A stretch of DNA of 57,772 nucleotides from Candidatus Magasanikiibacteriota bacterium (lineage in GTDB: Bacteria; Patescibacteriota; Patescibacteriia; Magasanikbacterales; GWA2-37-8). Both the position numbers and the translations under genes were made by a program. Under the pieces are notes generated by a model. The model saw only the letters and a list, made by a program, of their open reading frames with translations, was not told the DNA's origin and searched no databases. The stretch's first letter is position 1; every line of letters starts with the position of its first letter. Of this stretch, positions 1 through 57,772 are shown piece after piece. The stretch covers positions 1 to 57,772 of the forward strand of contig JAGOQR010000001.1 of NCBI GenBank assembly GCA_017991415.1. Reading direction: 5' to 3'.

Positions 1-235
1 TCGCACCCTTACCTTAGTTTCTTAAAAGGGAATTGAGGTAGGAGGATAGAAATTGCGAGTGGTTTTTTGTTTTTTAAAATGTATTTAAAGGTCCTTTTCT
101 CTACGTAGGCACGTCTCTTAATCTATGTTATACGACGTTCTATCTACCTAAGACACAGCTCAGAAAAGGTACTTCCCCACAGTTCATAATCCGAAAATGG
201 TTGTGCTGTAGAGTGTGTATTAAAATAAAATTAAT

Positions 236-1252
236 TTATTTCCAATATACTTTTTCTCCAAACCGCAGATCCACGTACTCTTTTGGTTTTATTGAAGATA
301 AAATTTCTCTAAAGGTTCTTATTTGGGTTTCGGTGTCTTTTTTAGGCTGGAATATAATATTCCATGATACGGTGGTATCAATGGCAATGCCAGAGTTTAG
401 ATCGTCTAAGACGAAGAATTTAGGGCTTGTTCTCCCCTGTTCGTTTAGGAATTTATACCATGAGATAATTGCTGAAATATAATTTTCGGGTAAAATATTT
501 GTTTGTTTAATATTTATTTCTAAATTTCTTCGATCGTATACTATTGGATAGTCTCCAAATAATTTGTTAATTTTTTCATTGTTTGGGATGTGTTCGTAGG
601 TTGTAGTATTTATTACAGGAGTTGAGGTTGTAGAGCTTGTTATCAAAAGTAGCTGAGGGATGGTTGAAGCAGTCTTTTTGATAGTTTCGCTTGCTTCTGT
701 ATCGGTAAGATATTTAATGACTGTTCCCCCACTATCTAAAAGATAATATTTACTACCAGTGTCGTAGATAACCGAAGATATTTTTTCTGTCACATTTATT
801 TCTAATTTTCCTGGAAAAACTTTTGTAACTTCTACATTTTCAAAAGAAAAATTGGAATAAAGATCTTTGGTGAGCTTGTCGTCACTAATTAAAAAATAGT
901 TATTAAGTGGTAAACGACTTGGTTTGTTGAGATAGTGCTCCGAAATAAAGGCATCTATTTCCTGTTTGGTTGTATTGTTGAGTCCGGAATATTCTACTTT
1001 TGTAATTTTAAAATAAGGAAGATATGCAAGACACGCCATCCAAAAAGCTGTTAAAATAAACAAAAGTATCATTTTTATTTTGGAAGTTGAAGTCTTTTTT
1101 TGAGATCGAAAGGGGTTTGATTTATAATGTGTATTTTCAAAAGAAGCTGAAGGCGCAGAAGGCTTTTTACGAAAAATACGGAGCAGTTTTTTATACCAAC
1201 TCACATGAGGTTTGTATTTTTCAAATGCATGTTCTGAGCGAAAATGTTTCAT
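236..1252 (-). CDS. ftsQ: cell division protein FtsQ-like (TM anchor + POTRA-like domain)
   Basis: 338-aa ORF with a basic N-tail and one TM helix (ILLFILTAFWMACLAYLPYF), followed by a POTRA-like segment (KITKVEYSGLNNTTKQEIDAFI). Its start overlaps the alr stop by 4 nt. Confidence 0.6.
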   Translation of the reverse strand: MKHFRSEHAFEKYKPHVSWYKKLLRIFRKKPSAPSASFENTHYKSNPFRSQKKTSTSKIKMILLFILTAFWMACLAYLPYFKITKVEYSGLNNTTKQEIDAFISEHYLNKPSRLPLNNYFLISDDKLTKDLYSNFSFENVEVTKVFPGKLEINVTEKISSVIYDTGSKYYLLDSGGTVIKYLTDTEASETIKKTASTIPQLLLITSSTTSTPVINTTTYEHIPNNEKINKLFGDYPIVYDRRNLEINIKQTNILPENYISAIISWYKFLNEQGRTSPKFFVLDDLNSGIAIDTTVSWNIIFQPKKDTETQIRTFREILSSIKPKEYVDLRFGEKVYWK

Positions 1253-2370
1253 ACGTGTTTGTTAACCCTTGGAAGTAAAGGATTGATTCGAGCAACTATC
1301 TCATAGTTAATGGTATTGCACCATGTTGCTATATTCTCTACTGTAATAGTTTTATTTTTATCTTTTCCAACAAGAGTGGCCGTGTCTCCTATTTTTACAG
1401 GTACCCCAGTAATATCTACCATGCACATATTCATACAAATTCTACCAAGAATGGGGCATTTGGCGCCTCTGATAAGGACATATCCTTTGCTAGATAGTCT
1501 TCGATCAAAGCCGTCGGAATATCCAACAGGTAAGGTGGCGATGATAGTGGGTTTTTTAGTTGTATAGGTAGTGCCATAACCAATAGCAGTACCTGCGTTT
1601 ACATTTTGTATATGGATAACTTTCGTAAGCCAAGATAGTGCTGGTTTTAGCGAAATTCGCCTATTTTTATTTGCGTATAAGCCATAGAGACTAAGGCCCA
1701 AACGAACAGCATTTTCGTGTGTAAATGGATGGTTGAGGATGGCTGCCGAGCATGCGATATGTACTATCGGTATATGAAAACCTTTGTTTGTAAGTATTTT
1801 TTCAACTGCCTTTAAAGTGCTATGCTGCTTTTTTGTAATTTTGTAACTTTCTTCACTTGAAGAAAAATGACTCCATAACCCCTCTATTTCTATATACTTA
1901 AATTTTTTTATTTGTTCTATAAAACTGATAATATTTTTAGGTAAAATACCTAACCTGGATGTTCCTGTATCAATTTTAATATGCACTTTTATTTTTTGCT
2001 GCACCTTCTCCCCTACCTGATTTAGTACAGTAGCATCTTGCAAATTATATAATGGAAAAATAATTTTATTTTTTGCTGCTGTTATTAACTTGTCTTTGTC
2101 TCGGTCAAAGAAGCTTAAAATGACTACTGGTTTTTTAGTAAGTTTATTTCTGATAAGCTCCAAAGCTTCGTCTAGGCTCACCACACAAATCCTGTCTACG
2201 TTCGGATTTTTTTGGCAAATACGAGCAATGTTTAAAAATCCGTGTCCGTACGCATTTGCTTTAATCACTGGCATTAACAAGACGTTTGCGCCTATAAATT
2301 TTTTGATTTGCCCTATATTATGCTCGATAGCTGCCGTGTTTATTTCTAACCAGGTTAGCATACTGCGCAT
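1249..2370 (-). CDS. alr: alanine racemase
   Basis: 373 aa with the PLP-lysine motif PVIKANAYGHG near the N-terminus. The C-terminal beta-domain shows VGYSDGF and GRICMNM. Confidence 0.9.
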   Translation of the reverse strand: MRSMLTWLEINTAAIEHNIGQIKKFIGANVLLMPVIKANAYGHGFLNIARICQKNPNVDRICVVSLDEALELIRNKLTKKPVVILSFFDRDKDKLITAAKNKIIFPLYNLQDATVLNQVGEKVQQKIKVHIKIDTGTSRLGILPKNIISFIEQIKKFKYIEIEGLWSHFSSSEESYKITKKQHSTLKAVEKILTNKGFHIPIVHIACSAAILNHPFTHENAVRLGLSLYGLYANKNRRISLKPALSWLTKVIHIQNVNAGTAIGYGTTYTTKKPTIIATLPVGYSDGFDRRLSSKGYVLIRGAKCPILGRICMNMCMVDITGVPVKIGDTATLVGKDKNKTITVENIATWCNTINYEIVARINPLLPRVNKHV

Positions 2371-2400
2371 TTTTAGATGAGGTGCCGCTATTGTTATTAT

Positions 2401-3636
2401 TTATAATTTTTCAAAACCAGTATATTTTTGTAATGCTTTTGGTACCAAAACACTACCATCTGCTTGTTGGAAGTTTTCGATTAAGGCAAGTGGAAATCTG
2501 CTTAACACTACGGCAGTACCGTTAAGTGTATGGACAAATTCGTTTGTGCCATCTTCTTTTTTGTACTTTATATTAAGTCTTCGAGCCTGGTAGTCGGTGC
2601 AGTTGCTGGTGCTTGTAACCTCACCATAATCATTTTTCATGGTCATCCAAGCTTCGATATCATATTTTCGATATGCTGGACCACCTAAATCACCACTGGC
2701 AACATCAATTACTTGGTATGGTAACTCTAACCCGCCAATGATTGTTTTTTCTAATTCGAGGAGTTCCGTGTGCATTCTTTCGCTATCCTCTGGTTTGCAG
2801 AATACAAACATTTCTAGCTTAGCAAACTGGTGTACGCGATACATCCCTTTGCTTGTTTTGCCGTAGGCGCCCGCTTCGGTACGGAAACAGTGCGAAAGGG
2901 CCGCATATTTCTTTGGACCATTTGTTAAGTCGAGAACCTCGTTGGCATGAAATCCGCCCATGGTAATTTCGGCTGTGCCGATCAAGCTTAGGTCGGTATT
3001 TTCTATAGAATAGACCTGTGTTTCCGTTCCGCGAGGATTAAAACCAATACCAGAAAGAATTTCGTTTTTGGCTACATCTGGTGTTTCTATTAGGGTAAAA
3101 CCATTTTGACTTAAGATGTCGAGACCGTAGTTAACTAAAGCTTGGTTGAGTCGGACAAGGTTATTTTTAGCAAAATAAAATTTGGAGGCTGCTACTTTTG
3201 CACCTCGTTCAAAATCTATAAGATCCAAGTTAAGCATAAGCTCATCATGATCTTTTGGTGTAAAAGAAAATTCTGGGGGGTTACCTCCCTTAGTTATAAT
3301 TTTAAAATCAACTTCTCCCCCGATAGGGCTATCGGGATGAGTAAGGTTCGGAATTTGTAACAAAATTTCGTGATAGTTTTTTTCTACCTCCTGCATTTTA
3401 TTTTCGAGGGCTGCAATATCATCCCCCATCTTTCGGAGTCTGGCTATATCTTCTTGGCTTGGTTTGCCCTTGGATTGGGTTTTTCTTTGGGAGCGAAGTT
3501 CGTCTGCTTCTTTTTGAAGAGCTCTTCTTTGTTCATCAAGAACTATAAGAGAATCCAGATCGACAGTAACATGGCGATTTTTACAATTTTCTTTTATTAA
3601 TTTTAGATTTTCACGGATGAATTTTATATCAAGCAT
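2401..3636 (-). CDS. serS: seryl-tRNA synthetase
   Basis: 411 aa with an N-terminal coiled-coil arm and class II core motifs (HCFRTEAG, RVHQFAKLEMF, GTAVVLSR). Confidence 0.95.
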   Translation of the reverse strand: MLDIKFIRENLKLIKENCKNRHVTVDLDSLIVLDEQRRALQKEADELRSQRKTQSKGKPSQEDIARLRKMGDDIAALENKMQEVEKNYHEILLQIPNLTHPDSPIGGEVDFKIITKGGNPPEFSFTPKDHDELMLNLDLIDFERGAKVAASKFYFAKNNLVRLNQALVNYGLDILSQNGFTLIETPDVAKNEILSGIGFNPRGTETQVYSIENTDLSLIGTAEITMGGFHANEVLDLTNGPKKYAALSHCFRTEAGAYGKTSKGMYRVHQFAKLEMFVFCKPEDSERMHTELLELEKTIIGGLELPYQVIDVASGDLGGPAYRKYDIEAWMTMKNDYGEVTSTSNCTDYQARRLNIKYKKEDGTNEFVHTLNGTAVVLSRFPLALIENFQQADGSVLVPKALQKYTGFEKL

Positions 3637-3659
3637 ATAATGTAATTTCTGTGCTCTAG

Positions 3660-4691
3660 TTATTTTATGTATTTTAGTAGCACCTTTTTATTATTTTTTG
3701 ATTGAATAAGTTTTTTGTTCAAGGGAAGTAGATCTTTTTTTAACGCTTCTTTATATGTAAACCAACCGTAATCCGAAGTTTCTGCGTCGGCAAATTGAAA
3801 TTTGCCAGATTTGATTTTACAAATATTCATGTATAAGTGAACTTGGTAGAGTTCCGATTTGCTGTTTACGGTCGTAGTCAAAATATCTGGCAGCTGCTCA
3901 ATTTTTGAAACACGATACCCTGTTTCTTCTCCCACCTCTCGGATAAGAGTCTCGTCAAAACTTTCTCCATTCTCTACTCCCCCACCTGGAAATTCCCATT
4001 TGTCATTAAATTCTGGACGGATATCACGGCGTTTGGTTAGTAGCATTTTGCCATCTTTTACAATAATACCTGCGGCACAAATGACCTGTTGTGATTGATA
4101 GTTTTTTGTTAAGAAATATTTAACTTGTAAAACCATCTTTCCTCTATGGCTAATACGATTTTTTTCTAAAGTATTCATTTCTGAAAAAACTTTTTTGAGC
4201 GGTGGAAAATAAAAGATTGGGTCATAACCCATACTTTCTTTTGTTCCAGAACCTACTTGTTGAGTAATCTCACCCTCTGCTGTAGCGGTAAAAATTGAAA
4301 AATTATTGGTGTTTGGGTTGTAGAGACATCCAGATGTTTCAAAGTATGCCCCGCGTTTTTTCCCCGAAAAACCCCGCATCTTTTCTAGAATTATACTGTT
4401 TCTTTCTTTGGCTGTGGGCGCAAGGCGCTTTGAAGCTATTCCAGGCTCTCCGTTCAGAGCGTTGATAAATAAGCCAGTATCTTCGGCTAATGTGAGTAGT
4501 CCGCTTTTTTTAGCAAAAAATTTTGCCTTTTCTAAAGCGTTTTGCCAGGTAGTGGTATATGGCTCCTCAACCTCGAACTTATCTAGCTTAAGATCTTTGA
4601 GGCTTACAAATGCAAAATGAAGATCTGCTAGTTCGGCCATGATCTCGGCAAGTTTACCAGAATTGGTAGTAGCAATAAGAATTTTTTGCAT
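3660..4691 (-). CDS. fusion of RdgB/Ham1-type non-canonical purine NTP pyrophosphatase (N-terminal) and Nudix hydrolase (C-terminal)
   Basis: The N-terminal half has Ham1 motifs (ATTNSGKLAEI, AEDTGLFINALNGEPGI, GYDPIFYFP, EKNRISHRG). The C-terminal half has a Nudix box (GGGVENGESFDETLIREVGEETG). Confidence 0.8.
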   Translation of the reverse strand: MQKILIATTNSGKLAEIMAELADLHFAFVSLKDLKLDKFEVEEPYTTTWQNALEKAKFFAKKSGLLTLAEDTGLFINALNGEPGIASKRLAPTAKERNSIILEKMRGFSGKKRGAYFETSGCLYNPNTNNFSIFTATAEGEITQQVGSGTKESMGYDPIFYFPPLKKVFSEMNTLEKNRISHRGKMVLQVKYFLTKNYQSQQVICAAGIIVKDGKMLLTKRRDIRPEFNDKWEFPGGGVENGESFDETLIREVGEETGYRVSKIEQLPDILTTTVNSKSELYQVHLYMNICKIKSGKFQFADAETSDYGWFTYKEALKKDLLPLNKKLIQSKNNKKVLLKYIK

Positions 4692-4703
4692 ACTGGGTAT
4701 GAT

Positions 4704-5123
4704 TTAAAGTTTACCGTCTTTTTTTAACTGAGCTTTTATTTTGGAACTTTTGTAAGTCTCTGGTTTGTAGGCCTCTAGCCGAACTATCTGTACATGAGGC
4801 TTTATATTTTCTTTTAATTTATCAACAAAAGCCACCTGATCATACCCTAGAGCGATTATTTCTGGATCTTCTTCTTCTATAACTTGATACCGATTTTTCC
4901 CCAAGTTTCCTAAACGAACCTTATTAGCAATATTTAGTTTTTTTATATCTTCTAAACGAGTCTCTTCGGTAAAAATAGGGCGCTCCCCTTTTACCTGTGC
5001 AGTTATGTCGTCTCTGGAAACAACTACCACCAGATAGTCTCCAAGATTTTTAGCTTCGGTAAGCATATGAATATGTCCAGGATGGACTATATCAAATGTG
5101 CCAAAAACTAAAACTTTTTTCAT
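4704..5123 (-). CDS. cytidylyltransferase-family nucleotidyltransferase (RibL/TagD-like, HxGH motif)
   Basis: 139 aa with GTFDIVHPGHIHML at the N-terminus, typical of HIGH-type nucleotidyltransferases. The substrate cannot be assigned from sequence alone. Confidence 0.6.
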   Translation of the reverse strand: MKKVLVFGTFDIVHPGHIHMLTEAKNLGDYLVVVVSRDDITAQVKGERPIFTEETRLEDIKKLNIANKVRLGNLGKNRYQVIEEEDPEIIALGYDQVAFVDKLKENIKPHVQIVRLEAYKPETYKSSKIKAQLKKDGKL

Positions 5124-5131
5124 AAAAGAAA

Positions 5132-6598
5132 TTAAACAGGTTTTTCTGGTTTTAGAGTTGGAAACAAAATAACTTCTTTTAAGTTTTGTACATCCATAAG
5201 TAGTTTAACAAGCCTGTCTATACCCATGCCAAGCCCTGCGGTTGGTGGCATGCCGTGTTTAAGCGCTGTTACAAAGTCTTCGTCGTATGGCATGCTTTCT
5301 TCGTCTCCAGCTGCACCTAGGCGCTCCTGATCTTTGAACCTGGATTCTTGGTCGATCGGATCGTTTAACTCTGAAAAGCCGTTGCAAAGCTCATTTCCAC
5401 CAACACATACAAGCTGCATTCTTTCTACATACCGAGGATCGTCAACTTTTCTTTTTGCAAGTGGTGAAAGTTCTACTGGATGATCAATCATAAAAATAGG
5501 ATTGATAATTTTTGGTCGAGCATAGGTCTTGTATATCTCATCTACCATCTTGCCGTAGCCCGTATTTTTATCGACACCATCGATATGAAGATCTTTAATT
5601 TTGGCATACAATGTTTCTTGATCAGGGAATTCTTCAATATCAATTTTTGCATACTGCAAAATAAGCTCTCGCATAGTTTTTCTTGGGTATGGTGGTGTAA
5701 AATCAACCTCGGTATCTTGAGCTTTAAATTTCAGTGGCAGACCAGCAGCAGTAATTATTTTTGGTAATAAATCTTCGATTAAATTCATGAGATCTGTGTA
5801 GTTCGCATATGCCCAATAAAATTCTATTTGGGTAAATTCGGGGTTGTGATTATTATCAATACCTTCGTTTCTAAAACATTTAGCAATTTCATATACTTTT
5901 TCAAAACCACCGACAATAAGTCTTTTGAGGTATAATTCTGGAGCTACGCGAAGGTACAAAGGAATATCGAGTGCGTTATGGTGGGTAACAAATGGTTTGG
6001 CGAGCGCTCCCCCGTATAATGTTTGCAGTACAGGTGTTTCAACTTCATAAAAACCTTTGTCGTCAAAATAATTTCTTATTTCTCGAACAATCTGGCTGCG
6101 AATTTTGGCAATTCGCATGGAGTCTTCGTTGGCAATAAGGTCGAGATATCTTTGGCGGTACCTAGTTTCTATATCGGTAAGGCCATGAAATTTTTCTGGT
6201 AATGGTAGAAGGGCCTTGGAAAGTAGTTCGTATTTTTTTACTAAAACAGTAAGTTCTCCTTTGTGGGTAATAAAAAGTTCTCCATCTATATGTAGGAAAT
6301 CACCGAGGTCAAAATATTTGATAAATAATTTATAGCTATCTTTGCCCAATTCTTTTTCTGAAAAAGCAATTTGAATTTTTCCACTTTCATCTTTGAGATG
6401 AGAAAAGCTAATTCTACCCATCTCTCTTTTTGCTACAAGCCGACCAGCAATTTTTACGGGCGTTGTTTCGGGTTTGAGCAAAGCTTCTTTGATAGAAATT
6501 TTTTCGTCTGTATGGCTTGGGTACGGATTAGTGCCTACTTTGCGAAAATAGTCTAATCGCTCCAATCTTACTTTGTCTTCGCTGATATCATTGGTCAT
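5132..6598 (-). CDS. lysS: lysyl-tRNA synthetase (class II)
   Basis: 488 aa with an OB-fold anticodon-binding N-domain and a class II core (CFRNEGIDNNHNPEFT, GLGMGIDRLV). Confidence 0.95.
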   Translation of the reverse strand: MTNDISEDKVRLERLDYFRKVGTNPYPSHTDEKISIKEALLKPETTPVKIAGRLVAKREMGRISFSHLKDESGKIQIAFSEKELGKDSYKLFIKYFDLGDFLHIDGELFITHKGELTVLVKKYELLSKALLPLPEKFHGLTDIETRYRQRYLDLIANEDSMRIAKIRSQIVREIRNYFDDKGFYEVETPVLQTLYGGALAKPFVTHHNALDIPLYLRVAPELYLKRLIVGGFEKVYEIAKCFRNEGIDNNHNPEFTQIEFYWAYANYTDLMNLIEDLLPKIITAAGLPLKFKAQDTEVDFTPPYPRKTMRELILQYAKIDIEEFPDQETLYAKIKDLHIDGVDKNTGYGKMVDEIYKTYARPKIINPIFMIDHPVELSPLAKRKVDDPRYVERMQLVCVGGNELCNGFSELNDPIDQESRFKDQERLGAAGDEESMPYDEDFVTALKHGMPPTAGLGMGIDRLVKLLMDVQNLKEVILFPTLKPEKPV

Positions 6599-6626
6599 AT
6601 TCGTGATAAGTGAGTAATGGGGAAAG

Positions 6627-7097
6627 TTATTTTAATTCTAAAATTTCATATATTTGTTTTCCTGCTGGAGTATTGATGCTTAATTCATCCCCTACCTTGT
6701 GCCCTATAAATGACATGCCAAGGGGTGATTCGTTAGAAATTTTTCCTTGCAGAGGGTCTACTTCTTGTGGGCCAACAATGGTATATGTTTTTGTTTTATT
6801 ATTAGTTTTAACAATAATAGTACTCCCGACGCCGACCATTACTTGTTTTTGCGTAGGAGCAACCATTACTTCTGAATGATCGATTAGATATTCCACCTCT
6901 TGTCTTCGGCCTTGAGCCCAGGCCATCTCTTCTTTTGCTTGGTGGTACTCAGCATTTTCTGATAAATCTCCATGCTGTTTTGCTTCGTCTATGCGATTAG
7001 CTATATCTGGAATTTTGAAGTTTTTTAAATTTTCTAGTTCTTTTTTTAAATCTTCAAGTCCTTGCGGCGTTAAGTATTGAATTCTTTCCTCTGGCAT
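6627..7097 (-). CDS. greA: transcription elongation factor GreA
   Basis: 156 aa with the coiled-coil N-domain motif GDLSENAEYHQAKEE and a GreA-type C-terminal domain. Confidence 0.9.
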   Translation of the reverse strand: MPEERIQYLTPQGLEDLKKELENLKNFKIPDIANRIDEAKQHGDLSENAEYHQAKEEMAWAQGRRQEVEYLIDHSEVMVAPTQKQVMVGVGSTIIVKTNNKTKTYTIVGPQEVDPLQGKISNESPLGMSFIGHKVGDELSINTPAGKQIYEILELK

Positions 7098-7186
7098 ATT
7101 AGGGGCTTTAATGGTTAATTTATTGGCTTAATTAATACGAAATATACAGGTGTGACAGGTCTAAAATGATAGAAAAAGTATATCAT

Positions 7187-7294
7187 AATTCCTAAGGTTG
7201 AGTCCAATATGAAAGCTGTGCTTTCGTATTGGCGAGACCTGACGGAATTGCAAAGCTTTCGCTTCTAATTCCTAGATTCCCGTCCAATATGAAA
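7187..7294. promoter_or_regulatory. structured intergenic region (28-nt direct repeat with 80-nt period plus a 13-bp hairpin) between mrdA and greA
   Basis: AATTCCTAAGGTTGAGTCCAATATGAAA (7187-7214) matches AATTCCTAGATTCCCGTCCAATATGAAA (7267-7294) at 22 of 28 positions. A hairpin pairs CCAATATGAAAGC (7204-7216) with GCTTTCGTATTGG (7220-7232), including one G-U pair. Confidence 0.35.
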
Positions 7295-7299
7295 AACCT

Positions 7300-9270
7300 C
7301 TAATTTAAGTATTTTTGACCCCACCATAATAAGAAGTCTCTGGCGATTGGTTGGGCAGCTGTGCTACCTTCTTTTCCTTCTTCAACTAGGATGGTTACGA
7401 CGATTTTTGGATTTTCGTATGGGGCAAAAGAGGTAAACCAGGCGTGGTTGTCTTTATTGGAATTCCATTGGGCAGTTCCAGTTTTGCCGCCACTGCTAAA
7501 AGGTAATGCTTGCAGTAACTGACAACTTCCGTAAGCTACACATTCTTTCATGCCTTGTCGCACTAAGGCAAGATTCTCAGCAGAAACAGGAACATCATAT
7601 TTTTTAAAATTTAAGGAAGTTTTTTTGTGGGTTACAGGTTCTTCGAGTTGAGCAGCTAAATGTGGTTGGACAACGCTTTTGCCGTTTGCCACAGCTGCAG
7701 TCCATACGGCTGCTTGAATAGGTGTTACGAGTAAATCTCCTTGCCCAATAGATAGATTATATGTATCTCCTACAAACCAGGTTTCTTTTTTGTTTTCTTG
7801 TTTCCATTCTTTGCTTGGAACAAAACCGCTGGCCTCTCCAGTTATGTCTATATTAGTTTTTTGAGCCAAACCAAAAGATTTCATATATTTTACAATTCTA
7901 TCAACTCCTAAACCCACAAAATTTTGGTAACCACCGCCAACATAATAAAAGTAGGTATTTACCGACCAGGCAAGTGCTTTGCCAACATTGGTGATGCCAT
8001 GGCCGCCAACTTTCCAATCCTTAAAAATTCTGTCGCCTAGTTTTAATCCGCCAGTACTTAAAAAAGCAGTGCTCGGAGTAATAATTTTTTCTTGTAAAGC
8101 TGCAGCTGCAATCACTAGCTTTATAATAGATCCGGAAGGATACATACCGCCCACAGCCCTGTTAAACAAAGGGCGGTCAGTATCGGTAGAGTATTTACTA
8201 TAATCTTCTTGTGAAATACCGCCAGAAAAATCATTGTTATTAAAAGCTGGTAAACTTACCATAGCAATAATAGAGCCGTCGCGCGGATCCATGGCTATGG
8301 CGGCAGCTCGCTTTTTATTAGTTTTAACAAGCATTGCTTGCGTTAATTCTTCTAGTTTTTTTTGGGCCTCTAAATCTAGGGTTAGGATAAGATTTTTACC
8401 TGGAGTCGGAGGGTCTTCTGCAAGCACGCTTTGTTCGTGACCAGTAGCATTAACTTCTACTTTTTTTAAACCATACTTTCCTCTCAAATCAGCCTCGTAT
8501 GTTTTTTCTAGCCCACTTTTACCAATGCTATCAAAGGGTAAATAATCATTCCCCTCTTTGAGAGATTCTATCTCTTTATCGTTTAATTTCCCCAAATATC
8601 CAATTAAATGTGAAACGCTCAGATTATTGGCGAGCCCTTCTTTGCCAGAAATATATTGTCTTTTACTTCCTTTTTCAATGGAAATTCCAGGTAGTTGAGA
8701 GCTCTGTATGTATAATTTTAAAGCAGATTCATAATCTAAATTTTCTTTGATTACCAAAGAAGCATAGCTGTAAGAGCTGTATCGTTTGAGTAATTCGGTA
8801 ATTTGTTCTTTAGGGACACCGCTTAAATTAACAACTCGATCGATTACGGCTGCCCGTTTACCAAGGTTGCGGGGCAAATCTTGAGGAATAAGAGTTAGAG
8901 AAAAATTAGGTACATTTTCTACAAGTTCTGTATGGAACCTGTCATAAATAATCCCTCTCTCAGAGAGAATGGGGCGTAAACGGATTCTATTTCCTTCTGC
9001 TAAATCACGATACATCCCTCCTTTTATTAATTGTAAATAAGCTGTTTTTCCAAAAAGAACGGCTAGTCCAAGCATAACCACGCCAAGCATAATAGAGATA
9101 TTTTTTCTTTCGATGCTTGTACCGAGATATGTCTTTGTATGCGAAAGAGCAGTTTGTTTACCAGTTTGATTCTCAAAATTAAAAGACTCCTCTACCCAAG
9201 TACGGCTATATTTTCCCTCCAGATTCCCTCGCTGTATTTTGTCCTCTGAAATATCAAATAATTTATCCAT
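7300..9270 (-). CDS. mrdA: penicillin-binding protein 2 (elongation transpeptidase)
   Basis: 656 aa with an N-terminal TM anchor and transpeptidase motifs SIIK (SxxK), SVN (SxN) and KTGTA (KTG). It lies directly downstream of mreBCD and overlaps mreD by 8 nt. Confidence 0.9.
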   Translation of the reverse strand: MDKLFDISEDKIQRGNLEGKYSRTWVEESFNFENQTGKQTALSHTKTYLGTSIERKNISIMLGVVMLGLAVLFGKTAYLQLIKGGMYRDLAEGNRIRLRPILSERGIIYDRFHTELVENVPNFSLTLIPQDLPRNLGKRAAVIDRVVNLSGVPKEQITELLKRYSSYSYASLVIKENLDYESALKLYIQSSQLPGISIEKGSKRQYISGKEGLANNLSVSHLIGYLGKLNDKEIESLKEGNDYLPFDSIGKSGLEKTYEADLRGKYGLKKVEVNATGHEQSVLAEDPPTPGKNLILTLDLEAQKKLEELTQAMLVKTNKKRAAAIAMDPRDGSIIAMVSLPAFNNNDFSGGISQEDYSKYSTDTDRPLFNRAVGGMYPSGSIIKLVIAAAALQEKIITPSTAFLSTGGLKLGDRIFKDWKVGGHGITNVGKALAWSVNTYFYYVGGGYQNFVGLGVDRIVKYMKSFGLAQKTNIDITGEASGFVPSKEWKQENKKETWFVGDTYNLSIGQGDLLVTPIQAAVWTAAVANGKSVVQPHLAAQLEEPVTHKKTSLNFKKYDVPVSAENLALVRQGMKECVAYGSCQLLQALPFSSGGKTGTAQWNSNKDNHAWFTSFAPYENPKIVVTILVEEGKEGSTAAQPIARDFLLWWGQKYLN

Positions 9271-9805
9271 ACATTGAGATACTTCTTCTCGAAGAAGGTC
9301 TTAGAAATCTTATAATTTTGGCATTAATTATATAGAGTACGAATAGTAGTAGAGAGGATAAAAGAATTTCCCAGCCAGCATCGGTTGTTATTTCTTTGTA
9401 CGGCAAAACAGGCAGGTTTGAAAAATAATTGTAAATAGTAAGTAGTGTAATAAAAAGTAATCGATAGAGAGTTATGCCAAGTACAGCCGATAAAAAGATC
9501 ATCGAAATTGAGCGGTTAGTTAAAATGTTAAATTGAAACCAGTTAATAATAAGTAAGCTGAAAAGAAGCGAAAAAGTCCCTATGCCAAATGGGATACTGC
9601 TAAATAACTCTGAGAAATAAGAGATAATAAGTGTGAGCCAAATCATTTTGTTGTTAGAACTCAATGTGAGTATAAGTAGAGAAAGAACAAAAATAACATT
9701 AGTATGATTGAAAGGGTACGGTAAAAAATTAATAATAAAAATATGACTAGCCAAAATAAGGATAATATAGAAAAAAAGTAAAAATATTCCCCAGATTATT
9801 TTCAT
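9263..9805 (-). CDS. mreD: rod shape-determining protein MreD-like (polytopic membrane protein)
   Basis: 180 aa and almost entirely hydrophobic. The call rests on its position between mreC and mrdA. Confidence 0.55.
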   Translation of the reverse strand: MKIIWGIFLLFFYIILILASHIFIINFLPYPFNHTNVIFVLSLLILTLSSNNKMIWLTLIISYFSELFSSIPFGIGTFSLLFSLLIINWFQFNILTNRSISMIFLSAVLGITLYRLLFITLLTIYNYFSNLPVLPYKEITTDAGWEILLSSLLLFVLYIINAKIIRFLRPSSRRSISMYG

Positions 9806-9816
9806 AAGGTTTAATT

Positions 9817-10617
9817 TTACTTAGAAGTAAGAACGCTGACAATAAATAGTTTTGACAAATCTGTCGCTGAAGTAAGTACTGCCTGCTGGAAAGGTTGGTA
9901 CGCTTCATTTTCAGCTATGGCAATCTCGCCGATGAGGAGGCCTTTGGGAATTGTTTGTTCCAGCCCAGAGGTAATTATTTTGTCGCCAATAAGAACGGTT
10001 TCATTTCGGGGGATAAAATTCATTTTTATACTTAAACCATAACCACCTTCTACGACACCGAGACTATTGTCTTTATTAAGGATGGTCGCGGCAATTTTGC
10101 TCTGGTTGTCGTTTATTAATCGCACCATAGAAATATTTTTTTCCACTTTAGCCATGGTTCCGATAAGGATTCCGTCTCCGGTGATTACAGGCTGTCCAAT
10201 TTTTAAGCCAGACTGTTCGCCAGCATTTATAATCACCATTTTCTCTAAGCTATCTGTATTTCTACCAACAACCTCTGCAGTAACTTTAGAAAAATCATGT
10301 TGAGAAAAAAAATTAAGTTGTTTTTTTAATTCTAAGTTCTCTTGTTCAAGATTGGCAAGTTTAGCGTTAGCCACTTCTAGATTTTCATTTTTTTCTTTAA
10401 TTTTATTATAGTCCTCCATGACCATTTTTTTATTAGTAAAATAATCGTAGGATTCCTGAGAAAGAATACGCCATTTGGTGATTTTACTTGAAATAGGAAT
10501 AATAATTTTCTGCACTCCCCTCTCAAGATATTTTAACCAGCCTAAATAATGCATAGCAACAAGCAATACTAAAATAGCGCTTAAGAAAAAATAATTTTTA
10601 GCCTTAAACTTGAGCAT
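9817..10617 (-). CDS. mreC: rod shape-determining protein MreC
   Basis: 266 aa with an N-terminal TM helix, a coiled coil (LANLEQENLELKKQL) and a beta-rich C-domain. It follows mreB. Confidence 0.8.
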   Translation of the reverse strand: MLKFKAKNYFFLSAILVLLVAMHYLGWLKYLERGVQKIIIPISSKITKWRILSQESYDYFTNKKMVMEDYNKIKEKNENLEVANAKLANLEQENLELKKQLNFFSQHDFSKVTAEVVGRNTDSLEKMVIINAGEQSGLKIGQPVITGDGILIGTMAKVEKNISMVRLINDNQSKIAATILNKDNSLGVVEGGYGLSIKMNFIPRNETVLIGDKIITSGLEQTIPKGLLIGEIAIAENEAYQPFQQAVLTSATDLSKLFIVSVLTSK

Positions 10618-10637
10618 ACTCTATAAGAAAACGCATT

Positions 10638-11681
10638 TTATTTTTGATTTTGATTTTTAACAGAGATTTCACTCAGCAGTTCTTCTTCGTCCAAAAGAAT
10701 ACCGGTGCCTCGCACCACCGAAGTAAGGGGGTCGTCTGCAATACGAACAGGAATTTCAATGGCTCTTGTAATAAGCTGGTCAAATCCACGCAGCAGAGCA
10801 CCGCCACCCGAAAGAACAATTCCTCGTTCGTGAATATCCGCTACCAGTTCTGGCGGTGTAATTTCAAGGACTCCTTTTATATTTTCGATAATAGCACGCA
10901 GAGATTTTGTGATTGCCTCTCGCACCTGAGTATCGTCAATCATAACTTCTTTTGGCAATCCAGAAACAAGATCGCGACCACGCATTGGAAAACGCATAGG
11001 TTCATTTAATTCTATAGCAGATCCAATTTTAATCTTAATTTCCTCGGCTTGTTTTTCACCTAATAGTAAGTTAAAATTTTCGCGTGCATATTGAATTATG
11101 TTACGATTAAGCTCGTCACCTGCAACAGGTATTGAGCGCCATGTAACAATGCCACTCAAGGAAATCACGGCTATTTCGGCAGTTCCGCCCCCTATTTCGA
11201 CAATAAAGTTCCCAACAGGCTCTCGTATTGGCATACGAGCACCAATAGCAGCGGCCATTGGTTCTTGAACAACAATAACTTCTCGAGCGCCCGCATTAGT
11301 AGATGCATCATGAATGGCCTTTAATTCCACTTCGGTAATTTCCATTGGCGCACCTACAACCACACGAGGACGAGTCATAAAATTCATGTTATCTTCGTAT
11401 ACCTTATCAATGAAATATTTAAGCATTTTTTCAGTGACTTCAAAGTCAGAAATAATACCATTTATAAGGGGGCGCGTGGTGAGAATGTGTGGAGGTGTTT
11501 TACCAAGCATTTCTTTGGCCTCGTTTCCAACTGCCAAAATTTGTTCGGTTTTAGTGTTTACGGCTACAACACTAGGTTCATTGATAATAATACCTCTGCC
11601 CTTTACATAAACGAGCGTATTGGCAGTTCCCAAATCAATGCCAATATCTTTTCTGAATTTTCCGAGTAGTTTTTCAAACAT
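10638..11681 (-). CDS. mreB: rod shape-determining actin homolog MreB
   Basis: 347 aa with actin-fold motifs DLGTANT, EIGGGTAEIAV and VLSGGGALL. Confidence 0.95.
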   Translation of the reverse strand: MFEKLLGKFRKDIGIDLGTANTLVYVKGRGIIINEPSVVAVNTKTEQILAVGNEAKEMLGKTPPHILTTRPLINGIISDFEVTEKMLKYFIDKVYEDNMNFMTRPRVVVGAPMEITEVELKAIHDASTNAGAREVIVVQEPMAAAIGARMPIREPVGNFIVEIGGGTAEIAVISLSGIVTWRSIPVAGDELNRNIIQYARENFNLLLGEKQAEEIKIKIGSAIELNEPMRFPMRGRDLVSGLPKEVMIDDTQVREAITKSLRAIIENIKGVLEITPPELVADIHERGIVLSGGGALLRGFDQLITRAIEIPVRIADDPLTSVVRGTGILLDEEELLSEISVKNQNQK

Positions 11682-11687
11682 AGATAT

Positions 11688-12089
11688 TTATCGAGTAAAA
11701 TCTTTGTTGTTGTACTTACGATTTGTAAATATAATCCCTTCAATAACTATAAAAAACGATAGTAGGAGGATAGCGCTCCACCAAGCAAGTAATTTAGTTT
11801 GTAAAAGTATCAAACCAGCTACGACGATTGTTGCAACGAGCATCCCTTGTCTAAATGTAGATTTAACATGATGAAAAATAACTTCATCATTTTGTAAAAC
11901 TATTTTTTTGATTAAAAAACCAATTACAGAGAACGTGCCAGTGAGAGCAAGAAACAAGCTCGAATAAAAAAATAAAAATCCAAAAAAACCAGCTTGGACA
12001 GGGTCGATACTATTTAGCACAAAAAACCAAGCCAGCCAGCAAATTAGTGCTCCAGCAGACATTAAAACAAGGTAATAACGTAAGCTCAT
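11688..12089 (-). CDS. hypothetical membrane protein (4 TM)
   Basis: 133-aa hydrophobic ORF starting 6 nt upstream of mreB. No motif recognised. Confidence 0.5.
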   Translation of the reverse strand: MSLRYYLVLMSAGALICWLAWFFVLNSIDPVQAGFFGFLFFYSSLFLALTGTFSVIGFLIKKIVLQNDEVIFHHVKSTFRQGMLVATIVVAGLILLQTKLLAWWSAILLLSFFIVIEGIIFTNRKYNNKDFTR

Positions 12090-12147
12090 AATAATATACT
12101 AGCAGCTCTATTTTAGTCTGCTTTGGGGTATTTGGCAAGTACTCTAT

Positions 12148-12444
12148 TTATAGCAAATAACGTACTTTTTCTATGGCCGCTGCTTCTAGTTTATTGTTTA
12201 TTGAAGATATAATCTTTTTCTCGTGTAGCTTTATTTCCTGAGCCATTACAGAGCTTAGGCACGTAATAGCAATAGTTTTTTCTTTAAAGTATATAGCCTG
12301 AGCGAATTTGATTGAAGCGTCTCCAAAAATTTCTTTTATCACTTCGTTAGCTTTTTCTACTACCATAGTTGCGGAGAGCTGTTTCCAAACAGGAGTTTGC
12401 TTCATTTGTTTTTTTAAAATATCTCCAAGTGATTTCATTGTCAT
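12148..12444 (-). CDS. DUF721/DciA-like small protein
   Basis: 98 aa whose size and sequence pattern (LGDILKK...W...VVEKANEV...L.I.C.SSVMAQEI) resemble the DUF721 family as I recall it. Confidence 0.45.
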   Translation of the reverse strand: MTMKSLGDILKKQMKQTPVWKQLSATMVVEKANEVIKEIFGDASIKFAQAIYFKEKTIAITCLSSVMAQEIKLHEKKIISSINNKLEAAAIEKVRYLL

Positions 12445-12550
12445 ATACGAAATGAGTGAAAGAGAATTAAATTTATTTAATTATTCTTGAGCAAATAAAT
12501 ATGTATCGACTTTAGTTTGCATAATTAAGTTGAGTGAGTAAGGCTCATAG

Positions 12551-15500
12551 CTACACCACGCCATTTATTAAATCATCTTCAAACTGAATCATTCCTTCCA
12601 GTGTTTGTTCGTACTTATTAACATCTAAAAAATCTAGTTTTTGTATCTTGTTGTGCACTGCAATTACTATTTTTTTTAACCTTTCTACATCTTCCGCCGT
12701 AATTATATAGGGAAGAATGGCCATTTCTTCGTCACTAGTTGGGTTTAGAAATTCTAAATATCCATTATTAACACTGTACTTATGAAAATCACGTGAACCT
12801 TCTATAAGAAGTTTATAGAATATAAGCTGTCTCTTGTAATTATGAAGCTGTATCTTTTTAGCTTCGTCTTTTACTTCCCAGTCTTTTTGAGCTTTACCTG
12901 TTTTAAAATCGTACACTGCCAACACCTTGTCTTGTTCGTTAGGAACAATTTTGTCTATTTTACCGGTAATGTGGACATTTTCAATCATCACACTTTGTGT
13001 TCTAAAATCAGTTTCTATCCAATGAGACGGATCAAGGCGATTGCTTGCTTTTTCTGTATATATTTTCCAAGCGATATTGCCCTGCTCAAGATAATTTTTA
13101 AAATCCTGCTCACTCATTGCCTGTTGTTCTAATTTTTCTCTAAAAATTTCGTGTATCTTTGTCAATGTAGGTTTTGTGCCAATACTTTTTAGATAGCTGT
13201 ATACGGTCTGCATCGTTTCGTGCATAGCAGTACCGTAGGATGTATGGGCAGATTTTGCTTGCGGAAATCGTAAGAAATTCTGTTCAAAAAAATGGTATGG
13301 TCCGCCTTTTTTGATATCTAGAAAATTATTGAGGTGTGTAACACTCATTATATATGTGTCGAGTAGCGGCTGAAGAACAGCGCGTTCGTCTATGGCAATT
13401 GGGCCGACTTTTGGAAGAATATGTTTTTCTAGGGTTTTTATGGTGTGTGATAATTCTATTTTTTGATGAGCGGCGTCAATTTTGTGGTCAAAATTAATAA
13501 AAATAGAAGGTTCTAAAAAAGGAACCTGTAACGAGTCTTTACCGTTGTCTTCCTTTGTATAACTCGTGAGATATAAGTGTCGTTTTGCTCTAGTTAAAGC
13601 TACAAAAAATATACGTAAAAAATCATCGAACGTGTCGCCCGAAGGGTCTATTTGCAAATTCTTTGGAAAAGCAATCATATCTCTCCCTTGAGATTTTGCC
13701 CAAACATCGCTTTGGCAATTGATTACAAAGACCGTGTCAAACTCGGAGCCTTTCGCTTTGTGTGCAGTTAAAAGAGAGACTGCGTTTGTGCCACTTAGAT
13801 AAGGGCTAGTGTCGGTAATTGGCAAATTATTCTTCTGATATATATCCACGCAAGCGACTAAGCTAGATAGACGTGGGGAATTTGTTCTGGTACCGTATAA
13901 AGAAATGGTGTTTTTAAATGTGTTTAGGCTTGATAAAAATTGTAGATACATTCTAGGATTCTGATCGTATTTTTCTTTACTAAAATAAAAACGACGAAAC
14001 GGAGAAGAAAAAGAGTCTGACTGTTCTTCTGGGCCAATTAATTTGTCAAACATCAAATCGAAAGGTTCTGTTTGTGCCTCACCTGCTAAAACCAGCAACC
14101 AAGTGGCGATATTTTTTAAATGAATATTTTCACTAATAAGCATACTGTCGATCCAGCGACCATTTTTATCACTTTTTATTGTCTTGTTTGCGTCGATAGA
14201 CAGTTGCCAAATTGTCTGGCGCTCTAGTTCCCAAAAGGGAAATGCCAGCACAATGGGAAGTAAGTCATTCTGGTAGCTCGTGTTACTGCTCGAAATTGAT
14301 TCAACTAAGCGAGCCAGCGATATCAGCTGCTGTATTTGCGGTTCATGCAATATATCCCTTTGCTTTTCATATTTAATGGGAATATTTTCCGTTTCTAAAT
14401 AATTTGAAAGAGTCTCAAGATGGTAATGGTTCCTAGCTATAACAGCAATATCATCTGGATTAACACCGTTATCAATTTTATTTTTTATTTCGTTTGCCAC
14501 ATAGGCATACTCATGTAATGCGGTATCAAAAGTATGTGCCACGATAGCACCTTCGGCAATAGCTGGATTAGCTGCTTCTAGTTTTTTTTCTATTTCTTTG
14601 ACCTGATTTGTTAGGCGGACATCGCCCTGAGAAATAATAACTTGTGAAAAATCAACAATTTCTTTGGTGGATCGATAGTTTTTGGAAAGGGTTATTATTT
14701 TTGTTTTTGGGTATTGTTTTTTAAATTGCAAAATATTATTTATTTCGGCACCTTGAAATTTATAAATAGACTGATCATCATCCCCTACTACCATTATGTT
14801 AGGGTTGCCCTCATTAACCACATTGTCTGCTAACAAATTTATAATTCTCATTTGAGCATCGTTTGTATCTTGAAACTCATCTACCAGTATATATTGATAT
14901 TGTTCTTGAAGTTGGCTTAGTATCCCCTGTTTACTGCTAAGCACACGCAAAAGATCCATGATCATGTCGTCAAAATCCACATAGCCAGATAAGAGCATTT
15001 TTTCCTGATATATTTGATACACCTGCGCAAGAGAGGTATTCCTCTCTGTTTGATAAGCATCTTTTAGATGCAGCTCTTTGGTATCTGGATCTTTTTTTAA
15101 CCAATCATCCTTCCATACGGTCAACGGCTTTGTTCCGCCCTCTTCGACTGATTTCTCATAAGCAAAAGAAAGAGACTGGACAAGTAGTTCTTTGTAATCA
15201 AAAAGACTGCTGTGCTCAATTGGAGTACCAGAGGTCTGAATACCTTCTATACGTACAATTAACTCCGGCAGTGCATCTCGAGTATTTTTAGACATTCGCT
15301 CTTCAAAAATCGGAATAATCATTTCTTCTATTTCTTTATAATAAATTGTATTTGCCTCAAGTATCTTTTGATATTCTGCTGGAGTTATGCCTGCCTTCTT
15401 CAATTTGCCAATTCTGTCTTTTATACTTTTTAAATAAAAATAAGCACCGGTTGGATCTTTTTTACTCAAAGCATCAGAAAGCGGTAGTGTTGCGAGTATT

Positions 15501-15907
15501 TCAGATATTGTCTCTACTTGAATTAACTCGTCGGCAGCATTCATTTTTTGTGTTTCGTAAAAATTTTCTTGAAAACGATTTTTAATATTTAAGGCAAAGC
15601 TATGAAACGTATGTATCGCTACCCGATGTGCGTCTACACCAATTAGATCAGACAATCTGTCGCTCATATTTTTTGCTGCAAAGTCGGTAAATGTTAAGCA
15701 TAAAATATTAGACGGATAGACATCGCCTTTTTGTAAAATATTAGCCACGCGCAAACTTAAAAGCTCTGTTTTACCAGAACCAGGACCAGCAATTACAAGT
15801 ACTGCTCCTTCGGTTGTATCTACGGCTAATTTTTGCTGTTCGTTTAATTTTTTGTATTTTTGCAAAAAAGTAGCATTACGAACAGCTTTTGCAGGAGTTA
15901 TGGTCAT
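12551..15907 (-). CDS. UvrD/AddA-type helicase fused to a C-terminal PD-(D/E)xK-like nuclease
   Basis: 1118 aa with Walker A AGPGSGKT, DEFQDT, VGDDDQSIYKFQGA and TAHKAKGSEFD. The C-terminal segment GKIDKI...VYDFKTGK looks nuclease-like. Confidence 0.85.
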   Translation of the reverse strand: MTITPAKAVRNATFLQKYKKLNEQQKLAVDTTEGAVLVIAGPGSGKTELLSLRVANILQKGDVYPSNILCLTFTDFAAKNMSDRLSDLIGVDAHRVAIHTFHSFALNIKNRFQENFYETQKMNAADELIQVETISEILATLPLSDALSKKDPTGAYFYLKSIKDRIGKLKKAGITPAEYQKILEANTIYYKEIEEMIIPIFEERMSKNTRDALPELIVRIEGIQTSGTPIEHSSLFDYKELLVQSLSFAYEKSVEEGGTKPLTVWKDDWLKKDPDTKELHLKDAYQTERNTSLAQVYQIYQEKMLLSGYVDFDDMIMDLLRVLSSKQGILSQLQEQYQYILVDEFQDTNDAQMRIINLLADNVVNEGNPNIMVVGDDDQSIYKFQGAEINNILQFKKQYPKTKIITLSKNYRSTKEIVDFSQVIISQGDVRLTNQVKEIEKKLEAANPAIAEGAIVAHTFDTALHEYAYVANEIKNKIDNGVNPDDIAVIARNHYHLETLSNYLETENIPIKYEKQRDILHEPQIQQLISLARLVESISSSNTSYQNDLLPIVLAFPFWELERQTIWQLSIDANKTIKSDKNGRWIDSMLISENIHLKNIATWLLVLAGEAQTEPFDLMFDKLIGPEEQSDSFSSPFRRFYFSKEKYDQNPRMYLQFLSSLNTFKNTISLYGTRTNSPRLSSLVACVDIYQKNNLPITDTSPYLSGTNAVSLLTAHKAKGSEFDTVFVINCQSDVWAKSQGRDMIAFPKNLQIDPSGDTFDDFLRIFFVALTRAKRHLYLTSYTKEDNGKDSLQVPFLEPSIFINFDHKIDAAHQKIELSHTIKTLEKHILPKVGPIAIDERAVLQPLLDTYIMSVTHLNNFLDIKKGGPYHFFEQNFLRFPQAKSAHTSYGTAMHETMQTVYSYLKSIGTKPTLTKIHEIFREKLEQQAMSEQDFKNYLEQGNIAWKIYTEKASNRLDPSHWIETDFRTQSVMIENVHITGKIDKIVPNEQDKVLAVYDFKTGKAQKDWEVKDEAKKIQLHNYKRQLIFYKLLIEGSRDFHKYSVNNGYLEFLNPTSDEEMAILPYIITAEDVERLKKIVIAVHNKIQKLDFLDVNKYEQTLEGMIQFEDDLINGVV

Positions 15908-15945
15908 AGACTTATATTTTGAGCTTTAAGCACCTAAAACTACAT

Positions 15946-15971
15946 AAAAACAGCCTCTTGAGGCTATTTTT
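15946..15971 (-). terminator. weak intrinsic terminator downstream of the ABC exporter gene
   Basis: On the minus strand, AGCC-TCAAGA-GGCT is followed by GTTTTTATG. The flanking A/T runs can extend the stem. Confidence 0.35.
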
Positions 15972-16055
15972 AGTATAAACGATATTACCGAGAGAAACAA
16001 GATGCTTTGCGTATTACTTTTTGAAGGAATCTTGAGCGCTATACAGCCGTTATAT

Positions 16056-17816
16056 CTAGGCTATAAAACCGCCCGCCTGCACTTCCCACAACTTTTTGTA
16101 TAAGCCCTTTTGATTTTGTAAGAGATTGGTATGCGAGCCTGTTTCGAGTACAGCGCCGTCTTTAATGACCAAAATTCTATCCATTTTCATAATTGTAGAT
16201 AATCGATGCGCAACCACTATTACTGTCTTTCCTTTTATCAAAACATCAAGAGCTTTTTGAATAAGTTGTTCTGACTCTGAGTCTAGGCTTGAAGTAGCTT
16301 CGTCTAGTATTAAAATTGGGGCATTGTGTAAAATAGCTCGTGCAATGGCTACTCGCTGTCTCTCTCCACCAGATAACTTTACACCTCTTTCACCCACAAA
16401 AGTATTGTAGCCTTCTGGAAAGTCCTTGATAAATTCGTGGCAATGCGCCAACTTTGACGCCTTAACAACTTCTTCTTCAGTGGCATTGGGTTTGCCATAA
16501 CGAATATTTTCTAACAGGGTACGATGAAAAAGAATTGGATCTTGAGGCACCATACTTACCTGTTCCCACAAACTATCCATTTTTACATGAGCTATATCTT
16601 GGTTATCAATCGTAATTCTTCCAGAAGTCGTATCGTACATTCGTAATAACAGCTTAATAATAGTACTTTTTCCTCCACCAGATGGGCCGACCAGCGCCAC
16701 CTTTTCTTTAGCTGCTATAGCAATATCAAAATTTTGCAGAATAGGTCTGGTTTCGTGGTAGAAAAAATTAACTGCGTTAAACTCTATTACGCCTGTGGTT
16801 ACTTTTAAGTCTGTTGCATTTTTGGCATCTACAATACCGTGTGGCTCGTTAAATACCGCTGTCATTTCTTCTGCTTCAGCTAAGTTTTCGTATATATCTC
16901 GTACCACTCTGCTAAAATCCCAAGTTCTCATTAAGACAATTAAGACATACGATTGAATAAGAACAAAATCACCTATGGTTAGGATATCTTTTTGCCATAG
17001 TAATATAGCAATATAGAAAATGCCCACCTCTAAGATGGTAGTAAGGAGAGCCTGAATAGCTTCGTAGGTATTTGCTAGATTCCAAGTTAACCAGCGTAGT
17101 CTTTTTACCTCCCCTACTGCCTTGGCAAAATTTCTTATTTCTCGGAAATATCCACCAAATAATTTTACATTAACATTGTTTGTAATAGTGTCGGCCAAAA
17201 TGCCAGTAGCTTTGGAATCTGCTTCGCTACGAGCAATATCGTATCGCAGTTTAAATCGTGTGAAGATTAAATTTATTATAAAAAATGATACTATCCAAAT
17301 AGAAAGAGCGATAACAAGTGTCGTATTTTTTTTCCATAAAACAAACAAAATAAGACTAATGTTTATAAGGAGCTGCAGAATATTATACGCCAATTTATCT
17401 GTAATATTTTCAAAGGCCCTAATAAAACGAGTGACTTTTTTTACCATGGAACCAACGAAGTTGTCGTTAAAATAAGCGAACGAGTGTTTATGGATATAAC
17501 GAAAACACCTATCTGACAGACTGGCCATAATAGAGGCTTGGAAATAAGAAATGCAGAATGTGCTGATTCGCCAAAATAACCAACCCAACATTTCTACTAT
17601 TGCAACAATAAAGAGCACGCTAAAGAGCTGATTTATTAAGATGTCTTTTGGTTGTGGCGAAACTAAAAGGTCAAATATTTTTTTAAAGTATATTGGCGTA
17701 ATAACACTAGCCGTTGAAGCAAGAATGACAGAGAAGAAAACAACCAGACCTGAAATTTTGTACTGTATAGCCTCTTCCCAAAATATTTTAATTGTTTTTT
17801 TAGTATTTTCTTTCAT
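16056..17816 (-). CDS. ABC exporter, fused permease/ATPase (MsbA-like half transporter)
   Basis: 586 aa with a six-TM exporter domain and an NBD carrying Walker A GPSGGGKST, signature LSGGERQR and Walker B ILILDEATS. There is no N-terminal peptidase domain. Confidence 0.9.
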   Translation of the reverse strand: MKENTKKTIKIFWEEAIQYKISGLVVFFSVILASTASVITPIYFKKIFDLLVSPQPKDILINQLFSVLFIVAIVEMLGWLFWRISTFCISYFQASIMASLSDRCFRYIHKHSFAYFNDNFVGSMVKKVTRFIRAFENITDKLAYNILQLLINISLILFVLWKKNTTLVIALSIWIVSFFIINLIFTRFKLRYDIARSEADSKATGILADTITNNVNVKLFGGYFREIRNFAKAVGEVKRLRWLTWNLANTYEAIQALLTTILEVGIFYIAILLWQKDILTIGDFVLIQSYVLIVLMRTWDFSRVVRDIYENLAEAEEMTAVFNEPHGIVDAKNATDLKVTTGVIEFNAVNFFYHETRPILQNFDIAIAAKEKVALVGPSGGGKSTIIKLLLRMYDTTSGRITIDNQDIAHVKMDSLWEQVSMVPQDPILFHRTLLENIRYGKPNATEEEVVKASKLAHCHEFIKDFPEGYNTFVGERGVKLSGGERQRVAIARAILHNAPILILDEATSSLDSESEQLIQKALDVLIKGKTVIVVAHRLSTIMKMDRILVIKDGAVLETGSHTNLLQNQKGLYKKLWEVQAGGFIA

Positions 17817-17930
17817 GAAATTTATAAATAACTACAGCACATCTCCCCTACTTAGGGAGATAATAAATATAGAGCTTAAATAAGCTTTCTACTATAGAAG
17901 ACGTAAAAAAAGATAAAATGTTACTATTTT

Positions 17931-18068
17931 TTAGAGGCCCGCCTTGTCAATACATTCGCAGCCACAAGATTCGTCACACTGGCAACAGCGTACACAAAGA
18001 CTTTCATCACATAAGCAAAGATCGTTTTGTTCTTCAAGTCCACTCCTACATTTTTGACATTTTTCCAT
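17931..18068 (-). CDS. 45-aa cysteine-rich micro-ORF (11 Cys), absent from the 60-aa ORF track
   Basis: Hand translation gives MEKCQKCRSGLEEQNDLCLCDESLCVRCCQCDESCGCECIDKAGL*. It is an ATG-to-TAA ORF that is locally GC-richer than the flanking spacer. It lies 38 nt downstream of atpC and 114 nt upstream of the ABC exporter. No clear Shine-Dalgarno sequence. Confidence 0.4.
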   Translation of the reverse strand: MEKCQKCRSGLEEQNDLCLCDESLCVRCCQCDESCGCECIDKAGL

Positions 18069-18106
18069 AAAAATTCTAGTTAGAATAAACAAGAAAAGTG
18101 GTTTTC

Positions 18107-18532
18107 TTATTTATTAGCTGGTAAATTTCTATATTTTTTAACTACTCGCAACTTGTTTAACTCTCTATCTAAGACGGCCTGGAGTTTTGCGTAATCAACA
18201 TCTTGGGTATTTTTTAGTTTCTCCATCTGTTCTTGAGCTCGTTTTCTTGCTTCCTCGGCTTTTTCTATATCAATATCCTCAACTCGTTGTGCATGATCAG
18301 CCAAAATTACTATTTGGTTTTTTCCCCTCACTTCAACAAAACCTCCTGAAACTGCCATATGCTGCTCTCCATTATTATCTTTAAATCGTAAATCACCAGC
18401 TTTAAGAACCGAAATTAGTGGAATGTGATTTGGCAAAATAGTAATCTCACCTTCTGTGGTGGGAATAGTAACTTGAAAAATCTCATTTTCATAAATTGTT
18501 TTTTCTGGTGTAACAATTTTGAATTTCAACAT
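18107..18532 (-). CDS. atpC: F1 ATP synthase epsilon subunit
   Basis: 141 aa with an N-terminal beta-sandwich (VTPEKTIYENEI...ILPNHIPLIS) and a helical C-terminus. Last gene of the atp operon. Confidence 0.9.
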   Translation of the reverse strand: MLKFKIVTPEKTIYENEIFQVTIPTTEGEITILPNHIPLISVLKAGDLRFKDNNGEQHMAVSGGFVEVRGKNQIVILADHAQRVEDIDIEKAEEARKRAQEQMEKLKNTQDVDYAKLQAVLDRELNKLRVVKKYRNLPANK

Positions 18533-18553
18533 ATGGTAGTGTGCAAGGTTTAA

Positions 18554-19963
<1,410 letters not shown>

Positions 19964-19974
19964 TTAATTTATTG

Positions 19975-20925
19975 TTATTCGAGGGCTGCGGCACCACCAG
20001 CAATTTCGGCAATTTCTTGAGTGATTCCTGCCTGTCTTCCTTTGTTAAAGGTTAGGTTTAGCTCGTCAATCATATCTTTGGCAGCATCGGTAGCACTTCT
20101 CATCGCAAGCATTCGGCTACTATGTTCACTTGCCGAAGATTCAAGCATGGTTTGATAAATTTGTGATTCTACAAGTCTTGGTAAAATTATTTTTAAAACA
20201 TCTGTTTTATTTGGCTCAAAAAGATAATCAGTTAAATTGGTTTTTTGTGGCGCTTCTGCAGTAGACATACCTCCCAATTCTACCAATGTTTTTTCCAGGT
20301 CAGATTCGGATATTGGTAGCACCTGTCTTAATCTTGCAGTTTGTACCAGGGCAGATTTAAAATCGGTATAGGCGACAATAATCTTGTCATACATTTTTTT
20401 CTCATACGCATCAATAACCATTTTGGCAATTGGCAAGGCATCATCAAAACTAGGTGTATCAGTCATGTTGGTAAAAGCAGCGGTGAGATTGTATCCCATT
20501 TTTTTCGCAAAGTCTGCACCTTTTCTGCCGATACCTACAACATCTACGGATATATTTGTTTTAGGCAAAATTTCTTCACCATCAATCATTTGTTTGGCAA
20601 TAGCTTGAGGATTCTTCATTTGCAGTGCTGTTTTTTTGATAATGTTGGCATTAAAACTACCGCACAAACCACGATTTGAAGTGATAATAATCATTAAGAT
20701 TTTTTCTACGGGTCTTACCTCGAGTAGTGGAATTTGTACTTTTTGCATTTTGGAAAGATTTACCAAAAGCTCCCAAGCCAAACTAGAATAAGCACGCGTA
20801 TCCAGGGCAGCATTTACTGCTTTGCGCATTTTGGCAGCCGCAATCATCTCCATAGCTTTGGTAATTTTTTTGGTACTACCAATGGATTTGATGCGACGTT
20901 TGATTGTTTTTGTATTAATTGCCAT
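19975..20925 (-). CDS. atpG: F1 ATP synthase gamma subunit
   Basis: 316 aa with N-terminal IKSIGSTKKITKAMEMIAAAK and C-terminal ITQEIAEIAGGAAAL. Confidence 0.93.
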   Translation of the reverse strand: MAINTKTIKRRIKSIGSTKKITKAMEMIAAAKMRKAVNAALDTRAYSSLAWELLVNLSKMQKVQIPLLEVRPVEKILMIIITSNRGLCGSFNANIIKKTALQMKNPQAIAKQMIDGEEILPKTNISVDVVGIGRKGADFAKKMGYNLTAAFTNMTDTPSFDDALPIAKMVIDAYEKKMYDKIIVAYTDFKSALVQTARLRQVLPISESDLEKTLVELGGMSTAEAPQKTNLTDYLFEPNKTDVLKIILPRLVESQIYQTMLESSASEHSSRMLAMRSATDAAKDMIDELNLTFNKGRQAGITQEIAEIAGGAAALE

Positions 20926-20966
20926 ATTGAGAGAGTGCAGTAATCAGTTTACTAAATTATTTCTGA

Positions 20967-22463
20967 CTATTTTTTAAACTGTCCGCATGCGTCTTTGAGT
21001 TCAGTTTCAATTTCTTTATCCCATTCCCCTGCTTCAATTTTGGCAAGCAGCGCTCCTTTTGATTTTTCCAAGAAGGCATGGAAACCATTCTCCCATTCTT
21101 TAATATCTTTTACAGCTACGTTATTGGTTAAGCCGTTGCTTACCGCATAAATAATGGCAACTTGTTGCGCAACGGAAACTGGTTGGTACTGAGGCTGTTT
21201 TAATACTTCCACTAATCGCTGGCCAAGATCAATTTGATTTTTAGTCTCTGCATCAAGATCACTTGAGAATTGAGCAAACGCTTCCATTTCACGGAACTGA
21301 GCCATAGCAAGTTTTAATTTACCAGCTACTTTTTTCATTGGCTTGATTTGAGCGGCACCACCAACACGAGACACAGAGATACCAACATTTAAAGCAGGAC
21401 GGATACCTTTATAGAACAAATCTGTTTCTAAGAAAATCTGACCATCGGTAATAGAAATTACGTTTGTTGGAATATAGGCAGAAATATCGCCAGCCTGAGT
21501 TTCGATAATAGGAAGTGCGGTAATAGAACCTCCGCCAGATTCTTTGTTGCGTCGGCAAGCACGTTCGAGTAAACGAGAATGCAAATAGAACACATCACCA
21601 GGATAAGCTTCGCGACCTGGAGGTCTGCGTAAAAGCAAAGAAATTTCTCGATATGCCCAAGCTTGCTTGGTCAAGTCATCGTAAACACACAAAACATCCT
21701 TGCCTTTGTCCATAAAGTATTCGGCCATTGCCACACCTGAATACGGAGCAATATAAGACATGGCGGCTGGCTGAGATGCGCCGGCTACAACTACAATTGT
21801 ATACTCCATTGCACCAGCTTCCTTTAGTTTGGCTACGATACGAGCCACTTTAGATTCTTTCTGACCCACAGCTACGTATACACAGATAATGTCTTTGCCT
21901 TTCTGGTTAATGATCGCATCAATTGCTACTGCAGTTTTACCCGTTTGACGGTCACCGATAATAAGCTCGCGTTGGCCACGACCAATTGGAATAAGCGCAT
22001 CGATAGCCTTAATACCAGTTTGAAGCGGCTGAGTTACCGGTTCTCTGGTCATTACCCCTGGCGCAACTTTTTCAATTGGATAAAATTTACCAGTTTTAAT
22101 TTCTTTGCCACCATCAATAGCTTGGCCTAACGGGTTTACAACACGGCCAACTAGCTCGTCTCCGACTGGTACAGATAAAATTCTACTTGTTCTTTTTACA
22201 ACATCACCCTCTTTGATATGTTTATACTCACCAAGCAACACACAACCTACTGTCTCTTCTTCAAGGTTTAAAGCCAAACCATAGGTAATATTGGCTCCAC
22301 TTCCAAATTCTAACATCTCACTTGCCTGACAATTACTAAGACCTGAAATACGAGCGATACCATCACCAATTTCAATAACTTTACCCGTTTCTTCTTTTTC
22401 AGTTTCTTTGTGAAAAGAAGCAATATTTTTTCTGATTTCTTCAACAATATTATTTGTGGACAT
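20967..22463 (-). CDS. atpA: F1 ATP synthase alpha subunit
   Basis: 498 aa with P-loop GDRQTGKT and overall alpha-subunit signature. Confidence 0.97.
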
Positions 22464-22474
22464 ATATATTTTAG

Positions 22475-22864
22475 TTATACCTGTAAGGATTTTTTTAATT
22501 TATTTAGTTGCGTTTTTAAACTTGCATCATAGACCGTGTCATCAACTGTTATTTTCATTCCTCCAAGTACATCCTTGTTAATCGTATTACTTACTTCTGC
22601 AGTCTGACCAAATATTTTTTTTATTTTTTCAATTACGTTTTCGTTTACTTTTTGGACAGACTCTATTTCGATAGTTTTTATGCCAGACTGTTTTTTAGAA
22701 TACCTGATAAACTCTTCTATGATATATTCGATCTTTTTTATTTTATTATTTTTTTGTAAGACTAAAAAGAATTGTTTTATTACTTCTGGCAAGTTTTTTT
22801 CTGGTAGCCCTTTCGTAACTTCGTATAGGGCTTTGGCAAATTGTAAGTTTGTTTTCTTTTTCAT
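22475..22864 (-). CDS. atpH: F1 ATP synthase delta (OSCP) subunit, short form
   Basis: 129 aa with the C-terminal OSCP-like motif [22 protein letters not shown]. It sits between atpF and atpA. Confidence 0.75.
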
Positions 22865-22923
22865 ATTCGAATTGAGTGGGCCAGATCTTTAACTTATTTA
22901 AATATTTGCGTATGTTAAAAAAT

Positions 22924-23544
22924 TTATTTCATGTTTTTTATAGCCTCTTCGATTATTTTGTTGTCTGAAGCTACATCAACCTTGGTACCCAAGATTTTTT
23001 CTGTAGCAGCCACAATGAGGCTAGCGGTTTGCGCTTTAATCTCATTAACAGATTCATCACGTTCGCTTTTAATATTTTTTCTAGCTTGTTCTACCAAAAC
23101 TTCTATATCTTTTTTTGTTTTTTCTTTTGTCGCTTCGGCTACGGCCACAGACTCTACCTGAGCTTTTTCTATAATTTTATTGGCATCTACTTTGGCTTGA
23201 TCAATTTTTTCTTGGTATTTTTTTTCACTCATACCAAGGTTGGTTTCAATTTTTTTGGCGTTATCGATACTATCATCGATCATTTTTTGTCTCTCGGCCA
23301 TTTTTTTGGTAAGTGGTTTGAGAATTAAAAACCACAAAATAAGGACGACTAACGCAAAGTTTACAAACTGAAAAGCAAAAAGAGTTCCGTTTATACCAAG
23401 GGAGGCCAATACTCCTTCTTCGGAGCTAGTTTCGTGCGTGGCTGTTTCGGTGGCGTAGGTAATATTTGTAAACATAGTGATTATCAATACGTAACTTAGT
23501 TGTTTGAAAAATAATTTTGTCAGGCTGGACCTTGTACAAGCCAA
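22924..23544 (-). CDS. atpF: Fo ATP synthase b subunit
   Basis: One TM helix (FVNFALVVLILWFLILKPL) followed by a long charged helix. The ORF starts at a TTG, and an alternative ATG lies at 23475. Confidence 0.8.
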   Translation of the reverse strand: MACTRSSLTKLFFKQLSYVLIITMFTNITYATETATHETSSEEGVLASLGINGTLFAFQFVNFALVVLILWFLILKPLTKKMAERQKMIDDSIDNAKKIETNLGMSEKKYQEKIDQAKVDANKIIEKAQVESVAVAEATKEKTKKDIEVLVEQARKNIKSERDESVNEIKAQTASLIVAATEKILGTKVDVASDNKIIEEAIKNMK

Positions 23545-23562
23545 GATCCAGTCGATAAAAAA

Positions 23563-23784
23563 TTACTTTAAAGTGAACACTACTACAAGTGCGTAGATAG
23601 CGATAGCTTCGGCAAAAGCAGCGCCGAGCAACATCGGTACAAACAATTTATCAGAAGCTTCTGGATTGCGTCCGATAGCTTCCATAGCCTTTGAAACTAA
23701 ACTTCCGATTGCCACAGCTGGGGCAATACCTCCGATAGCCATAGTAAGACCCTTGGCTAAAATGATAATGGATTCGTGTTCCAT
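23563..23784 (-). CDS. atpE: Fo ATP synthase c subunit
   Basis: 73-aa helical hairpin with the carboxylate motif GAAFAEAIAIYALV. Confidence 0.93.
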   Translation of the reverse strand: MEHESIIILAKGLTMAIGGIAPAVAIGSLVSKAMEAIGRNPEASDKLFVPMLLGAAFAEAIAIYALVVVFTLK

Positions 23785-23905
23785 AATATTTTTACCTTTC
23801 TGATATTAACGCCGGTTGAGGAGGGTTGGGAATTTCACCTCGCGGGTAATATCTTAATTAATAAGCTCGCTAACTAGTTCGATTACGAAATAATTAGCCA
23901 ACCTA

Positions 23906-24694
23906 CTAATGCTTTTCTTTGGCATGGCCGTGTGGTTTGGTTGTTAATACGGTAAGGTATACCAGTGTTAACATCGTAAATACACTTGCCTGAATAATAC
24001 CTACTAAAATTTCTAACATCATAAATGGTGCTGGAACAAGCAAAGCGGCGATACTGCTTATTACAGAAATTAAAACTTCGCCAGCAAAAACATTTCCAAA
24101 TAATCTAAGTGACAGCGATAGTACTTTGGCCATTTCACTTACTATTTCGATAAGACCAACTGCTAATTCTACAATAGCGGTAAAAATTGCCACCGGGCCT
24201 TTGGTAAGACTTTTGAAAAAAGTACCAATCTGAACAAATTTATTTAAGTGGGTAAAAATACCTACCGTAAATAGACCAAAAATATGTGAGGCAACTACAG
24301 AAACAAGAGCCATAGCTACAGTAAGATTGAGGTCTGTATTGGCTGGACGAAGAAGCGGTGCTCCGCCTATAGTAATACTACCTGTGCCTGGTAAAAGACC
24401 GAGCCAGTTTGATAATAAGATAAAGAAAAAGAGGGAGCCGACAATTGGTAAAAATTGAATAGTCTTTTTACGGTCGCCTGTCACCTGATCGAAGTAAACA
24501 AATAATTTTTCTAAGAAGAATTCTATAAAATTTTGAATTTTGGTTGGTTTTAATTTTATTTTTTTTCTCAAAACAAGCCCGAGGATTAAAAAGATTCCTA
24601 TTGCTAACCATGTATTTATCATGGTGTTAGTAATAGGAAACTTTCCAATATGGAGTATGGTTTCTGGTGCAAGAGTTGGGATATGTAATTCCAT
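23906..24694 (-). CDS. atpB: Fo ATP synthase a subunit
   Basis: Polytopic protein with the conserved LSLSLRLFGNVFAGE region. I moved the start to ATG 24694 (MELHIPTL...) because the longer ORF, reaching 24841, overlaps atpI. Confidence 0.88.
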   Translation of the reverse strand: MELHIPTLAPETILHIGKFPITNTMINTWLAIGIFLILGLVLRKKIKLKPTKIQNFIEFFLEKLFVYFDQVTGDRKKTIQFLPIVGSLFFFILLSNWLGLLPGTGSITIGGAPLLRPANTDLNLTVAMALVSVVASHIFGLFTVGIFTHLNKFVQIGTFFKSLTKGPVAIFTAIVELAVGLIEIVSEMAKVLSLSLRLFGNVFAGEVLISVISSIAALLVPAPFMMLEILVGIIQASVFTMLTLVYLTVLTTKPHGHAKEKH

Positions 24695-24719
24695 AATCAC
24701 GAGTGGTAAATAAGAAAAT

Positions 24720-25004
24720 TTATTTATTTTTTTCTTCTGATCCTGGATTTTTCCCAGCATCATTAAGTTTTTTGTATTCTGCGCCGTATTCTTGAGCTTT
24801 TTTGTGAATAATTTTGGCAGAAATGAGTGCGGCGAAAACAAAACCTAAAATTGTAAATAACGGAGATGAATTACGTGTTTTGTCTGCGTACTGCCCTATC
24901 ATTACAAGAACCACCACTGGCACAGCGATAGAAGCACCAAAATTACTGATTATTTTGAGCGCTAAAATGTAATAGTCTCTGCTTGTTGGTTTCTGATTTT
25001 CCAT
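24720..25004 (-). CDS. atpI: AtpI/AtpZ-like small membrane protein
   Basis: Two-TM protein at the head of the atp operon. I placed the start at ATG 25004 (MENQKP...) because the predicted promoter's -10 ends 1 nt from the ATG at 25028. Confidence 0.55.
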   Translation of the reverse strand: MENQKPTSRDYYILALKIISNFGASIAVPVVVLVMIGQYADKTRNSSPLFTILGFVFAALISAKIIHKKAQEYGAEYKKLNDAGKNPGSEEKNK

Positions 25005-25029
25005 ATAACAATTAACAAAGAACGCCATT

Positions 25030-25058
25030 ATTTTACATATTTTTTTTCATAAAGTCAA
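25030..25058 (-). promoter_or_regulatory. sigma70-type promoter of the atp operon
   Basis: The minus strand reads TTGACT, a 17-nt spacer, then TAAAAT. Confidence 0.6.
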
Positions 25059-25077
25059 CCCCTCCCAAAAATTCTTG

Positions 25078-25106
25078 TTGACAAAATTTTTTATATACTG
25101 CTTAAT
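25078..25106 (+). promoter_or_regulatory. candidate promoter P1 of island ORF1, divergent from the atp promoter
   Basis: TTGACA (25078-25083), a 17-nt spacer, then CTTAAT (25101-25106). Confidence 0.4.
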
Positions 25107-25135
25107 GAACTAAATTTATCAAGGAGCTGTTGGCT

Positions 25136-25378
25136 ATGCCCGTAAAAAAACGGCGTCCAAAAGCTTCTTTTGATACTACTCAAGAAGCTCCACTGCCCCC
25201 GGCTACCCCAGAGGTTCTGCCAGAAGAGGAGCCTTTTGACTTGGCAGCAGAGGCTGCCGCGCTCATTCCCCAAGCCACTCAACGGCTTTTTCCACCTGAT
25301 ACTGTTACGACAGAGACAAAATACCAAGATCTCTATCAAGTAGCTGCAGGCAGAGTCTGGCCAAAGCTCAAGCCGTAG
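25136..25378 (+). CDS. island ORF1: 80-aa Pro/Ala/Glu-rich hypothetical protein
   Basis: AAGGAG lies 9 nt upstream of ATG 25136. The ORF has intermediate GC, reads MPVKKRRPKASFDTTQEAPLPPATPEVLPEEEPFDL..., and has no recognisable motif. Confidence 0.4.
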   Translation: MPVKKRRPKASFDTTQEAPLPPATPEVLPEEEPFDLAAEAAALIPQATQRLFPPDTVTTETKYQDLYQVAAGRVWPKLKP

Positions 25379-25429
25379 AGAAGAACAATCTGGCCGCTTT
25401 GGGCGTTTGCGAAAATAACGCCCCCAAAC

Positions 25430-25459
25430 AAAAATAGCTTTTTCAAGGCTATTTTTGTT
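25430..25459 (+). terminator. AT-rich intrinsic terminator after ORF1
   Basis: AAAATAGC pairs with GCTATTTT around a 9-nt loop and is followed by a TGTTT run. A GGGCGTT/AACGCCC hairpin lies upstream at 25400-25422. Confidence 0.45.
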
Positions 25460-25526
25460 TATGTGGATTTATTTTGGCTAATTATACATAAAAATAGACT
25501 AATCATAAGTATTTAGTCTAGAAAGT

Positions 25527-25555
25527 ATTGACAAAAAGAGGTTTATGAGATATAT
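25527..25555 (+). promoter_or_regulatory. candidate promoter P2 of island ORF2
   Basis: TTGACA (25527-25532), a 17-nt spacer, then TATATT (25550-25555). Confidence 0.55.
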
Positions 25556-25586
25556 TGAGTTGTTCTTTAACAAATTACAGTAGTCT

Positions 25587-25623
25587 AGGGGAAATAAAGC
25601 GTTATCTTAGCGCTTTATTTCCC
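25587..25623 (+). promoter_or_regulatory. perfect 14-bp stem-loop in the ORF2 leader
   Basis: GGGGAAATAAAGCG, loop ttatcttag, CGCTTTATTTCCCC. It lies between P2 and the AAGGAGG site and has no U-tract after it. Confidence 0.6.
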
Positions 25624-25704
25624 CTTAGGTTACTCAAACCAATTCCCGTGCACCCCAAGGGGAGCACACACACCAATTTCACTGGCCAAGGAGGCAAAAT
25701 CCCG

Positions 25705-26256
25705 ATGGAGCACGTGATTGTTAACACTACCCATGGAAACTCCCGTGGGTACAGCCGTGTCGCCCTGTGTAAGCGCAGACTAGGCTGTTGTAGAGAAGGG
25801 TCTCACTTCCATGTGGAGAACTACTCGAGCGCTAGCGCTCGGAGTCCGTTCTCTCAGTCGGGTCCCTTCACCTGCTGTGACGACGCATTCGACGAGATCC
25901 AAGAAGCCCCGTGCGCGACGCGCGAACAGCAGATGCAGGCCGTTCTGGATGCGATGAACGCGGGCACCCTCCCGTTGAAGGAGGATGACCTCGACCGAAT
26001 CTTCAACGAGCCTGAGAATGGCTTCATGGTGGCTGAGGGTATGGAAAAGCTCGCCTCCATTCACGAGCTCTTGATGATGGAGAAGCTCTACGATGCGGCT
26101 CCTACCGACAAGCTCGTCGCCACGGAAGAAGTCGTCGGTGTGACCGACGACGATGACGACGGCTTCCCGGAGATCTCCGTCGAAGAACCTCCTCCCGTCC
26201 GCCGTCGAAACCCGCAGCCCGCGATCACCGCGAGCGGCGAGATCAGCGCCAGCTGA
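25705..26256 (+). CDS. island ORF2: 183-aa acidic hypothetical protein (high GC)
   Basis: AAGGAGG lies 10 nt upstream of ATG 25705, and third codon positions are strongly G/C in this frame. The sequence reads MEHVIVNTTHG...DDDDDGFPEISVEEPPPVRRRNPQP..., with no recognisable motif. Confidence 0.6.
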   Translation: MEHVIVNTTHGNSRGYSRVALCKRRLGCCREGSHFHVENYSSASARSPFSQSGPFTCCDDAFDEIQEAPCATREQQMQAVLDAMNAGTLPLKEDDLDRIFNEPENGFMVAEGMEKLASIHELLMMEKLYDAAPTDKLVATEEVVGVTDDDDDGFPEISVEEPPPVRRRNPQPAITASGEISAS

Positions 26257-26262
26257 TGGAAC

Positions 26263-26284
26263 GAGCTGCAATACGTTGCAGCTC
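26263..26284 (+). other. 9-bp stem with tetraloop immediately after the ORF2 stop
   Basis: GAGCTGCAA, loop tacg, TTGCAGCTC. Confidence 0.5.
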
Positions 26285-26315
26285 AAGAAGCCAGTGCTCG
26301 GTGAACAAGAAGTAC

Positions 26316-26383
26316 AAGTTCGCCGTCGCACAATCTTTGTAAAAGATACTTTGATATCATATACAAAGATTGGCGGCGAACTT
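26316..26383 (+). other. 68-nt interrupted hairpin (10 + 11 bp) spanning the GC-rich to AT-rich transition
   Basis: AAGTTCGCCG pairs with CGGCGAACTT, and CAATCTTTGTA pairs with TACAAAGATTG. The 20-nt apical loop contains TGATATCA. Confidence 0.5.
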
Positions 26384-26406
26384 CGTTAAAGAACAAAACA
26401 TATAAC

Positions 26407-26440
26407 AAAAAACTACGTTTAAACACGTGGTTTTTTGTTT
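26407..26440 (+). terminator. intrinsic terminator (A-tract, stem, U-tract; potentially bidirectional)
   Basis: AAAAAACTACGT, loop ttaaac, ACGTGGTTTTTT, forming 12 bp including one G-U pair. Confidence 0.6.
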
Positions 26441-26451
26441 GCTTACGAGTA

Positions 26452-26480
26452 TTGACTTTTTAGCTAAAATATAGTAAGTT
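26452..26480 (+). promoter_or_regulatory. candidate promoter P3 of island ORF3 (leaderless geometry)
   Basis: TTGACT (26452-26457), a 17-nt spacer, then TAAGTT (26475-26480). ATG 26487 lies 7 nt after the -10 element. Confidence 0.35.
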
Positions 26481-26486
26481 TTTTTT

Positions 26487-26663
26487 ATGCAAAAACGCAA
26501 ACCAAGCTCTTTCATGAAACTCTGCGATGACATGTTCGTCGCGGGAACGCTCTTCGGTGGCGCGGTCATGGAGATCGCGCTCAAGAAGTGGGACGCCTGG
26601 AGGGCAAACAAGGATCGCCATCGCCGCGTCGTCCGCAACAAGTACCCCCAGCACCACTCCTAA
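26487..26663 (+). CDS. island ORF3: 58-aa small protein with one hydrophobic stretch and a basic tail, below the ORF-track cutoff
   Basis: Hand translation gives MQKRKPSSFMKLCDDMFVAGTLFGGAVMEIALKKWDAWRANKDRHRRVVRNKYPQHHS*. G/C is enriched at third codon positions. Confidence 0.4.
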   Translation: MQKRKPSSFMKLCDDMFVAGTLFGGAVMEIALKKWDAWRANKDRHRRVVRNKYPQHHS

Positions 26664-26689
26664 CGTGGGCCAGTAGCCCTCATGCCAGT

Positions 26690-26709
26690 GAGAAGTCAAC
26701 CGACTTCTC
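26690..26709 (+). other. 8-bp hairpin downstream of ORF3
   Basis: GAGAAGTC, loop aacc, GACTTCTC. A T-run follows at about 26757-26770. Confidence 0.4.
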
Positions 26710-26827
26710 GACCGTACGACCTCACAGTGCCGCCAGCGGCCAACGAGGTTGTGCGGGTTTTTTATTTTTATTTGATTACTATTTTTAAATATGTTAGCCT
26801 TAAATCCAAAGGGAGGCACTTCCAGCT

Positions 26828-27046
26828 ATGATCGGCAAACTTCTCTCCAAGGTCGGAATCCTCAAAGAGTTCTACGATCTCCTTACTCCGACGATGATTG
26901 CTCAGATCATCTTCGGAACAATTCTCTCGCTGAGCTTGCTGGCTGGTATGATCGCGACCATACCCTTCAGCCTACCGCTCTTCCTGGGCTACATCTTGCT
27001 GGAGTACTACCGACAAGACAAGGGGGCGCTTCGCTCGTACGTCTGA
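26828..27046 (+). CDS. island ORF4: 72-aa two-TM small membrane protein
   Basis: GGGAGG lies 11 nt upstream of the ATG. The protein reads MIGKLLSKVGILKEFYDLLTPTMIAQIIFGTILSLSLLAGMIATIPFSLPLFLGYILLEYYRQDKGALRSYV, with G/C-rich third codon positions. Confidence 0.6.
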   Translation: MIGKLLSKVGILKEFYDLLTPTMIAQIIFGTILSLSLLAGMIATIPFSLPLFLGYILLEYYRQDKGALRSYV

Positions 27047-27112
27047 AGACACTTCCATGGTCTACCCAAGCTGCAACCACACGTCGCGGCCACGGCCTGG
27101 ACACTTCGGCTT

Positions 27113-27143
27113 GCTCTGCCAACACTGGCAGAGCGCTTTTTTT
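27113..27143 (+). terminator. canonical rho-independent terminator closing island 1
   Basis: GCTCTGCCA, loop acac, TGGCAGAGC, followed by GCTTTTTTT. The T-run abuts the tatD stop codon. Confidence 0.8.
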
Positions 27144-27996
27144 AAAGTGAAATATTAAATAATTTTTGAGCGTTTTGAGTAGTCGCTACTTCGGCATCTA
27201 AAAAAGAAATATTTTTTAATTCGGCAATTTTTCTAATGGTATGTTCTACCATAGGCGGTTCACACCGCTGTCCTCTAAATGGAATTGGCGCCAAATATGG
27301 TGAGTCTGTTTCTACGACGATTCTTTCTAAAGGAATGTTTTTTACAGCTTCAAGTAAATCTGTCTGATTTTGCGGATTACTTTTTTTGGGAGGAAATGTT
27401 ATTACGCCAGTAAATCCAATGCATAGCCCTAGATCTAAATATTGCTTGGCAAAAAACCAATTACCTGTATAGCAATGCACGGTGCCGCGAACAGATTTAT
27501 TACCATACTCTGCCATTAACTCTTTAAGCAAATCTATCATTTCTTGATGAGCTTCACGGACATGAATTACCAAAGCAACGCCCAACTCTTGGGCTAATTT
27601 ATATTGTAGTGTAAAAGTTTTTTTCTGCTTCTCTAAGACTTCTTCAACGGTTTTGCCTTCAGGCAACCGATATAAATCGAGTCCGCACTCCCCCACTGCA
27701 ATTACTTTTTTGCTTTGCCCTAATTTTTTATAATACTCATAATCAAAATCTTCCTCTCTGGACAAAAAACTACTCTCTTCTTCGTCAATATGAGTAGAAA
27801 ATAAATGGACGGGATGCAAGCCGATACTGGCGTAGGTAAACGGAAATCGTTCGGCCATCTCTACCCCTGCTCGACTTGTATCTTTTTGAGTACCAACCAG
27901 ATTTAAGATCATGTTTTTTTCTCCGCATTTTTTCACTACTTCTTCGGCATCATTTTTGAAACCATTAAATTGAACATGGCAATGAGTGTCAAACAT
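27142..27996 (-). CDS. tatD: TatD-family metal-dependent hydrolase/DNase
   Basis: 284 aa with N-terminal MFDTHCHVQF (HxH) and the conserved GECGLD, H.R. and ETDSPY motifs. Confidence 0.9.
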   Translation of the reverse strand: MFDTHCHVQFNGFKNDAEEVVKKCGEKNMILNLVGTQKDTSRAGVEMAERFPFTYASIGLHPVHLFSTHIDEEESSFLSREEDFDYEYYKKLGQSKKVIAVGECGLDLYRLPEGKTVEEVLEKQKKTFTLQYKLAQELGVALVIHVREAHQEMIDLLKELMAEYGNKSVRGTVHCYTGNWFFAKQYLDLGLCIGFTGVITFPPKKSNPQNQTDLLEAVKNIPLERIVVETDSPYLAPIPFRGQRCEPPMVEHTIRKIAELKNISFLDAEVATTQNAQKLFNISL

Positions 27997-28003
27997 AAAA
28001 AAA

Positions 28004-28528
28004 CTATAATAGATTATCTACAGTGCTATGCAAAATTCTGAGGGCTTCTGGGAACAGAGGGATTAATATAGAAGCAAAACGGACAAGTGGTGGCGCAACG
28101 TGAGACTGAGCTAAACCTTCCATAAAAGGAAGGCTAATAGGAAAACGAGCAATAAAAAATAGCGAAATACCAATAACGACTGCTCCCTCAAGCAAACCAA
28201 AGACAAAACCCAAAATTCTATCTATACCGCTTAAAAATGGCAGTCTTGTAAAGATGGAGAGTATTTTTTCGAGTAGCCAAAAAACAAAGCCAACAAGTCT
28301 GGTAATTAATAAAAAGGAAACTATAAAGACAATTACCTTAACATGGTTTTGACTCCAGCCAGAGAATCCTATGACCCAATTTGCCAAAGGTTCGTAGTAG
28401 CGGCTTGCAACATAAACACCAACCACTGTGCCGATAAGCGAACCAATAGTACGCACCAGTCCAAACCAAAGGCCGAACAAACCAAAACCAGCAATAAGAA
28501 CGAGAAGCGATATGTCAAAAATAGACAT
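28004..28528 (-). CDS. cvpA: CvpA-family membrane protein
   Basis: 174 aa with 4 TM helices. The size and N-terminal pattern (DISLLVLIAGFGLFGLWFGLVR) are typical of CvpA. Confidence 0.6.
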   Translation of the reverse strand: MSIFDISLLVLIAGFGLFGLWFGLVRTIGSLIGTVVGVYVASRYYEPLANWVIGFSGWSQNHVKVIVFIVSFLLITRLVGFVFWLLEKILSIFTRLPFLSGIDRILGFVFGLLEGAVVIGISLFFIARFPISLPFMEGLAQSHVAPPLVRFASILIPLFPEALRILHSTVDNLL

Positions 28529-28544
28529 AAAGGTTATGAATTAA

Positions 28545-30074
28545 TTATTGTAAACGAGGAAATAGTTGTTCTGGCTTAGCAATTTTGTTGCCTACTGTTA
28601 ATTGTACCCAATTTTGAAGTTCTGATAAAGGTTTTGCTAGTTCGGTAGATACAGTAAGGCCTAGTTGAACTAATAATTTTTCTGAAGTCTCTGGCATTAT
28701 TGGCCAAATCATTATGGCAATATGGCGCAGACTCTCTGCTAAGTGGTGCAACATATTTTTTACCTCTGTTTCTTTTCCATTTTTCATCATTGCCCACGGT
28801 TGCTTGTCCGAAATCATTTGGTCGCAATAAGAAATAAATTTCCAAATATTTTCTAAGGCACGATCAAAACGCCAAGCTTCCATTGCGCTGGCATAATCAC
28901 CGTATATATTTTTAGCAAAGGCTACTATTTCATTATTTATTTCTGTAGTTTCGGGAATAACGCTGTCACAATATTTTTCAATCATGACCGTAATGCGGTT
29001 GGTAAGGTTACCCAAACCATTGGCCAAGTCTGCCTGGTAACGTTCGTTAAATTTAACATAAGAAAAATCACCATCGTTATCGAATTGAATTTCGCGCATT
29101 AAGAAATATCGGACAGCCTCTAGAGGATATTTTTTTACGAGCTCTAGCGGATCAATAACATTGCCTACGCTCTTGCTCATCTTTTGACCGTCTACGGTTA
29201 TCCAACCATGCACGGCAATTTGTTTTGGCAGAGCTACTCCAGCCGACATAAGCATGGCTGGCCATAATAACGAATGAAAGCGATTAATTTCTTTGCCAAT
29301 TACATGGGCATCGGCAGGCCAAAATGTATCAAACAAGGTTTCGTTACTGGCACCCCAACCCAACGCGGTAATATAATTGGTAAGTGCATCAAACCAAACA
29401 TACATCACTTGCGCACCATCATCTGGAACTGGCACTCCCCACGGTAATTTTTCTTTAACACGAGAAATACTTACGTCTTCTAAGCCGTTTTTAAGAATAT
29501 TTTTCATTTCTTTAAAACGATGTTCTGGATACACAAAGTTTGGATTTTGTTCAAATAGCAACTCTATTGGTTTTTGGTATTTTGAAAGTTTAAAGAAATA
29601 ATTTTCTTCGGATAGAGTCTCTGGTACTTTGTTATGATCTGGACATTTACCATCTACCAAATCTGTTTCAAGTTTAAACGATTCGCAACCAACGCAATAG
29701 AGCCCTGTATAACTTTTTTTATAGATATCCCCCACTGCCAATGATTTTTTCCAAAACTCTTGCGCAGATTTCATGTGACGATCTTCGGTTGTACGGATAA
29801 AATCATTGTTGGAAATATTCCACTCATCGGCCAATCGCAAAAACTGTGCTGATTTTTCGGCAGCATATTCTTCAACAGATTTACCTACCTCTTTGGCAGT
29901 TTTTAACATTTTTTGCCCGTGCTCATCGGTGCCAGTTAAAAAATAAACATCTTTGCCAAGCAAGCGCTGGTAGCGAGCCATTACATCGGTATATAAAATT
30001 TCTAAGGCAAAACCAATATGCGGATCGGCATTGGCGTATGGAATGGCGGTGGTGAGGTAATATGTTTGTTTCAT
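28545..30074 (-). CDS. metG: methionyl-tRNA synthetase
   Basis: I moved the start to ATG 30074 (MKQTYYLTTAIPYANADPHIGFA, a HIGH-type motif). A KMSKS motif is present (QKMSKSVGN). Confidence 0.93.
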   Translation of the reverse strand: MKQTYYLTTAIPYANADPHIGFALEILYTDVMARYQRLLGKDVYFLTGTDEHGQKMLKTAKEVGKSVEEYAAEKSAQFLRLADEWNISNNDFIRTTEDRHMKSAQEFWKKSLAVGDIYKKSYTGLYCVGCESFKLETDLVDGKCPDHNKVPETLSEENYFFKLSKYQKPIELLFEQNPNFVYPEHRFKEMKNILKNGLEDVSISRVKEKLPWGVPVPDDGAQVMYVWFDALTNYITALGWGASNETLFDTFWPADAHVIGKEINRFHSLLWPAMLMSAGVALPKQIAVHGWITVDGQKMSKSVGNVIDPLELVKKYPLEAVRYFLMREIQFDNDGDFSYVKFNERYQADLANGLGNLTNRITVMIEKYCDSVIPETTEINNEIVAFAKNIYGDYASAMEAWRFDRALENIWKFISYCDQMISDKQPWAMMKNGKETEVKNMLHHLAESLRHIAIMIWPIMPETSEKLLVQLGLTVSTELAKPLSELQNWVQLTVGNKIAKPEQLFPRLQ

Positions 30075-30096
30075 AAAAATTTTATAAGTAATACAA

Positions 30097-30522
30097 TTAA
30101 TCTTCTTTAATTGACCTCCCAATCGAAATGAATAGCAGACCAAATACACTAGAGAAAATAGGAATTCCAAAACTTTTCCAGAAAGAATCAATCACAACTT
30201 CATTGCGATGTTCAGAGATAGAATATAGTATGTTCACCTTATCTCCAACTTTTAAAAAAGGATTGGTAAAAAGAGAGTTTTTAGCTACTTTAGTATAATC
30301 TTTATTATTTATAGTAAATTTAATTTTTGGATCTATAGAGCCACGGTAACGATTAATATGAGACACTGCAACAAAATCTACAACGACTCCTTGTGTACGA
30401 GTATACGTATTTTGTTGCCAGATAGTTACCATAAGACTAAAAACAGCTAAAAACATGCACATGCCTCCAAACACTAGCATACCTATTTTTTGTTGTCTTT
30501 TATCTACAGGTTTTTTTCCCAT
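30097..30522 (-). CDS. hypothetical membrane protein (TM, beta domain, TM; DUF3592-like layout)
   Basis: 141 aa with two terminal TM helices flanking a soluble segment. Confidence 0.45.
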   Translation of the reverse strand: MGKKPVDKRQQKIGMLVFGGMCMFLAVFSLMVTIWQQNTYTRTQGVVVDFVAVSHINRYRGSIDPKIKFTINNKDYTKVAKNSLFTNPFLKVGDKVNILYSISEHRNEVVIDSFWKSFGIPIFSSVFGLLFISIGRSIKED

Positions 30523-30525
30523 ATA

Positions 30526-30957
30526 TTATTTACTGCTAAGAACATTTTTTATAATATCTTTTAACTCAACAGAGTTTTTTAAAGGACTAAATGTGTAATT
30601 GTCTAAATCTTCCAAACTGACCCAATGAAATTCTTCATGCTCGGTACTTAATTTAACTTCTGCTTTGTCATTTTTAATAGCATATATTAAACGGCAAGTT
30701 GGTGTGTGGCGCCCTAACGTATAGCCAATCATGCTCCCTAGCGGACGTACGATTTCAAACTCATCAAAACCCAATTCTTCTTTTATTTCTCGACGGAACG
30801 CTTCTTCGGCAGTAGAGCTGTCTAGTTCCCCCACTTCAATTCTACCTCCAGGTAATTCCCAATAATCATGGCCAGGAGCACGAATAATAAGACACTTTCC
30901 GTCACGGATTAAAGCACCCCACTGGCTAATTGTAAATTTTTCATGCTCTTTATTCAT
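30526..30957 (-). CDS. Nudix hydrolase
   Basis: 143 aa with the Nudix box GGRIEVGELDSSTAEEAFRREIKEELG. Confidence 0.85.
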   Translation of the reverse strand: MNKEHEKFTISQWGALIRDGKCLIIRAPGHDYWELPGGRIEVGELDSSTAEEAFRREIKEELGFDEFEIVRPLGSMIGYTLGRHTPTCRLIYAIKNDKAEVKLSTEHEEFHWVSLEDLDNYTFSPLKNSVELKDIIKNVLSSK

Positions 30958-30960
30958 ACA

Positions 30961-31632
30961 TTAAATGCTTTTTATTACAACTACAAACTCCCCTCTTTCA
31001 TCTTGCATGTTCTCGGCAATTTCGGCAATAGTACCACGATAAATAGTCTCGAATTTTTTTGTAAGCTCTCGGCATACCACAAGCTGTCTTTTTGGATCAA
31101 GAACCTCTTTTAGTTCTTGTAGACATTTTTTTATTCTATGTCCCGATTCGTAGAAAACAACTACACTCTCATTTGCAGCCACTTCTTTAAAATATTTTTG
31201 CCGCTTATTCTTATGGGGCGGGAACCCCATAAATACAAATCTGTCTGTAGGAAAACCAGAGATAGAAAGCGCTGACACAATAGCCGAGGCGCCAGGAATG
31301 GGCACAATTTCTACTTGCTTGGAGCTCTGTACTATCTGATGTATCAAAATACCACCTGGATCGCTAATGCCTGGAGTGCCCGCATCGGTAACCAAGGCAA
31401 TATTTTTACCTTCTTCCAGCCAAGAGATTATCTCTTTTATTTTTTTTGCTTCGGTGTGCTGATGATAGCTTGAAAGGCTCTTTTGAATTTTAAAATGTTC
31501 CAATAAATTTTTGGTAACACGGGTATCTTCGCATAAAATAAGATCAACGCTTTGTAGCGTTTCCAGAGCTCGTAAGGTAATGTCTCCCAAGTTGCCAATG
31601 GGAGTAGCTAGAATATATAGTTTTCCACTCAT
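30961..31632 (-). CDS. rsmI: 16S rRNA 2'-O-ribose C1402 methyltransferase RsmI
   Basis: 223 aa of tetrapyrrole-methylase fold (LYILATPIGNLGDITLRALETL, CEDTR, DAGTPGISDPG). Confidence 0.88.
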   Translation of the reverse strand: MSGKLYILATPIGNLGDITLRALETLQSVDLILCEDTRVTKNLLEHFKIQKSLSSYHQHTEAKKIKEIISWLEEGKNIALVTDAGTPGISDPGGILIHQIVQSSKQVEIVPIPGASAIVSALSISGFPTDRFVFMGFPPHKNKRQKYFKEVAANESVVVFYESGHRIKKCLQELKEVLDPKRQLVVCRELTKKFETIYRGTIAEIAENMQDERGEFVVVIKSI

Positions 31633-31686
31633 AGTATGCCTGGTATCCTAATATTAATAAGGCTAAAAATCAAGGATTTGTAGTGT

Positions 31687-32103
31687 TTATTTTTTGACCC
31701 ATTGCTGTATAAGCCAGGCTTTTGAAAAGCTTATTGCGCCCAAAGTTCCCATACAAAGATCTTTCATCGTATCAAAATTGCTTGCCTGAGAATGGGTGTA
31801 GAGAAATTTATCAGATAAAAATTCATAAAATTCCCAAACTACCGCTACTGACATAACAAACATAATAATAAGAAGTGCCTCTACTAAGCGTGAAGTAGTT
31901 TTGATTTTATCAATGCGTTTGGCGAGATTTAAAATAAAAAATCCACTGATAGCCATACTCACTCCCCCTAAAAAATGAAACAGAACGTTCCACCACCACA
32001 CAGTGCTATATGGTTCGTAAAAATTATTAAGAGAATCCCCTATTAAAAAAACTACAAACGGTGCGCTGCAGATAGAAAAAAGGTCTTTAAAGGTAAAACG
32101 CAT
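31687..32103 (-). CDS. hypothetical membrane protein
   Basis: 138 aa with 4 TM helices. No motif assigned. Confidence 0.45.
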   Translation of the reverse strand: MRFTFKDLFSICSAPFVVFLIGDSLNNFYEPYSTVWWWNVLFHFLGGVSMAISGFFILNLAKRIDKIKTTSRLVEALLIIMFVMSVAVVWEFYEFLSDKFLYTHSQASNFDTMKDLCMGTLGAISFSKAWLIQQWVKK

Positions 32104-32105
32104 AT

Positions 32106-32423
32106 TTATAACAAATCGTTTATAGCCTTATTTAATTTTTCTTCTTTTTCTGTTTGAGTAATAGGCGTTTCGTTGGCACTCGCATGTATTTGTTCCATAG
32201 CAGTTTCTGCTTTTATACCCAACACCAGATTGTCATTTACCAAAATATTTGGGCCAAAATCACAACAACCTAAACAGCACGCATAGTCTAGATCGTATGT
32301 TTTGTTTTGTTCACCTGGCTCCAAACCAGTTTCTTTTTCAATTTTTTTCATGACATCTTCGGCGCCATTTTCTACGCACGAATAGTTTTGGCAGACTCGT
32401 ACGACAGTTCGTTTTTTTGCCAT
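32106..32423 (-). CDS. thioredoxin-like [2Fe-2S] ferredoxin (NuoE-like)
   Basis: 105 aa with the Cys pattern VCQNYSC ... CCLGCCDFGPN. It is adjacent to the cysteine desulfurase gene. Confidence 0.65.
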   Translation of the reverse strand: MAKKRTVVRVCQNYSCVENGAEDVMKKIEKETGLEPGEQNKTYDLDYACCLGCCDFGPNILVNDNLVLGIKAETAMEQIHASANETPITQTEKEEKLNKAINDLL

Positions 32424-32430
32424 AGTATAG

Positions 32431-33633
32431 TTATTTTATTTTTTCAGTTTGTCGTAACTGTTCGACAATTTTGGGCAAATATTTCATTGTGTAGTCTATC
32501 TGCTCTTTCGTATTTTCTTTTCCAAAAGAAAACCGCACACTACCCTGACTTTCTTGATAATTCATGCCCAAGGCTTTGAGCACATGTGAGGTTTCGAGTG
32601 TTTTGGACGAGCACGCAGACCCGGTTGAGCACATAATTCCGTATGCATCGAGGTATAATAGCAACGCTTCTCCTTCGATATCTGCAAAATTTATATTTAC
32701 ATTATTAACCAAACGATTGATGCCTATAGCAGGGCCGTTGAGGGTTACACCGGGCACTTGTTTCTGAACTTTACCCCAAAAATATTGGGCCAGATTCTCT
32801 ACCCGCTTTGATTCTTTTATTTTACTTTTTTGCGCTAATTCCATGGCTTTGGCGAGTCCAACAATACCAGGTATATTTTCTGTGCCCGATCGAAGATTTT
32901 TTTCTTGGCCACCACCAAGCAGAGTTGGCTCAAGCAAGACAGAGCTTCGTACATACAAAAAACCTGTACCTTTTGGACCATAGATTTTACTACCATTTAC
33001 ACTCATCAGATCTACATGTAATTTTTCAACGGAGATATCGAGAAAATTTACGGCCTGACAAGCATCCGTGTGAAGTAAGGGGTAGGCCGTATTATTATTT
33101 TTTCTATATTGCAATAATTTACGCCCGATTTCTGCAATTGGATTAATGGTGCCAATTTCATTATTGGCATACATCAGACTAATAAGCACCGTATCTGGAC
33201 GGATAGCTGCTATAACATCGTCTGTTTTAATAAGCCCTCGACTATCTGCTTGGATATAAGTAATATGCCAGCCTTGTTTTTTTAAATCTTCGAGTGGTTT
33301 TAAAACTGCATCATGTTCAAGAATGGTAGAAATAATATGTCGGCCTTGCTGCGCATGCGCCTTGGCAATTCCATAAATTGCTAAATTGTCGGACTCTGTG
33401 CCGCTTGAAGTAAAAATAATATTTTCTGGATGAGCGCCCAACGAATGGGCAATTACATTCCGCGCATTCCCAAGTGCTTTGTCTGCTTGCTGACCCTGAC
33501 TGTGTAGTGAGGACGGGTTTCCATAGACCGCATTAAAAAATGGCTTCATCGCCAAAAACACCTGGCTATCCAAAGGTGTAGCGGCCGCATGATCAAGGTA
33601 CACTTTTTTAATTTTTTTTGGTTTAGCTAACAT
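32431..33633 (-). CDS. cysteine desulfurase (NifS/IscS family, class V aminotransferase)
   Basis: 400 aa with a PLP-lysine region SVNGSKIYGPKGTG and a catalytic Cys loop STGSACSS. Confidence 0.88.
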   Translation of the reverse strand: MLAKPKKIKKVYLDHAAATPLDSQVFLAMKPFFNAVYGNPSSLHSQGQQADKALGNARNVIAHSLGAHPENIIFTSSGTESDNLAIYGIAKAHAQQGRHIISTILEHDAVLKPLEDLKKQGWHITYIQADSRGLIKTDDVIAAIRPDTVLISLMYANNEIGTINPIAEIGRKLLQYRKNNNTAYPLLHTDACQAVNFLDISVEKLHVDLMSVNGSKIYGPKGTGFLYVRSSVLLEPTLLGGGQEKNLRSGTENIPGIVGLAKAMELAQKSKIKESKRVENLAQYFWGKVQKQVPGVTLNGPAIGINRLVNNVNINFADIEGEALLLYLDAYGIMCSTGSACSSKTLETSHVLKALGMNYQESQGSVRFSFGKENTKEQIDYTMKYLPKIVEQLRQTEKIK

Positions 33634-33636
33634 AGC

Positions 33637-34032
33637 TTAATTTTGAGCCTGAATATTTGTATAATTATTCGCCTTTAATTTATCAAGAATTTTATCTTGG
33701 TCATTTCTGGTTAAACTAAAAATACAATAAGAATTATTTTGTTTATCATAAAAATACAGACCGCTGTTTCTATATCCCGACCCGCCTCCCCCAACTCGCG
33801 TGCAACGAATACTGCTAATATCGTTTTTTTGTAAATTCCATTTTGGAGTAGAGACTTGAACATCATCAACATGCACACTTGAATGAACTTCTTTGAAAGA
33901 TAGATACATGCATATAATGAGGGAGATTAAGGCAAACAATTTTACAATTTGAGGTACTGGTACAGCCATAACAACAATGCTTAAAGCAATTCCATACGCT
34001 GTTTTTTTACGTGGATTATAGATGTGCTGCAT
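33637..34032 (-). CDS. hypothetical membrane-anchored protein
   Basis: 131 aa with two N-terminal TM helices and a small soluble domain. Confidence 0.45.
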   Translation of the reverse strand: MQHIYNPRKKTAYGIALSIVVMAVPVPQIVKLFALISLIICMYLSFKEVHSSVHVDDVQVSTPKWNLQKNDISSIRCTRVGGGGSGYRNSGLYFYDKQNNSYCIFSLTRNDQDKILDKLKANNYTNIQAQN

Positions 34033-34036
34033 ATAT

Positions 34037-34618
34037 TTAAAACGGCAATGTTAAATTAATATTTTTCTTAGCGTTTGCATTTTCTTTACCTGGATTACCG
34101 AAATCAAAATTTACAGCAAATGGCAGTACTTCTCCTGTTAATGATTTGTAGAAAAGTTGTTTATTATTTTTACCAAATTCGTAGACTTCTTTGGTAACTT
34201 TTACATCTTGTTCGCAATATTTTTTAATTTCATCTATTTTTCCCTCTTTCCACCATTTCATAGCCTGCAAACCATCGGCACTCTTGGTAATATCGAGCGT
34301 TGCTTCGGCCACATCGTTTAATCTGAGTCTGCGACCAATAGAATCTTTAATAACTTTTAAAAGATCGAGACTTGGAAATGTCGTAAGATCTCCAGGATAA
34401 TAGCGGTTGAGAATTGGAATATCAAAATGCTCACTATTATAACCAATAAGCAAAGAACATTTTTCGAGGATTGGCCATAGCTTAGACAGCTCGCTTCGTT
34501 CAAATGAACTATAGGTATTATGCTCATATTCGTAAATTGAAACAACGGTAATTTCCATAGTACTCAAATCAGTAATATCACCAATAGTTTCTATATCGAA
34601 AATAATTTCGTTGGACAT
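34037..34618 (-). CDS. DEDD-family 3'-5' exonuclease (RNase H-like fold)
   Basis: 193 aa with Exo motifs FDIETIG, YNSEHFDIPIL and YCEQDVKVT. Confidence 0.7.
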   Translation of the reverse strand: MSNEIIFDIETIGDITDLSTMEITVVSIYEYEHNTYSSFERSELSKLWPILEKCSLLIGYNSEHFDIPILNRYYPGDLTTFPSLDLLKVIKDSIGRRLRLNDVAEATLDITKSADGLQAMKWWKEGKIDEIKKYCEQDVKVTKEVYEFGKNNKQLFYKSLTGEVLPFAVNFDFGNPGKENANAKKNINLTLPF

Positions 34619-34740
34619 ACAAGTAACGCAATAGATAGTTAGATTAACTAATAAAACACAGGCTTAAGTATATCTTTTTTAGCAGTTAAAATCAACTGGC
34701 CTTCTTAGTTTTTTGATATGTAAATGTATCTATCCTATTC

Positions 34741-34769
34741 TTGACTTATAGATAAAAAAAGATTATAAA
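34741..34769 (+). promoter_or_regulatory. sigma70-type promoter of the ribH-like gene
   Basis: TTGACT, a 17-nt spacer, then TATAAA, ending 29 nt upstream of ATG 34798. Confidence 0.55.
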
Positions 34770-34797
34770 ACAATTATAAAAATAAACCCTTATTCGT

Positions 34798-35202
34798 ATG
34801 TCAAAAAATATTACCGTAATCGCTGGCGAATTTCACAAAAAAGAAGTAACCGAGATGCTTGGCGAGGTACGCAAAGTGGCTGCCGAAAATAATTTGCATA
34901 TTACCGAAGAAATTTGGGTAAATGGAAGCTACGAAAAGCCACTGGCTCTTAAACGTGCCTTACAAAAAGAAAGCACCAACGCTGTTGTCTTACTTGGTAT
35001 TATCGAACGAGGCGAAACAAAACATGGCCTTATTATGGGCCACACCGTAATGCAATCTATTTTGAATCTAGAGTTAGAATTTATGAAGCCTGTTGGCATT
35101 GGTATTTTGGGTCCAGAGATTTTACCAAGCCAAATTCCTTCTCGACTACTACCTACCGCGCAAAAAGCGGTGCTGGCTGTAGCGAGAATGCTTGAAAAAT
35201 AA
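34798..35202 (+). CDS. ribH: 6,7-dimethyl-8-ribityllumazine synthase family protein
   Basis: 134 aa with a DMRL-synthase-like pattern (ITVIAGEFHKKE..., VVLLGIIERGETKHGLIMGHTV). Confidence 0.55.
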   Translation: MSKNITVIAGEFHKKEVTEMLGEVRKVAAENNLHITEEIWVNGSYEKPLALKRALQKESTNAVVLLGIIERGETKHGLIMGHTVMQSILNLELEFMKPVGIGILGPEILPSQIPSRLLPTAQKAVLAVARMLEK

Positions 35203-35216
35203 TCACCGCTTTAGTT

Positions 35217-35344
35217 GTCATTCTGAATGAAATGAAGAATCCCTGTCCAATTAAAACAATCGACAGAGATCCCTATGCTTTGCTCGGGATAACAATTGAC
35301 CAATGACCAGACGGACAGGGATCTTTCGCCTCGCTCAAGATGAC
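35217..35344. repeat. 128-bp imperfect palindromic intergenic element (MITE/REP-like) between the convergent ribH and tkt genes
   Basis: The left arm is GTCATTCTGAATGAAATGAAGAATCCCTGTCC (35217-35248). The right arm is GGACAGGGATCTTTCGCCTCGCTCAAGATGAC (35313-35344). These pair at about 22 of 32 positions, more with G-U pairs. An extra copy resembling the right arm lies at 35271-35303. Confidence 0.6.
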
Positions 35345-37572
35345 AGCGAGGCTTTCAAAATCTTCTCTTTAATATCTGTCGAAGACATTTCGGCTAATTC
35401 GTATACTTCTTCTACATTTCCAGATTTTAAATAGTGGGTTATGCCGATTGCTTTTTTGTCGTAATTGGCTGGAAGCATAAATGGATACAGGAAACCTGGC
35501 CAACCGTTATGCAGAGTGACTACCAAACTTCTTTCTTCGTCTGATAAAATACTTTGTGCTTTGGCTGGATTTGTTTTTCGTAAATCTTCAAATAACTCTG
35601 GAGATGTCACTGCGATAATTTTTATATCCATTCCTTGTGCTTCTAGTTCTGGCAAAATTTCTAATGTGTTTTTTAATATTTGCATACCGCTAATGGCGAG
35701 CACTAGTTTTTTTCCGTTGCCTGCAAATTCTTTATAGACATACGCGCCATTATTTGCTTCTTTTGCCTCTGGCACTTTGCTCCGATCTATTACAAGCTGC
35801 TCTGGTCTGTAGGTAGAGAGCACAATTGGTTCGCCTTTTTCTAGAGCGCCAAAAAGCATTTCTATTGTTTCGTTGGCATCGAGTGGTTTGTATACTTTTA
35901 TTCCTGGCAACGCATTGTAAAGAGACATCCAATACATTCCTTGATGTGTAGGGCCATCTTCACCAGTTTCTGGACCATCATGAGCGGCAAGACAGATAAA
36001 AAATCCTTTGGTATCTGGATTAAGCTGGTTACCAATAACTGATAATCGAATAGCATTTGCCATCATATTGGTGAACACTGCAAAAGTTCCAAAAATCGAA
36101 ACTGGTTTATAACCGCCAGGCAAAACATCTTGCGTCATAGCTGCGCCCATCATCGCCATATTTTGTTCGGCAATACCATATCGAATTCCACGACCATATG
36201 GGTTCTGCCGACTCATTATGCCATATACGTCTTCGGCGCTATTTGTATACACGGACTTTGCCAAATCCCCTGCTCCCGCATAGAAAAAGGCAGTTTGTTT
36301 CATATACCACGCAAGCCAAGCCTGCACCGCTTTGCGTGTAGAAATTTTTTCTCCTGCTTTAAATATTAATTCCGGTGGCAAAACTTTTGGACGTTTTATA
36401 GATAACGGCTGAACAAGCGGTCTACCGTCCAAAGCTTTTTTCATTTGGTTTACCTGAACATGTTCGGGTGCAATTTTCTTTACGCCAATTTCTAATCGTT
36501 CCAAAATATATTTTTCATCTTCTGGAGTAATTTGCACTAATATTTCGTTTATATCTTCCATAACACTCCCCTGTTCGCCTGGAATATTAAATCCTAATTT
36601 TTTCATTATTTCTACATAGTCATTATGCGGTACGGCTGCCCCATGCGAAGCGGCGGTATTTTCTAATTTTCCATAATCTTTGCCTTTTAAGGTATGGCAA
36701 ATAACTACCGTGGGCTGACCGTTTGAAAATCCTTCTGCGGCCAAACGATAGGCATACACCATTTCTAAAATATTATGACCGTTCGTTTCGATAACATTCC
36801 AGCCTAACCCAAGCCAGTGATTGATATATGGCGAAGAAACAACTTGTTCTATTTCGGCATCAATCCCAAAATGATTATAATCTAAACTTACAATCATATT
36901 TTTTAAGCCGTTGGTAGCAATAATATTCCGCGCTTCATAGGTCATACCCTCTTCGCTTTCGGCATCACCCATAAATACCCATGTTTTGGTATCAAGCCCA
37001 CACGAAGCGTGCACGAGTGCCATACCACCTGCCGCAGAAAATCCATGACCAGATGGACCAGTGGTAAAATCTGAGTATGGATACTGCGCTTCGGCATGAC
37101 CTTGCGGACCATCTGCATGGCGGAAACGAAGCAAATCTTCGGGCATTACTGCACGCACTACCGCTTCGGAAAACTGCCTGCCCGTGCGTTTTAGGATTTC
37201 GTAATACAAAGCTTGCCCAGCAAAAAGAAGTGGTGTGCAATGCCCTGCGCTCCACACAACTCTATCTCTGCCTGGATTTTTTGGATTCATTGGGTCAAAA
37301 GCCATGACACCACCGAGCGTCATTGCCAAAAATTGTTCTACCTTACCACTACTCCCCGGATGCCCAGATTGACCAGCTTCCACAGCTGCAAAAATAAGAC
37401 CGCGTAAAACCTTGGCTAATTTTTCTAGCCTGGCAGGATCGATACCATCTATATCTGCCAAGTCTAATTCTCGGATATCCATGTACTCTGCCGATTGTTT
37501 GGCAATAATATGACCGTCACGCTTCTTTTTAAACTTAAGGAGATCTTTTTGGCTTAGAAGATTGTATGGCAT
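35335..37572 (-). CDS. tkt: transketolase
   Basis: 745 aa with ThDP motifs SGHPGSS and GDAESEEG and the GEDGPTHQ motif. There is an N-terminal extension of about 55 aa. The last few codons and the stop (...SLSS*) lie inside the palindromic element. Confidence 0.85.
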   Translation of the reverse strand: MPYNLLSQKDLLKFKKKRDGHIIAKQSAEYMDIRELDLADIDGIDPARLEKLAKVLRGLIFAAVEAGQSGHPGSSGKVEQFLAMTLGGVMAFDPMNPKNPGRDRVVWSAGHCTPLLFAGQALYYEILKRTGRQFSEAVVRAVMPEDLLRFRHADGPQGHAEAQYPYSDFTTGPSGHGFSAAGGMALVHASCGLDTKTWVFMGDAESEEGMTYEARNIIATNGLKNMIVSLDYNHFGIDAEIEQVVSSPYINHWLGLGWNVIETNGHNILEMVYAYRLAAEGFSNGQPTVVICHTLKGKDYGKLENTAASHGAAVPHNDYVEIMKKLGFNIPGEQGSVMEDINEILVQITPEDEKYILERLEIGVKKIAPEHVQVNQMKKALDGRPLVQPLSIKRPKVLPPELIFKAGEKISTRKAVQAWLAWYMKQTAFFYAGAGDLAKSVYTNSAEDVYGIMSRQNPYGRGIRYGIAEQNMAMMGAAMTQDVLPGGYKPVSIFGTFAVFTNMMANAIRLSVIGNQLNPDTKGFFICLAAHDGPETGEDGPTHQGMYWMSLYNALPGIKVYKPLDANETIEMLFGALEKGEPIVLSTYRPEQLVIDRSKVPEAKEANNGAYVYKEFAGNGKKLVLAISGMQILKNTLEILPELEAQGMDIKIIAVTSPELFEDLRKTNPAKAQSILSDEERSLVVTLHNGWPGFLYPFMLPANYDKKAIGITHYLKSGNVEEVYELAEMSSTDIKEKILKASLSS

Positions 37573-37576
37573 AAAC

Positions 37577-38611
37577 TTATTTAAATAAACATACCGAAAT
37601 AAGACCAGCGACCATATTTATTAAAATACTACCAACTATACCAAATAAAAACTTTGTAAATTTATTTTTATTGGCTTCATCTATTTCACACTGTTTGTTT
37701 TTATCACCATTAGTTATATTAAAGACTAAAAAATCCCCATACTCAGAAATTGCGTGATATGAAAAATGTGCAATAGCGCCAGATATTTTTACAAAACCAA
37801 AAAAACCAACGATACTTAAGAGCAACCAACACATGAACCAAAACATAATATCGACGTTTAGCACGTCACCTGTACTTTTTCTAAAACCATAAATAGCACC
37901 TAAAGATACCGCACTAATAAATATAGGTATAGAATAACTAATAAAGTTATAAAACCATTTTTTATGTTCTTGTATCCATTTTTTTATTCTACTCTCAACC
38001 GCAGCTATTTTTCTACTACTCACCCATCCATCCACTATATTTATGAGCTCATCACTAAGTAAATGATTTATAAAATCTACTTGGCACACTACCGGAGAGG
38101 ATTTTAACTCAAACGTGTCAGCTTCATTAATTTTTCCAGTTAGAAGCGCCGGTAAAATTGTAGCAAAATCAGTATTTGCTGAAATCCTGACTGTAAGTGT
38201 GTGTCTTTGAGGTTGAATATAGCTAGGTAACTTTACTAAAAAATCCCAAATCATTGTAATATTTTCAACAACTTCAGGTATACTCCAGTTACTCTCAAGA
38301 AACTCTCGCCATGCCCCAAACTGCTTCATTTTATTTTTATTAAATGAAATATTAATTGATGCAACACTTACTACAGTATTGTGGTTCTTTAATTTTTCTT
38401 GAATCAAATCATTCAAATCAATTATATCTTGGACATTAAGAAAAACTTTCCTTTTAAAAATCTTAATATTACTATCAAGCTTTCCATTAGTAAGGTAGAA
38501 AAATGATTTTAAATCTTCTGTTGTATATGCTAGATCAACTGCACTACCAGTACCACCTACATAGGTCTGTGGTAATTTAGAGCCATTATCTTCTTTAAGA
38601 TTTTTTGGCAT
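37577..38611 (-). CDS. hypothetical protein: ~215-aa soluble N-domain plus 3-4 C-terminal TM helices
   Basis: 344-aa ORF ending 4 nt upstream of the tkt start. No catalytic motif recognised. Confidence 0.5.
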   Translation of the reverse strand: MPKNLKEDNGSKLPQTYVGGTGSAVDLAYTTEDLKSFFYLTNGKLDSNIKIFKRKVFLNVQDIIDLNDLIQEKLKNHNTVVSVASINISFNKNKMKQFGAWREFLESNWSIPEVVENITMIWDFLVKLPSYIQPQRHTLTVRISANTDFATILPALLTGKINEADTFELKSSPVVCQVDFINHLLSDELINIVDGWVSSRKIAAVESRIKKWIQEHKKWFYNFISYSIPIFISAVSLGAIYGFRKSTGDVLNVDIMFWFMCWLLLSIVGFFGFVKISGAIAHFSYHAISEYGDFLVFNITNGDKNKQCEIDEANKNKFTKFLFGIVGSILINMVAGLISVCLFK

Positions 38612-38765
38612 ATTTTAGTAATTCTAATTAATAAATAAGCAAACTATAATACCCACCTAAACTATCGATTACATTGTACCGATTTTATAGCTTTTAAACA
38701 AGGTTTGCTTATTTTACAAGCCGTGCTATAGTATTTAACATAATTAATCCCTAAATTTAAATCGT

Positions 38766-39164
38766 ATGGATGAACAAAATCAAACAAACCCATCAGAAAA
38801 CACACCCGTAACGCCACCACCAGCCCCTAACACCAACCAACCACACACCCCACCTCCAACCACAGAACAAAAACACACTTCCCTTATGGCTGCTCTTGCC
38901 TATATTCTATTCTTTGTTCCGCTTCTTACTGACTATAAAGATGATCCGTTTGTTAAATTTCATGTAAAACAAGGCCTTGTTCTCTTTCTGGCCCTTCTGG
39001 CTTCTGCAGTAGTTATGAGATTGCCAATTCTTGGTTGGATACTCATGTTCCCTCTCAATGTTTTCTTACTTATAGTTTGGTTAATGGGAATTTATAATGC
39101 ACTCACCGGAAAACAAAAACACCTACCACTTATTGGTGAGTTTGGCGAAAGTTTCAAATTCTAA
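38766..39164 (+). CDS. small membrane protein (DUF4870-like) with a Pro/Thr-rich N-tail
   Basis: 132 aa with the pattern AALAYILFFVPLLTDYKDDPFVKFHVKQGLVLFL. Confidence 0.5.
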   Translation: MDEQNQTNPSENTPVTPPPAPNTNQPHTPPPTTEQKHTSLMAALAYILFFVPLLTDYKDDPFVKFHVKQGLVLFLALLASAVVMRLPILGWILMFPLNVFLLIVWLMGIYNALTGKQKHLPLIGEFGESFKF

Positions 39165-39188
39165 ATATCTCTCTAATAAATCATAACT

Positions 39189-39220
39189 AAAATACCCACC
39201 TCAATTGAGGCGGGTATTTT
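39189..39220. terminator. bidirectional terminator hairpin between convergent genes
   Basis: AAAATACCCACCTC, loop aatt, GAGGCGGGTATTTT, forming 14 bp with one mismatch and A/T tracts on both sides. Confidence 0.65.
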
Positions 39221-39242
39221 GATTTGTTATTAATTTACCTAC

Positions 39243-39647
39243 CTATTTATTTAAATCTTTTGCTTGCATTATAAAAGTAAAGACTAAGGCTTTAGCTACA
39301 GCCGGATTATTTTGTATTTTATTTTTATCAATAATAATTTCTCGCACCAGCTTAGTAAGCTCCTCATGACTAACCTGATCTCTAAAGTAACCTATTTGTT
39401 TTTCGTATACAGATCTGTCGTACACAGTAATTTCTGGTAATAAATCACCTGCTTTTTCAAGAAGTTCTACCAAACTCATCTGCCTCGCATTTTTTTCTTT
39501 ATCTCTTTTATTCCGAGCCACTTCTATAGCAGAGATACGAGCAGGTATTTTATCCGCAGAAAAATTTTGATTAGAAGGAGAAGGGGGTGCTTTAAACTCT
39601 AAAACTTTACCAAAACCATCTCCACCTCCACTTTCTTTTGTTGACAT
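39243..39647 (-). CDS. hypothetical protein
   Basis: 134-aa ORF starting 6 nt after the preceding ORF, in the LtaS-like operon. Confidence 0.45.
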   Translation of the reverse strand: MSTKESGGGDGFGKVLEFKAPPSPSNQNFSADKIPARISAIEVARNKRDKEKNARQMSLVELLEKAGDLLPEITVYDRSVYEKQIGYFRDQVSHEELTKLVREIIIDKNKIQNNPAVAKALVFTFIMQAKDLNK

Positions 39648-39653
39648 ATAGAA

Positions 39654-39902
39654 TTAATTAGGAATTTTATCTTGGGACCACTCTTCGAACGGAACTTCTG
39701 TACCATCGACAAGTTTTATCAAAACTTGTTTTTCTTTACCATCTCCACTTTGCAAAAAAACTATTTCTTCGCCCTCGTCTAGCACATAGGTAGAACCAGT
39801 TGGATCTGTAAAATCTATAACCCTTCCATACTTATCCCGTCTAAATGAAAAATTAAAATCTGTTGGCGGTACGTCGTGAATAAAAATACGTGGTTTTTCC
39901 AT
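39654..39902 (-). CDS. hypothetical small protein
   Basis: 82-aa ORF starting 21 nt downstream of the LtaS-like gene. Confidence 0.45.
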   Translation of the reverse strand: MEKPRIFIHDVPPTDFNFSFRRDKYGRVIDFTDPTGSTYVLDEGEEIVFLQSGDGKEKQVLIKLVDGTEVPFEEWSQDKIPN

Positions 39903-39923
39903 AATTAAAAATTACATAATAAT

Positions 39924-42224
39924 TTATTTTCCCCAAAATCTGCCTTGCTCAAAGAGCTGGCGTTTCCACCTATAAAACTCCAGGTACTCACATAAGGTGA
40001 GGGGTGAGCTCGCAGAAACAAGGCTAATTTGTTCGCCACACTTTAAATCGCTTGGTATTTCATAGCGAATATCTCGCGCACCTTTTGTATCTTGGTTTAT
40101 ATATAAGCCATATTCATGCATCCCCAAAACATTAGGATATTTATTTTTATCATCAAACAAAGAATGCCCTTCAAAACCATTCGGCACATTTATATTGAGT
40201 ATTTGTAACAAGGTAGGAACAACATCGATACTCGATGAATATAGATTAATTTCTTTTGGCAAGACTTCTGGTTCAGCCTTAGAAAGAGCGCTGGTCAACA
40301 CCCCAGGCAAATACATCATAAACATATTTTCATCATAAAAACTAAGGCCTTGGCCAGCACCTGAGACTATCTTTTTTACCTCTGCCCCTGGAAAAGCACT
40401 ATGATCAGCAACAGCAATTACAACGGTGTTGTTGTAGTAGGGACTTTGTGTGAAATCTTGCCAAAATTGAGCAAACGCATCGTCGGCAGTATGGTATGAA
40501 TTTAATACATTATTTTTACCATCTTCATAATTTACCATATCTTTTGCGAGATCAAATGGCGGGTGCGTATCTACTGTAGAAAGCATCATGACAAACGGTT
40601 CCTGGCTCTGGGTACCAACGAGTTTCCACATAGCTGGGAAAAGTTGGTGATCGGAGTAGCCCCAAGACAATGGCTCGCCATTAATTATGTTTTTTAGTTC
40701 ATCTTGGCCATAAATATGGTCTGTATCCATGCTTGTAAAAATAGCATTTTTATTTTCAAATTCTTTTTTTACTGCAGTAATATAGGTCGTTGATTTGTAA
40801 CCATTGTTTTTTAAAACAGTGGGTAGACACAAAAGTCGGAGGCGTTGTAAATTTTTATCTACTTCTATTTCGGTGTAACCAATTGGTGGTAAAAATGAAC
40901 AAAGTTGGGCGATAATACCATTGATAGTAGGTGTGGAGGCATTATAGTAATTTTTAAATACAATCGTGCTCGTATCGGCAGCCATACGCTCTAATCCTGG
41001 TGTTAGGTTTGGAAAATTTTTATTGTAGACACTCGTAAGATTGCTCGAAAATGATTCAAAAAAAATTATAATAATGTTAGGTTTGTTTGCTGCAAACTTG
41101 CCTGATAAAAATGGTGTGCCCGAAGAAAAAACAGCATCTTTGTGCGCTAAATAAAATTCATCAGTATTATAAAACAAACCAAACTTTTCTAATTTTTCCT
41201 GAATAACAGGGTTTAAATCCACCTGCTCTTCTTTGCCTAAAAAGAATTGATAAAAATTCCGCGCAATTGTATATTCTGGTGTATTTTGAAAAGAACTCAG
41301 CCCAAACAAAGATCCAAGTGATACCGCAATAAGCGCCAAGCTGTAATATGTCCATTGCCTTGAAGCAGCTGTATGAAAACTACGTATCACTTGGCGGTAA
41401 ACCAGACCAAACAGTACCAAAACAACCAGGCCGCCAAATATAACAAGACTACTAAATGAATTAAACGAAACCTGAGCTGAGTCTTGAGCAACAAGCAACA
41501 TGAGCGGGCTCAAATACAAACCAGAAAAATACATAATTGCAATATTGGCCACCCATAAAAAAACAAGAGCAATAAATAACGCACCCCATAGTCCAAGTGC
41601 CACATACCGCCATTTGGATTTTATCTTAAAAAAAATAAGCGTAGCAATAACAAAACCAAGTACAAAAAACATAGTCATGGCCCAGGCGCGAAACAAGACA
41701 ATATTATGGAACTTAATATAAGAATCAAAGTTAACCATTCGAAATGCTGCATATTGCACAACCGAGAACAAACTAAAGAGGAAAAATATTATAATAAAAA
41801 TATTTTTATTTACTATTTTCCAGTACTGAGCGTTGGGGTGGTGCGACAAGTAGTCTTGTGTTTTATAAAAAAACAAGCCCATCAAACAAAAAAACAAGCC
41901 AACGCTCGCCAGTTGATTACGGCTAAAAAAAACTAGGAAAAAAAGAGAAAAAAAGAGAAATAACTTATCTAAGAAGTTGCCAAAATCTTTTTGCCAAAAA
42001 ACATGACGGTTAAACTTGGCTGTAAAAAAATGATATACCCATTTAAAAATAAAATACCCAACAAACACGGCTACCCAGGTAAGTAAGGCAAGTAGAACAA
42101 AGCGACCGTGCGGTCGGTATGGTGTATGGTACCAATTCCAACCAGCTGACATAATAAACGAACCCACAAGGGCCCGTATTATTCCTAGCTTAGATTTTAG
42201 TTTTATAAATATCGTAGCAAGCAC
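39924..42224 (-). CDS. LtaS-like polytopic sulfatase-fold (alkaline phosphatase superfamily) transferase
   Basis: 766 aa with about 10 N-terminal TM helices and an extracytoplasmic sulfatase-type domain (PNIIIIFFESFSS, VADHSAF). Confidence 0.7.
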   Translation of the reverse strand: MLATIFIKLKSKLGIIRALVGSFIMSAGWNWYHTPYRPHGRFVLLALLTWVAVFVGYFIFKWVYHFFTAKFNRHVFWQKDFGNFLDKLFLFFSLFFLVFFSRNQLASVGLFFCLMGLFFYKTQDYLSHHPNAQYWKIVNKNIFIIIFFLFSLFSVVQYAAFRMVNFDSYIKFHNIVLFRAWAMTMFFVLGFVIATLIFFKIKSKWRYVALGLWGALFIALVFLWVANIAIMYFSGLYLSPLMLLVAQDSAQVSFNSFSSLVIFGGLVVLVLFGLVYRQVIRSFHTAASRQWTYYSLALIAVSLGSLFGLSSFQNTPEYTIARNFYQFFLGKEEQVDLNPVIQEKLEKFGLFYNTDEFYLAHKDAVFSSGTPFLSGKFAANKPNIIIIFFESFSSNLTSVYNKNFPNLTPGLERMAADTSTIVFKNYYNASTPTINGIIAQLCSFLPPIGYTEIEVDKNLQRLRLLCLPTVLKNNGYKSTTYITAVKKEFENKNAIFTSMDTDHIYGQDELKNIINGEPLSWGYSDHQLFPAMWKLVGTQSQEPFVMMLSTVDTHPPFDLAKDMVNYEDGKNNVLNSYHTADDAFAQFWQDFTQSPYYNNTVVIAVADHSAFPGAEVKKIVSGAGQGLSFYDENMFMMYLPGVLTSALSKAEPEVLPKEINLYSSSIDVVPTLLQILNINVPNGFEGHSLFDDKNKYPNVLGMHEYGLYINQDTKGARDIRYEIPSDLKCGEQISLVSASSPLTLCEYLEFYRWKRQLFEQGRFWGK

Positions 42225-42241
42225 ATTTTTTGACTAACCTG

Positions 42242-42487
42242 TTAAAACTGATAAAACGGCACGCATTGATGCTCTAGCTTTGCAGCACACGCTGACCCTT
42301 TTTTACACGGAGCAGTTCTTGTTCGACAAAAGCCAGCTTCTTTTTCATTTTTTTCGATTAGACAGCCGCGAAACGAAGTATGCTGATTACATTTTTGAGA
42401 TAATGACGTATTAACGAAATAAAAAATTATTAACGCCAAAACGCCTAGAGTGGAGAAAAATATATAATACTTATTTTTTCGAGACAC
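42242..42487 (-). CDS. small signal-anchored Cys-containing protein
   Basis: 81 aa with an N-terminal TM helix and 6 Cys in the exported part. Confidence 0.4.
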   Translation of the reverse strand: MSRKNKYYIFFSTLGVLALIIFYFVNTSLSQKCNQHTSFRGCLIEKNEKEAGFCRTRTAPCKKGSACAAKLEHQCVPFYQF

Positions 42488-42492
42488 AAAAA

Positions 42493-42852
42493 CTATAATT
42501 CAACTTGGTATTCTTTATTCTTTCTGCCTACTTTTTTGTCTTTCTCACTTACCCGTTGTTTACGTTTATATTTTTTTAATTCAGATTCGAGCAGGTCTCG
42601 CACCTGGTCGATAGCTTTGTATAGATTTTCTTCTTGTTTAACAGCAAAAAGGTTTTGTCCTGGCACATCGAGCTTATACTCGGCCATAAACATATCCCCC
42701 TTACGGTGGTGTGCGTTATTTATTCCAACCACTATCTCTGCTCTAATAATTCTATTGTTATAAAATTTATTGAGCGCCTCTGCTTTTTTGGTAGCGTACT
42801 CTTTTATAGCCTCGGTAAGTTCCATGCCTTTGCCAGTAATTTGTACTTTCAT
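42493..42852 (-). CDS. hpf: ribosome hibernation promoting factor (HPF/RaiA family)
   Basis: 119 aa beginning MKVQITGKGMELTEAIKEYATKKAEAL. Confidence 0.85.
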   Translation of the reverse strand: MKVQITGKGMELTEAIKEYATKKAEALNKFYNNRIIRAEIVVGINNAHHRKGDMFMAEYKLDVPGQNLFAVKQEENLYKAIDQVRDLLESELKKYKRKQRVSEKDKKVGRKNKEYQVEL

Positions 42853-42896
42853 AGGGTAAAAATTAAATTTATTTTAAAATTGTGTACGATTAATTA

Positions 42897-43844
42897 CTAC
42901 TTAACAATATGCACCTCTGGCTCAAGCTCCACGCCAAATTTATTATATACCCTCGTTTTTATTTCTTCAACCAGGGCCAAAACATCTGCTTGGGTGGCCT
43001 TGTCGTAATTAATAACATAATTTCCATGTTCTTCTGCTATTTTTGCACCGCCTATAGACAAGCCCCGCAAACCGAGTGTTTCCGTTATCCAGCCAACAGG
43101 CACAGTACCCCGTTGCAAAAATAATTCTGGCAATTCTTTTGTATCACCAGTCCATTTATGCATTTTAATATTTTTAAAAAAGCTGCCAGCCGACGGATAT
43201 GGCGTATGCTTGCGCTGTTTGAGATTAGCTTGCATTTTTTCCATTATTTCTTGCCTATCCCCTGGCTCTAAATAAACACAACCACGCAAAATAACGTCTT
43301 TATTATGCTTAAAATTACTATTACGATACGAAAAACCGCATTCTTCGGGCTTTAATCGAACTACCTCGCCATTTCGCCATACATCTACCCACCGAAGCAC
43401 ACTAACAATTTCTTTTCCCATAGCACCTGCATTGCCTCGTATTGCCCCACCAAATGTTCCTGGTATACCAATCGCCCAACTCATACCAGCCAAACTATTT
43501 TTGGCGGCCACATTCACCACAGCACCCAACATCACACCGGCATCTACCTCAATTTCAAAGCCTGACCCCTGTGGAATAAGTTTAGGCTGTTGATTGGTCG
43601 AAATTTTAATAACAAGACCATCAAAGCCATTATCATTCATGAGAAGGTTTGAGCCGCCAGCAACAATAAAATACTCCACTCCCTGCCCTTCTAAATAATT
43701 GAGAAGCTGGACGAGATTTTCTGTTTTATTAATTGTAATAAAAAGTTTCGCTGGACCACCGATCTTAAAGGTAACGTGTTTAGCTAAAGATTCATTGATT
43801 TTTACATCACCAAACTCTTTGAGCTTACTATAAAGTTCTTCCAT
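42897..43844 (-). CDS. murB: UDP-N-acetylenolpyruvoylglucosamine reductase
   Basis: 315 aa with an FAD-binding domain (TFKIGGPAKLF, AGGSNLL) and the C-terminal MurB domain. Confidence 0.9.
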   Translation of the reverse strand: MEELYSKLKEFGDVKINESLAKHVTFKIGGPAKLFITINKTENLVQLLNYLEGQGVEYFIVAGGSNLLMNDNGFDGLVIKISTNQQPKLIPQGSGFEIEVDAGVMLGAVVNVAAKNSLAGMSWAIGIPGTFGGAIRGNAGAMGKEIVSVLRWVDVWRNGEVVRLKPEECGFSYRNSNFKHNKDVILRGCVYLEPGDRQEIMEKMQANLKQRKHTPYPSAGSFFKNIKMHKWTGDTKELPELFLQRGTVPVGWITETLGLRGLSIGGAKIAEEHGNYVINYDKATQADVLALVEEIKTRVYNKFGVELEPEVHIVK

Positions 43845-43950
43845 ATTAATGCTTGCTTTATCCCTATTTTTAGGCTATAATTATGAACAATAATCCAATA
43901 GAAAAATCTGTAAAAGACGGGGTGAATATAGGTTAGTATATAGCAAATCT

Positions 43951-45210
43951 ATGCCAAGTTCAACTAATCTACGGAGCCGAATTGCCAAACGACTAGTCAA
44001 TAGGCGTTTATTTTATGTTTGTCGTGATATCGAACGTGCAACTGGTGATGCACTAACCCTTAACAACTACTTTATTATTACGAACAAAACTAGTTTTTCC
44101 CAAAAAATTGCTCGTAACCACTCTAATATTATTCTAATCAGTAATAAAAATCAACTCGATACTACAGAGCTATTACAACATGAAGAATTAAAAAAAATAA
44201 TACAGCCAAAAGATTATATTGTTGTTTTTAAAAATAATACAATTATCGAAAGTATTTGCCGAAAAAATAAATGGCATCTTTTAAACCCTCGTGCTGAATT
44301 GGCCGATACCATCGAAAGCAAGGTGTCGCAAATTACATGGCTCGGCACATTAGCAAAATATTTGCCCCGACACACCATAGAAACTTGTCAAAATATTGTA
44401 TGGAAAAATAAAAAATTTATTTTACAATTCAATCATTCTCATACTGGTCAGGGCACTTTTTTAATAGATACAAAAAATAAACTTGTTGATTTGCAAAAAA
44501 AATTTCCTAAACGCCTTGTGCGCACCATGGACTATATTAATGGCCCTGTTTTTACCAACAATAATATTGTGTGGGACAACCAAATTTTGATCGGTAATAT
44601 AAACTATCAAATTACTGGGCTCGCTCCTTTTACTGATAATACATTTACCACTATTGGTAATGATTGGTCTTTAGCAAAAAAAATTCTAAGTACACAACAA
44701 ATTAAAGAATATAAAAAAATAGTACGTGAAATTGGAAAAAAACTAAGAAAAAGTGGCTGGAATGGATTATTTGGCACAGATATTATCATGGACCAAAAAA
44801 CCAAAAAACTATACTTACTCGAAATAAACGCTCGCCAGCCAGCTTCTACGACTTTCGAATCACAACTACAAAAGCTTGCTTTAGCAAAAAAAACAGAGGG
44901 CACGCGCCATAATAGCGATACACTAGCCACAACTTTTATGGCTCATTTGGCAGCATTACTAAGCATTGCACCAAAAAAAGATACATTAATTACTGTTGAT
45001 ACAGGCGCTCAAGTCATACAAAGAATTACAAGCACAGTATCACAGATAAAAAAATTACAGGTGTCGAGCCCTGCTATATTGCAAATTATAGAATATAAAA
45101 ATAAAACTATAGGTTCAGATTTGGTTCGCATCCAATCGAGCCAAGGCATAATGGAAAAACATAACTCTTTTAATAAAATTGGAAAAGCTATTCGCGCGTC
45201 TATATGCTAA
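43951..45210 (+). CDS. ATP-grasp fold ligase (substrate unknown)
   Basis: 419 aa with LLEINARQPAST (an EINxR-type motif) and a glycine-rich segment HSHTGQGTFLI. The exact start is uncertain. Confidence 0.55.
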   Translation: MPSSTNLRSRIAKRLVNRRLFYVCRDIERATGDALTLNNYFIITNKTSFSQKIARNHSNIILISNKNQLDTTELLQHEELKKIIQPKDYIVVFKNNTIIESICRKNKWHLLNPRAELADTIESKVSQITWLGTLAKYLPRHTIETCQNIVWKNKKFILQFNHSHTGQGTFLIDTKNKLVDLQKKFPKRLVRTMDYINGPVFTNNNIVWDNQILIGNINYQITGLAPFTDNTFTTIGNDWSLAKKILSTQQIKEYKKIVREIGKKLRKSGWNGLFGTDIIMDQKTKKLYLLEINARQPASTTFESQLQKLALAKKTEGTRHNSDTLATTFMAHLAALLSIAPKKDTLITVDTGAQVIQRITSTVSQIKKLQVSSPAILQIIEYKNKTIGSDLVRIQSSQGIMEKHNSFNKIGKAIRASIC

Positions 45211-45980
45211 AAACAACAACCCTATCTTCTGCTGCAGAAAAAGTTATTCAAAGCTACCTTAATTTGCCATTCCCCGAAAAAACCGACGTACGATGCCCTT
45301 ATTTTAATAATGCAAAACGAGGTCAGCGAGGCCAGCTCAAAGCACTCATTGGCAAAGGGACCCCACAAGAAATTGTAGAAGAGGCAAAAATTATAGCGAT
45401 ACAGTACAAACAAGATATTCTTCACACAACTAGCTCACCCGAAGATATTCGTAAATTTTTAATTGAAAATAATTTGGGAGTAGACTGTTCTGGTTTTATT
45501 ACCAATGTTTTGCAAGCAGAATTTTTAACAAAAAATATAGATTGGATTAAACATGTTTTTATCGTTCCAAAAACAAATATAATTCGCTGGCTTATTAGCA
45601 AGCTTCGACCTGCAGAACAAATAAGCGTTAGCGTGCTCGCAAACGAAAAAAATACAGAGACTATCGCAGATCTTTCTGCTATACAAGCAGGAGACCTCAT
45701 TTTCATGCTTAAAACTGGTCCAAAACAAGCACGAGACCATATATTACTCGTCACCAAAACAACAAACAACACTATCTATTATACTCACGCTCGTGCCTGG
45801 TCCAGCGAGGGCCGATACGGACACGGTGTTTCAATAGGGACAATTACTATCGCCGAACCACATTCGGTTTTACTTGATGGAATTTGGGAAGAAAAAAATA
45901 ATAAAAACGAGAATAACGAAACATTTTTAGAAGCCAAACAGGCGCTAATTTTAACTGTTAAACGCGTTAAGCATAACTAG
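45204..45980 (+). CDS. cytoplasmic NlpC/P60-like cysteine peptidase/amidase-fold protein
   Basis: 258 aa with no signal peptide. It has a Cys motif GVDCSGF, a His region AGDLIFM...DHILLV and a third-residue region YYTHA. It overlaps the ATP-grasp gene by 7 nt. Confidence 0.5.
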   Translation: MLKTTTLSSAAEKVIQSYLNLPFPEKTDVRCPYFNNAKRGQRGQLKALIGKGTPQEIVEEAKIIAIQYKQDILHTTSSPEDIRKFLIENNLGVDCSGFITNVLQAEFLTKNIDWIKHVFIVPKTNIIRWLISKLRPAEQISVSVLANEKNTETIADLSAIQAGDLIFMLKTGPKQARDHILLVTKTTNNTIYYTHARAWSSEGRYGHGVSIGTITIAEPHSVLLDGIWEEKNNKNENNETFLEAKQALILTVKRVKHN

Positions 45981-45987
45981 CAGCATT

Positions 45988-47103
45988 ATGAGCATAGATA
46001 TTATTCGTCACGCCCTCACCTATATATTATTTTCAGGCATTGGCGCTTTTGTCTGGGCACCGCTGCTCACAAAATTTTTGTATAAATACCAAATAACCCG
46101 ACGCGGAGAATTTGATTTTACCCTCAAAGGTGCTCGTAATCAAAAAGTCGGCACACCTATTATGGGAGGACTTCTTGTTGTTATAACGGTTGTGGTAGTA
46201 ACCATTATTTTTAATTGGAATAGAGAAAATACATACGTCCCAATTGGAGTGATGGCCATCGCATCGCTTCTTGGAGCAGCTGATGATTTATTAAACATTT
46301 TTGGTAAAAAAAGACGAGAGCGTAAAATTTCTCATATTACCAACCTCATTCGGGTACATAAAAAAATCCACATGAAACTCTGGTATATTTTTATTTTACC
46401 CTGGGAAGTGTTTAGAAAAACCACTTCAATTTTTGGCTCACACCCAGGTAAAGGCATCCAGGTCCACGAAAAACTGCTCTTTCAATTTTTAGCTGGTGCA
46501 GTAACTGCCTGGTGGATCTATTACAAGCTCGGCATACAGTGGCATTCTTTATGGATTCCTTTTGACGGCTCTCCCTATATCGGGTGGTGGATAATTCCCA
46601 TTGTTATTTTTTTCGTAATGTTTACAGCCAATGCCGTAAACTTTGCCGATGGCTTAGATGGCCTTGTGGGCGGCTCACTGATCATTACGTTTTTGGGTCT
46701 CATGATTATTAGCTGGACAGAAGGACGTGTTTCTTTTACCTATCTTAATGCCACTGTTGTGGGCGCTCTTATTGCCTATACTTATTTCAATGTTAAACCC
46801 GCCCGGTTCCAAATGGGAGACGTGGGCTCGCTCGGACTCGGGGCACTGCTTGCTATAAACGCCATAGCCATCAATCGCACCGTTTTAATCCCCTTTTTAG
46901 GTTTTATTTTTTATATAGAAATAATTTCGGTAATTATCCAGGTTTTTTGTCGCCGACTTTTGGGACGAAGATTTTTTAAAATGGCACCACTACACCATCA
47001 TTTTGAATTCAAAAATTGGAGTGAAGAAAAAATCGTTATGCGTTTTTGGCTTGTCCACGGATTCTTTGTTATTCTGGCAGTTTGGATGAGTTTATATAAA
47101 TAG
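45988..47103 (+). CDS. mraY: phospho-N-acetylmuramoyl-pentapeptide transferase
   Basis: 371 aa, polytopic, with NAVNFADGLDGL and PLHHHFE motifs. Confidence 0.9.
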   Translation: MSIDIIRHALTYILFSGIGAFVWAPLLTKFLYKYQITRRGEFDFTLKGARNQKVGTPIMGGLLVVITVVVVTIIFNWNRENTYVPIGVMAIASLLGAADDLLNIFGKKRRERKISHITNLIRVHKKIHMKLWYIFILPWEVFRKTTSIFGSHPGKGIQVHEKLLFQFLAGAVTAWWIYYKLGIQWHSLWIPFDGSPYIGWWIIPIVIFFVMFTANAVNFADGLDGLVGGSLIITFLGLMIISWTEGRVSFTYLNATVVGALIAYTYFNVKPARFQMGDVGSLGLGALLAINAIAINRTVLIPFLGFIFYIEIISVIIQVFCRRLLGRRFFKMAPLHHHFEFKNWSEEKIVMRFWLVHGFFVILAVWMSLYK

Positions 47104-47126
47104 ATAATTTACGTAACAGGCATACC

Positions 47127-47783
47127 ATGTATTTATCTTGGAACGAAAAAACTACAACTGATTTTTCGGACAAAACTATCGAAGCACTTTACAATGATGG
47201 CTATGTTTTTACTCGCCTTGGTCGAGGTATCCTCAACCAAACACGCAGTCTCCGTATCAACCTAGAAACATTCCAACTATCTTCGGAAAATAAACGTATT
47301 TTAAAAAAAACAGAAAATCTAATTTGCACGGACTCTCCCATCCCCTACGAACAATACACATGGAATATTCATAAAATGGGCAAAGAGTTTTATGAACAAA
47401 AATTTGGTGAAAAAACATTTGGCGCCCAAAAGATAAAAGAGCTTATTACTAATTCAGAGAAAAGTAATTTTAATAAACTATTTACGTACTCTTTAAACGC
47501 GGAAATTGTAGGCTACTGTATTAGCCTCGAAACAAAAAATATCATACACTACTGCTACCCGTTCTACGACCTAAACATAGATTATCCCAATTTAGGAATG
47601 GGCATGATGCTCCAAGCAATTGTGCGGGCTAAAAAAGAAAATAAAAAATATATCTACCTTGGTTCTGCTCAGCGTCCTACTGATACGTACAAACTACAGT
47701 TTAACGGCCTGGAATGGTTTGATGGCAAGGCATGGCAAGCAAATACCAATGAACTTAAGCAGCTTTTACAAAATCACTCTTAA
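47127..47783 (+). CDS. ATE/Bpt-like (aminoacyl-tRNA-protein transferase C-domain, GNAT/Fem-like fold) protein
   Basis: 218 aa. The C-terminal half (HYCYPFYD...NLGMGMMLQAIVRAKKENKKYIYLGSAQ...YKLQFNGLEWF) fits the ATE_C/Bpt pattern as I recall it. The Cys-rich ATE_N domain is absent. Confidence 0.45.
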   Translation: MYLSWNEKTTTDFSDKTIEALYNDGYVFTRLGRGILNQTRSLRINLETFQLSSENKRILKKTENLICTDSPIPYEQYTWNIHKMGKEFYEQKFGEKTFGAQKIKELITNSEKSNFNKLFTYSLNAEIVGYCISLETKNIIHYCYPFYDLNIDYPNLGMGMMLQAIVRAKKENKKYIYLGSAQRPTDTYKLQFNGLEWFDGKAWQANTNELKQLLQNHS

Positions 47784-47792
47784 ACAACTAAT

Positions 47793-48404
47793 ATGCCTCG
47801 ATACCATAAAATTTTAATCGCCACTAACGCAGCCGTACTTATTTGGTCGGCCATTAAACCGCATGACTACCTTACACTGTTACTGGAGACATTTCCTTTG
47901 ATAATTGGCTTTATTATTTTGGCGTTTACCTACAAAAAATTTCAACTTACAAATCTTGCCTATACTCTTATTACCACTCAGGCAATTATTCTTATGATTG
48001 GCGGTCATTATACATATGTGGAAGTGCCTTTTTTTAGCTGGCTGCAAGATACTGGTATTTTTGCCAGAAATAATTATGATAAATTAGGACATTTTATCCA
48101 AGGTTTTGGACCCGCTATTATTGCTCGAGAGATTCTTTTGCGCACTTCGCCACTTCGACCCGGCAAATGGCTTAATTTTTTAGTTGTGGCCATTGCAGGA
48201 TTTATCGCTGCGATATACGAAATTATTGAGTGGGTAACGGCCGCAAGTATTGGCTCAGCCAGTGATTCATTTTTGGCCACACAAGGATATGTCTGGGACA
48301 CACAAACCGATATGGCTCTATGCCTAATTGGTGCTATACTATCATTACTCCTCTTGTCAAAATTACATGACAGACAATTGAATGAAATTGGGACAAAAAA
48401 TTAA
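47793..48404 (+). CDS. polytopic membrane protein (DUF2238/YjdF-like)
   Basis: 203 aa with 5-6 TM helices and NNYDKLGHFIQGFG and YEIIEW segments. Confidence 0.4.
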   Translation: MPRYHKILIATNAAVLIWSAIKPHDYLTLLLETFPLIIGFIILAFTYKKFQLTNLAYTLITTQAIILMIGGHYTYVEVPFFSWLQDTGIFARNNYDKLGHFIQGFGPAIIAREILLRTSPLRPGKWLNFLVVAIAGFIAAIYEIIEWVTAASIGSASDSFLATQGYVWDTQTDMALCLIGAILSLLLLSKLHDRQLNEIGTKN

Positions 48405-48483
48405 CAAAGCTTTACTACAAACAGTTATTACTCTAAACACTGCGCGCCTCACTTAAAATAACAGACGAGGATTACAAAAAAAT

Positions 48484-49944
48484 ATGGAGAACCTAGAAAC
48501 TAAGCATATTCATTTTATTGGTATTTGTGGGGTAGCGATGAGCGCACTTGCCACTGCTTTTCATAATGAAGGATGGCAGGTAACTGGCAGCGATGTTGGG
48601 TTTTTTCCACCTATATCAGACTATCTAAAAAATAATAACATTGCTTTTTATCCTGGCTGGCATGTAGAAAAAATGATGCAATATGGCGCACCAGATGTAA
48701 TAGTTGTTGGCAACGTGGCTGGATCTACTAATCCAGAATTTATCTTTGCTCAAGAAAATAAACTTAATTACAAATCATACCCCGAAGTAATTGCTGAATA
48801 CATCGTAGAAAAAAACTCTTTGGTTTGCGCAGGAACATACGGAAAAACTTCGACGAGCGTATTGCTTACCCTGCTGTTACAAAAGGCTGGATTTGACCCG
48901 AGCTATATGTTTGGCGGTTTGAGCAAAAATATAACCTCGAGCGCCAAAATAAAATCTAATGCCAAAGAAAAATTGGCAGCATGGAGTGTTTTAGAAGGAG
49001 ATGAATATAAAACAGCGCGTTGGGATAATCGACCTAAATTTGCACTCTACTCCCCGACACACCTATTGCTTACGGCAGTAACCTGGGATCATGCCGATAT
49101 CTACCCTACCGAAGAAAGTTATCTGCAGGCATTCAAAGACTTGGTAGCCATGATTCCTGCAGATGGCATAATCGTAACCACATTAGATGATAAAATTAAA
49201 AAAGTCCTCGAAAACAAACTTGAAAAAACAAACGTGGTATCTTATGGAAAAGATGAAAAAAGCGACTATATACTAAGCGATATTACCCAAACAGTAGCTG
49301 GTCTTAATTTTAAAATCTCACATAACGGACAGGAACACACAGTGCATACTCCTGTAATAGGAGAACATATGGCCGAAAATATCTGCGGTGTTTTTGCTAT
49401 GGCCACCGAAATTGGTATTGATGCAAATATTATTTTACAAACAATTGCTGAGTTTAATGGCATAAAAAGACGCCTCGAAAAAAGATATCAGGGCATTATT
49501 ACTATCTACGACGATCTTGCACACTCTCCTGCTAAAGCCCAGGCAACACTTAAAACTTTACGTTCTATCTACCCACAAAACAAAATAATTGCCATCTTTG
49601 AACCAAATACTGGCAATCGCCGACCCCAAGCAGCAATCTCGTACGACAGGGCTTTTAATGATGCAGACGAAGTAATAATTCCTAATCTTACAAAATTAAA
49701 AATAAACGAACAGGAGACCGAATTGCCTTTTGAAGGCCAAACCTTGCAAGAAATAATCGCTAAAACTCATCCAAAGGCAACCTTTATCGAAAATGACAAT
49801 AATTTAATTGAATATATAAAAAACAATACCAAAAAAGAAGACGTTGTCGTCTTCTTAGGCTCGCACGGATTTAGAGGTATGATTGACGAACTGGTACTCC
49901 AGGTAGCCAATCCACCAAGTTTATTTAAAGTTGATCTGGTATAA
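48484..49944 (+). CDS. mpl: Mur ligase, Mpl/MurC-type (UDP-MurNAc:peptide or L-Ala ligase)
   Basis: 486 aa with IHFIGICGVAMSALA...VTGSD, an FPPIS segment (Mpl-like) and P-loop GTYGKTSTS. Confidence 0.7.
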   Translation: MENLETKHIHFIGICGVAMSALATAFHNEGWQVTGSDVGFFPPISDYLKNNNIAFYPGWHVEKMMQYGAPDVIVVGNVAGSTNPEFIFAQENKLNYKSYPEVIAEYIVEKNSLVCAGTYGKTSTSVLLTLLLQKAGFDPSYMFGGLSKNITSSAKIKSNAKEKLAAWSVLEGDEYKTARWDNRPKFALYSPTHLLLTAVTWDHADIYPTEESYLQAFKDLVAMIPADGIIVTTLDDKIKKVLENKLEKTNVVSYGKDEKSDYILSDITQTVAGLNFKISHNGQEHTVHTPVIGEHMAENICGVFAMATEIGIDANIILQTIAEFNGIKRRLEKRYQGIITIYDDLAHSPAKAQATLKTLRSIYPQNKIIAIFEPNTGNRRPQAAISYDRAFNDADEVIIPNLTKLKINEQETELPFEGQTLQEIIAKTHPKATFIENDNNLIEYIKNNTKKEDVVVFLGSHGFRGMIDELVLQVANPPSLFKVDLV

Positions 49945-49957
49945 ACTAGCAGAGATG

Positions 49958-50122
49958 CTATTTACCTTCGTCCACGACCTCTGCGCCAACATTATTTTCT
50001 TCGATTTTGTTAATCATTAATGTAATACCGCACACATTGCACTCTACCACATTACCAACAGCTAAATTGACATACGAAGAAAGATTAACTTCATTTTGGC
50101 ATTCTGGACAGGTAAGTTTCAT
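49958..50122 (-). CDS. LysW/ArgW-like zinc-ribbon small protein (54 aa)
   Basis: MKLTCPECQNEVNLSSYVNLAVGNVVECNVCGITLMINKIEENNVGAEVVDEGK has CPEC...CNVC and an acidic tail. I placed the start at ATG 50122. The longer 111-aa ORF overlaps the divergent gene. Confidence 0.4.
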   Translation of the reverse strand: MKLTCPECQNEVNLSSYVNLAVGNVVECNVCGITLMINKIEENNVGAEVVDEGK

Positions 50123-50245
50123 ATAAAATAAGTAATATTTAGATTTTCTATCACGTATACAACCCCTTATGCAGAGGCTACATAGCCAGATTGAAATAAC
50201 AAAAATGATTATATACCAAATGTAGCTTTTCTGCAATAACAGCAC

Positions 50246-51172
50246 ATGAATAAAAAATATATGAAAAAAATAATTAAGCCACTCACCCCTCAAAGAGAAG
50301 CCAAAAAATTAGCTTCGGCTTTTGCTACTGATATAAAACTATACTTAAAAAGGGAAGATCTGCACCCCTACGGCTCCCACAAAGGAAGGTCTATCCCCCA
50401 CATGATAGAAACATACGTACAAAACGGTATTACTAATTTTTGTATCTCTTCATCAGGCAACGCAGCATTGGCAGCGGCATTATACATAAAAAAATATAAT
50501 ACTAAACATAAAAGCAGTAGGCTTACATTAACAATTTTTTTAGGAAAAAATATCAACAAAGAAAAATTAGCTATTTTAGAAAACCTGGATGAAACCACTA
50601 TACACATCGAAAAAACTGATAATCCTAAACAATCGGCATTCAAAATGGACAAAGCTTCTTTGGCAAAGAATCTACGACAATCTACCGACGATACAGCGCT
50701 CGTTGGCTACGCTGATCTTGCCCACGAGCTGTCCACTATAAAAAACCTACAAGCTATTTTTATTCCTACATCAAGCGGCACCACGGCCGAAGGTTTATAT
50801 AAAAGTTTTACTCACATGGGTTTGAAACCACAGATTCATGTTGTCCAAACTACATCGTGCCACCCTATTGCCCAAGCTTTTGCTCCCACGATAACACAGT
50901 TGCAATCCCCAACCGAAACTTCCCTGGCTGGAGCAATTGTAGATAAGATAGTTTTTAGAAAAAACAATGTGCTCCAAGCAGTTAAAAAAAGCAAAGGAAA
51001 TACGTGGATATGTACTAATGCAGAAATTAAACAGGCAATAAAAATAATAAAAAAAACAGAGAATATAGATATCTCTGCAAATAGTGCTTTGTCTGTAGCA
51101 GCACTTTCTCAAGCAATAAAAAATAATTGGGACTGTACAGGCGCCGCTGTTTGCCTTATAACCGGGCGCTAG
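50246..51172 (+). CDS. PLP-dependent fold-type II enzyme (threonine synthase / Trp-synthase-beta-like)
   Basis: 308 aa with PLP-lysine region HPYGSHKGRS and glycine loop IPTSSGTTAEG. An alternative start exists at MKKIIKP. Confidence 0.6.
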   Translation: MNKKYMKKIIKPLTPQREAKKLASAFATDIKLYLKREDLHPYGSHKGRSIPHMIETYVQNGITNFCISSSGNAALAAALYIKKYNTKHKSSRLTLTIFLGKNINKEKLAILENLDETTIHIEKTDNPKQSAFKMDKASLAKNLRQSTDDTALVGYADLAHELSTIKNLQAIFIPTSSGTTAEGLYKSFTHMGLKPQIHVVQTTSCHPIAQAFAPTITQLQSPTETSLAGAIVDKIVFRKNNVLQAVKKSKGNTWICTNAEIKQAIKIIKKTENIDISANSALSVAALSQAIKNNWDCTGAAVCLITGR

Positions 51173-51186
51173 AACACCAGCACTCT

Positions 51187-53238
51187 TTATTGCTTATTCA
51201 TAAGCACTACTTCATCTCTTCCATCAAAATCCACATCAACAGCACCGACTGTTACTGGCCCAGTGGTAAAACTCGAAGAAACTTTAAACTGTGATAATAA
51301 TTTACCTGCTATGGTATAAATTTTTATTTGCTTATATTTTCCAAAATCATAGGAAACAATTATCTCTTTTTGAGCATCACCGGTTACATTTCCCACAGCT
51401 ACCCCCAAGTCTCCTTTGAGCCGAGCTGTATCTACAAAAAATCTTTTATTAATTTTGGAAAAATTATTGTTATATATAATTACTTCGGGTCTAGCACCAT
51501 TGCCGCGCGCTACAACTATCTGGCCATTTTTATCTGGCGCCACAACCGCATCTTCGGCAATAGCCACAGACAAACCAGCTTTGTATGTTTTGCCTAATGG
51601 AAAAATATTTTCTTTCACGATACCGCCGTGGTAATTGTATATTACTGCTTGACCACCTTTATTTTGAGTCACCACAATTGAATCTGTGCGCGCACCGCCA
51701 ATTTTGCCAATCGCGATTCTTAATTCACCTTTATAATTAGCAAAAGGAAAACCTTCGAACCATATTTGATTGCTACTATTAAATATTTGCAATTTTTGAC
51801 CAGTGACAATAATTTTTTCTTCTTGACCGTCGGCATCAAGATCGCCATAGTATATTTGAGCGCCTCCCAAAATACCTTCTTCATAAATAAAAAGACCGTT
51901 ACGAGCACGATTTCCTTTAACATCAAAAAATCGCACAAAATTTCCATTGCCAAAAACTAAATTTTTTAATGTTTGAAATGTTCGAAGCATTATAACTCCA
52001 TCTTTTGCAGGCAAGCTGAGCTGGCTTACAATAGCTCCGTTATTAATATTTTTATCCTGAGTACCTGTTAACTTTTCATACTCTCCTCCCAAATCTATAT
52101 CCTGAGACTGAGCTGTGGCATTTACAAGCGCAATTCCATTTTCATACTCACGTCGCCAGACATCTTCTTCGAATTGCGGTTTATTATTTAACGAAAGTGC
52201 AGTTCCAAGCGGCTTACCAAGCTCTACATCATACTCATCATACCACCATGTTTGATTATGATTTTGATCTCCAAAATCATAGGAATAATATCCGTCGAGC
52301 ATTAGGGTGCTGGCGAGTCCAAAACGAACTTTTTTTAAATTACTTGTTTCGGTACCTTTGTTACCTGTATTTGCATTAATAACCATAAACCGAGGCAACG
52401 GACCACCTTGTTGATTGGAGACATACAAACGCATCGTTTCTTTCCAGCTACCTGCATTCGGGAAACTTTCAAGCATGGCACCATTTAAATCATTTTTATA
52501 TGCATCGTTATTAGTATTTCCCATGATAATAAAACGATCGCCTGCCAATCTTCTTGTTTCCTGATACAGCTGACGCATACCTTGTTGCCAATGACCATCA
52601 ATATCGGAATCTGGCACAGAATCTTTATTAAAGTCTACTCTATCTCCTGCAATCCACTTAACTTCTTTCCAAGCATTATCATAAAAAACACCATTCCACA
52701 ATCCAGTGGAAAAAATTTCTCTATTTACAAATTGAGCAAGATACTGGTTAAAACGTATGCCATTTATTTGCGGAGCAGTATCGGCGACATTAAGCATCCA
52801 AGTCCCCGGCCAAAAACTTATTTTATTGTTTTGAATATCTGTTAAATACCAATTTTGCTCTATACCAGAAACTAGCTTACGACGCATCATGCTATAGCTT
52901 GTGGCTGCATCTGTTTTAATTTCTTGAGGAGTAATATATGCAAGAAGTATGATGTCTGGATTAAGCTCTTTAATTTTTCTCAAAGCTGCCTGACTATTTA
53001 CTTGGGTCTCCATATCCAAAATAAGCAAATCCCATTTTGCTAACTCTGGTATTTTGGAAGCTGGGATATCCCATCCTAAAAAATAATTCGCACGACGCGG
53101 AGATATTCGCACAGCCGAAGAGCCTCCAGGAAATAATAAACCAACATAACCTACCAAAACAAGCACTAAAGCAGCGGCCATCAGATGATGCCGCCCTAAA
53201 ACTATTTTTTTATTCCTCCTTTTTCTTTGTGCAGGCAT
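51187..53238 (-). CDS. signal-anchored exported protein: putative glycoside-hydrolase-like TIM-barrel domain plus FG-GAP/VCBS-like repeats
   Basis: 683 aa with an N-terminal TM helix (LMAAALVLVLVGYVGLL). C-terminal repeats carry Ca-binding-like DxDxDG motifs (GDLDADGQEE, VDVDFDGRDE). Confidence 0.45.
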   Translation of the reverse strand: MPAQRKRRNKKIVLGRHHLMAAALVLVLVGYVGLLFPGGSSAVRISPRRANYFLGWDIPASKIPELAKWDLLILDMETQVNSQAALRKIKELNPDIILLAYITPQEIKTDAATSYSMMRRKLVSGIEQNWYLTDIQNNKISFWPGTWMLNVADTAPQINGIRFNQYLAQFVNREIFSTGLWNGVFYDNAWKEVKWIAGDRVDFNKDSVPDSDIDGHWQQGMRQLYQETRRLAGDRFIIMGNTNNDAYKNDLNGAMLESFPNAGSWKETMRLYVSNQQGGPLPRFMVINANTGNKGTETSNLKKVRFGLASTLMLDGYYSYDFGDQNHNQTWWYDEYDVELGKPLGTALSLNNKPQFEEDVWRREYENGIALVNATAQSQDIDLGGEYEKLTGTQDKNINNGAIVSQLSLPAKDGVIMLRTFQTLKNLVFGNGNFVRFFDVKGNRARNGLFIYEEGILGGAQIYYGDLDADGQEEKIIVTGQKLQIFNSSNQIWFEGFPFANYKGELRIAIGKIGGARTDSIVVTQNKGGQAVIYNYHGGIVKENIFPLGKTYKAGLSVAIAEDAVVAPDKNGQIVVARGNGARPEVIIYNNNFSKINKRFFVDTARLKGDLGVAVGNVTGDAQKEIIVSYDFGKYKQIKIYTIAGKLLSQFKVSSSFTTGPVTVGAVDVDFDGRDEVVLMNKQ

Positions 53239-53337
53239 ACATTTTTGTCATGCGAGAAAGCTATAAGAATATATAAAATCTTATACAGCTGCCTGACATA
53301 ACAAGTATTGAACTGGCTTTAATTTATCATAAAATGG

Positions 53338-53346
53338 TGTTATAAT
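53338..53346 (+). promoter_or_regulatory. extended -10 promoter element upstream of the O-antigen-ligase-like gene
   Basis: TGTTATAAT ends 54 nt upstream of ATG 53401. Confidence 0.4.
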
Positions 53347-53400
53347 CAAGAAAATATCCTGCTTCGTATTAACTCACAACTCTGCTCTACCAGTTTTCCT

Positions 53401-54792
53401 ATGAACCATATTAAAAACTTTTCGATAAGCGCCTTGGCAGTTATTTTCTTGATAGTTTTTACTATTTTTAATCCGAATACAAGTTTGGACTTATCTGCTT
53501 TTTTACTTATCAGTTTTATTATTCTGCAAAAAATACTCGGTGAATATTTTATTTTGGTGCTCCTGGCTATACGTCCCACCCTAGATTATTGGCGAGATTA
53601 TAACCTTTTTTCTTTTTACAACTTCGACTTTAATACCAATGCCGCCTTATCTATTTTTTTATTAACCTGGAGTATAATTTTTTGCGTAAAAAATTATACC
53701 TACTTTAAAAATGTGCCACTCAAGGCACCGTGGCTTATTTTTATCATCTGGTGTTTTATCTCTGCGTTTTATACCTATCACATACCTTCAACCATAACCG
53801 AAGGTATAAAACTAGCAAACCTGTTTGGACTTTTTGCCATATGCCACATAATGGCTCAAAAAAACCCCGAGAAATTTAAAATAAATTTTCTAAAATCAAT
53901 TGTGGCGGCGGGCACAATTCCTATCCTCATTGGTGTTTGGCAATTTATCACTAAAACAGGGGTAGATATAGATGAGGTGTCAAATAGAATTTATGGAACA
54001 TTTGCTCACCCCAATGTATTAGCTACTTTTACCCTTGTGCTGCTTATTGTGGTAGCGCACGAAATTATTACTAAACAAAATAAATCTAGCGACTTTTTTG
54101 ATCTTAAAAAAGACTCACCATTAAAATTTTTAGGTCTATTTTTACTTTTTATTATTATCCTTACCTACACGCGCATTGCTTGGATTGGGGTTGCGCTCCT
54201 TGCAGCTATAATCGGCTTCATATACTACCGAAAACTCTTGGCATATACACTTGGAATAATTATTCTTTTTTATATTTTATTTTATCCAATTAATAATTAT
54301 TTAATCAATAATTATAATATAAATTTACAGTCCTCTACTCTTATCTTTAGGCTCACTGCTCGCAACCAAGACTCCGATTCAGTCCGATGGCGAACAAATT
54401 TAGCTACTAAAATCCTGCCTCTTTTTAGAGAAAAATATATTATTGGTTATGGCTATGGCACGTTTGCCAGGGTCTGGGATGATAACAAAGATATAGAAAA
54501 CTTATGGGATAATACGTCCGAAGCCCATAATGATTACATCAAAATAGCCTTTGAGTCTGGCATTATCGGACTCGCCCTTTTCTTACTTATTTTCTTCACT
54601 CTCCTGTATCGCCAGTTCATGTACGGAATAAAAAATAATTGGAAAAATATTGTACTTATTGCCAGCATTTTTGTATATCTTACACTAAGTCTTTCTGACA
54701 ACATGCTTCACCACACACCTGTTATCTGGTGGTTCTGGGCTATTTGGGGAACTTGGGAAGCGCTTCAACACACATCTTTAGCAGCAAAATAG
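53401..54792 (+). CDS. O-antigen ligase/polymerase-like (Wzy_C) polytopic membrane protein
   Basis: 463 aa with at least 10 TM helices and a periplasmic-loop motif EAHNDYIKIAFESGIIGL. Confidence 0.65.
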   Translation: MNHIKNFSISALAVIFLIVFTIFNPNTSLDLSAFLLISFIILQKILGEYFILVLLAIRPTLDYWRDYNLFSFYNFDFNTNAALSIFLLTWSIIFCVKNYTYFKNVPLKAPWLIFIIWCFISAFYTYHIPSTITEGIKLANLFGLFAICHIMAQKNPEKFKINFLKSIVAAGTIPILIGVWQFITKTGVDIDEVSNRIYGTFAHPNVLATFTLVLLIVVAHEIITKQNKSSDFFDLKKDSPLKFLGLFLLFIIILTYTRIAWIGVALLAAIIGFIYYRKLLAYTLGIIILFYILFYPINNYLINNYNINLQSSTLIFRLTARNQDSDSVRWRTNLATKILPLFREKYIIGYGYGTFARVWDDNKDIENLWDNTSEAHNDYIKIAFESGIIGLALFLLIFFTLLYRQFMYGIKNNWKNIVLIASIFVYLTLSLSDNMLHHTPVIWWFWAIWGTWEALQHTSLAAK

Positions 54793-54802
54793 AAACAAAA
54801 AA

Positions 54803-54868
54803 CCACCCGGGAGAGTCACCTAAATAAGTAAAAAATTATTTATTCGGGTGATCGGGTGGAAAATTTTT
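54803..54868 (+). terminator. three-segment hairpin terminator after the O-antigen-ligase-like gene
   Basis: CCACCCG pairs with CGGGTGG, TCACC with GGTGA, and TAAATAA with TTATTTA. The structure is followed by AAAATTTTT. Confidence 0.5.
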
Positions 54869-54953
54869 GCTAGGCAGATAAATCTGTCTATTTTTATTCG
54901 CTACAATGTAGCGGACACTTGAGACAGACTTTTTTATTATATAGAAATTTTTA

Positions 54954-55000
54954 TCGGAGAAGAGCTGCCGACACGACCTGCAATCTCCGATCTTCTCCGA
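54954..55000 (-). other. 3' hairpin downstream of paralog 1 (9-bp stem, 29-nt loop)
   Basis: TCGGAGAAG pairs with CTTCTCCGA. An equivalent structure follows paralog 2. Confidence 0.45.
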
Positions 55001-55027
55001 CACCAGATAACCCCTTCCCAACCATCA

Positions 55028-55702
55028 CTACGATGGCGGCACAACGACGACCTCTACCCACGCTTGGTACAACGCTGCACCATCTGCACAGGCGATCGTA
55101 AGTCGAGCCAGCTGCGGTTGAGCGATGGACATCTGCATGGTGTGGGATGGCGAAGGGTAGCTACCCGTCAAACCACCGCCCATACCAGTACAGTACATTC
55201 CGCTCCCAATATCATCCGGCGCGTTGTAGTGCAGGTTGAAGGCGATGCCTGCAATCGCTTGCATGGGAGCGTCGAGCTCCAACGCGTACACGCGGAACGT
55301 GGCCATCACATCCTCGGTACCGGGCGGACCCGAACAAACGAGGGTGTAGTCGGTGAGACCACCGATCGGCGACACCACGATGCGACCCGAGAGCCGAGTT
55401 CCCTGGATCGTGGTCGCGAGCGGCCCGTTCCAGTCGAGCACCGACGCACCATGGTTGGTGGTGCCAGTACACGAAGCGGCGTTCTCGACCTCGAAGACCA
55501 GCGTGGTCTCGGGGTGGTTCGCCCGGAGGTTGGACGTCGGCTCCAACCCGAAGCTCAGCAAGCTGAGCGGGGGCGGAGGGGCGTCGATGGGGGTAGGCTT
55601 GGCATCAACTGCCATAGCAACCTCATCAAGACCGAACACCTGATTGCAACCGACACTCGCAACAGTAGCGAGCATCACCACAAACAGTTTGATAACGTTC
55701 AT
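55028..55702 (-). CDS. high-GC secreted lipoprotein, paralog 1 (two Cys-pair beta-sandwich-like modules)
   Basis: 224 aa with signal peptide and candidate lipobox MNVIKLFVVMLATVASVGC. GAGG lies 8 nt upstream of the ATG, and third codon positions are G/C-rich. Confidence 0.75.
   Translation of the reverse strand: MNVIKLFVVMLATVASVGCNQVFGLDEVAMAVDAKPTPIDAPPPPLSLLSFGLEPTSNLRANHPETTLVFEVENAASCTGTTNHGASVLDWNGPLATTIQGTRLSGRIVVSPIGGLTDYTLVCSGPPGTEDVMATFRVYALELDAPMQAIAGIAFNLHYNAPDDIGSGMYCTGMGGGLTGSYPSPSHTMQMSIAQPQLARLTIACADGAALYQAWVEVVVVPPS
55211..55593. repeat. 383-nt block identical to 56147-56529 except for one 6-nt patch
   Basis: Base-by-base comparison at a constant offset of 936 nt. The only differences are GGCCAT (55301-55306) versus CCCAGT (56237-56242). 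Confidence 0.95.
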
Positions 55703-55769
55703 CGAAAGACCTCGGGGTTTATGTAGAGCATACGCGTTATGCGCACACTTCGGACTCTTTATTATCGTC

Positions 55770-55800
55770 CTAAATGTAATAATTTTTTTATTACATTTAG
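55770..55800. promoter_or_regulatory. perfect 11-bp inverted repeat upstream of paralog 1 (operator-like)
   Basis: CTAAATGTAAT, loop aattttttt, ATTACATTTAG. It lies 68-98 nt upstream of ATG 55702 in a spacer of about 15% GC. Confidence 0.45.
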
Positions 55801-55884
55801 AAAGACAATTAATATTTTTAAATTTTTATTTAATCAGTCATCTATTTTACTACCATTTATATATTGATAGTAAAAATTTATGAC

Positions 55885-55931
55885 AGGAGAAGCGCGCCGC
55901 TACAACAACCACAATCTCTGCTGCTTCTCCT
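55885..55931 (-). other. 3' hairpin downstream of paralog 2 (9-bp stem, 29-nt loop)
   Basis: AGGAGAAGC pairs with GCTTCTCCT. The geometry matches 54954-55000, but the stem ends differ while still pairing. Confidence 0.45.
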
Positions 55932-55963
55932 CGCCTCGATCTCTCGAGGGCTTCGGTTGCCAC

Positions 55964-56662
55964 CTACGATGGCGGCACGATGCTTACCTGGACCCAGGCG
56001 CGGTACATGACTGCGCCATCGGTACAGGTGATAGTGAACGTGACTAGTTGCGGTGACGACACCGACACCTGCATGGTGTGCGAGGGTGAAGGGTAGCTAC
56101 CCGACAGGCCGCCACCAGTTCCTACGCACCGATCTCCTGAACGAACATCATCCGGCGCGTTGTAGTGCAGGTTGAAGGCGATGCCTGCAATCGCTTGCAT
56201 GGGAGCGTCGAGCTCCAACGCGTACACGCGGAACGTCCCAGTCACATCCTCGGTACCGGGCGGACCCGAACAAACGAGGGTGTAGTCGGTGAGACCACCG
56301 ATCGGCGACACCACGATGCGACCCGAGAGCCGAGTTCCCTGGATCGTGGTCGCGAGCGGCCCGTTCCAGTCGAGCACCGACGCACCATGGTTGGTGGTGC
56401 CAGTACACGAAGCGGCGTTCTCGACCTCGAAGACCAGCGTGGTCTCGGGGTGGTTCGCCCGGAGGTTGGACGTCGGCTCCAACCCGAAGCTCAGCAAGCT
56501 GAGCGGGGGCGGAGGGGCGTCGATGGGGGCGTCGACGATCAGGGTATCGGGCGGGGGTGAGCCATCCGAATCGATCGAAGCGTCGACATCTTCTGCCCCG
56601 CGCGGCTCGAAGGCACAGGCCGTGAGAAGCATGGCGAAAATCAGAACAGGAAATGAGCGCAT
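55964..56662 (-). CDS. high-GC secreted lipoprotein, paralog 2
   Basis: 232 aa with signal peptide and lipobox MRSFPVLIFAMLLTAC. The central 128 codons are identical to paralog 1 apart from two codons. Confidence 0.78.
   Translation of the reverse strand: MRSFPVLIFAMLLTACAFEPRGAEDVDASIDSDGSPPPDTLIVDAPIDAPPPPLSLLSFGLEPTSNLRANHPETTLVFEVENAASCTGTTNHGASVLDWNGPLATTIQGTRLSGRIVVSPIGGLTDYTLVCSGPPGTEDVTGTFRVYALELDAPMQAIAGIAFNLHYNAPDDVRSGDRCVGTGGGLSGSYPSPSHTMQVSVSSPQLVTFTITCTDGAVMYRAWVQVSIVPPS
56147..56529. repeat. second copy of the 383-nt near-identical block
   Basis: See 55211-55593. Confidence 0.95.
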
Positions 56663-56748
56663 GATCCCTCGTGAGCAAAACCACTATGGTTTGCTAGTTA
56701 TGACCCTAAGGGCCGTGAAATTGTCGAGAGGCAAGTAGTTCTTACTGC

Positions 56749-56787
56749 CCTAAATCTAACAAGGAAGTTTTCATTGTGAAATTTAGG
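56749..56787. promoter_or_regulatory. inverted repeat CCTAAAT...ATTTAGG upstream of paralog 2
   Basis: 7-bp arms with the same CTAAAT/ATTTAG core as 55770-55800. It lies 87-125 nt upstream of ATG 56662. Confidence 0.35.
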
Positions 56788-56893
56788 ATGATAAAAATAA
56801 TTTAATTGTATTGTACTATACTTTGCTTAAATTCGAAATTAGATTTTACAACTGATCATTCCCCTATTTTTCAATAAGAAAATAATTTATTGT

Positions 56894-56931
56894 GTGCGGA
56901 TGTTCTCTCTTCTCTGAGAGAACATCCGCAC
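56894..56931 (-). terminator. perfect 16-bp hairpin downstream of the repeat-protein gene
   Basis: GTGCGGATGTTCTCTC, loop ttctct, GAGAGAACATCCGCAC. It lies 88 nt past the stop at 57019, with a weak U-rich tail on the minus strand. Confidence 0.55.
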
Positions 56932-57018
56932 TGGCCTCATGTCGCTTGCCCTTGATTCACATCAATGGTGTTGCAGACATTTCCGATTTTGATGAGGTTC
57001 GGAAGAACCATGGTCGAC

Positions 57019-57772
57019 CTACAGCGTCGGGTCGTCCGGCAGGTTGTTCTTGCCGTCGAAGCTGCACTTCGTCACCCCGGTGTACTCCTTGAAGGAGAGG
57101 GTGCCGTTGCCACCGTAGTACTCGATGGTGCAGTCGAACGGTTGCGCCGAGATCACCGAGCACGCGCCAGCCTGGGGAACCCAGGCATACGAAGCAGTGA
57201 TCGGTACCGAGCCGAGGTCGGGAGCCGGCTGAACACCGCCCCACCCACCCCAAGCGTTGAGCATGTCGGTCAGCGCGCTCGTGCGGCGAGTCTTGATTCC
57301 ACCGCAGTTGATGGCTCGCTGCTTGCACACACCAGCCGAACAGTAGCCTTGCGTCCAGGTGTAGGACGCGGGGCACTGGCTATCCATGCTGCACATGGCG
57401 GACGGCGAAGCCAGCGTGACGACCTCCGAGTCCGAAGCGGACCCGCTGGTACCCGTGCAGTTCACCGTGAAGGTGTTCTGCCCGACCGTGCTCACCGTGA
57501 CGGTGACCGAGCCGGAGGTACCGACCGAACCCGTGATCCAGTTCGCGGTGCAGCCGTTGACGTTGTTCGTCATCCAGCTGACCGTGACGGGACCGGGAGC
57601 GGAGAGGTTGTTCGTGCTGACCGTGACGTTCACGGACGGCGTGAGCGGCGAAGCCAGCGTGACGACCTCCGAGTCCGAAGCGGACCCGCTGGTACCCGTG
57701 CAGTTCACCGTGAAGGTGTTCTGCCCGACCGTGCTCACCGTGACGGTGACCGAGCCGGAGGTACCGACCGAA
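57019..57772 (-). CDS. high-GC repeat-containing secreted protein, 5'-truncated by the window edge (Ig-like 81-aa modules plus a Cys-rich C-terminal domain)
   Basis: The frame stays open to the window end. The track's 'M' at 57738 is an internal GTG inside a repeat. Modules have the pattern ...GCTANWITGSVGTSGSVTVTVSTVGQNTFTVNCTGTSGSASDSEVVTLASP. The C-terminal domain has 9 Cys. Confidence 0.75.
   Translation of the reverse strand, partial: SVGTSGSVTVTVSTVGQNTFTVNCTGTSGSASDSEVVTLASPLTPSVNVTVSTNNLSAPGPVTVSWMTNNVNGCTANWITGSVGTSGSVTVTVSTVGQNTFTVNCTGTSGSASDSEVVTLASPSAMCSMDSQCPASYTWTQGYCSAGVCKQRAINCGGIKTRRTSALTDMLNAWGGWGGVQPAPDLGSVPITASYAWVPQAGACSVISAQPFDCTIEYYGGNGTLSFKEYTGVTKCSFDGKNNLPDDPTL
57403..57772. 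repeat. tandem coding repeat, period 243 nt
   Basis: 57403-57529 (127 nt) is identical to 57646-57772. The second copy runs off the window. Confidence 0.9.

Follow-up and report, generated by a model that had tools for sequence, protein, structure and literature searches.

An apparently old, lineage-restricted tatD-atpI locus with a conserved non-coding scaffold and GC-rich orphan ORFs, perhaps imported and exchanged by recombination

In an AT-rich bacterium, the tatD-atpI spacer is filled by four small ORFs on the strand opposite to the flanking genes (Table 1). A preliminary description of this DNA had taken both flanks for minus-strand housekeeping genes, which was confirmed: they encode AtpI (PF09527) and TatD (PF01026). 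Housekeeping proteins scored far below the NCBIfam equivalog cut-offs. The GC content of the window, that is, the whole 57,772-nt stretch of DNA analysed, is 38.3%. Within the island, GC-rich blocks (0.52 at 25126-25425, 0.58 at 25626-26325, 0.57 at 26501-26775 and 0.55 at 26876-27150) are separated by AT-rich spacers of 23-35% GC, and the earlier hand counts of 23/60 G+C at 24001-24060 and 37/60 at 26101-26160 proved exact.

Table 1. Features of the tatD-atpI locus (positions in the window)
Feature	Position	Strand	Remarks
atp promoter TTGACT-17-TAAAAT	25058-25030	-	back to back with ORF1 promoter-like site
ORF1 promoter-like site TTGACA-17-CTTAAT	25078..25106	+	exact match; both hexamers kept in L014, L016
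ORF1 ribosome-binding site AAGGAG	25121	+	
ORF1	25136..25378	+	80 aa, Pro/Ala/Glu-rich, soluble, pI 5.3
Two hairpins 3' of ORF1	25399..25460		kept in L016; present in L001, L026
Second of these, AT-rich bidirectional terminator-like palindrome	25426-25460		inverted repeat I3
ORF2 promoter TTGACA-17-TATATT	25528..25556	+	11/12 consensus positions
17-mer GAGTTGTTCTTTAACAA at predicted transcription start	25557..25573	+	invariant in 7/7 distinct sequences
Left arm of 12-nt inverted repeat	25560-25571	+	within the 17-mer
ORF2 5' leader	25579..25667	+	long hairpin (core 25587-25625, inverted repeat I1), second hairpin 25648-25667
ORF2 ribosome-binding site AAGGAGG	25688	+	3' of leader hairpins
ORF2	25705..26256	+	183 aa, acidic, pI 4.5
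Small hairpin directly 3' of ORF2 stop codon	26263..26284	+	
Long 3' hairpin of ORF2 unit, GTTCGCCGTCGC...GGCGGCGAAC	26318..26381	+	RNAalifold
Right arm GTTAAAGAACAA	26385..26396	+	perfectly complementary to 25560-25571
Bidirectional terminator-like hairpin 3' of ORF2 unit	26404..26439		inverted repeat I6; kept with 2 compensated pairs
ORF3 promoter TTGACT-17-TAAGTT	26452..26480	+	ATG 6 nt past -10 element, leaderless geometry
ORF3	26487..26663	+	58 aa, basic (pI 10.4), one weakly hydrophobic stretch
ORF3 GC-rich 3' region	26688..26765	+	hairpins and terminator 26736-26752 plus T-run
AT-rich conserved spacer 5' of ORF4	26766..26827	+	GGGAGG at 26811
ORF4	26828..27046	+	72 aa, predicted membrane protein, two hydrophobic helices, maximum KD19 2.22
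Intrinsic terminator abutting tatD stop codon	27112..27145	+	10-bp stem, 6 GC pairs, then CTTTTTTT; kept in L016

An excess of G and C at third codon positions had been reported for the plus-strand frames in general. It was found in ORF2, ORF3 and ORF4, in which GC1/2/3 are 0.62/0.44/0.73, 0.54/0.39/0.78 and 0.49/0.34/0.73, respectively; since GC3 in the 47 host genes of the window is 0.305±0.036 (maximum 0.379), these three ORFs lie more than 11 SD out. The excess does not extend to ORF1, which has a mildly raised GC3 of 0.40 and a GC1 of 0.68, and owes its GC-richness to Pro/Ala/Glu content rather than to codon choice. Codon use of ORF1 is weakly host-like (RSCU r = 0.33), so that this ORF should not be called foreign-looking. 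Codon use of the GC-rich ORFs follows that of a second GC-rich island (54951-57772; RSCU r = 0.80) and runs against that of the host genes (r = -0.48), and ORF2-4 have the codon usage typical of a high-GC genome. Because of the match with the second island, a foreign origin of the GC-rich ORFs is plausible. The outright label of foreign DNA gained no support, as no donor, phage or plasmid relative was found for any ORF, and no integrase, tRNA, flanking or direct repeat, att site or mobile-element gene was found at the island.

The plus-strand frames are coding, as had been proposed, judging from GC3 periodicity, dN/dS below 1, indels mostly of 3n, and conserved start codons and ribosome-binding sites. 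ORF1 has at least two alleles within the species and a constant length of 80 aa, with zero indels in the L014, L016 and L022 assemblies and a dN/dS of 0.4. ORF2 consists of a conserved N-domain with Cys/His (aa 1 to ~100; 36 invariant residues in five alleles), a hypervariable, acidic, indel-rich, low-complexity segment (~26020-26190), and a conserved tail, PPxRRRxxQPxIxxSGEI; its dN/dS is 0.18-0.55, and AlphaFold2 gave pLDDT values of 40 and 39. ORF3 and ORF4 are 74% and 76% identical to L016 (dN/dS 0.4 and 0.49, respectively), and the positional counterparts of ORF3 in L023 and L026 could not be aligned. In the ORF4 region, gene callers chose a 119-aa plus-strand frame in L014 and a 117-aa minus-strand frame in L016; the 72-aa frame fits the substitutions by codon position better than the 119-aa frame does. 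The ORFs are real, though constraint on them is weak, with dN/dS of 0.18-0.55 compared with 0.03-0.05 in tatD, atpB and cvpA.

All four ORFs are orphans. None matched Pfam, PHROG, PADLOC, NCBIfam or PDB, none had a relative in phage and plasmid collections, and protein searches with ORF1 and ORF2 returned no homologue outside the lineage. ORF2 had five relatives among 5.8 billion proteins and four among 1.84 billion representatives (exhaustive HMM search), every one of them at the tatD-atpI locus, and the only four relatives of ORF1 match the ORF1 copies that L014, L016 and L022 carry here.

The hexamers and ribosome-binding sites quoted in the preliminary description were all exact matches at their positions, the hairpins or terminators after ORF1, ORF2 and ORF4 (27112-27135 plus T-run for the last) were located, and native promoters do have the same form (atp, and ribH with TTGACT-17-TATAAA at 34741). 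The -10 element of ORF1 was too weak for the rule of the promoter scan, and no convincing promoter hexamers were found in the ORF4 spacer. Promoter-like and terminator-like sites were not enriched over shuffles (3 found vs 2.3 and 3.0 expected); the signals are supported by their conservation in relatives, not by their number. The hexamers and spacing of the ORF2 promoter are identical in L014, L016, L023, L001 and L026, and the leaderless geometry of ORF3 (TTGACT-17-TAnnnT or CATATA, with ATG after 6-7 nt) recurs in L016, L023, L001, L026 and L002. The sequence at 26755-26815 is near-identical in L016, and ATGTTAGCCT was found in L023 too.

RNA structure around ORF2 is conserved as well. Over columns 1-90, the leader shares 63-76% identity with L023, L001 and L026, at tatD dS of 1.1-1.7, and the RNAalifold consensus retains three pairs despite changes on both sides. 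The small hairpin behind the stop codon, GCTGCAA/TTGCAGC in the window, reads GCTGCGA/TCGCAGC in L014, L016 and L017, a compensatory change from A-T to G-C, and the outer stem of the long 3' hairpin is kept through changes on both sides in L023 (GTTCACCG/CGGTGAAC) and L026 (GTTCGTCG/CGACGAAC). The exact 12-mer has only two copies in the window, one at each end of the ORF2 unit, and these arms are paired in both the MFE and the centroid fold of the 886-nt transcript; just 9 of the 12 nt of the right arm are kept in L023. The control elements, comprising sigma-70-type promoters, the 17-nt start region, the 5' leader hairpin, the long 3' hairpin, terminators and the leaderless ORF3 start, are AT-rich, of native type and subject to purifying selection. 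The ORFs are less conserved than the promoters, leaders and terminators, and the units do look individually expressed, with three or four separate small transcription units predicted.

We compared the locus with L001 and L014-L026, which are Logan, ENA, NCBI and JGI assemblies made independently of each other from different samples. The same GC-rich blocks occur at the same junction in more than 10 of such assemblies, so an assembly chimera had rightly been dismissed. Fourfold dS in tatD is 0.48 to L016, 1.1 to L023, 1.5 to L001 and 1.7 to L026; the ORFs in these lineages are GC-rich (GC3 0.58-0.82), with ORF4b of L026 down to 0.44, and not AT-rich as in the ordinary conserved locus that the preliminary description had named as a refutation. 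The locus is old, lineage-restricted and accessory; the site is empty in L013 (a 98-bp gap) and filled by other sequence in L002-L012. That variable occupancy, along with the extreme GC3 and the codon use that resembles the second island and opposes the host, is what one would expect if cassettes of high-GC bacterial or phage origin had recently landed in the spacer and gained host signals. We consider this quite unlikely: L016 and L023 (neutral dS 0.5-1.1) also have ORF2, the scaffold and positional ORF3 and ORF4 units, and in L001 and L026 (dS 1.5-1.7) the scaffold is kept while unrelated ORFs replace ORF2 and ORF4. A locus and control elements common to species at tatD dS of 0.5-1.7, with GC3 still high across neutral sites saturated at 1.1-1.7, already contradict a recent arrival, as had been argued for a single transfer, and the lack of homologues outside the lineage for ORF1 and ORF2, of phage or plasmid relatives for all four ORFs, and of mobility features also counts against it.

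Within the species, L014 matches the window at 100% DNA identity over 24308-25058 and 26276-28575, and between these segments protein identity is 87.5% for ORF1 and 53% for ORF2, with an ORF2 dS of 0.88. The differences of the P0001 allele are confined to 26023-26260, and the alleles of ORF1 occur in varying combinations with those of ORF2. Both ORFs are multi-allelic mosaics, deeply diverged and recombining between strains. Such divergence in identical backgrounds, the conserved-N, variable-C layout of ORF2 and the adjacent small membrane protein recall a toxin/immunity or bacteriocin-type module, with ORF2 as polymorphic effector and ORF3 and ORF4 serving immunity or export. We regard this as most improbable. 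ORF3 and ORF4 are 100% identical across strains with three different ORF2 alleles, hence there is no cognate co-variation; moreover, ORF2 is conserved at its extreme C-terminus, its variable part is low-complexity and acidic, and we found neither a match to toxin, immunity or defence families nor a signal peptide or leader motif.

At the position of ORF2, L001 and L026, a sister clade, carry an ORF (ORF2b) with no similarity to ORF2 in a comparison of six frames, directly flanked by homologous leader and 3' elements. Scaffold identity to these two is 72-76% even though neutral divergence is saturated, and compensatory pairs occur. Conservation of the non-coding scaffold exceeds that of the ORFs, which it outlives; replacement is documented only once, between the ORF2 and ORF2b clades, and may instead be extreme in-situ remodelling. 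The earlier term, domesticated cassettes, misses these main features, namely that ORF1 and ORF2 are hypervariable and their alleles recombine, and that the scaffold outlasts its ORFs. One might ask whether the functional products are RNAs, for example a 3'UTR-type small RNA (long hairpin, AU-rich single strand GUUAAAGAACAA and terminator) pairing with its own mRNA at the 5' end, and the ORFs incidental open frames. The better conservation of non-coding elements, the compensatory pairs and the conserved perfect 12-nt complement fit this idea, as do GC-rich DNA open in several frames and the disagreement of gene callers on ORF4. It is nonetheless very unlikely given the GC3>GC1>GC2 periodicity, the dN/dS below 1 with third-position excess, the unvarying 80 aa of ORF1, the conserved ribosome-binding sites and start codons, and the invariant residues of the ORF2 N-domain; Rfam gave no family match, and RNA roles of UTRs can coexist with coding.

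The persistence of high GC3 across dS above 1 could also mean that these are native lineage-specific genes whose GC is kept up by GC-biased gene conversion at a recombination hot spot, or by selection for RNase-resistant, long-lived mRNAs with 5' and 3' hairpins. The locus is clearly recombining, it has strong terminal hairpins and 5'-3' complementarity, and the whole ORF2 transcript folds with z = -10. However, that value comes mostly from mixed composition and UTR hairpins, and the coding bodies alone fold no more strongly than controls (z -2.4 to -2.8 for ORF2, -0.6 to -2.5 for host genes). Known effects of gene conversion on bacterial GC3 amount to a few percent, GC3 of ORF4b in L026 has drifted to 0.44, and a biased process would have to hit the ORFs exactly and end where they end. 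We think this native reading rather unlikely. Third-position parsimony in ORF2 gave 23 S>W against 5 W>S changes, and an AT-rich host-gene control gave the mirror-image common-to-rare artefact, so the imbalance in ORF2 may be an artefact of the same kind. By our own estimate from tatD fourfold dS, amelioration after one ancestral import should have lowered GC3 further, so a single ancient import would not be sufficient.

Taken together, we lean, with somewhat better than even confidence, toward an old, lineage-restricted locus in which a native conserved scaffold carries GC-rich orphan payloads that were imported and are exchanged by recombination. The payloads would have come long ago from one or more GC-rich sources, or may still be arriving from an unsampled pool; resident signals would drive their expression, and the conserved scaffold could provide the homology arms for exchange by homologous recombination. 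Of the predicted proteins, that of ORF2 would be acidic and largely disordered with a Cys/His N-domain, that of ORF1 is Pro-rich, that of ORF3 is basic with 58 aa, and that of ORF4 is a two-helix membrane protein; as a low-confidence guess, they would most probably act as niche or interaction factors aimed at a host, phage or competitor, a kind of protein in which fast change is either tolerated or selected.

The GC content of the window was 38.3%, and between atpI and tatD we found four GC-rich blocks (0.52-0.58 GC) with spacers of 23-35% GC in between; the hand counts of G+C made in the preliminary description were exact on recount. The GC content at third codon positions (GC3) was 0.305±0.036 in the host (47 window genes, maximum 0.379), and it was 0.73 in ORF2, 0.78 in ORF3 and 0.73 in ORF4, each of which showed the order GC3>GC1>GC2. 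The GC excess had been assigned to the third positions of the plus-strand frames in general. This was the case for ORF2 to ORF4 (0.73-0.78) but not for ORF1, where GC3 was 0.40, GC1 was 0.68 and codon use was weakly host-like; the GC-richness of ORF1 results from its Pro, Ala and Glu content. The codon use of ORF2 to ORF4 correlated with that of the ORFs in island 2, a second GC-rich region at 54951-57772 (r = 0.80), and was anti-correlated with that of host genes.

The flanks of the island are tatD, cvpA and metG on one side and, on the other, atpI with the atp operon. A TatD search yielded 13 related genomes, which bear the titles of 'uncultured Gammaproteobacteria' MAGs, and the gene order metG-cvpA-tatD-gap-atpI-atpB-atpE was present in 13 of 13. 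Comparison of the junction for an empty site showed that the tatD-atpI gap is just 98 bp in one relative, L013, and that the gaps of the others measure 378-3458 bp and are filled differently; GC-rich blocks in the gap were seen only in L001-L004, the closest of the 13. Five relatives of ORF2 were found among 5.8 billion proteins, each inside the tatD-atpI gap, at loci drawn from different samples in Logan, ENA and NCBI assemblies, and a search with the scaffold motif added one further locus, from a JGI metagenome. An assembly chimera is excluded because the island junctions were reproduced more than 10 times in independent assemblies. Relative to the window, neutral divergence, calculated as the Jukes-Cantor distance at tatD 4-fold sites, was 0 for L014, a near-identical strain, 0.48 and 1.1 for L016 and L023, which are other species with ORF2, and 1.5 and 1.7 for L001 and L026, a sister clade with an unrelated ORF (ORF2b) at the ORF2 position. 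The GC3 of the island ORFs in these five loci was 0.58-0.82, with the sole exception of ORF4b in L026 (0.44). Since the relatives' ORFs stay GC-rich, the island is not an ordinary conserved locus that has AT-rich counterparts elsewhere, and GC-rich ORFs at the same site across saturated neutral divergence also exclude a recent transfer, which the preliminary description had likewise discounted.

Despite the Gammaproteobacteria titles of the related MAGs, the housekeeping proteins of the window scored far under the NCBIfam equivalog cut-offs, and its ATP synthase beta subunit, compared with the PDB, was no closer to that of E. coli than to those of Firmicutes or mitochondria. The tatD-atpI gap of L002 (1495-3758) showed the same layout with wholly different genes: four single-gene units with TTGAC-type promoters and GC-rich terminators, of which two, with GC3 0.74 and 0.87, encode secreted proteins and the other two have AT-typical composition. 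The L002 gap may represent stages of turnover at a single site.

Every promoter hexamer and ribosome-binding site proposed for the island was found in its place, and of the native promoters of the same form, that of atp was recovered by a promoter scan and that of ribH by an exact pattern match. The counts of promoter-like and terminator-like sites in the island were not above those in shuffles; the putative promoters and terminators carry weight because they are conserved in relatives. The non-coding elements were conserved better than the ORFs between them. Around ORF2, these elements (promoter, 17-nt start region, leader hairpin, 3' hairpin and terminator) make up what we call the scaffold. 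The stem of the 3' hairpin, GTTCGCCG/CGGCGAAC in the window, is changed to GTTCACCG/CGGTGAAC in L023 and to GTTCGTCG/CGACGAAC in L026. The identity of the scaffold elements to those of L001 and L026 was 72-76% despite saturated neutral sites. The ORF within the scaffold of these two loci encodes 100-131 aa and showed no similarity to ORF2 in any of six frames, also when compared with the ORF2 profile, and the ORFs at the places of ORF3 and ORF4 were unalignable. These comparisons suggest that at least one ORF has been replaced within a conserved scaffold.

Features of the island and of island 2 (comparison set: the window, L014, L016, L022, L023, L001 and L026)
Feature	Position	Strand	Description
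atpI	24720-25028	minus	PF09527
ORF1	25136-25378	plus	80 aa; Pro-rich, soluble
ORF2 promoter (putative)		plus	TTGACA-17-TATATT; common to whole comparison set
Predicted ORF2 transcription start			GAGTTGTTCTTTAACAA; invariant across comparison set
ORF2 leader			long hairpin; common to comparison set
ORF2	25705-26256	plus	183 aa; pI 4.5; conserved N-domain, acidic indel-rich middle, conserved tail
ORF2 N-domain			C22, C28, H34, H36, C57, C70; run HxHVxNYSSxSA
ORF2 C-terminal tail			PPxRRRxxQPxIxxSGEI; conserved
Hairpin 3' of ORF2 stop codon			long; compensated stem changes; common to comparison set
GTTAAAGAACAA			3' of ORF2; perfect complement to start region; common to comparison set (9 of 12 nt in L023)
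Bidirectional terminator (predicted)			after ORF2 unit; common to comparison set
ORF3 promoter (putative)			TTGACT-17-TAnnnT, ATG 6-7 nt downstream; leaderless geometry for ORF3; common to comparison set
ORF3	26487-26663	plus	58 aa; pI 10.4
ORF4	26828-27046	plus	72 aa; two hydrophobic helices
tatD	27142-27996	minus	PF01026
Island-2 ORF	55028-55702	minus	
Island-2 ORF	55964-56662	minus	
Island-2 ORF	57019 to past window end	minus	

The 12-nt inverted pair around ORF2 occurs in just two places in the window, and its arms pair in the predicted fold; it might act as a 5'-3' clamp of the RNA, as the seed of a small RNA derived from the 3'UTR, or as a palindromic operator (TTGTT-N4-AACAA) present in two copies. 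We rejected the possibility that the 12-nt inverted repeats bound an invertible segment, because the orientation did not differ among the assemblies compared (more than 10). Structured RNA genes behind the GC-rich blocks were rejected as well: there were no Rfam or tRNA hits, and the coding bodies did not fold better than host controls. Rfam 15 gave 0 gathering-score matches in the window and only chance-level ones in 24900-27300 (E >= 0.17). The full ORF2 transcript had a folding z of -10, mostly because of its mixed composition and the UTR hairpins.

L014 matched the window at 100% DNA identity in two stretches, 24308-25058 and 26276-28575, and yet between them the ORF1 proteins were 87.5% and the ORF2 proteins 53% identical, with an ORF2 dS of 0.88, which is of between-species depth. 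Five contigs (L017-L021) carrying another ORF2 allele, P0001, have the window sequence except at 26023-26260, and P0001-type ORF2 was paired with two different ORF1 alleles (L019 vs L021). In their middle segment, the five ORF2 alleles showed 28-69% mutual identity. All four transitions prevailed in the allele substitution spectrum (C>T 10, A>G 8, G>A 8, T>C 6), and several 3n indels were present; such an ordinary spectrum, with transitions of every kind, is therefore not that of retroelement mutagenesis. Strains carrying one or another of three ORF2 alleles had identical ORF3 and ORF4, which thus do not co-vary with ORF2. We had considered a polymorphic toxin/immunity pair and rejected it, given this identity of ORF3 and ORF4 and the reassortment of ORF1 alleles. 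As for the features of type I toxin-antitoxin systems, ORF4 is a hydrophobic product, though of 72 aa and with two helices, and ORF3 is basic and only weakly hydrophobic. Taken together, the variation of ORF1 and ORF2 appears to be the signature of old alleles shuffled through homologous recombination, and the alleles may be kept by balancing selection or by repeated introgression. The allelic diversity of ORF2 can serve as a marker of strains in this uncultured lineage. Elsewhere, in atpB, about 15 differences separate L014 from the window in a short patch (24160-24300) amid identical DNA, with a protein identity of 99.7%; the patch has the appearance of a small tract of recombination.

In the comparison of L016 with the window, substitutions at third, second and first codon positions numbered 72/4/12 in tatD, 37/12/19 in the N-part of ORF2 and 16/6/10 in ORF3. 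The profile of the island ORFs was thus much flatter than that of tatD, with third positions still favoured, and their indels were mostly multiples of three. ORF1 had a dN/dS ratio (Nei-Gojobori) of 0.41, parts of ORF2 ranged over 0.18-0.55, and ORF3 and ORF4 had ratios of 0.40 and 0.49, compared with 0.03-0.05 for tatD, atpB and cvpA. These data indicate that the island ORFs are coding and weakly constrained. Consistent with the preliminary description, in which no motif could be named, the four products are orphans without a match in Pfam, PHROG, PADLOC, NCBIfam or the PDB, the last by sequence search. An HMM built from the ORF2 alignment and run against all 1.84 billion representatives found 4 proteins, every one at this locus, and the 4 relatives of ORF1 were all from the island's own lineage. 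The AlphaFold2 pLDDT was 40 for full ORF2 and 39 for its N-domain. With low confidence, we guess that the ORF products are interaction factors under diversifying pressure, and they are candidates as such. An alternative-frame or antisense origin from known genes was rejected, Pfam and NCBIfam being empty on the other frames and ORF2b being unlike the ORF2 profile in all six.

From the conserved context and the codon statistics, we read the island as an old, vertically inherited accessory locus of orphan genes that are probably expressed separately, with foreign-type codon usage on native control elements that appear to be under selection and with hypervariable ORF1 and ORF2. The earlier account was correct in its observation and half correct in its interpretation. 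The composition anomaly, the exclusion of a chimera or a recent transfer and the native control elements stand from it, and a donor for a foreign origin was not found: relatives of the ORFs searched were at this same locus only, and the plasmid and phage collections gave no DNA or protein match. As for where the GC-richness comes from, import is the most straightforward reading, and the donor may be eukaryotic or unsampled; by our estimate, a single ancient import should have left more decay than is seen. The codon use shared with island 2 would be in keeping with one GC-rich source, or one process, behind both. Singleton parsimony at ORF2 third positions gave 23 S>W vs 5 W>S changes, and the AT-rich host control gave the mirror image (66 W>S vs 13 S>W). 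Parsimony has a known common-to-rare bias, which accounts for these mirror-image counts, so that they carry no weight as evidence. A phage or plasmid reservoir was rejected, since ORF2 had no viral-contig match and there was no phage or plasmid match in DNA or protein; the 17-mer had 16 matches in viral contigs, at chance level and without the scaffold. Movement of cassettes between sites was rejected too, as the relatives' gap ORFs matched nothing in the window and the island-2 proteins had no match at other loci.

Another reading is that the scaffold is a resident landing and expression platform, which captures GC-rich foreign ORFs and swaps them through homologous recombination. We regard it as improbable. 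If true, it would explain foreign-codon orphan ORFs on native signals, alleles older than the strains that carry them, and an unrelated ORF among the same control elements.

The locus bears on the origins of bacterial orphan genes and on how foreign coding sequence gains expression, in that coding payloads appear to turn over while control elements stay fixed, and GC3 is about 0.75 in a genome of 0.30, undecayed over saturated neutral divergence. Either payload turnover or undecayed GC3 challenges the usual picture of import followed by amelioration. If the GC-richness is maintained, this would imply an unrecognised selective or mutational force on single genes. A literature search on GC-rich islets in reduced genomes found nothing relevant.

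Island 2 holds three minus-strand GC-rich orphan ORFs (GC 0.60-0.65, GC3 0.72-0.87), with AT-rich spacers and a terminator hairpin for each. The N-termini of two of the three are lipoprotein or signal-peptide-like, and the proteins had close relatives only, among 5.8 billion proteins. The lipoprotein-like paralogues share a 300-nt core of 98% identity (55208-55507 vs 56144-56443) with ends of about 72%, which suggests recent gene conversion. The third ORF contains a 127-nt direct repeat, 100% identical (57403-57529 and 57646-57772, spaced 243 nt apart), so that a protein domain is repeated, and the end of the window falls within the second copy. L016 has a 167-aa ORF without a Pfam hit between atpG and atpA (4659-5162), absent from the window, where atpG runs to 20925 and the start of atpA is at 20967. 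The atpE-atpB spacer (window ~23785) has an extra 77 nt with a hairpin (AAAAAGTTAAA...TTTAACTTTTT) in L016, absent from the window and L014. At 3660-4691 (minus), a 343-aa protein joins an RdgB/HAM1-type NTP pyrophosphatase (residues 1-199) to a MutT/Nudix domain (201-331).

We compared the island with known systems. Like classical genomic islands, it has atypical composition and is patchy among relatives; there was no tRNA in the window, and flanking repeats and mobility domains were not found. Diversity-generating retroelements share with it a local hypervariable 3' gene segment in near-identical genomes. We rejected such an element because there was no adenine bias and indels were present; no direct repeat of the variable segment that could be a template was found within 24900-27300, and no reverse transcriptase is among the annotated neighbours. 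Integron cassette arrays resemble the island in their tandem small single-gene units, variable content and fixed chromosomal site. However, no attC-like element was repeated at the unit ends, the sole exact long-range repeat being the 12-nt inverted pair, and there was no IntI integrase or attI by the island, whose neighbours are housekeeping genes. Unlike promoterless integron cassettes, each island unit is preceded by a promoter-like site, and exchange was apparently by homologous recombination; a landing platform would be an integrase-free, promoter-supplying counterpart of the integron. The island is therefore neither an integron, nor a retroelement system, nor a classical island.

Multi-allelic or idiomorphic loci between conserved flanks include the agr and comC pherotype loci and capsule loci. 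As in these, the island alleles are far older than the carrier strains and mosaic, with sharp divergence breakpoints in otherwise identical DNA, and non-homologous sequence lies between conserved flanks (in the island, in one clade). Unlike them, the island has no link to a known signalling or surface-structure pathway, the gene's own untranslated regions make up its conserved flanks, and its codon-usage anomaly has no known parallel in such loci. ORFans and islets, reportedly described by Lawrence and Ochman in 1997 and Daubin and Ochman in 2004 as gained by horizontal transfer and undergoing amelioration, are like the island ORFs short, lineage-restricted, fast-evolving, atypical in composition and patchy among relatives. 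As a rule, the ORFans of bacteria exceed their own genome in AT content, whereas the island ORFs are far more GC-rich and have remained so over saturated neutral divergence, and the compositional boundary of the island tracks each ORF at sub-kb scale.

Phage morons are independent promoter-gene-terminator units between conserved phage genes (PMC3594210). The island shares with them one gene per unit with its own promoter and terminator (in the island, predicted from sequence and conserved in relatives), a GC content unlike that of the neighbours, a place between two conserved genes and absence from that place in some relatives. Searches at the island for phage genes, meaningful PHROG hits, a phage DNA match or a relative on a viral contig were negative. 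Unlike morons, the island belongs to a cellular chromosome, where it lies between tatD and the atp operon, and not to a phage or prophage; its units are vertically inherited across species, and its control elements outlast the ORFs. The island thus has the anatomy of morons but fails the phage context that defines them.

Follow-up and report, generated by a model that had tools for sequence, protein, structure and literature searches.

This locus raises the question of how a cluster of strongly GC-rich genes, separated from one another by AT-rich spacers, came to lie in an AT-rich patescibacterial genome, and what keeps it GC-rich there. The window, i.e. the whole stretch of 57,772 nucleotides that was analysed (contig JAGOQR010000001.1, positions 1 to 57,772), has a GC content of 57.0% in the island at 54950-57772, compared to 37.4% in the remainder. 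An earlier note made from the sequence alone had described GC-rich genes alternating with AT-rich spacers. This alternation is real: both hand counts are exact (41/60 G+C in coding sequence at 55381-55440 and 9/60 in a spacer at 55801-55860), and the three open reading frames are present.

Organisation and composition of the island

The island and its flank are arranged as follows.

53401-54792, plus strand: Wzy_C flanking anchor gene, an O-antigen-ligase-like membrane protein (Pfam) of normal composition, GC3 0.34, with orthologs and synteny in relatives, where it marks the island's conserved site
54793-55027, minus strand: left border of the island, with the terminator-like hairpin of gene 1 at 54952-55002 and an AT-rich junction to the Wzy_C gene
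55028-55702, minus strand: gene 1 ("type B"), 224 aa, MNVIKLFVVMLATVASVGC..., lipoprotein signal ...ASVGC, GC 0.60, GC3 0.72
55703-55963, minus strand: spacer between genes 2 and 1, with a hairpin, an AT-rich core and then the gene 1 5' leader with a GAGG ribosome-binding site
55964-56662, minus strand: gene 2 ("type A"), 232 aa, MRSFPVLIFAMLLTAC..., lipoprotein signal ...LLTAC, GC 0.63, GC3 0.75
56663-57018, minus strand: spacer between genes 3 and 2, with a hairpin, an AT-rich core, a leader of ~85 nt and a GAGGGA ribosome-binding site
57019->57772, minus strand: 3' part of gene 3, 250 codons, truncated by the window end, GC 0.65, GC3 0.87

The three island genes, all on the minus strand, have a GC content of 60-65% and a GC3 of 0.72-0.87, compared to ~37% and 0.22-0.38 for the 36 larger open reading frames elsewhere in the window. 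In 100-nt windows, GC amounts to 0.57-0.70 within the three open reading frames and to 0.18-0.25 in the spacer cores (55750-55899 and 56750-56899). The value of ~15% GC given earlier for the spacers holds for the cores, which range from 15 to 25%, but not for the full intergenic intervals, which also take in GC-rich terminator hairpins and 5' leaders and therefore reach 37-40%. At 54.95 kb there is an abrupt change in composition, and the window end falls within the island. Genome GC3 is ~0.3 versus 0.6-0.9 for the coding or transcribed blocks of the island.

The GC3 values of 0.72, 0.75 and 0.87 against 0.22-0.38 elsewhere mean that amino-acid content is not the cause, and the island composition is thus a nucleotide-level trait. 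The amino acids are shifted too, with GARP at 28% versus 21.5% in core proteins, FYMINK at 18% versus 32% and a raised R/K ratio. At sense-strand third positions A is depleted more than T (0.06 versus 0.18), the codons ACA, ATA, TTA and GTA are almost missing, and codons are used much as in a genome of roughly 60-65% GC.

A whole-window scan found more than 52% GC over more than 260 nt only here and in a second island at 25.1-27.1 kb. The small, non-lipoprotein genes of this "Island 1" (25.7-27.1 kb) share the codon usage of the three genes, and no paralog of them was found in the window.

Genes 1 and 2 are tandem paralogs. The gene 1 protein is predicted to consist of two Ig-like beta domains. 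For gene 2 no Pfam family was found; its AlphaFold2 model is all-beta (mean pLDDT 55) and gives weak Foldseek matches to tandem Ig domains. In gene 3, repeat modules of the Ig-like Cys-pair type precede a Cys-rich C-terminal domain, which is 60% identical to a 169-aa lipoprotein on contig L085. Protein P0006 is exactly the 250-aa gene 3 fragment of the window, and the partial protein P0008, which carries Big_7 and overlaps the 243-nt repeat described below, probably represents the N-terminal part of gene 3. As P0008 has the signal ...AALMGC, the earlier attribution of lipoprotein signals to two of the three genes (...ASVGC and ...LLTAC) is correct for those two and probably extends to the third. 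The Cys-pair motifs reported earlier (SCTG...YTLVCSG and GCTANW...FTVNCTG) are found in the translated frames. The description of exported lipoproteins built from related beta-sandwich (Ig-like) modules was right. We infer that these proteins are located at the surface. Given Big_7, Calx-beta and cadherin-like domains and fast protein divergence, they may reasonably be read, as was proposed, as host-attachment or variable surface proteins.

The spacers likewise agree with the earlier view of a separate AT-rich promoter region for every island gene. Between genes 3 and 2, the spacer contains a perfect 16-bp hairpin terminator (56894-56931, z = -6.0) and a core of 24% GC (56745-56890), in which a promoter-like site TTCACA-16-TAGATT (56780-56753) lies within the palindrome CTAAAT-N25-ATTTAG (56750-56786). 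The spacer between genes 2 and 1 has the terminator-like hairpin of gene 2 at 55885-55931 and a core of 21% GC (55740-55880) with the palindrome CTAAAT-N19-ATTTAG (55770-55800). Being common to the type A and type B promoters, this palindrome may be an operator. The former spacer is 91-94% identical in contigs L002 and L003, the latter 82.5% identical to its L002 ortholog, and the left-border junction is 92% identical in L004 and 85% identical in L087 up to the end of that contig. The AT-rich spacers are thus conserved at 82-94%, as is other intergenic DNA in these genomes, and therefore provide no neutral yardstick for local mutation bias.

Recombination and distribution of the locus

Genes 1 and 2 share a conversion tract of 381 nt, and gene 3 contains an intragenic repeat.

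55211-55591, minus strand: partner conversion tract in gene 1 (alignment, repeat family D1, blastn)
56147-56527, minus strand: conversion tract in gene 2, codons ~46-172, essentially identical to 55211-55591
57403-57772, minus strand: intragenic tandem repeat in gene 3, period 243 nt = 81 aa = one Ig-like module (family D3, blastn)

In 20-codon blocks of the window paralogs, nucleotide identity is 0.93-1.00 within the tract versus 0.45-0.72 outside, and GC3 is 0.78-1.00 versus 0.45-0.70. The paralogs on contig L089 also show a sharp conversion tract, in another part of the gene, and identical segments are seen in L090. In L089, however, the blocks of highest paralog identity (0.90-0.98) have a GC3 of 0.50-0.65 and GC3 peaks at 0.75-0.78 in more divergent blocks, so that L089 lends no support to a link between tract and GC3. 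Of the 243-nt repeat ~1.5 copies are visible, 127 nt being 100% identical between copies, and the window ends inside this repeat, as the contig probably does.

The alternation of GC-rich genes and AT-rich spacers recurs in ~10 independent assemblies, with pattern-bearing contigs from NCBI, ENA, Logan and JGI (L001-L004, L085 and L086). A protein identical to the gene 1 product is encoded on the independent NCBI metagenome contig L001 and on an 831,086 bp contig, and gene 1 orthologs are present in L004, L002, L087, L089 and L090. The gene order Wzy_C, island, giant protein gene is the same in related Patescibacteria (contigs of 109-164 kb). In L089 (109.6 kb) five GC-rich island genes with a GC3 of 0.59-0.85 are followed by a return to 0.30; L090 and L091 (133 and 164 kb) keep the order; and L088 and L087 show it as well, their contigs breaking at or inside the island. 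The junction at ~54.9 kb, on whose support by reads the earlier note had made its reading depend, is thus reproduced in independent assemblies and on contigs of more than 100 kb. Homologs in sister genomes, which it had considered might be AT-rich, are likewise GC-rich.

That high-GC DNA was joined to an AT-rich contig at ~54.9 kb through chimeric assembly, contamination or very recent transfer is effectively refuted, the same structure being seen in ~10 independent assemblies. The abrupt change at 54.95 kb, the window end inside the island and the breaks of several related contigs there would fit such an artefact, but these breaks are attributable to perfect repeats and paralogs. Furthermore, the spacer cores of 15-25% GC that alternate with the genes bear conserved promoter or operator motifs, normal AT-rich genes lie on both sides of the island in L089, L090 and L091, and protein P0004 is found on the 831,086 bp contig too.

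The locus is specific to one Patescibacteria lineage (NCBI label Candidatus Magasanikbacteria). At least four related lineages carry the island at the same site. Between these lineages the synonymous sites of core genes are saturated (pS 0.72-0.79), core 4-fold sites differing at 88-95% of the randomised expectation, and together with the shared site this indicates that the island is long resident. Each lineage has several island genes with a GC3 of 0.78-0.87. Divergence is much faster in island proteins than in the core proteins next to them. The Big_7 protein and a 286-aa protein are only ~70% identical between L089 and L090. Of the 4-fold sites in their genes, 33% and 46%, respectively, differ, compared to 65-71% in flanking core genes. 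This synonymous conservation fits either recent exchange between lineages or synonymous-site constraint.

An exhaustive profile search of 1.84 billion representative proteins, covering the type A/B paralog family among the island genes, returned six proteins at E<=0.001. Two belong to the family, P0002 as a close homolog and P0010 as a distant one (36% identity), and both lie on contigs with the same gene/spacer pattern; the remaining four, Ig-like repeat proteins, match weakly. No type A/B homolog was found in any high-GC organism among these representatives, and there were no matches in GTDB representative genomes, JGI contigs, viral contigs, phages or plasmids. At the island no mobility genes (integrase, transposase), tRNA or flanking direct repeats were found. 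The recent import from a high-GC donor with promoter rewiring that had been put forward is therefore not supported, given the lack of a donor, of mobility genes, of a tRNA and of flanking repeats, and the same locus in at least four saturated lineages.

Origin and maintenance of the high GC content

The descriptive part of this account (composition, gene structures, conversion tracts, synteny and restricted distribution) is held with high confidence. As its explanation we tentatively favour, at slightly less than an even chance, a vertically inherited hypervariable surface-lipoprotein locus whose GC content is held in situ by a recombination-linked fixation bias toward G and C. The GC-rich state is inherited together with the locus, and a fixation bias (GC-biased gene conversion, gBGC) tied to its frequent recombination would keep GC3 high, possibly over an ancient foreign origin. 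Each gene forms a separate transcription unit: a promoter region that is AT-rich and of sigma-70 type, ~85 nt of leader, a ribosome-binding site and, at the end, a terminator hairpin. The products are exported, mostly as lipoproteins, and made of Ig-like, Big_7, Calx-beta or cadherin-like modules. Segmental gene conversion repeatedly homogenises the tandem paralogs, and the perfect 243-nt repeats in one gene can shift copy number. Fast divergence, conversion and change in repeat copies would thus produce surface variation, and a cell-surface or host-contact function appears likely from the sequence features.

A link between recombination and GC3 has published precedent in bacteria (Lassalle et al. 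2015, PMC4450053). Biased conversion, the other explanation offered earlier, gains from the tracts in two genomes, the higher GC3 of the window tract and a fitted equilibrium GC3 above that of the core, but L089 shows no clear contrast and the significance is borderline. A non-stationary two-state maximum-likelihood fit to synonymous third positions (~380 sites, three-taxon trees) gave an island equilibrium GC3 of 0.56-0.58 (roughly 0.39-0.69) versus 0.36-0.39 in flanking core genes. The joint likelihood-ratio test of island versus core equilibrium is borderline (p ~0.03), and gene-by-gene fits do not reject a null equilibrium of 0.39 (p = 0.12-0.13); on a deeply diverged core triplet the same model gave a degenerate fit. 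The island substitution process thus leans, at borderline significance, to GC. The fitted ancestral GC3 is 0.77-0.87 (0.83-0.93 under the null), above present values in several genes and above the fitted equilibrium, so the island genes may be slowly losing GC. Several observations count against gBGC. The shift of ~+45 GC3 points is, on our reading of PMC4450053, far above any gBGC effect that has been reported for bacteria. In addition, GC-richness tracks transcription units and not tracts (non-converted parts having a GC3 of 0.45-0.70), Island 1 has the same codon usage without a window paralog, and a strand-symmetric process alone does not predict an A3 of 0.06 against a T3 of 0.18.

A serious rival, possible though on the unlikely side, is an ancient import from a high-GC donor by the ancestor of the clade, with native promoters gained and slow amelioration since, and no force keeping GC high. 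It would account for codon usage as in a genome of ~60-65% GC with GARP and R/K raised and FYMINK lowered, for the net loss of GC from the ancestral values, for single-gene tests that leave the null equilibrium standing, and for the codon usage of unrelated small genes in Island 1, as if several imports came from one source. It is countered by the absence of a high-GC type A/B homolog among the 1.84 billion representatives and of an integrase, transposase, tRNA or flanking direct repeat, and the native-type AT-rich promoter DNA around every gene would require that the genes were inserted one by one or that the spacers were replaced completely. Moreover, with core sites saturated, decay at the rate of core genes would hardly have left a GC3 of 0.78-0.87, even if GC3 had begun near 1, and the core equilibrium is disfavoured in the joint test (p = 0.03). 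Selection at the level of RNA or translation, with recombination incidental, is improbable in our estimate, although the GC-rich blocks coincide with transcription units (from 5' leader to terminator hairpin) and not with homology tracts. Possible reasons would be that the mRNAs are long-lived, structured and resistant to AU-targeting RNases, or that genome-rare codons gate expression. Such selection would also fit the sense-strand avoidance of A-ending codons, the Big_7 and 286-aa genes with synonymous sites more conserved than the core in fast-diverging proteins, and the codon usage of Island 1 without visible paralogs. However, atpA, atpD and mreB, which lie in the window and are expected to be well expressed, have a GC3 of just 0.30, so there is no genome-wide translational selection toward GC-ending codons, and in small-genome symbionts only weak selection is to be expected at single synonymous positions. 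Nor does the low A3 discriminate, since A3 is commonly below T3 in ordinary high-GC genomes as well.

Comparison with known systems

Mollicutes Vsp/Vlp/Vsa families resemble the island in forming lipoprotein gene clusters in a reduced AT-rich genome, in perfect intragenic tandem repeats that permit size variation and in rapid divergence between strains. To our knowledge, they are not GC-rich islands. The island also differs in having no phase-variation switch in the window sequence, neither a promoter homopolymer tract nor an invertible element with a recombinase being found, and its proteins share no sequence homology with these families (Pfam and profile search).

With classical horizontally acquired genomic islands the locus shares a strongly atypical composition and codon usage and a cargo of surface proteins. 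Unlike them, it has no mobility genes, tRNA target, flanking repeats or found donor, its site and at least part of its gene set are conserved across the related lineages assembled here, and its internal spacers are host-type in composition.

Among the antigenic-variation loci of AT-rich bacteria that work by gene conversion, chiefly the Borrelia vls system (vlsE and silent cassettes) is comparable. It likewise concerns a surface lipoprotein in an AT-rich genome, undergoes segmental gene conversion between adjacent homologous copies and has a locus composition moved toward G/C against the codon bias of the genome, with G-rich codons and G-runs despite AT-rich codon usage (PMC3585125). The island, in contrast, is not organised as an expression site plus silent cassettes that lack a promoter; each of the two paralogs is a complete gene and has a promoter, a ribosome-binding site and a signal peptide. 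Its G-runs show no strand bias (11.0 versus 13.8 per kb), compared to 27 per kb on one strand in vls, and no G4 motifs were found in it. Furthermore, it is enriched in G and C at third positions over whole transcription units, single-copy neighbours included.

As in GC-biased gene conversion (Lassalle et al. 2015, PMC4450053), higher GC3 accompanies recombination, in the window tract and in the fitted equilibrium above the core. The effect published there is modest, an average difference between core genes with and without recombination, whereas the island shift amounts to ~45 GC3 points, concerns a few genes only and runs along transcription-unit boundaries.

Composition and organization of the island

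The island (Island 2, 54950-57772) has a GC content of 57.0%, compared to 37.4% in the remaining 54.9 kb of the window, and at a resolution of 100 nt it consists of three blocks at 0.57-0.70 GC, with the spacer cores between them at 0.18-0.25 GC. The hand counts of the earlier note, 41/60 G+C at 55381-55440 and 9/60 at 55801-55860, agree exactly with a recount. Its description of the spacers as about 15% GC holds for the cores, which lie at 15-25% GC, but not for the complete intergenic intervals, which reach 37-40% GC because they include the GC-rich terminator hairpin and 5' leader.

Features of the island (GC3, G+C fraction at third codon positions)
55028-55702, minus strand: gene 1 (type B), ORF of 224 aa, GC3 0.72
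55964-56662, minus strand: gene 2 (type A), ORF of 232 aa, GC3 0.75
57019->57772, minus strand: gene 3, ORF leaving the window, GC3 0.87
54952-55002: downstream hairpin
55885-55931: downstream hairpin
56894-56931: downstream hairpin with a perfect 16-bp stem (z = -6.0)
55770-55800: CTAAAT...ATTTAG palindrome, promoter spacer of type B
56750-56786: CTAAAT...ATTTAG palindrome, promoter spacer of type A

All 36 larger ORFs elsewhere in the window have a GC3 of 0.22-0.38. Because the island genes reach 0.72-0.87, their composition is a property at the nucleotide level and not a by-product of the encoded amino acids, and amino-acid content is thereby ruled out as its cause. Third positions in the island are occupied by C (0.42), G (0.34), T (0.18) and A (0.06); the codons TTA, ATA, ACA and GTA are almost missing, while GGT and CGT are kept. 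Amino-acid usage is shifted as well, with GARP residues up, FYMINK residues down and an elevated R/K ratio. Both the codon and the amino-acid usage could be explained by long GC pressure elsewhere or by pressure in situ.

The sole other part of the window with a comparable composition lies at 25.1-27.1 kb. Three plus-strand genes in this region (Island 1: 25705-26256, 26487-26663 and 26828-27046, encoding 183, 58 and 72 aa, the last a predicted membrane protein) have a GC3 of about 0.66-0.80 and a codon usage like that of Island 2. They have their own near-consensus AT-rich promoters (e.g. TTGACA-17-TATATT) and terminator-like downstream inverted repeats, and are placed amid minus-strand core genes, with the ATP synthase operon on one side and tatD on the other. 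None of the three products is a lipoprotein; within the window they are without paralogs, and neither Pfam nor PHROG has a family for them. As this codon usage occurs in genes for non-lipoproteins, the phenomenon of GC-rich genes extends beyond the recombining lipoprotein family. An internal contrast is provided by an 80-aa ORF at 25136-25378 (plus strand) within a block of 50-59% GC: it is rich in Pro, Ala and Glu, and with a GC1 of 0.78 and a GC3 of 0.36 its GC-richness is an amino-acid effect.

Island 2 is organized as one transcription unit per gene. For gene 2, a promoter-like site extended by TG can be recognized (TTCACA-16-TAGATT); genes 1 and 2 alike possess a ~85-nt leader and a ribosome-binding site of the GAGG type, and the hairpins following the genes have large loops and are terminator-like. 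The spacers measure 260-360 nt, promoter-like region and leader included, and are 82-94% conserved between strains, compared to 78-92% for the other longer intergenic spacers of the lineage. As this conservation equals that of other intergenic DNA, the AT-rich spacers were dropped as a neutral yardstick; they are functional DNA of native type and cannot count as neutral. Two copies of the palindrome CTAAAT-N19-25-ATTTAG, and no more, are present in the window, where chance would give 0.43; they lie in the promoter spacers of types A and B, and the gene 2 copy encloses the predicted -35 and -10 elements. The motif is also present at the corresponding positions of related contigs (L002 1663-1699 and 2653-2683; L003 36-72; L088 12979-13013) and may represent a candidate operator for a common regulator.

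Genes 1 and 2 form a 936-nt tandem duplication. Both paralogs are complete, each with its own promoter region, ribosome-binding site and signal peptide, and no further type A/B copies are found in the 57.8-kb window. The N-termini of the type A (MRSFPVLIFAMLLTAC) and type B (MNVIKLFVVMLATVASVGC) proteins comprise a signal peptide and lipobox. The lipoboxes, read straight from the sequences, are LLTAC, ASVGC and ALMGC in the proteins of the window and FLGGC, VVSAC, ACAGC, TFTGC and VITAC in those of relatives; as their N-terminal signal peptides terminate in a lipobox with the invariant Cys, these proteins are predicted lipoproteins. Nothing in Pfam, PHROG or PDB matches the type A/B proteins. 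An AlphaFold2 model of the type A protein is all-beta and of low confidence (pLDDT 55), and a Foldseek search with this model yielded weak matches to Ig-domain pairs, titin Z1Z2 and intimin D0-D1 (TM about 0.25), which are only suggestive of an Ig fold.

The two genes share a tract of 381 nt with sharp bounds (56147-56527 in gene 2, 55211-55591 in gene 1) that is ~99% identical, its mismatches forming one 4-nt cluster. Its flanks are about 70% identical; taken by region, signal peptide, C-terminal domain and spacers show about 45-72% identity or are unalignable. Such a sharp, near-identical tract between diverged flanks is the signature of segmental gene conversion. In the related contig L089, the conversion tract covers another part of the two paralogs (codons 121-200), and identical segments are likewise common to the paralogs of L090; concerted evolution of the paralogs thus recurs independently.

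Gene 3 encodes Ig-like Cys-pair modules (GCTANW...FTVNCTG) as perfect 243-nt tandem repeats, followed by a Cys-rich C-terminal domain. Between the repeat copies 127 nt are 100% identical, and the window ends within the repeat (57403-57772), which was missed by TRF because just 1.5 copies lie within the window. The part of gene 3 in the window has no Pfam match, and nothing was found in a PDB sequence search with gene 3. The 206-aa partial database protein P0008 (locus tag KBC69_00305), listed for the same 474,234-bp contig as the window, combines a lipoprotein signal (…AALMGC) with a Big_7 domain (E = 1.8e-11) and the beginning of the gene 3 repeat. This protein evidently corresponds to the N-terminal portion of gene 3, which implies that the assembly broke within the repeat. 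The window, and apparently the 474,234-bp contig, terminates inside these perfect repeats, and this suggests that the repeat holds an assembly gap or, possibly, the circularisation point.

According to Pfam, Big_7 is also present in a 454-aa protein of L089, and Big_9 and Cadherin_5 in a 510-aa protein of the related contig L085; Calx-beta stays below the cutoff. The C-terminal domain of gene 3 stands alone in L085 as a 169-aa lipoprotein, and the C-terminal domain of the Big_7 protein is joined there to a cadherin-like body. From these arrangements, the island proteins appear to undergo modular shuffling. Their domain content and evolutionary behaviour suggest a role in surface variation or host contact, making them strong candidates for variable cell-surface or host-contact proteins of this uncultured Patescibacteria lineage.

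The island locus in related genomes

The window is otherwise ordinary chromosome, encoding alanine racemase, SerRS, LysRS, PBP2, MreB, an AddA-like helicase, the ATP synthase operon, MetRS, MurB, MurC, transketolase and others. The NCBI source label is 'Candidatus Magasanikbacteria bacterium', and AtpD is 94% identical to that of MAG CAZUFD01 and 72-79% identical to those of MAGs labelled Patescibacteria, Saccharibacteria, Falkowbacteria and similar. The CAZUFD010000003.1 records (L005/L088) are titled 'uncultured Gammaproteobacteria bacterium', yet are syntenic with the window with a 94% identical AtpD, and several other 'binchicken' TPA MAGs in the AtpD match list (72-76% identity) are similarly labelled. 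These Gammaproteobacteria-type labels look like taxonomic mislabelling. The island itself is flanked by envelope genes, namely a putative GHL15-family glycosyl hydrolase with FG-GAP repeats (51187-53238, minus strand) and the O-antigen-ligase-like gene Wzy_C (53401-54792, plus strand), placing it within a cell-surface biogenesis neighbourhood.

Few homologs of the island proteins were found; they come from independent NCBI, ENA, Logan and JGI assemblies, and all are located on contigs with alternating GC-rich genes and AT-rich spacers (L001-L004, L085, L086). With Wzy_C as anchor, the syntenic regions of relatives were retrieved.

Island site in relatives, with the identity of Wzy_C to that of the window
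L087: 93%; contig ends 438 nt beyond Wzy_C, within a type B gene
L088 (MAG CAZUFD01): 72%; GC-rich 243-aa lipoprotein, then contig end; DUF559 gene near
L089 (109.6-kb contig): 73%; five GC-rich minus-strand genes, then a normal giant gene
L090 and L091 (133 and 164 kb): 65%; the same five genes as L089

The island is thus present at the same locus in the window and in L087, L088, L089, L090 and L091. The order in L089 is type B, type A, a 454-aa Big_7/Calx-beta lipoprotein, a 286-aa exported protein and a 226-aa membrane protein. These five genes have a GC3 of 0.59-0.85 with AT-rich spacers between them, and the next gene is normal (GC3 0.30, >1,247 aa). In the relatives, a giant gene of normal composition always follows the island (L089 17632-21375, L090 17548->21413; >1,247 to 1,925 aa) and has no Pfam match on record. 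The window probably continues past 57772 as in L089, with the giant gene just beyond its end. As the core genes of these lineages are synonymously saturated relative to each other (pS 0.72-0.79; 4-fold differences at 88-95% of the randomised expectation), the GC-rich state has persisted at one locus through long divergence.

The junction near 54.9 kb, on which the reading of the earlier note depended, is real: independent assemblies show the pattern again, and contigs of over 100 kb enclose the island on both sides, ruling out an assembly chimera or contamination. Three related contigs, including L087 and L088, end at or inside the island, and the homologs are mostly found on contigs of 1-4 kb, two of them with a coverage of ~0.8-0.9x in the contig name. 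Such islands seem to be systematically fragmented in metagenome assemblies and may be lost from MAGs. Composition-based binning and decontamination may also discard them, making a systematic omission from MAGs possible.

Origin of the GC-richness

Donor homologs of the type A/B family were sought by an exhaustive HMMER profile search of 1.84 billion representatives, and none was found. Six proteins matched at E <= 0.001, two of which belong to the family (P0002, close, and P0010, distant) and lie on contigs with the alternating pattern, the other four being weak matches to Ig-like repeat proteins. Word-indexed searches likewise yielded only the family and weak generic Ig-like repeat matches, and pattern scans of GTDB genomes and JGI contigs revealed no donor. 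No relatives were found in IMG/VR and no blastn matches in phage and plasmid collections; PHROG has no family for the island proteins of the window, with one weak match (E 9e-4) to the 226-aa protein of a related locus. An origin from a phage, plasmid or virus was rejected on these results. By Pfam, no mobility gene is present among the island genes, 27 of the 36 larger ORFs of the window or the island genes of L085, L088 and L089, and none is listed in the precomputed Pfam matches for genes on related contigs. The visible (left) border of the island has no flanking direct repeats. An RNA search of the window revealed no tRNA or tmRNA and no Rfam match at gathering score, so that a structured RNA or tRNA was rejected. 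Recent import from a high-GC donor, one of the two explanations put forward in the earlier note, is therefore not borne out: no donor, integrase, tRNA or flanking repeat was found, and the same locus is occupied in relatives. Both an assembly artefact and a recent transfer are effectively excluded.

The island proteins diverge faster than their neighbours. Between the window and L087, the type B C-terminus is 78% identical, compared to 88-94% for Wzy, GHL15 and MurC, and in deeper lineages the type A/B proteins fall to 24-36% identity with core proteins at 61-85%. Biased gene conversion, the second explanation of the earlier note, is partly supported. Conversion tracts are present in the window and L089, and GC3 in the window tract is 0.78-1.00 compared to 0.45-0.70 outside it. 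However, L089 shows no clear tract contrast: its blocks of highest identity have a GC3 of 0.50-0.65, and GC3 peaks in more divergent blocks.

Since parsimony polarisation of synonymous changes is biased under skewed composition, it was replaced by a non-stationary two-state maximum-likelihood model of synonymous third positions in three-taxon sets. The fitted equilibrium GC3 of the island is 0.56-0.58 (approximate 95% interval 0.39-0.69), with an ancestral GC3 of 0.77-0.87, and that of flanking core genes 0.36-0.39; on the saturated deep core triplet the model is degenerate. A joint likelihood-ratio test of the island against the core value gives a borderline p = 0.03 (single genes p = 0.12-0.13). 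This points, at a borderline level, to a distinct GC-favouring substitution regime in the island, possibly with some continuing GC loss, and statistical support for maintenance in situ is thin. Between L089 (13592-16182) and L090 (13569-16131), 4-fold differences amount to 33% in the Big_7 gene and 46% in the 286-aa gene, compared to a saturated 65-71% in the adjacent core; the two proteins are ~70% identical, and the type A/B genes are saturated. This low 4-fold divergence reflects either allele exchange between the lineages after their split or constraint on synonymous sites.

We tentatively favour a hypervariable surface-lipoprotein locus, inherited vertically and kept GC-rich by a GC-favouring fixation bias that is most likely tied to frequent recombination; the recombination behind this bias would be conversion between paralogs and, probably, between-strain exchange. 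The main rival, an ancient import with slow amelioration after it and with a high-GC donor that has not been sampled, would account for the shifted amino-acid usage and the inferred loss of GC, but the donor is missing, native spacers surround every gene and a GC3 of 0.78-0.87 would have to survive in several saturated lineages, which leaves this origin rather doubtful. Selection at the mRNA or codon level agrees with the observations that GC-richness tracks the transcription units and that A is avoided on the sense strand. However, atpA, atpD and mreB, which should be well expressed, have an ordinary GC3, which argues against general translational selection for GC-ending codons, and we regard this cause as improbable. 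Going beyond the favoured fixation bias, the genes might be gene-sized GC-rich 'isochores', kept for long in an AT-rich genome by a very strong GC fixation bias driven by hyper-recombination at a surface-variation locus; we consider this bolder proposal unlikely. In its more speculative variant, the codon usage would fit a GC-rich host or partner, with the genes or mRNAs acting in, or coming from, that partner. If true, the 'isochore' proposal would make this the strongest prokaryotic case of GC-biased gene conversion, or of a force equivalent to it.

Comparison with known systems

The phenomenon of the island is clear-cut and conserved. It bears on the continuing debate on whether bacterial base composition results from biased gene conversion or selection, as opposed to mutation alone. 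Signals known so far from bacteria are small and averaged across many genes, whereas this locus offers a contrast of ~45 points in GC3 at the resolution of single genes. It also keeps a fixed position across several relatives, its conversion tracts are visible, and its native AT-rich spacers act as internal controls. The sharp contrast, fixed site and tracts make its cause directly testable with population metagenomics. Literature searches brought up no earlier account of such GC-rich islands in Patescibacteria.

The island in the window resembles horizontally acquired genomic islands in its atypical base composition and codon usage, but differs from them in that mobility genes, a tRNA/tmRNA site, flanking repeats, patchy presence and donor homologs were not found. 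In contrast to the targets of diversity-generating (DGR) systems, its repeats consist of the paralog tract and the 243-nt tandem only, with mismatches that are not adenine-specific, and a scan of 25 of the 27 ORFs with at least 300 aa (all but 19975-20925 and 23906-24841) revealed no reverse transcriptase domain. It differs from integron arrays: no integrase was found, its spacers carry a promoter-like region and leader, and its hairpins are terminator-like. Strand-biased G-runs of the vls type are absent (11.0 and 13.8 per kb on the two strands), as are G4 motifs. A DGR, an integron and a system with vls-like G-runs or silent cassettes were rejected, as their defining features were not found in the window.

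With Borrelia vls, which is also compositionally G-shifted (PMC3585125), the island shares segmental gene conversion between homologous copies, but within the 57.8-kb window it does not have a single expression site with promoterless silent cassettes. The nearest mechanistic precedent is the published link between recombination and GC3 in bacteria (PMC4450053), although the effect reported there is much smaller than that of the island. Overall, the closest parallels to its behaviour are the gene-conversion surface-variation systems of AT-rich bacteria, of which vls is an example, and the island also resembles the variable lipoprotein families of Mollicutes.

Follow-up and report, generated by a model that had tools for sequence, protein, structure and literature searches.

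Probable segmental concerted evolution of two tandem lipoprotein genes in a genome of Candidatus Magasanikbacteria

Two lipoprotein genes, g1 and g2, lie in tandem in a genome of Candidatus Magasanikbacteria (Patescibacteria/CPR; 36% GC), and they are almost identical in their central part and strongly diverged at both ends. The question raised by this locus is how such a mosaic was formed and how it is kept. The genes are part of a stretch of 57,772 nucleotides, which is here called the window, and are followed by a third lipoprotein gene, g3, at its end (table 1).

Table 1. Positions of the lipoprotein genes, their parts and their spacers in the window
Feature	Positions	Strand	Description or basis
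g1	55028..55702	minus	ORF; 224-aa lipoprotein gene; signal peptide up to Cys19, then short linker and two predicted Ig-like domains
g2	55964..56662	minus	ORF; 232-aa lipoprotein gene; canonical LTAC lipobox, longer Asp/Pro-rich linker, two predicted Ig-like domains
Core, very probably homogenised, g1 copy	55211..55593	minus	379/383 identical to 56147-56529
Core, very probably homogenised, g2 copy	56147..56529	minus	Same basis as g1 copy, and permutation P <= 5e-5
Patch, g1 allele	55301..55306	minus	GGCCAT; coding strand ATG GCC (Met-Ala)
Patch, g2 allele	56237..56242	minus	CCCAGT; coding strand ACT GGG (Thr-Gly); g2 residues 141-142
Diverged C-terminal module, g1	55043..55210	minus	Remainder of predicted Ig-like domain 2; g2 counterpart 55979-56146
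g1-specific signal peptide and linker	55594..55702	minus	g2 counterpart 56530-56662
g2-g1 spacer	55703..55963	minus	GC-rich hairpin 3' of g2 stop at 55886-55930
g3-g2 spacer	56663..57018	minus	AT-rich region; perfect 16-bp hairpin 3' of g3 stop (56894-56931)
g3 (3' part)	57019..57772	minus	Third GC-rich lipoprotein gene, cut by window and contig end

The two genes were compared at a constant offset of +936, and the same repeat families were found independently by a repeat search. At the 3' end, the first 15 positions are all identical (55028-55042 vs 55964-55978, 15/15; CTACGATGGCGGCAC, with the minus strand encoding VPPS*). The C-terminal module shares 106/168 positions with its g2 counterpart (63%; ~37% of positions differ), and the core follows with mismatches only at 55301, 55302, 55304, and 55305. 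Upstream of the core, 22/109 positions match at the constant offset, so the signal peptides and linkers are unalignable. In terms of the protein, the core begins where the Pro-rich linker ends (DAPPPP), spans the predicted Ig-like domain 1 and reaches into the first strands of domain 2. Between its two copies lies a unit composed of the g2 C-terminal module, the g2-g1 spacer and the g1 N-terminus (55594-56146). A preliminary description of the locus had reported the near-identical 383-nt block with its one 6-nt patch at a 936-nt offset, the 15 identical nucleotides at the 3' end and the unrelated regions 5' of the block, all of which are found here. It also described the C-terminal 168 nt as diverged, which holds, but at 37% and not at roughly half of the positions. 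Its "module 1" as the unit of homogenisation does not stand, since the tract covers domain 1 together with the first strands of domain 2 and is not one protein module.

The identity of the core is far beyond expectation. A perfect run of 288 nt against a paralog background identity of 67% has P ~1e-50. Gene-conversion testing, a check named in the preliminary description, was carried out as a GENECONV-type permutation of polymorphic sites, and the run observed in the window pair was reached in 0/20,000 permutations (P <= 5e-5). For two within-lineage paralog pairs, the matching polymorphic sites form runs of 71 and 70, which were reached in 0/20,000 permutations each. The four substitutions among the 383 sites fall inside a 5-nt span (exact P = 1.7e-6), in agreement with the earlier view that the patch is not the product of random drift.

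Related lineages carry the same mosaic. The relatives compared were the g2 orthologs P0002 (L001) and P0003 (L002) and the g1 ortholog P0005 (L003). Orthologs cluster together in the signal peptide, the linker and the C-terminal module, whereas in the 383-nt core the sequences of one genome do. In detail, the N-termini (signal peptide and linker) are 76-89% identical between orthologs and 44-49% between paralogs, and the respective values for the C-terminal module are 76-83% and 64-72%. In the core, paralogs within a lineage share 375/380 positions in the window (98.7%) and 382/383 (99.7%) for L003_g1 vs L002_g2, two sequences that were sampled separately and are taken to belong to one genome; between lineages, the core is 80-85% identical. 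The tract is thus more similar between paralogs than between orthologs, the flanks show the reverse and the run is longer than expected, which is concerted evolution in prokaryotes as defined from the survey of Wang and Chen 2018 (PMC6053082). From the grouping of the flanks by orthology it follows that the genes were duplicated before the lineages split.

The synonymous distances follow the same division. Core dS is 0.015-0.02 between paralogs (0.015 for g1/g2 of the window) vs 0.5-1.1 between lineages. The C-terminal module reaches 1.0-1.4 between paralogs, and a backbone gene (Wzy) has a dS of ~1.15 between the window and the L003 lineage. The dN/dS of the core (0.07-0.17) shows that the protein is under purifying selection. 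The pattern recurs in at least two lineages besides that of the window. Within L001, a single contig, the first part of the g1 core agrees with the g2 of that contig and not with the other lineages, over a span of only 45-60 nt. The tract ends are shifted by ~10-25 nt between lineages, and L002_g2 has an extra short tract of the g1 type (alignment columns 541-568) past an unconverted gap; both indicate that conversion is recurrent and patchy. A more distant lineage (L005/L006) has a single gene, P0006 (37% identical), at the equivalent position, with a g3 homolog on one side and the conserved downstream flank on the other. The family relatives of g1 and g2 consist of only six orphan proteins.

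Very probably, the core of g1 and g2 is kept identical by recurrent, non-reciprocal interlocus gene conversion between old tandem duplicates. The organism is uncultured, and the case for conversion is built on sequence comparison. An ancestral lipoprotein gene with the two predicted Ig-like domains would have been duplicated in tandem long ago to give g1 and g2, and homologous recombination between the direct copies, presumably of the RecA type, would repeatedly overwrite a tract of ~380 nt in one gene with the sequence of the other. As a result, the core would evolve in concert, while the signal peptide, the linker and the rest of domain 2 would diverge as ordinary paralogs. The sharp boundaries may be explained by the near-identity that strand exchange needs, which is absent in the diverged flanks (33-55%), so that tract extension would stop there; selection for distinct domain-2 and N-terminal sequences probably reinforces them. 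The same repeats could also allow unequal crossovers, by which the unit of g2 C-terminus, spacer and g1 N-terminus would be deleted or duplicated. Gene conversion that leaves the N-termini and the C-terminal module distinct had already been proposed in the preliminary description, and the comparison with the related lineages agrees with it.

An assembly artefact would give a similar picture if the cores truly differ and the assembler collapsed their consensus or stitched strains together, the patch then being a strain polymorphism. The source is a metagenome-assembled genome, its contig terminates inside the tandem repeat of g3, so repeats did trouble the assembly, and the short contigs of the relatives are broken off within the repeat or close to it (L001 stops 45 nt into the g1 core). 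However, protein records place exact matches of both g1 and g2, with Met-Ala and Thr-Gly respectively, on a second contig of 831 kb; the g1 protein (P0004) is found on 3 contigs and the g2 protein (P0001/P0135) on contigs of 474 kb and 831 kb. Moreover, g1 with both of its unique flanks, Met-Ala included, is 1096/1097 identical on an NCBI metagenome contig from another sample (L004). The presence of both patch alleles in other assemblies argues against an artefact. The patch is placed 90 nt from g1-specific C-terminal sequence, and a single short read can therefore link both. Merging of assembly bubbles would have erased the patch too, and other lineages and other assemblers give the within-lineage identity again, with core sequences that differ, which makes an artefact very improbable. 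A one-off event confined to the window lineage, either one recent replacement of the core in one gene by that of the other or a partial duplication of recent date, would suffice for the window alone, where the core differs at one patch only. It is improbable against three lineages (dS ~0.5-1.1 apart) in each of which the core is homogenised to a sequence of its own and the tract ends vary slightly, one lineage having an additional short tract as well, and against the grouping of the flank orthologs, which places the duplication before these lineages separated. Purifying selection at the nucleotide level, on an RNA element or a regulatory sequence, could hold the cores identical without recombination, and the identity does extend to all synonymous sites. 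Nevertheless, the same segment has a dS of 0.5-1.1 between lineages, so its synonymous sites are free to change, and the core has no Rfam match; the chance of such a constraint is practically negligible.

The preliminary description had further suggested cassette exchange within a modular mechanism of surface variation. Programmed variation of this kind, whether by silent cassettes (vls/pilS), site-specific inversion or a diversity-generating retroelement directed at the patch or the module, has some attraction: g1 and g2 are surface lipoproteins with predicted Ig-like domains, the patch coincides with a hypervariable dipeptide at the predicted start of the last strand of domain 1, and the adjoining g3 is swapped as a whole coding sequence between lineages. 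Diversity-generating retroelements are also often carried by CPR genomes. Still, the locus consists of two complete genes only, each with its own signal peptide, upstream region and downstream hairpin. No third copy, silent copy or pseudogene of g1/g2 was found by tblastn in the ~58-kb window, and no other family member from the same genome among 5.8 billion proteins. The annotated ORFs of the window (55 kb upstream) are housekeeping genes, and no reverse transcriptase, invertase, integrase, transposase or recombinase is found among them. The differences at the patch are T/C, G/T, C/G, and C/G on the coding strand; they are not adenine-specific on either strand, and the variable positions have no adenines in either copy, so the signature of a retroelement is absent and, together with the lack of a reverse transcriptase among the window ORFs, this candidate is rejected. 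With the core under purifying selection and the patch having no local direct or inverted template, programmed variation is highly unlikely, and the proposal of cassette exchange was not upheld.

Within the reading of recurrent conversion, the patch calls for its own explanation. It follows the SGPPGTED segment and is predicted to open the last strand of Ig-like domain 1. In five sequences the dipeptide is MA, TG, MG, TD, and TD (MTMTT in the first and AGGDD in the second position), and the second codon (Ala/Gly/Asp) is the sole codon of the core with three amino-acid states and four codons. In the L002/L003 lineage the patch is homogenised, with TD in both copies, and it is thus not a universally protected difference between the paralogs. 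There is close to an even chance that it represents an old paralog-specific difference, which either escaped conversion through a discontinuous tract or was kept by selection. Tentatively, it could instead have arisen since the last homogenisation by a complex mutation, multi-nucleotide or templated; a short stretch brought in from an unseen donor or from a different strain is unlikely. Stepwise point mutation is excluded, as two of the changes are of the third-position synonymous type and the other ~99 synonymous sites of the core are unchanged. The search for a template of either allele, with direct and inverted 6-12-mers, both nearby and window-wide, gave chance matches only, and templating by a quasi-palindrome or by local micro-conversion is accordingly unsupported. 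Avoidance of a restriction site at the palindrome TGGCCA of the g1 patch is not indicated, for this hexamer is present elsewhere in the window.

Regarding the proteins, a lipoprotein signal peptide and a lipobox with an invariant Cys were recognised by eye in the translations of both genes. The lipobox of g2 is the canonical L-T-A-C (MRSFPVLIFAMLLTAC) and that of g1 is S-V-G-C, less canonical at position -3 (MNVIKLFVVMLATVASVGC); by the same reading, P0006 has ...LLMSGC and the N-terminus of g3 ...AALMGC. The AF2 model of g2 is all-beta and of low confidence (pLDDT 62, pTM 0.50), and its Foldseek matches in the PDB are tandem Ig/FnIII/PKD-like domains, with E values of 1e-5 to 1e-3 and a TM of only 0.2-0.4. 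In a profile search, multi-repeat proteins with a TYTLxCxGxGG-type motif were matched (E 5e-13 to 9e-5). In Pfam and NCBIfam, no family was assigned to g1, g2, g3, or P0006; only the g3 homologs matched one, Big_7. Scanning with the family alignment gave no match in GTDB representative genomes, JGI metagenome contigs or IMG/VR viral contigs, and scanning with flank motifs gave one syntenic JGI contig (L006) and no match in GTDB. The whole window has no Rfam match at gathering thresholds, the sub-threshold matches being at chance level and only at 24.8-27.3 kb, and no tRNAs were found in it. Scanning for promoters and terminators by a simple method was uninformative. An AddA-like helicase-nuclease gene is located at 12551-15907 of the window.

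The spacers between the lipoprotein genes have AT-rich regions and contain palindromes. The g2-g1 spacer is AT-rich ~60-110 nt upstream of the g1 start, where an inverted repeat of 25 nt is located (55758-55782 / 55788-55812), and it is identical to that of L001 at 209/258 positions. The g3-g2 spacer has an inverted repeat (56749-56762 / 56775-56788) with the same outer half-site, CTAAAT..ATTTAG, and is kept at 91-94% in L001 and L002, above the conservation of the coding sequences. The third gene, g3, combines Big_7, repeated Ig-like modules and a Cys-rich C-terminal domain, its relatives are P0131 and P0133 (from a Candidatus Magasanikbacteria MAG), and its internal 243-nt tandem repeat has 100% identity over 127 nt. 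All three genes are GC-rich (GC3 0.6-0.87) in a genome with a GC3 of ~0.3, and this is a stranger feature than the conversion. A joint reading would be a conserved "slot" array of Magasanikbacteria, in which GC-rich lipoprotein genes stand between AT-rich palindromic spacers of higher conservation than the genes, whole coding sequences are swapped (g3), GC-biased conversion holds the GC content of the core against AT pressure and the patch is a selected determinant of specificity; as a whole, it deserves little credence.

Compared with known systems, g1 and g2 show partial similarities. Borrelia vlsE/vls, Neisseria pilE/pilS and Anaplasma msp2 are systems of antigenic variation with silent cassettes. 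The likeness consists in segmental, non-reciprocal recombination between related surface-protein sequences, which produces mosaic genes. Unlike these systems, g1 and g2 show no store of silent cassettes serving an expression site in the window DNA and the protein collection, and conversion removes diversity from them, the converted part being the conserved one. The gene pairs tufA/tufB and Helicobacter pylori babA/babB are examples of concerted evolution by gene conversion. Similarly, the core paralogs of g1/g2 are closer within a genome than the orthologs are between lineages, and this applies to several lineages. In contrast to those duplicates, g1 and g2 are converted in an internal segment only, giving a three-part mosaic; they are orphan CPR surface lipoproteins and not genes of a core pathway, and, with a dS of ~1, their common history is modest in length and does not span hundreds of millions of years.

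A parallel in architecture comes from the lpl cluster on the nuSa-alpha island of S. aureus, in which a central conserved region lies between 5'-variable and 3'-variable regions (Tsuru and Kobayashi 2008, PMC2568036). Homologous recombination at that central region, which has 132 nt and an average identity of 88%, is the proposed driver (PMC2568036). In both cases, tandem lipoprotein genes have a conserved centre with variable 5' and 3' parts, and the unit between the recombination sites takes in the 3' portion of the first gene, the 5' portion of the next one and the spacer that separates them. On the other hand, g1 and g2 have no sequence relationship to lpl and no Pfam or NCBIfam match, and their locus has two copies where lpl forms a large cluster. 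Their core is also longer (383 vs 132 nt) and more uniform (98.7-99.7% vs 88% on average), and they display homogenisation within the genome, with shuffling between strains seen only in one short L002 tract.

In summary, g1 and g2 very probably represent concerted evolution of a clean yet ordinary kind, by a textbook mechanism, and the result calibrates expectations and does not change them. For annotation and assembly there is a warning, as such repeats break or mislead short-read assemblies, which may hide variation within the central ~290 nt of the core, and whole-gene paralog trees of such genes would mislead. The locus is a compact and well-resolved instance of segmental concerted evolution in a bacterium of the Candidate Phyla Radiation, a group for which the literature search found no description of gene conversion. 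It means that homologous recombination in a reduced CPR genome is active enough for a 383-nt tract to have stayed identical while synonymous sites elsewhere went about half or all of the way to saturation. The organism is presumed to be an episymbiont, and its rapidly evolving surface lipoproteins are candidates for contact with a host or partner.

Compared at a fixed offset of 936 nt, the tandem lipoprotein genes g1 and g2 form a sharp mosaic. They agree at all 15 nt of the stop-codon end, show 63% identity over the following 168 nt (the C-terminal module) and then, in a block here called the core, are identical at 379 of 383 positions. Beyond the core the rest of the two genes is unalignable (20% identity at the same offset). 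All four core mismatches (55301, 55302, 55304 and 55305) fall in a two-codon patch, which reads on the coding strand ATG GCC (Met-Ala) in g1 and ACT GGG (Thr-Gly) in g2. An independent repeat search returned the same repeat families. The near-identical tandem blocks with a single two-codon patch, as reported in the preliminary description, are confirmed, and so is the identity of the first 15 nt; the C-terminal module, said there to differ at roughly half of its positions, differs at 37%. Chance is rejected for the mosaic, since four substitutions among 383 sites within 5 nt have P = 1.7e-6 (exact) and a perfect run of 288 nt has P ~1e-50 given a 67% paralog background. The first of these values upholds the earlier view that the patch is not random drift.

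Features of the lipoprotein locus and of a second GC-rich stretch, in window coordinates
Feature	Position	Strand	Remark
g1	55028-55702	minus	lipoprotein gene
g2	55964-56662	minus	lipoprotein gene
g3	57019 to beyond 57772	minus	lipoprotein gene, open at window end
Identical 15 nt	55028-55042 / 55964-55978		g1 / g2
C-terminal module	55043-55210 / 55979-56146		g1 / g2
Core	55211-55593 / 56147-56529		g1 / g2
Patch	55301-55306 / 56237-56242		g1 / g2
Spacer	54793-55027		downstream of g1
Spacer	55703-55963		between g2 and g1
Spacer	56663-57018		upstream of g2
Palindrome	55758-55782/55788-55812		upstream of g1
Palindrome	56749-56762/56775-56788		upstream of g2
g3 tandem repeat (243 nt)	57403-57529 and 57646-57772		100% identity over at least 127 nt, up to window end
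Patchy GC-rich stretch	25100-27150		between ATP synthase operon and tatD

Both products carry an N-terminal hydrophobic signal peptide with a terminal Cys (lipobox LTAC, the canonical form, in g2 and SVGC in g1), followed by a Pro/Asp-rich linker (..IDAPPPP) and ~180 residues predicted as all-beta. The structure model, of low confidence (pLDDT 62), matches tandem Ig/FnIII/PKD-type domains in the PDB, and a profile search of 1.84 billion representatives matches multi-repeat proteins with a TYTLxC(S/T)GxGG-type motif. The family has no Pfam or NCBIfam assignment. Only five members, including the window's own two, are found among 5.8 billion proteins, and the profile search adds one distant full-length relative (P0006). 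The homogenised core is not strictly a protein module: it takes in the linker end, Ig-like domain 1 and the opening strands of domain 2. Its dN/dS of 0.07-0.17 indicates purifying selection.

Relatives of g1 and g2 are located on four short contigs from other samples. L001 contains a g3 homolog, g2 and the start of g1; L002 contains g2; L003 contains g1 and the flank with Wzy, the backbone gene beside g1; and L004, from a different NCBI metagenome, contains the window's own g1 (1096/1097 identical). L001 and L002/L003 are separate species-level lineages, and the 3′ end of Wzy in the window and L003 shows 80% identity with a dS of ~1.15. In the codon-level alignment, orthologs between lineages are 76-89% identical at the N-terminus and 76-83% in the C-terminal module, the respective values for paralogs being 44-49% and 64-72%. 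In the core, orthologs are 80-85% identical and paralogs 98.7% (window) and 99.7% (g1 of L003 vs g2 of L002). The N-terminus and the C-terminal module are therefore grouped by orthology and the core by genome. Within L001, itself a single contig, the g1 core agrees over its first 45 nt with the g2 of that contig and not with the other lineages. For the core, paralogs have a dS of 0.015-0.02, compared with 0.5-1.1 between lineages; in the C-terminal module, paralog dS is 1.0-1.4. A GENECONV-type permutation of polymorphic sites, as proposed in the preliminary description, gave P <= 5e-5 for both within-lineage paralog pairs. The comparative data back the earlier reading of the core as the product of gene conversion, which is correct.

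The tract ends shift by 10-25 nt from lineage to lineage. In g2 of L002, an additional g1-type stretch (alignment columns 541-568) lies past an unconverted gap, and thus conversion is recurrent and can be discontinuous. In a more distant lineage (L005/L006), with backbone proteins 68-75% identical, a single gene (37% identical) is placed between a g3 homolog and the conserved downstream flank. The whole pattern indicates a history in which a single gene was duplicated in tandem, its ends diverged and its middle was continually homogenised. In the g2 ortholog of L002 (P0003; L002 830-960), the conserved ..VPPS stop context is gone and the reading frame continues for 34 extra codons into the spacer; a frameshift in this copy, its decay, or a sequencing error in a low-coverage contig may be the cause. 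The 15 nt for VPPS and the stop are identical in g1, g2 and g1 of L003, third codon positions included, and g2 of L001 has the last 12 nt in common. This identity, not significant at so few sites, may stem from a very short conversion tract or from constraint on the 3′ end.

An assembly artefact is an unlikely source of the core identity and the patch, as L004 reproduces g1 with its Met-Ala allele and both unique flanks, and a separate 831-kb contig is on record with exact copies of both proteins, g1 and g2, bearing their respective patch alleles. Furthermore, the patch is only 90 nt away from g1- or g2-specific sequence, and other lineages and assemblies show the same phenomenon with different core sequences. 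The surface-variation mechanism proposed in the preliminary description, that is, programmed variation at g1/g2, has no support. Both genes are complete and have a spacer, a palindrome and a downstream hairpin of their own; no further g1/g2 copy, recombinase, transposase or reverse transcriptase was found in the window, and the protein collection yielded no additional member of the family from this genome.

The patch dipeptide is MA, TG, MG, TD and TD in five sequences. Its second codon is alone in the core in showing three amino-acid states encoded by four different codons, and thus the patch sits on a hypervariable spot of an otherwise constrained domain. It corresponds to g2 residues 141-142, where the last strand of domain 1 begins, directly after the SGPPGTED segment. 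It is not universally protected, because it is homogenised in the L002/L003 lineage. An old paralog difference, which escaped a discontinuous tract or was kept by selection, has slightly less than an even chance of being its origin. One complex or templated mutation is a realistic but doubtful candidate; no local direct or inverted template was found for either allele. Import of a short segment from a different strain or from an unseen donor seems improbable. Point mutations accumulating one by one after homogenisation are excluded: third positions account for two of the four changes, one of them synonymous in itself (ACG/ACT), yet 0 of the other ~99 core synonymous sites changed. A diversity-generating retroelement is ruled out, the differences not being adenine-specific.

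As to the mechanism, homology-dependent strand exchange between the direct copies with non-reciprocal repair most likely lets one core overwrite the other; we infer this enzymology. The tract would stop short of the flanks because they are too diverged for pairing, which makes the boundaries sharp and self-reinforcing. Recombination depends on the length and identity of homology (summarised in PMC2568036). The same repeats would be expected to permit unequal crossovers deleting or duplicating the 936-nt unit. The GC3 of the core is 0.82-0.83 vs 0.60-0.65 in the unconverted C-terminal module. Lineage-specific core substitutions (AT-to-GC : GC-to-AT) number 11:10 in the window, 8:9 in L002 and 9:27 in L001, small counts that hint at GC-biased conversion, or selection against AT pressure, in some lineages.

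The 57.8-kb window of this 36% GC genome is filled with housekeeping genes, which include seryl-, lysyl- and methionyl-tRNA synthetases, F-type ATP synthase, MreB/MreC/PBP2, Mur ligases, transketolase and an AddA-like helicase-nuclease. The LysRS shares 88% identity with its counterpart in Candidatus Magasanikbacteria bacterium RIFOXYD2_FULL_39_9, which, together with the NCBI record of g3 given below, places the host among the Patescibacteria (CPR). The final 2.8 kb are sharply unlike the remainder: g1, g2 and g3 have 60-65% GC, with AT-rich spacers between them, and a GC3 of 0.72-0.87 vs 0.22-0.38 in the 36 remaining non-overlapping ORFs tabulated. The contrast is compatible with an ancient acquisition from a GC-rich source that is still incompletely ameliorated; no donor was found in any collection searched. 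The composition is nonetheless maintained across dS ~1, and relatives in L001, L002, L003 and L005 are likewise GC-rich (GC3 0.60-0.79). The second GC-rich stretch, reaching 66% GC in 150-nt windows, contains only overlapping ORFs on both strands, with no Pfam match for any ORF, no Rfam family above chance and no tRNA.

The spacers upstream of g2 and downstream of g1 are 91-94% conserved between lineages and the g2-g1 spacer 81%. The AT-rich spacers are conserved above the coding sequences (80-85%) and Wzy (80%), which points to strong constraint on putative regulatory or RNA elements. Each lipoprotein start codon is preceded, at a distance of ~60-130 nt, by a palindromic element, and these elements have the outer half-site CTAAAT..ATTTAG in common. 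In L005 (~680-720) the arms are CGAGATTT..AAATCTCG, both changed with pairing kept; the element could be an operator or a hairpin. The g3 coding sequence of the window is unrelated (BLASTP E = 0.19) to those of L001 (105-1460) and L005 (9-518), which are 86% identical to each other, and despite this the 3′ untranslated sequence is conserved from TCGGAAATGTCTGCA on. The entire coding sequence has been replaced inside a conserved slot. NCBI lists the N-terminal portion of g3 as a protein (P0133) of a Candidatus Magasanikbacteria MAG, from a partial gene on the 474-kb (474,234-nt) source contig. The window appears to stop where that contig does, inside g3, and the assembly break probably falls in the g3 tandem repeat.

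The closest analogue of g1/g2 is the S. aureus lpl tandem lipoprotein cluster. Its recombination site is a conserved central region of 132 nt, flanked by a variable region on the 5′ and on the 3′ side, and the conserved unit extends from the 3′ part of a gene across the spacer into the 5′ part of its neighbour (PMC2568036). The architecture is alike, but the proteins are unrelated, and g1/g2 are only two copies with a longer and far more uniform core. They fit concerted evolution as defined for prokaryotic paralogs (PMC6053082). The literature search found no report of gene conversion in Patescibacteria. The mosaic is a further example of a known phenomenon, in which conversion keeps a common domain and is not a generator of diversity. 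Features around it are more unusual than the conversion: GC-rich coding sequences that stay stable within conserved AT-rich slots, the replacement of g3 as a whole gene and the possible GC bias of the core.
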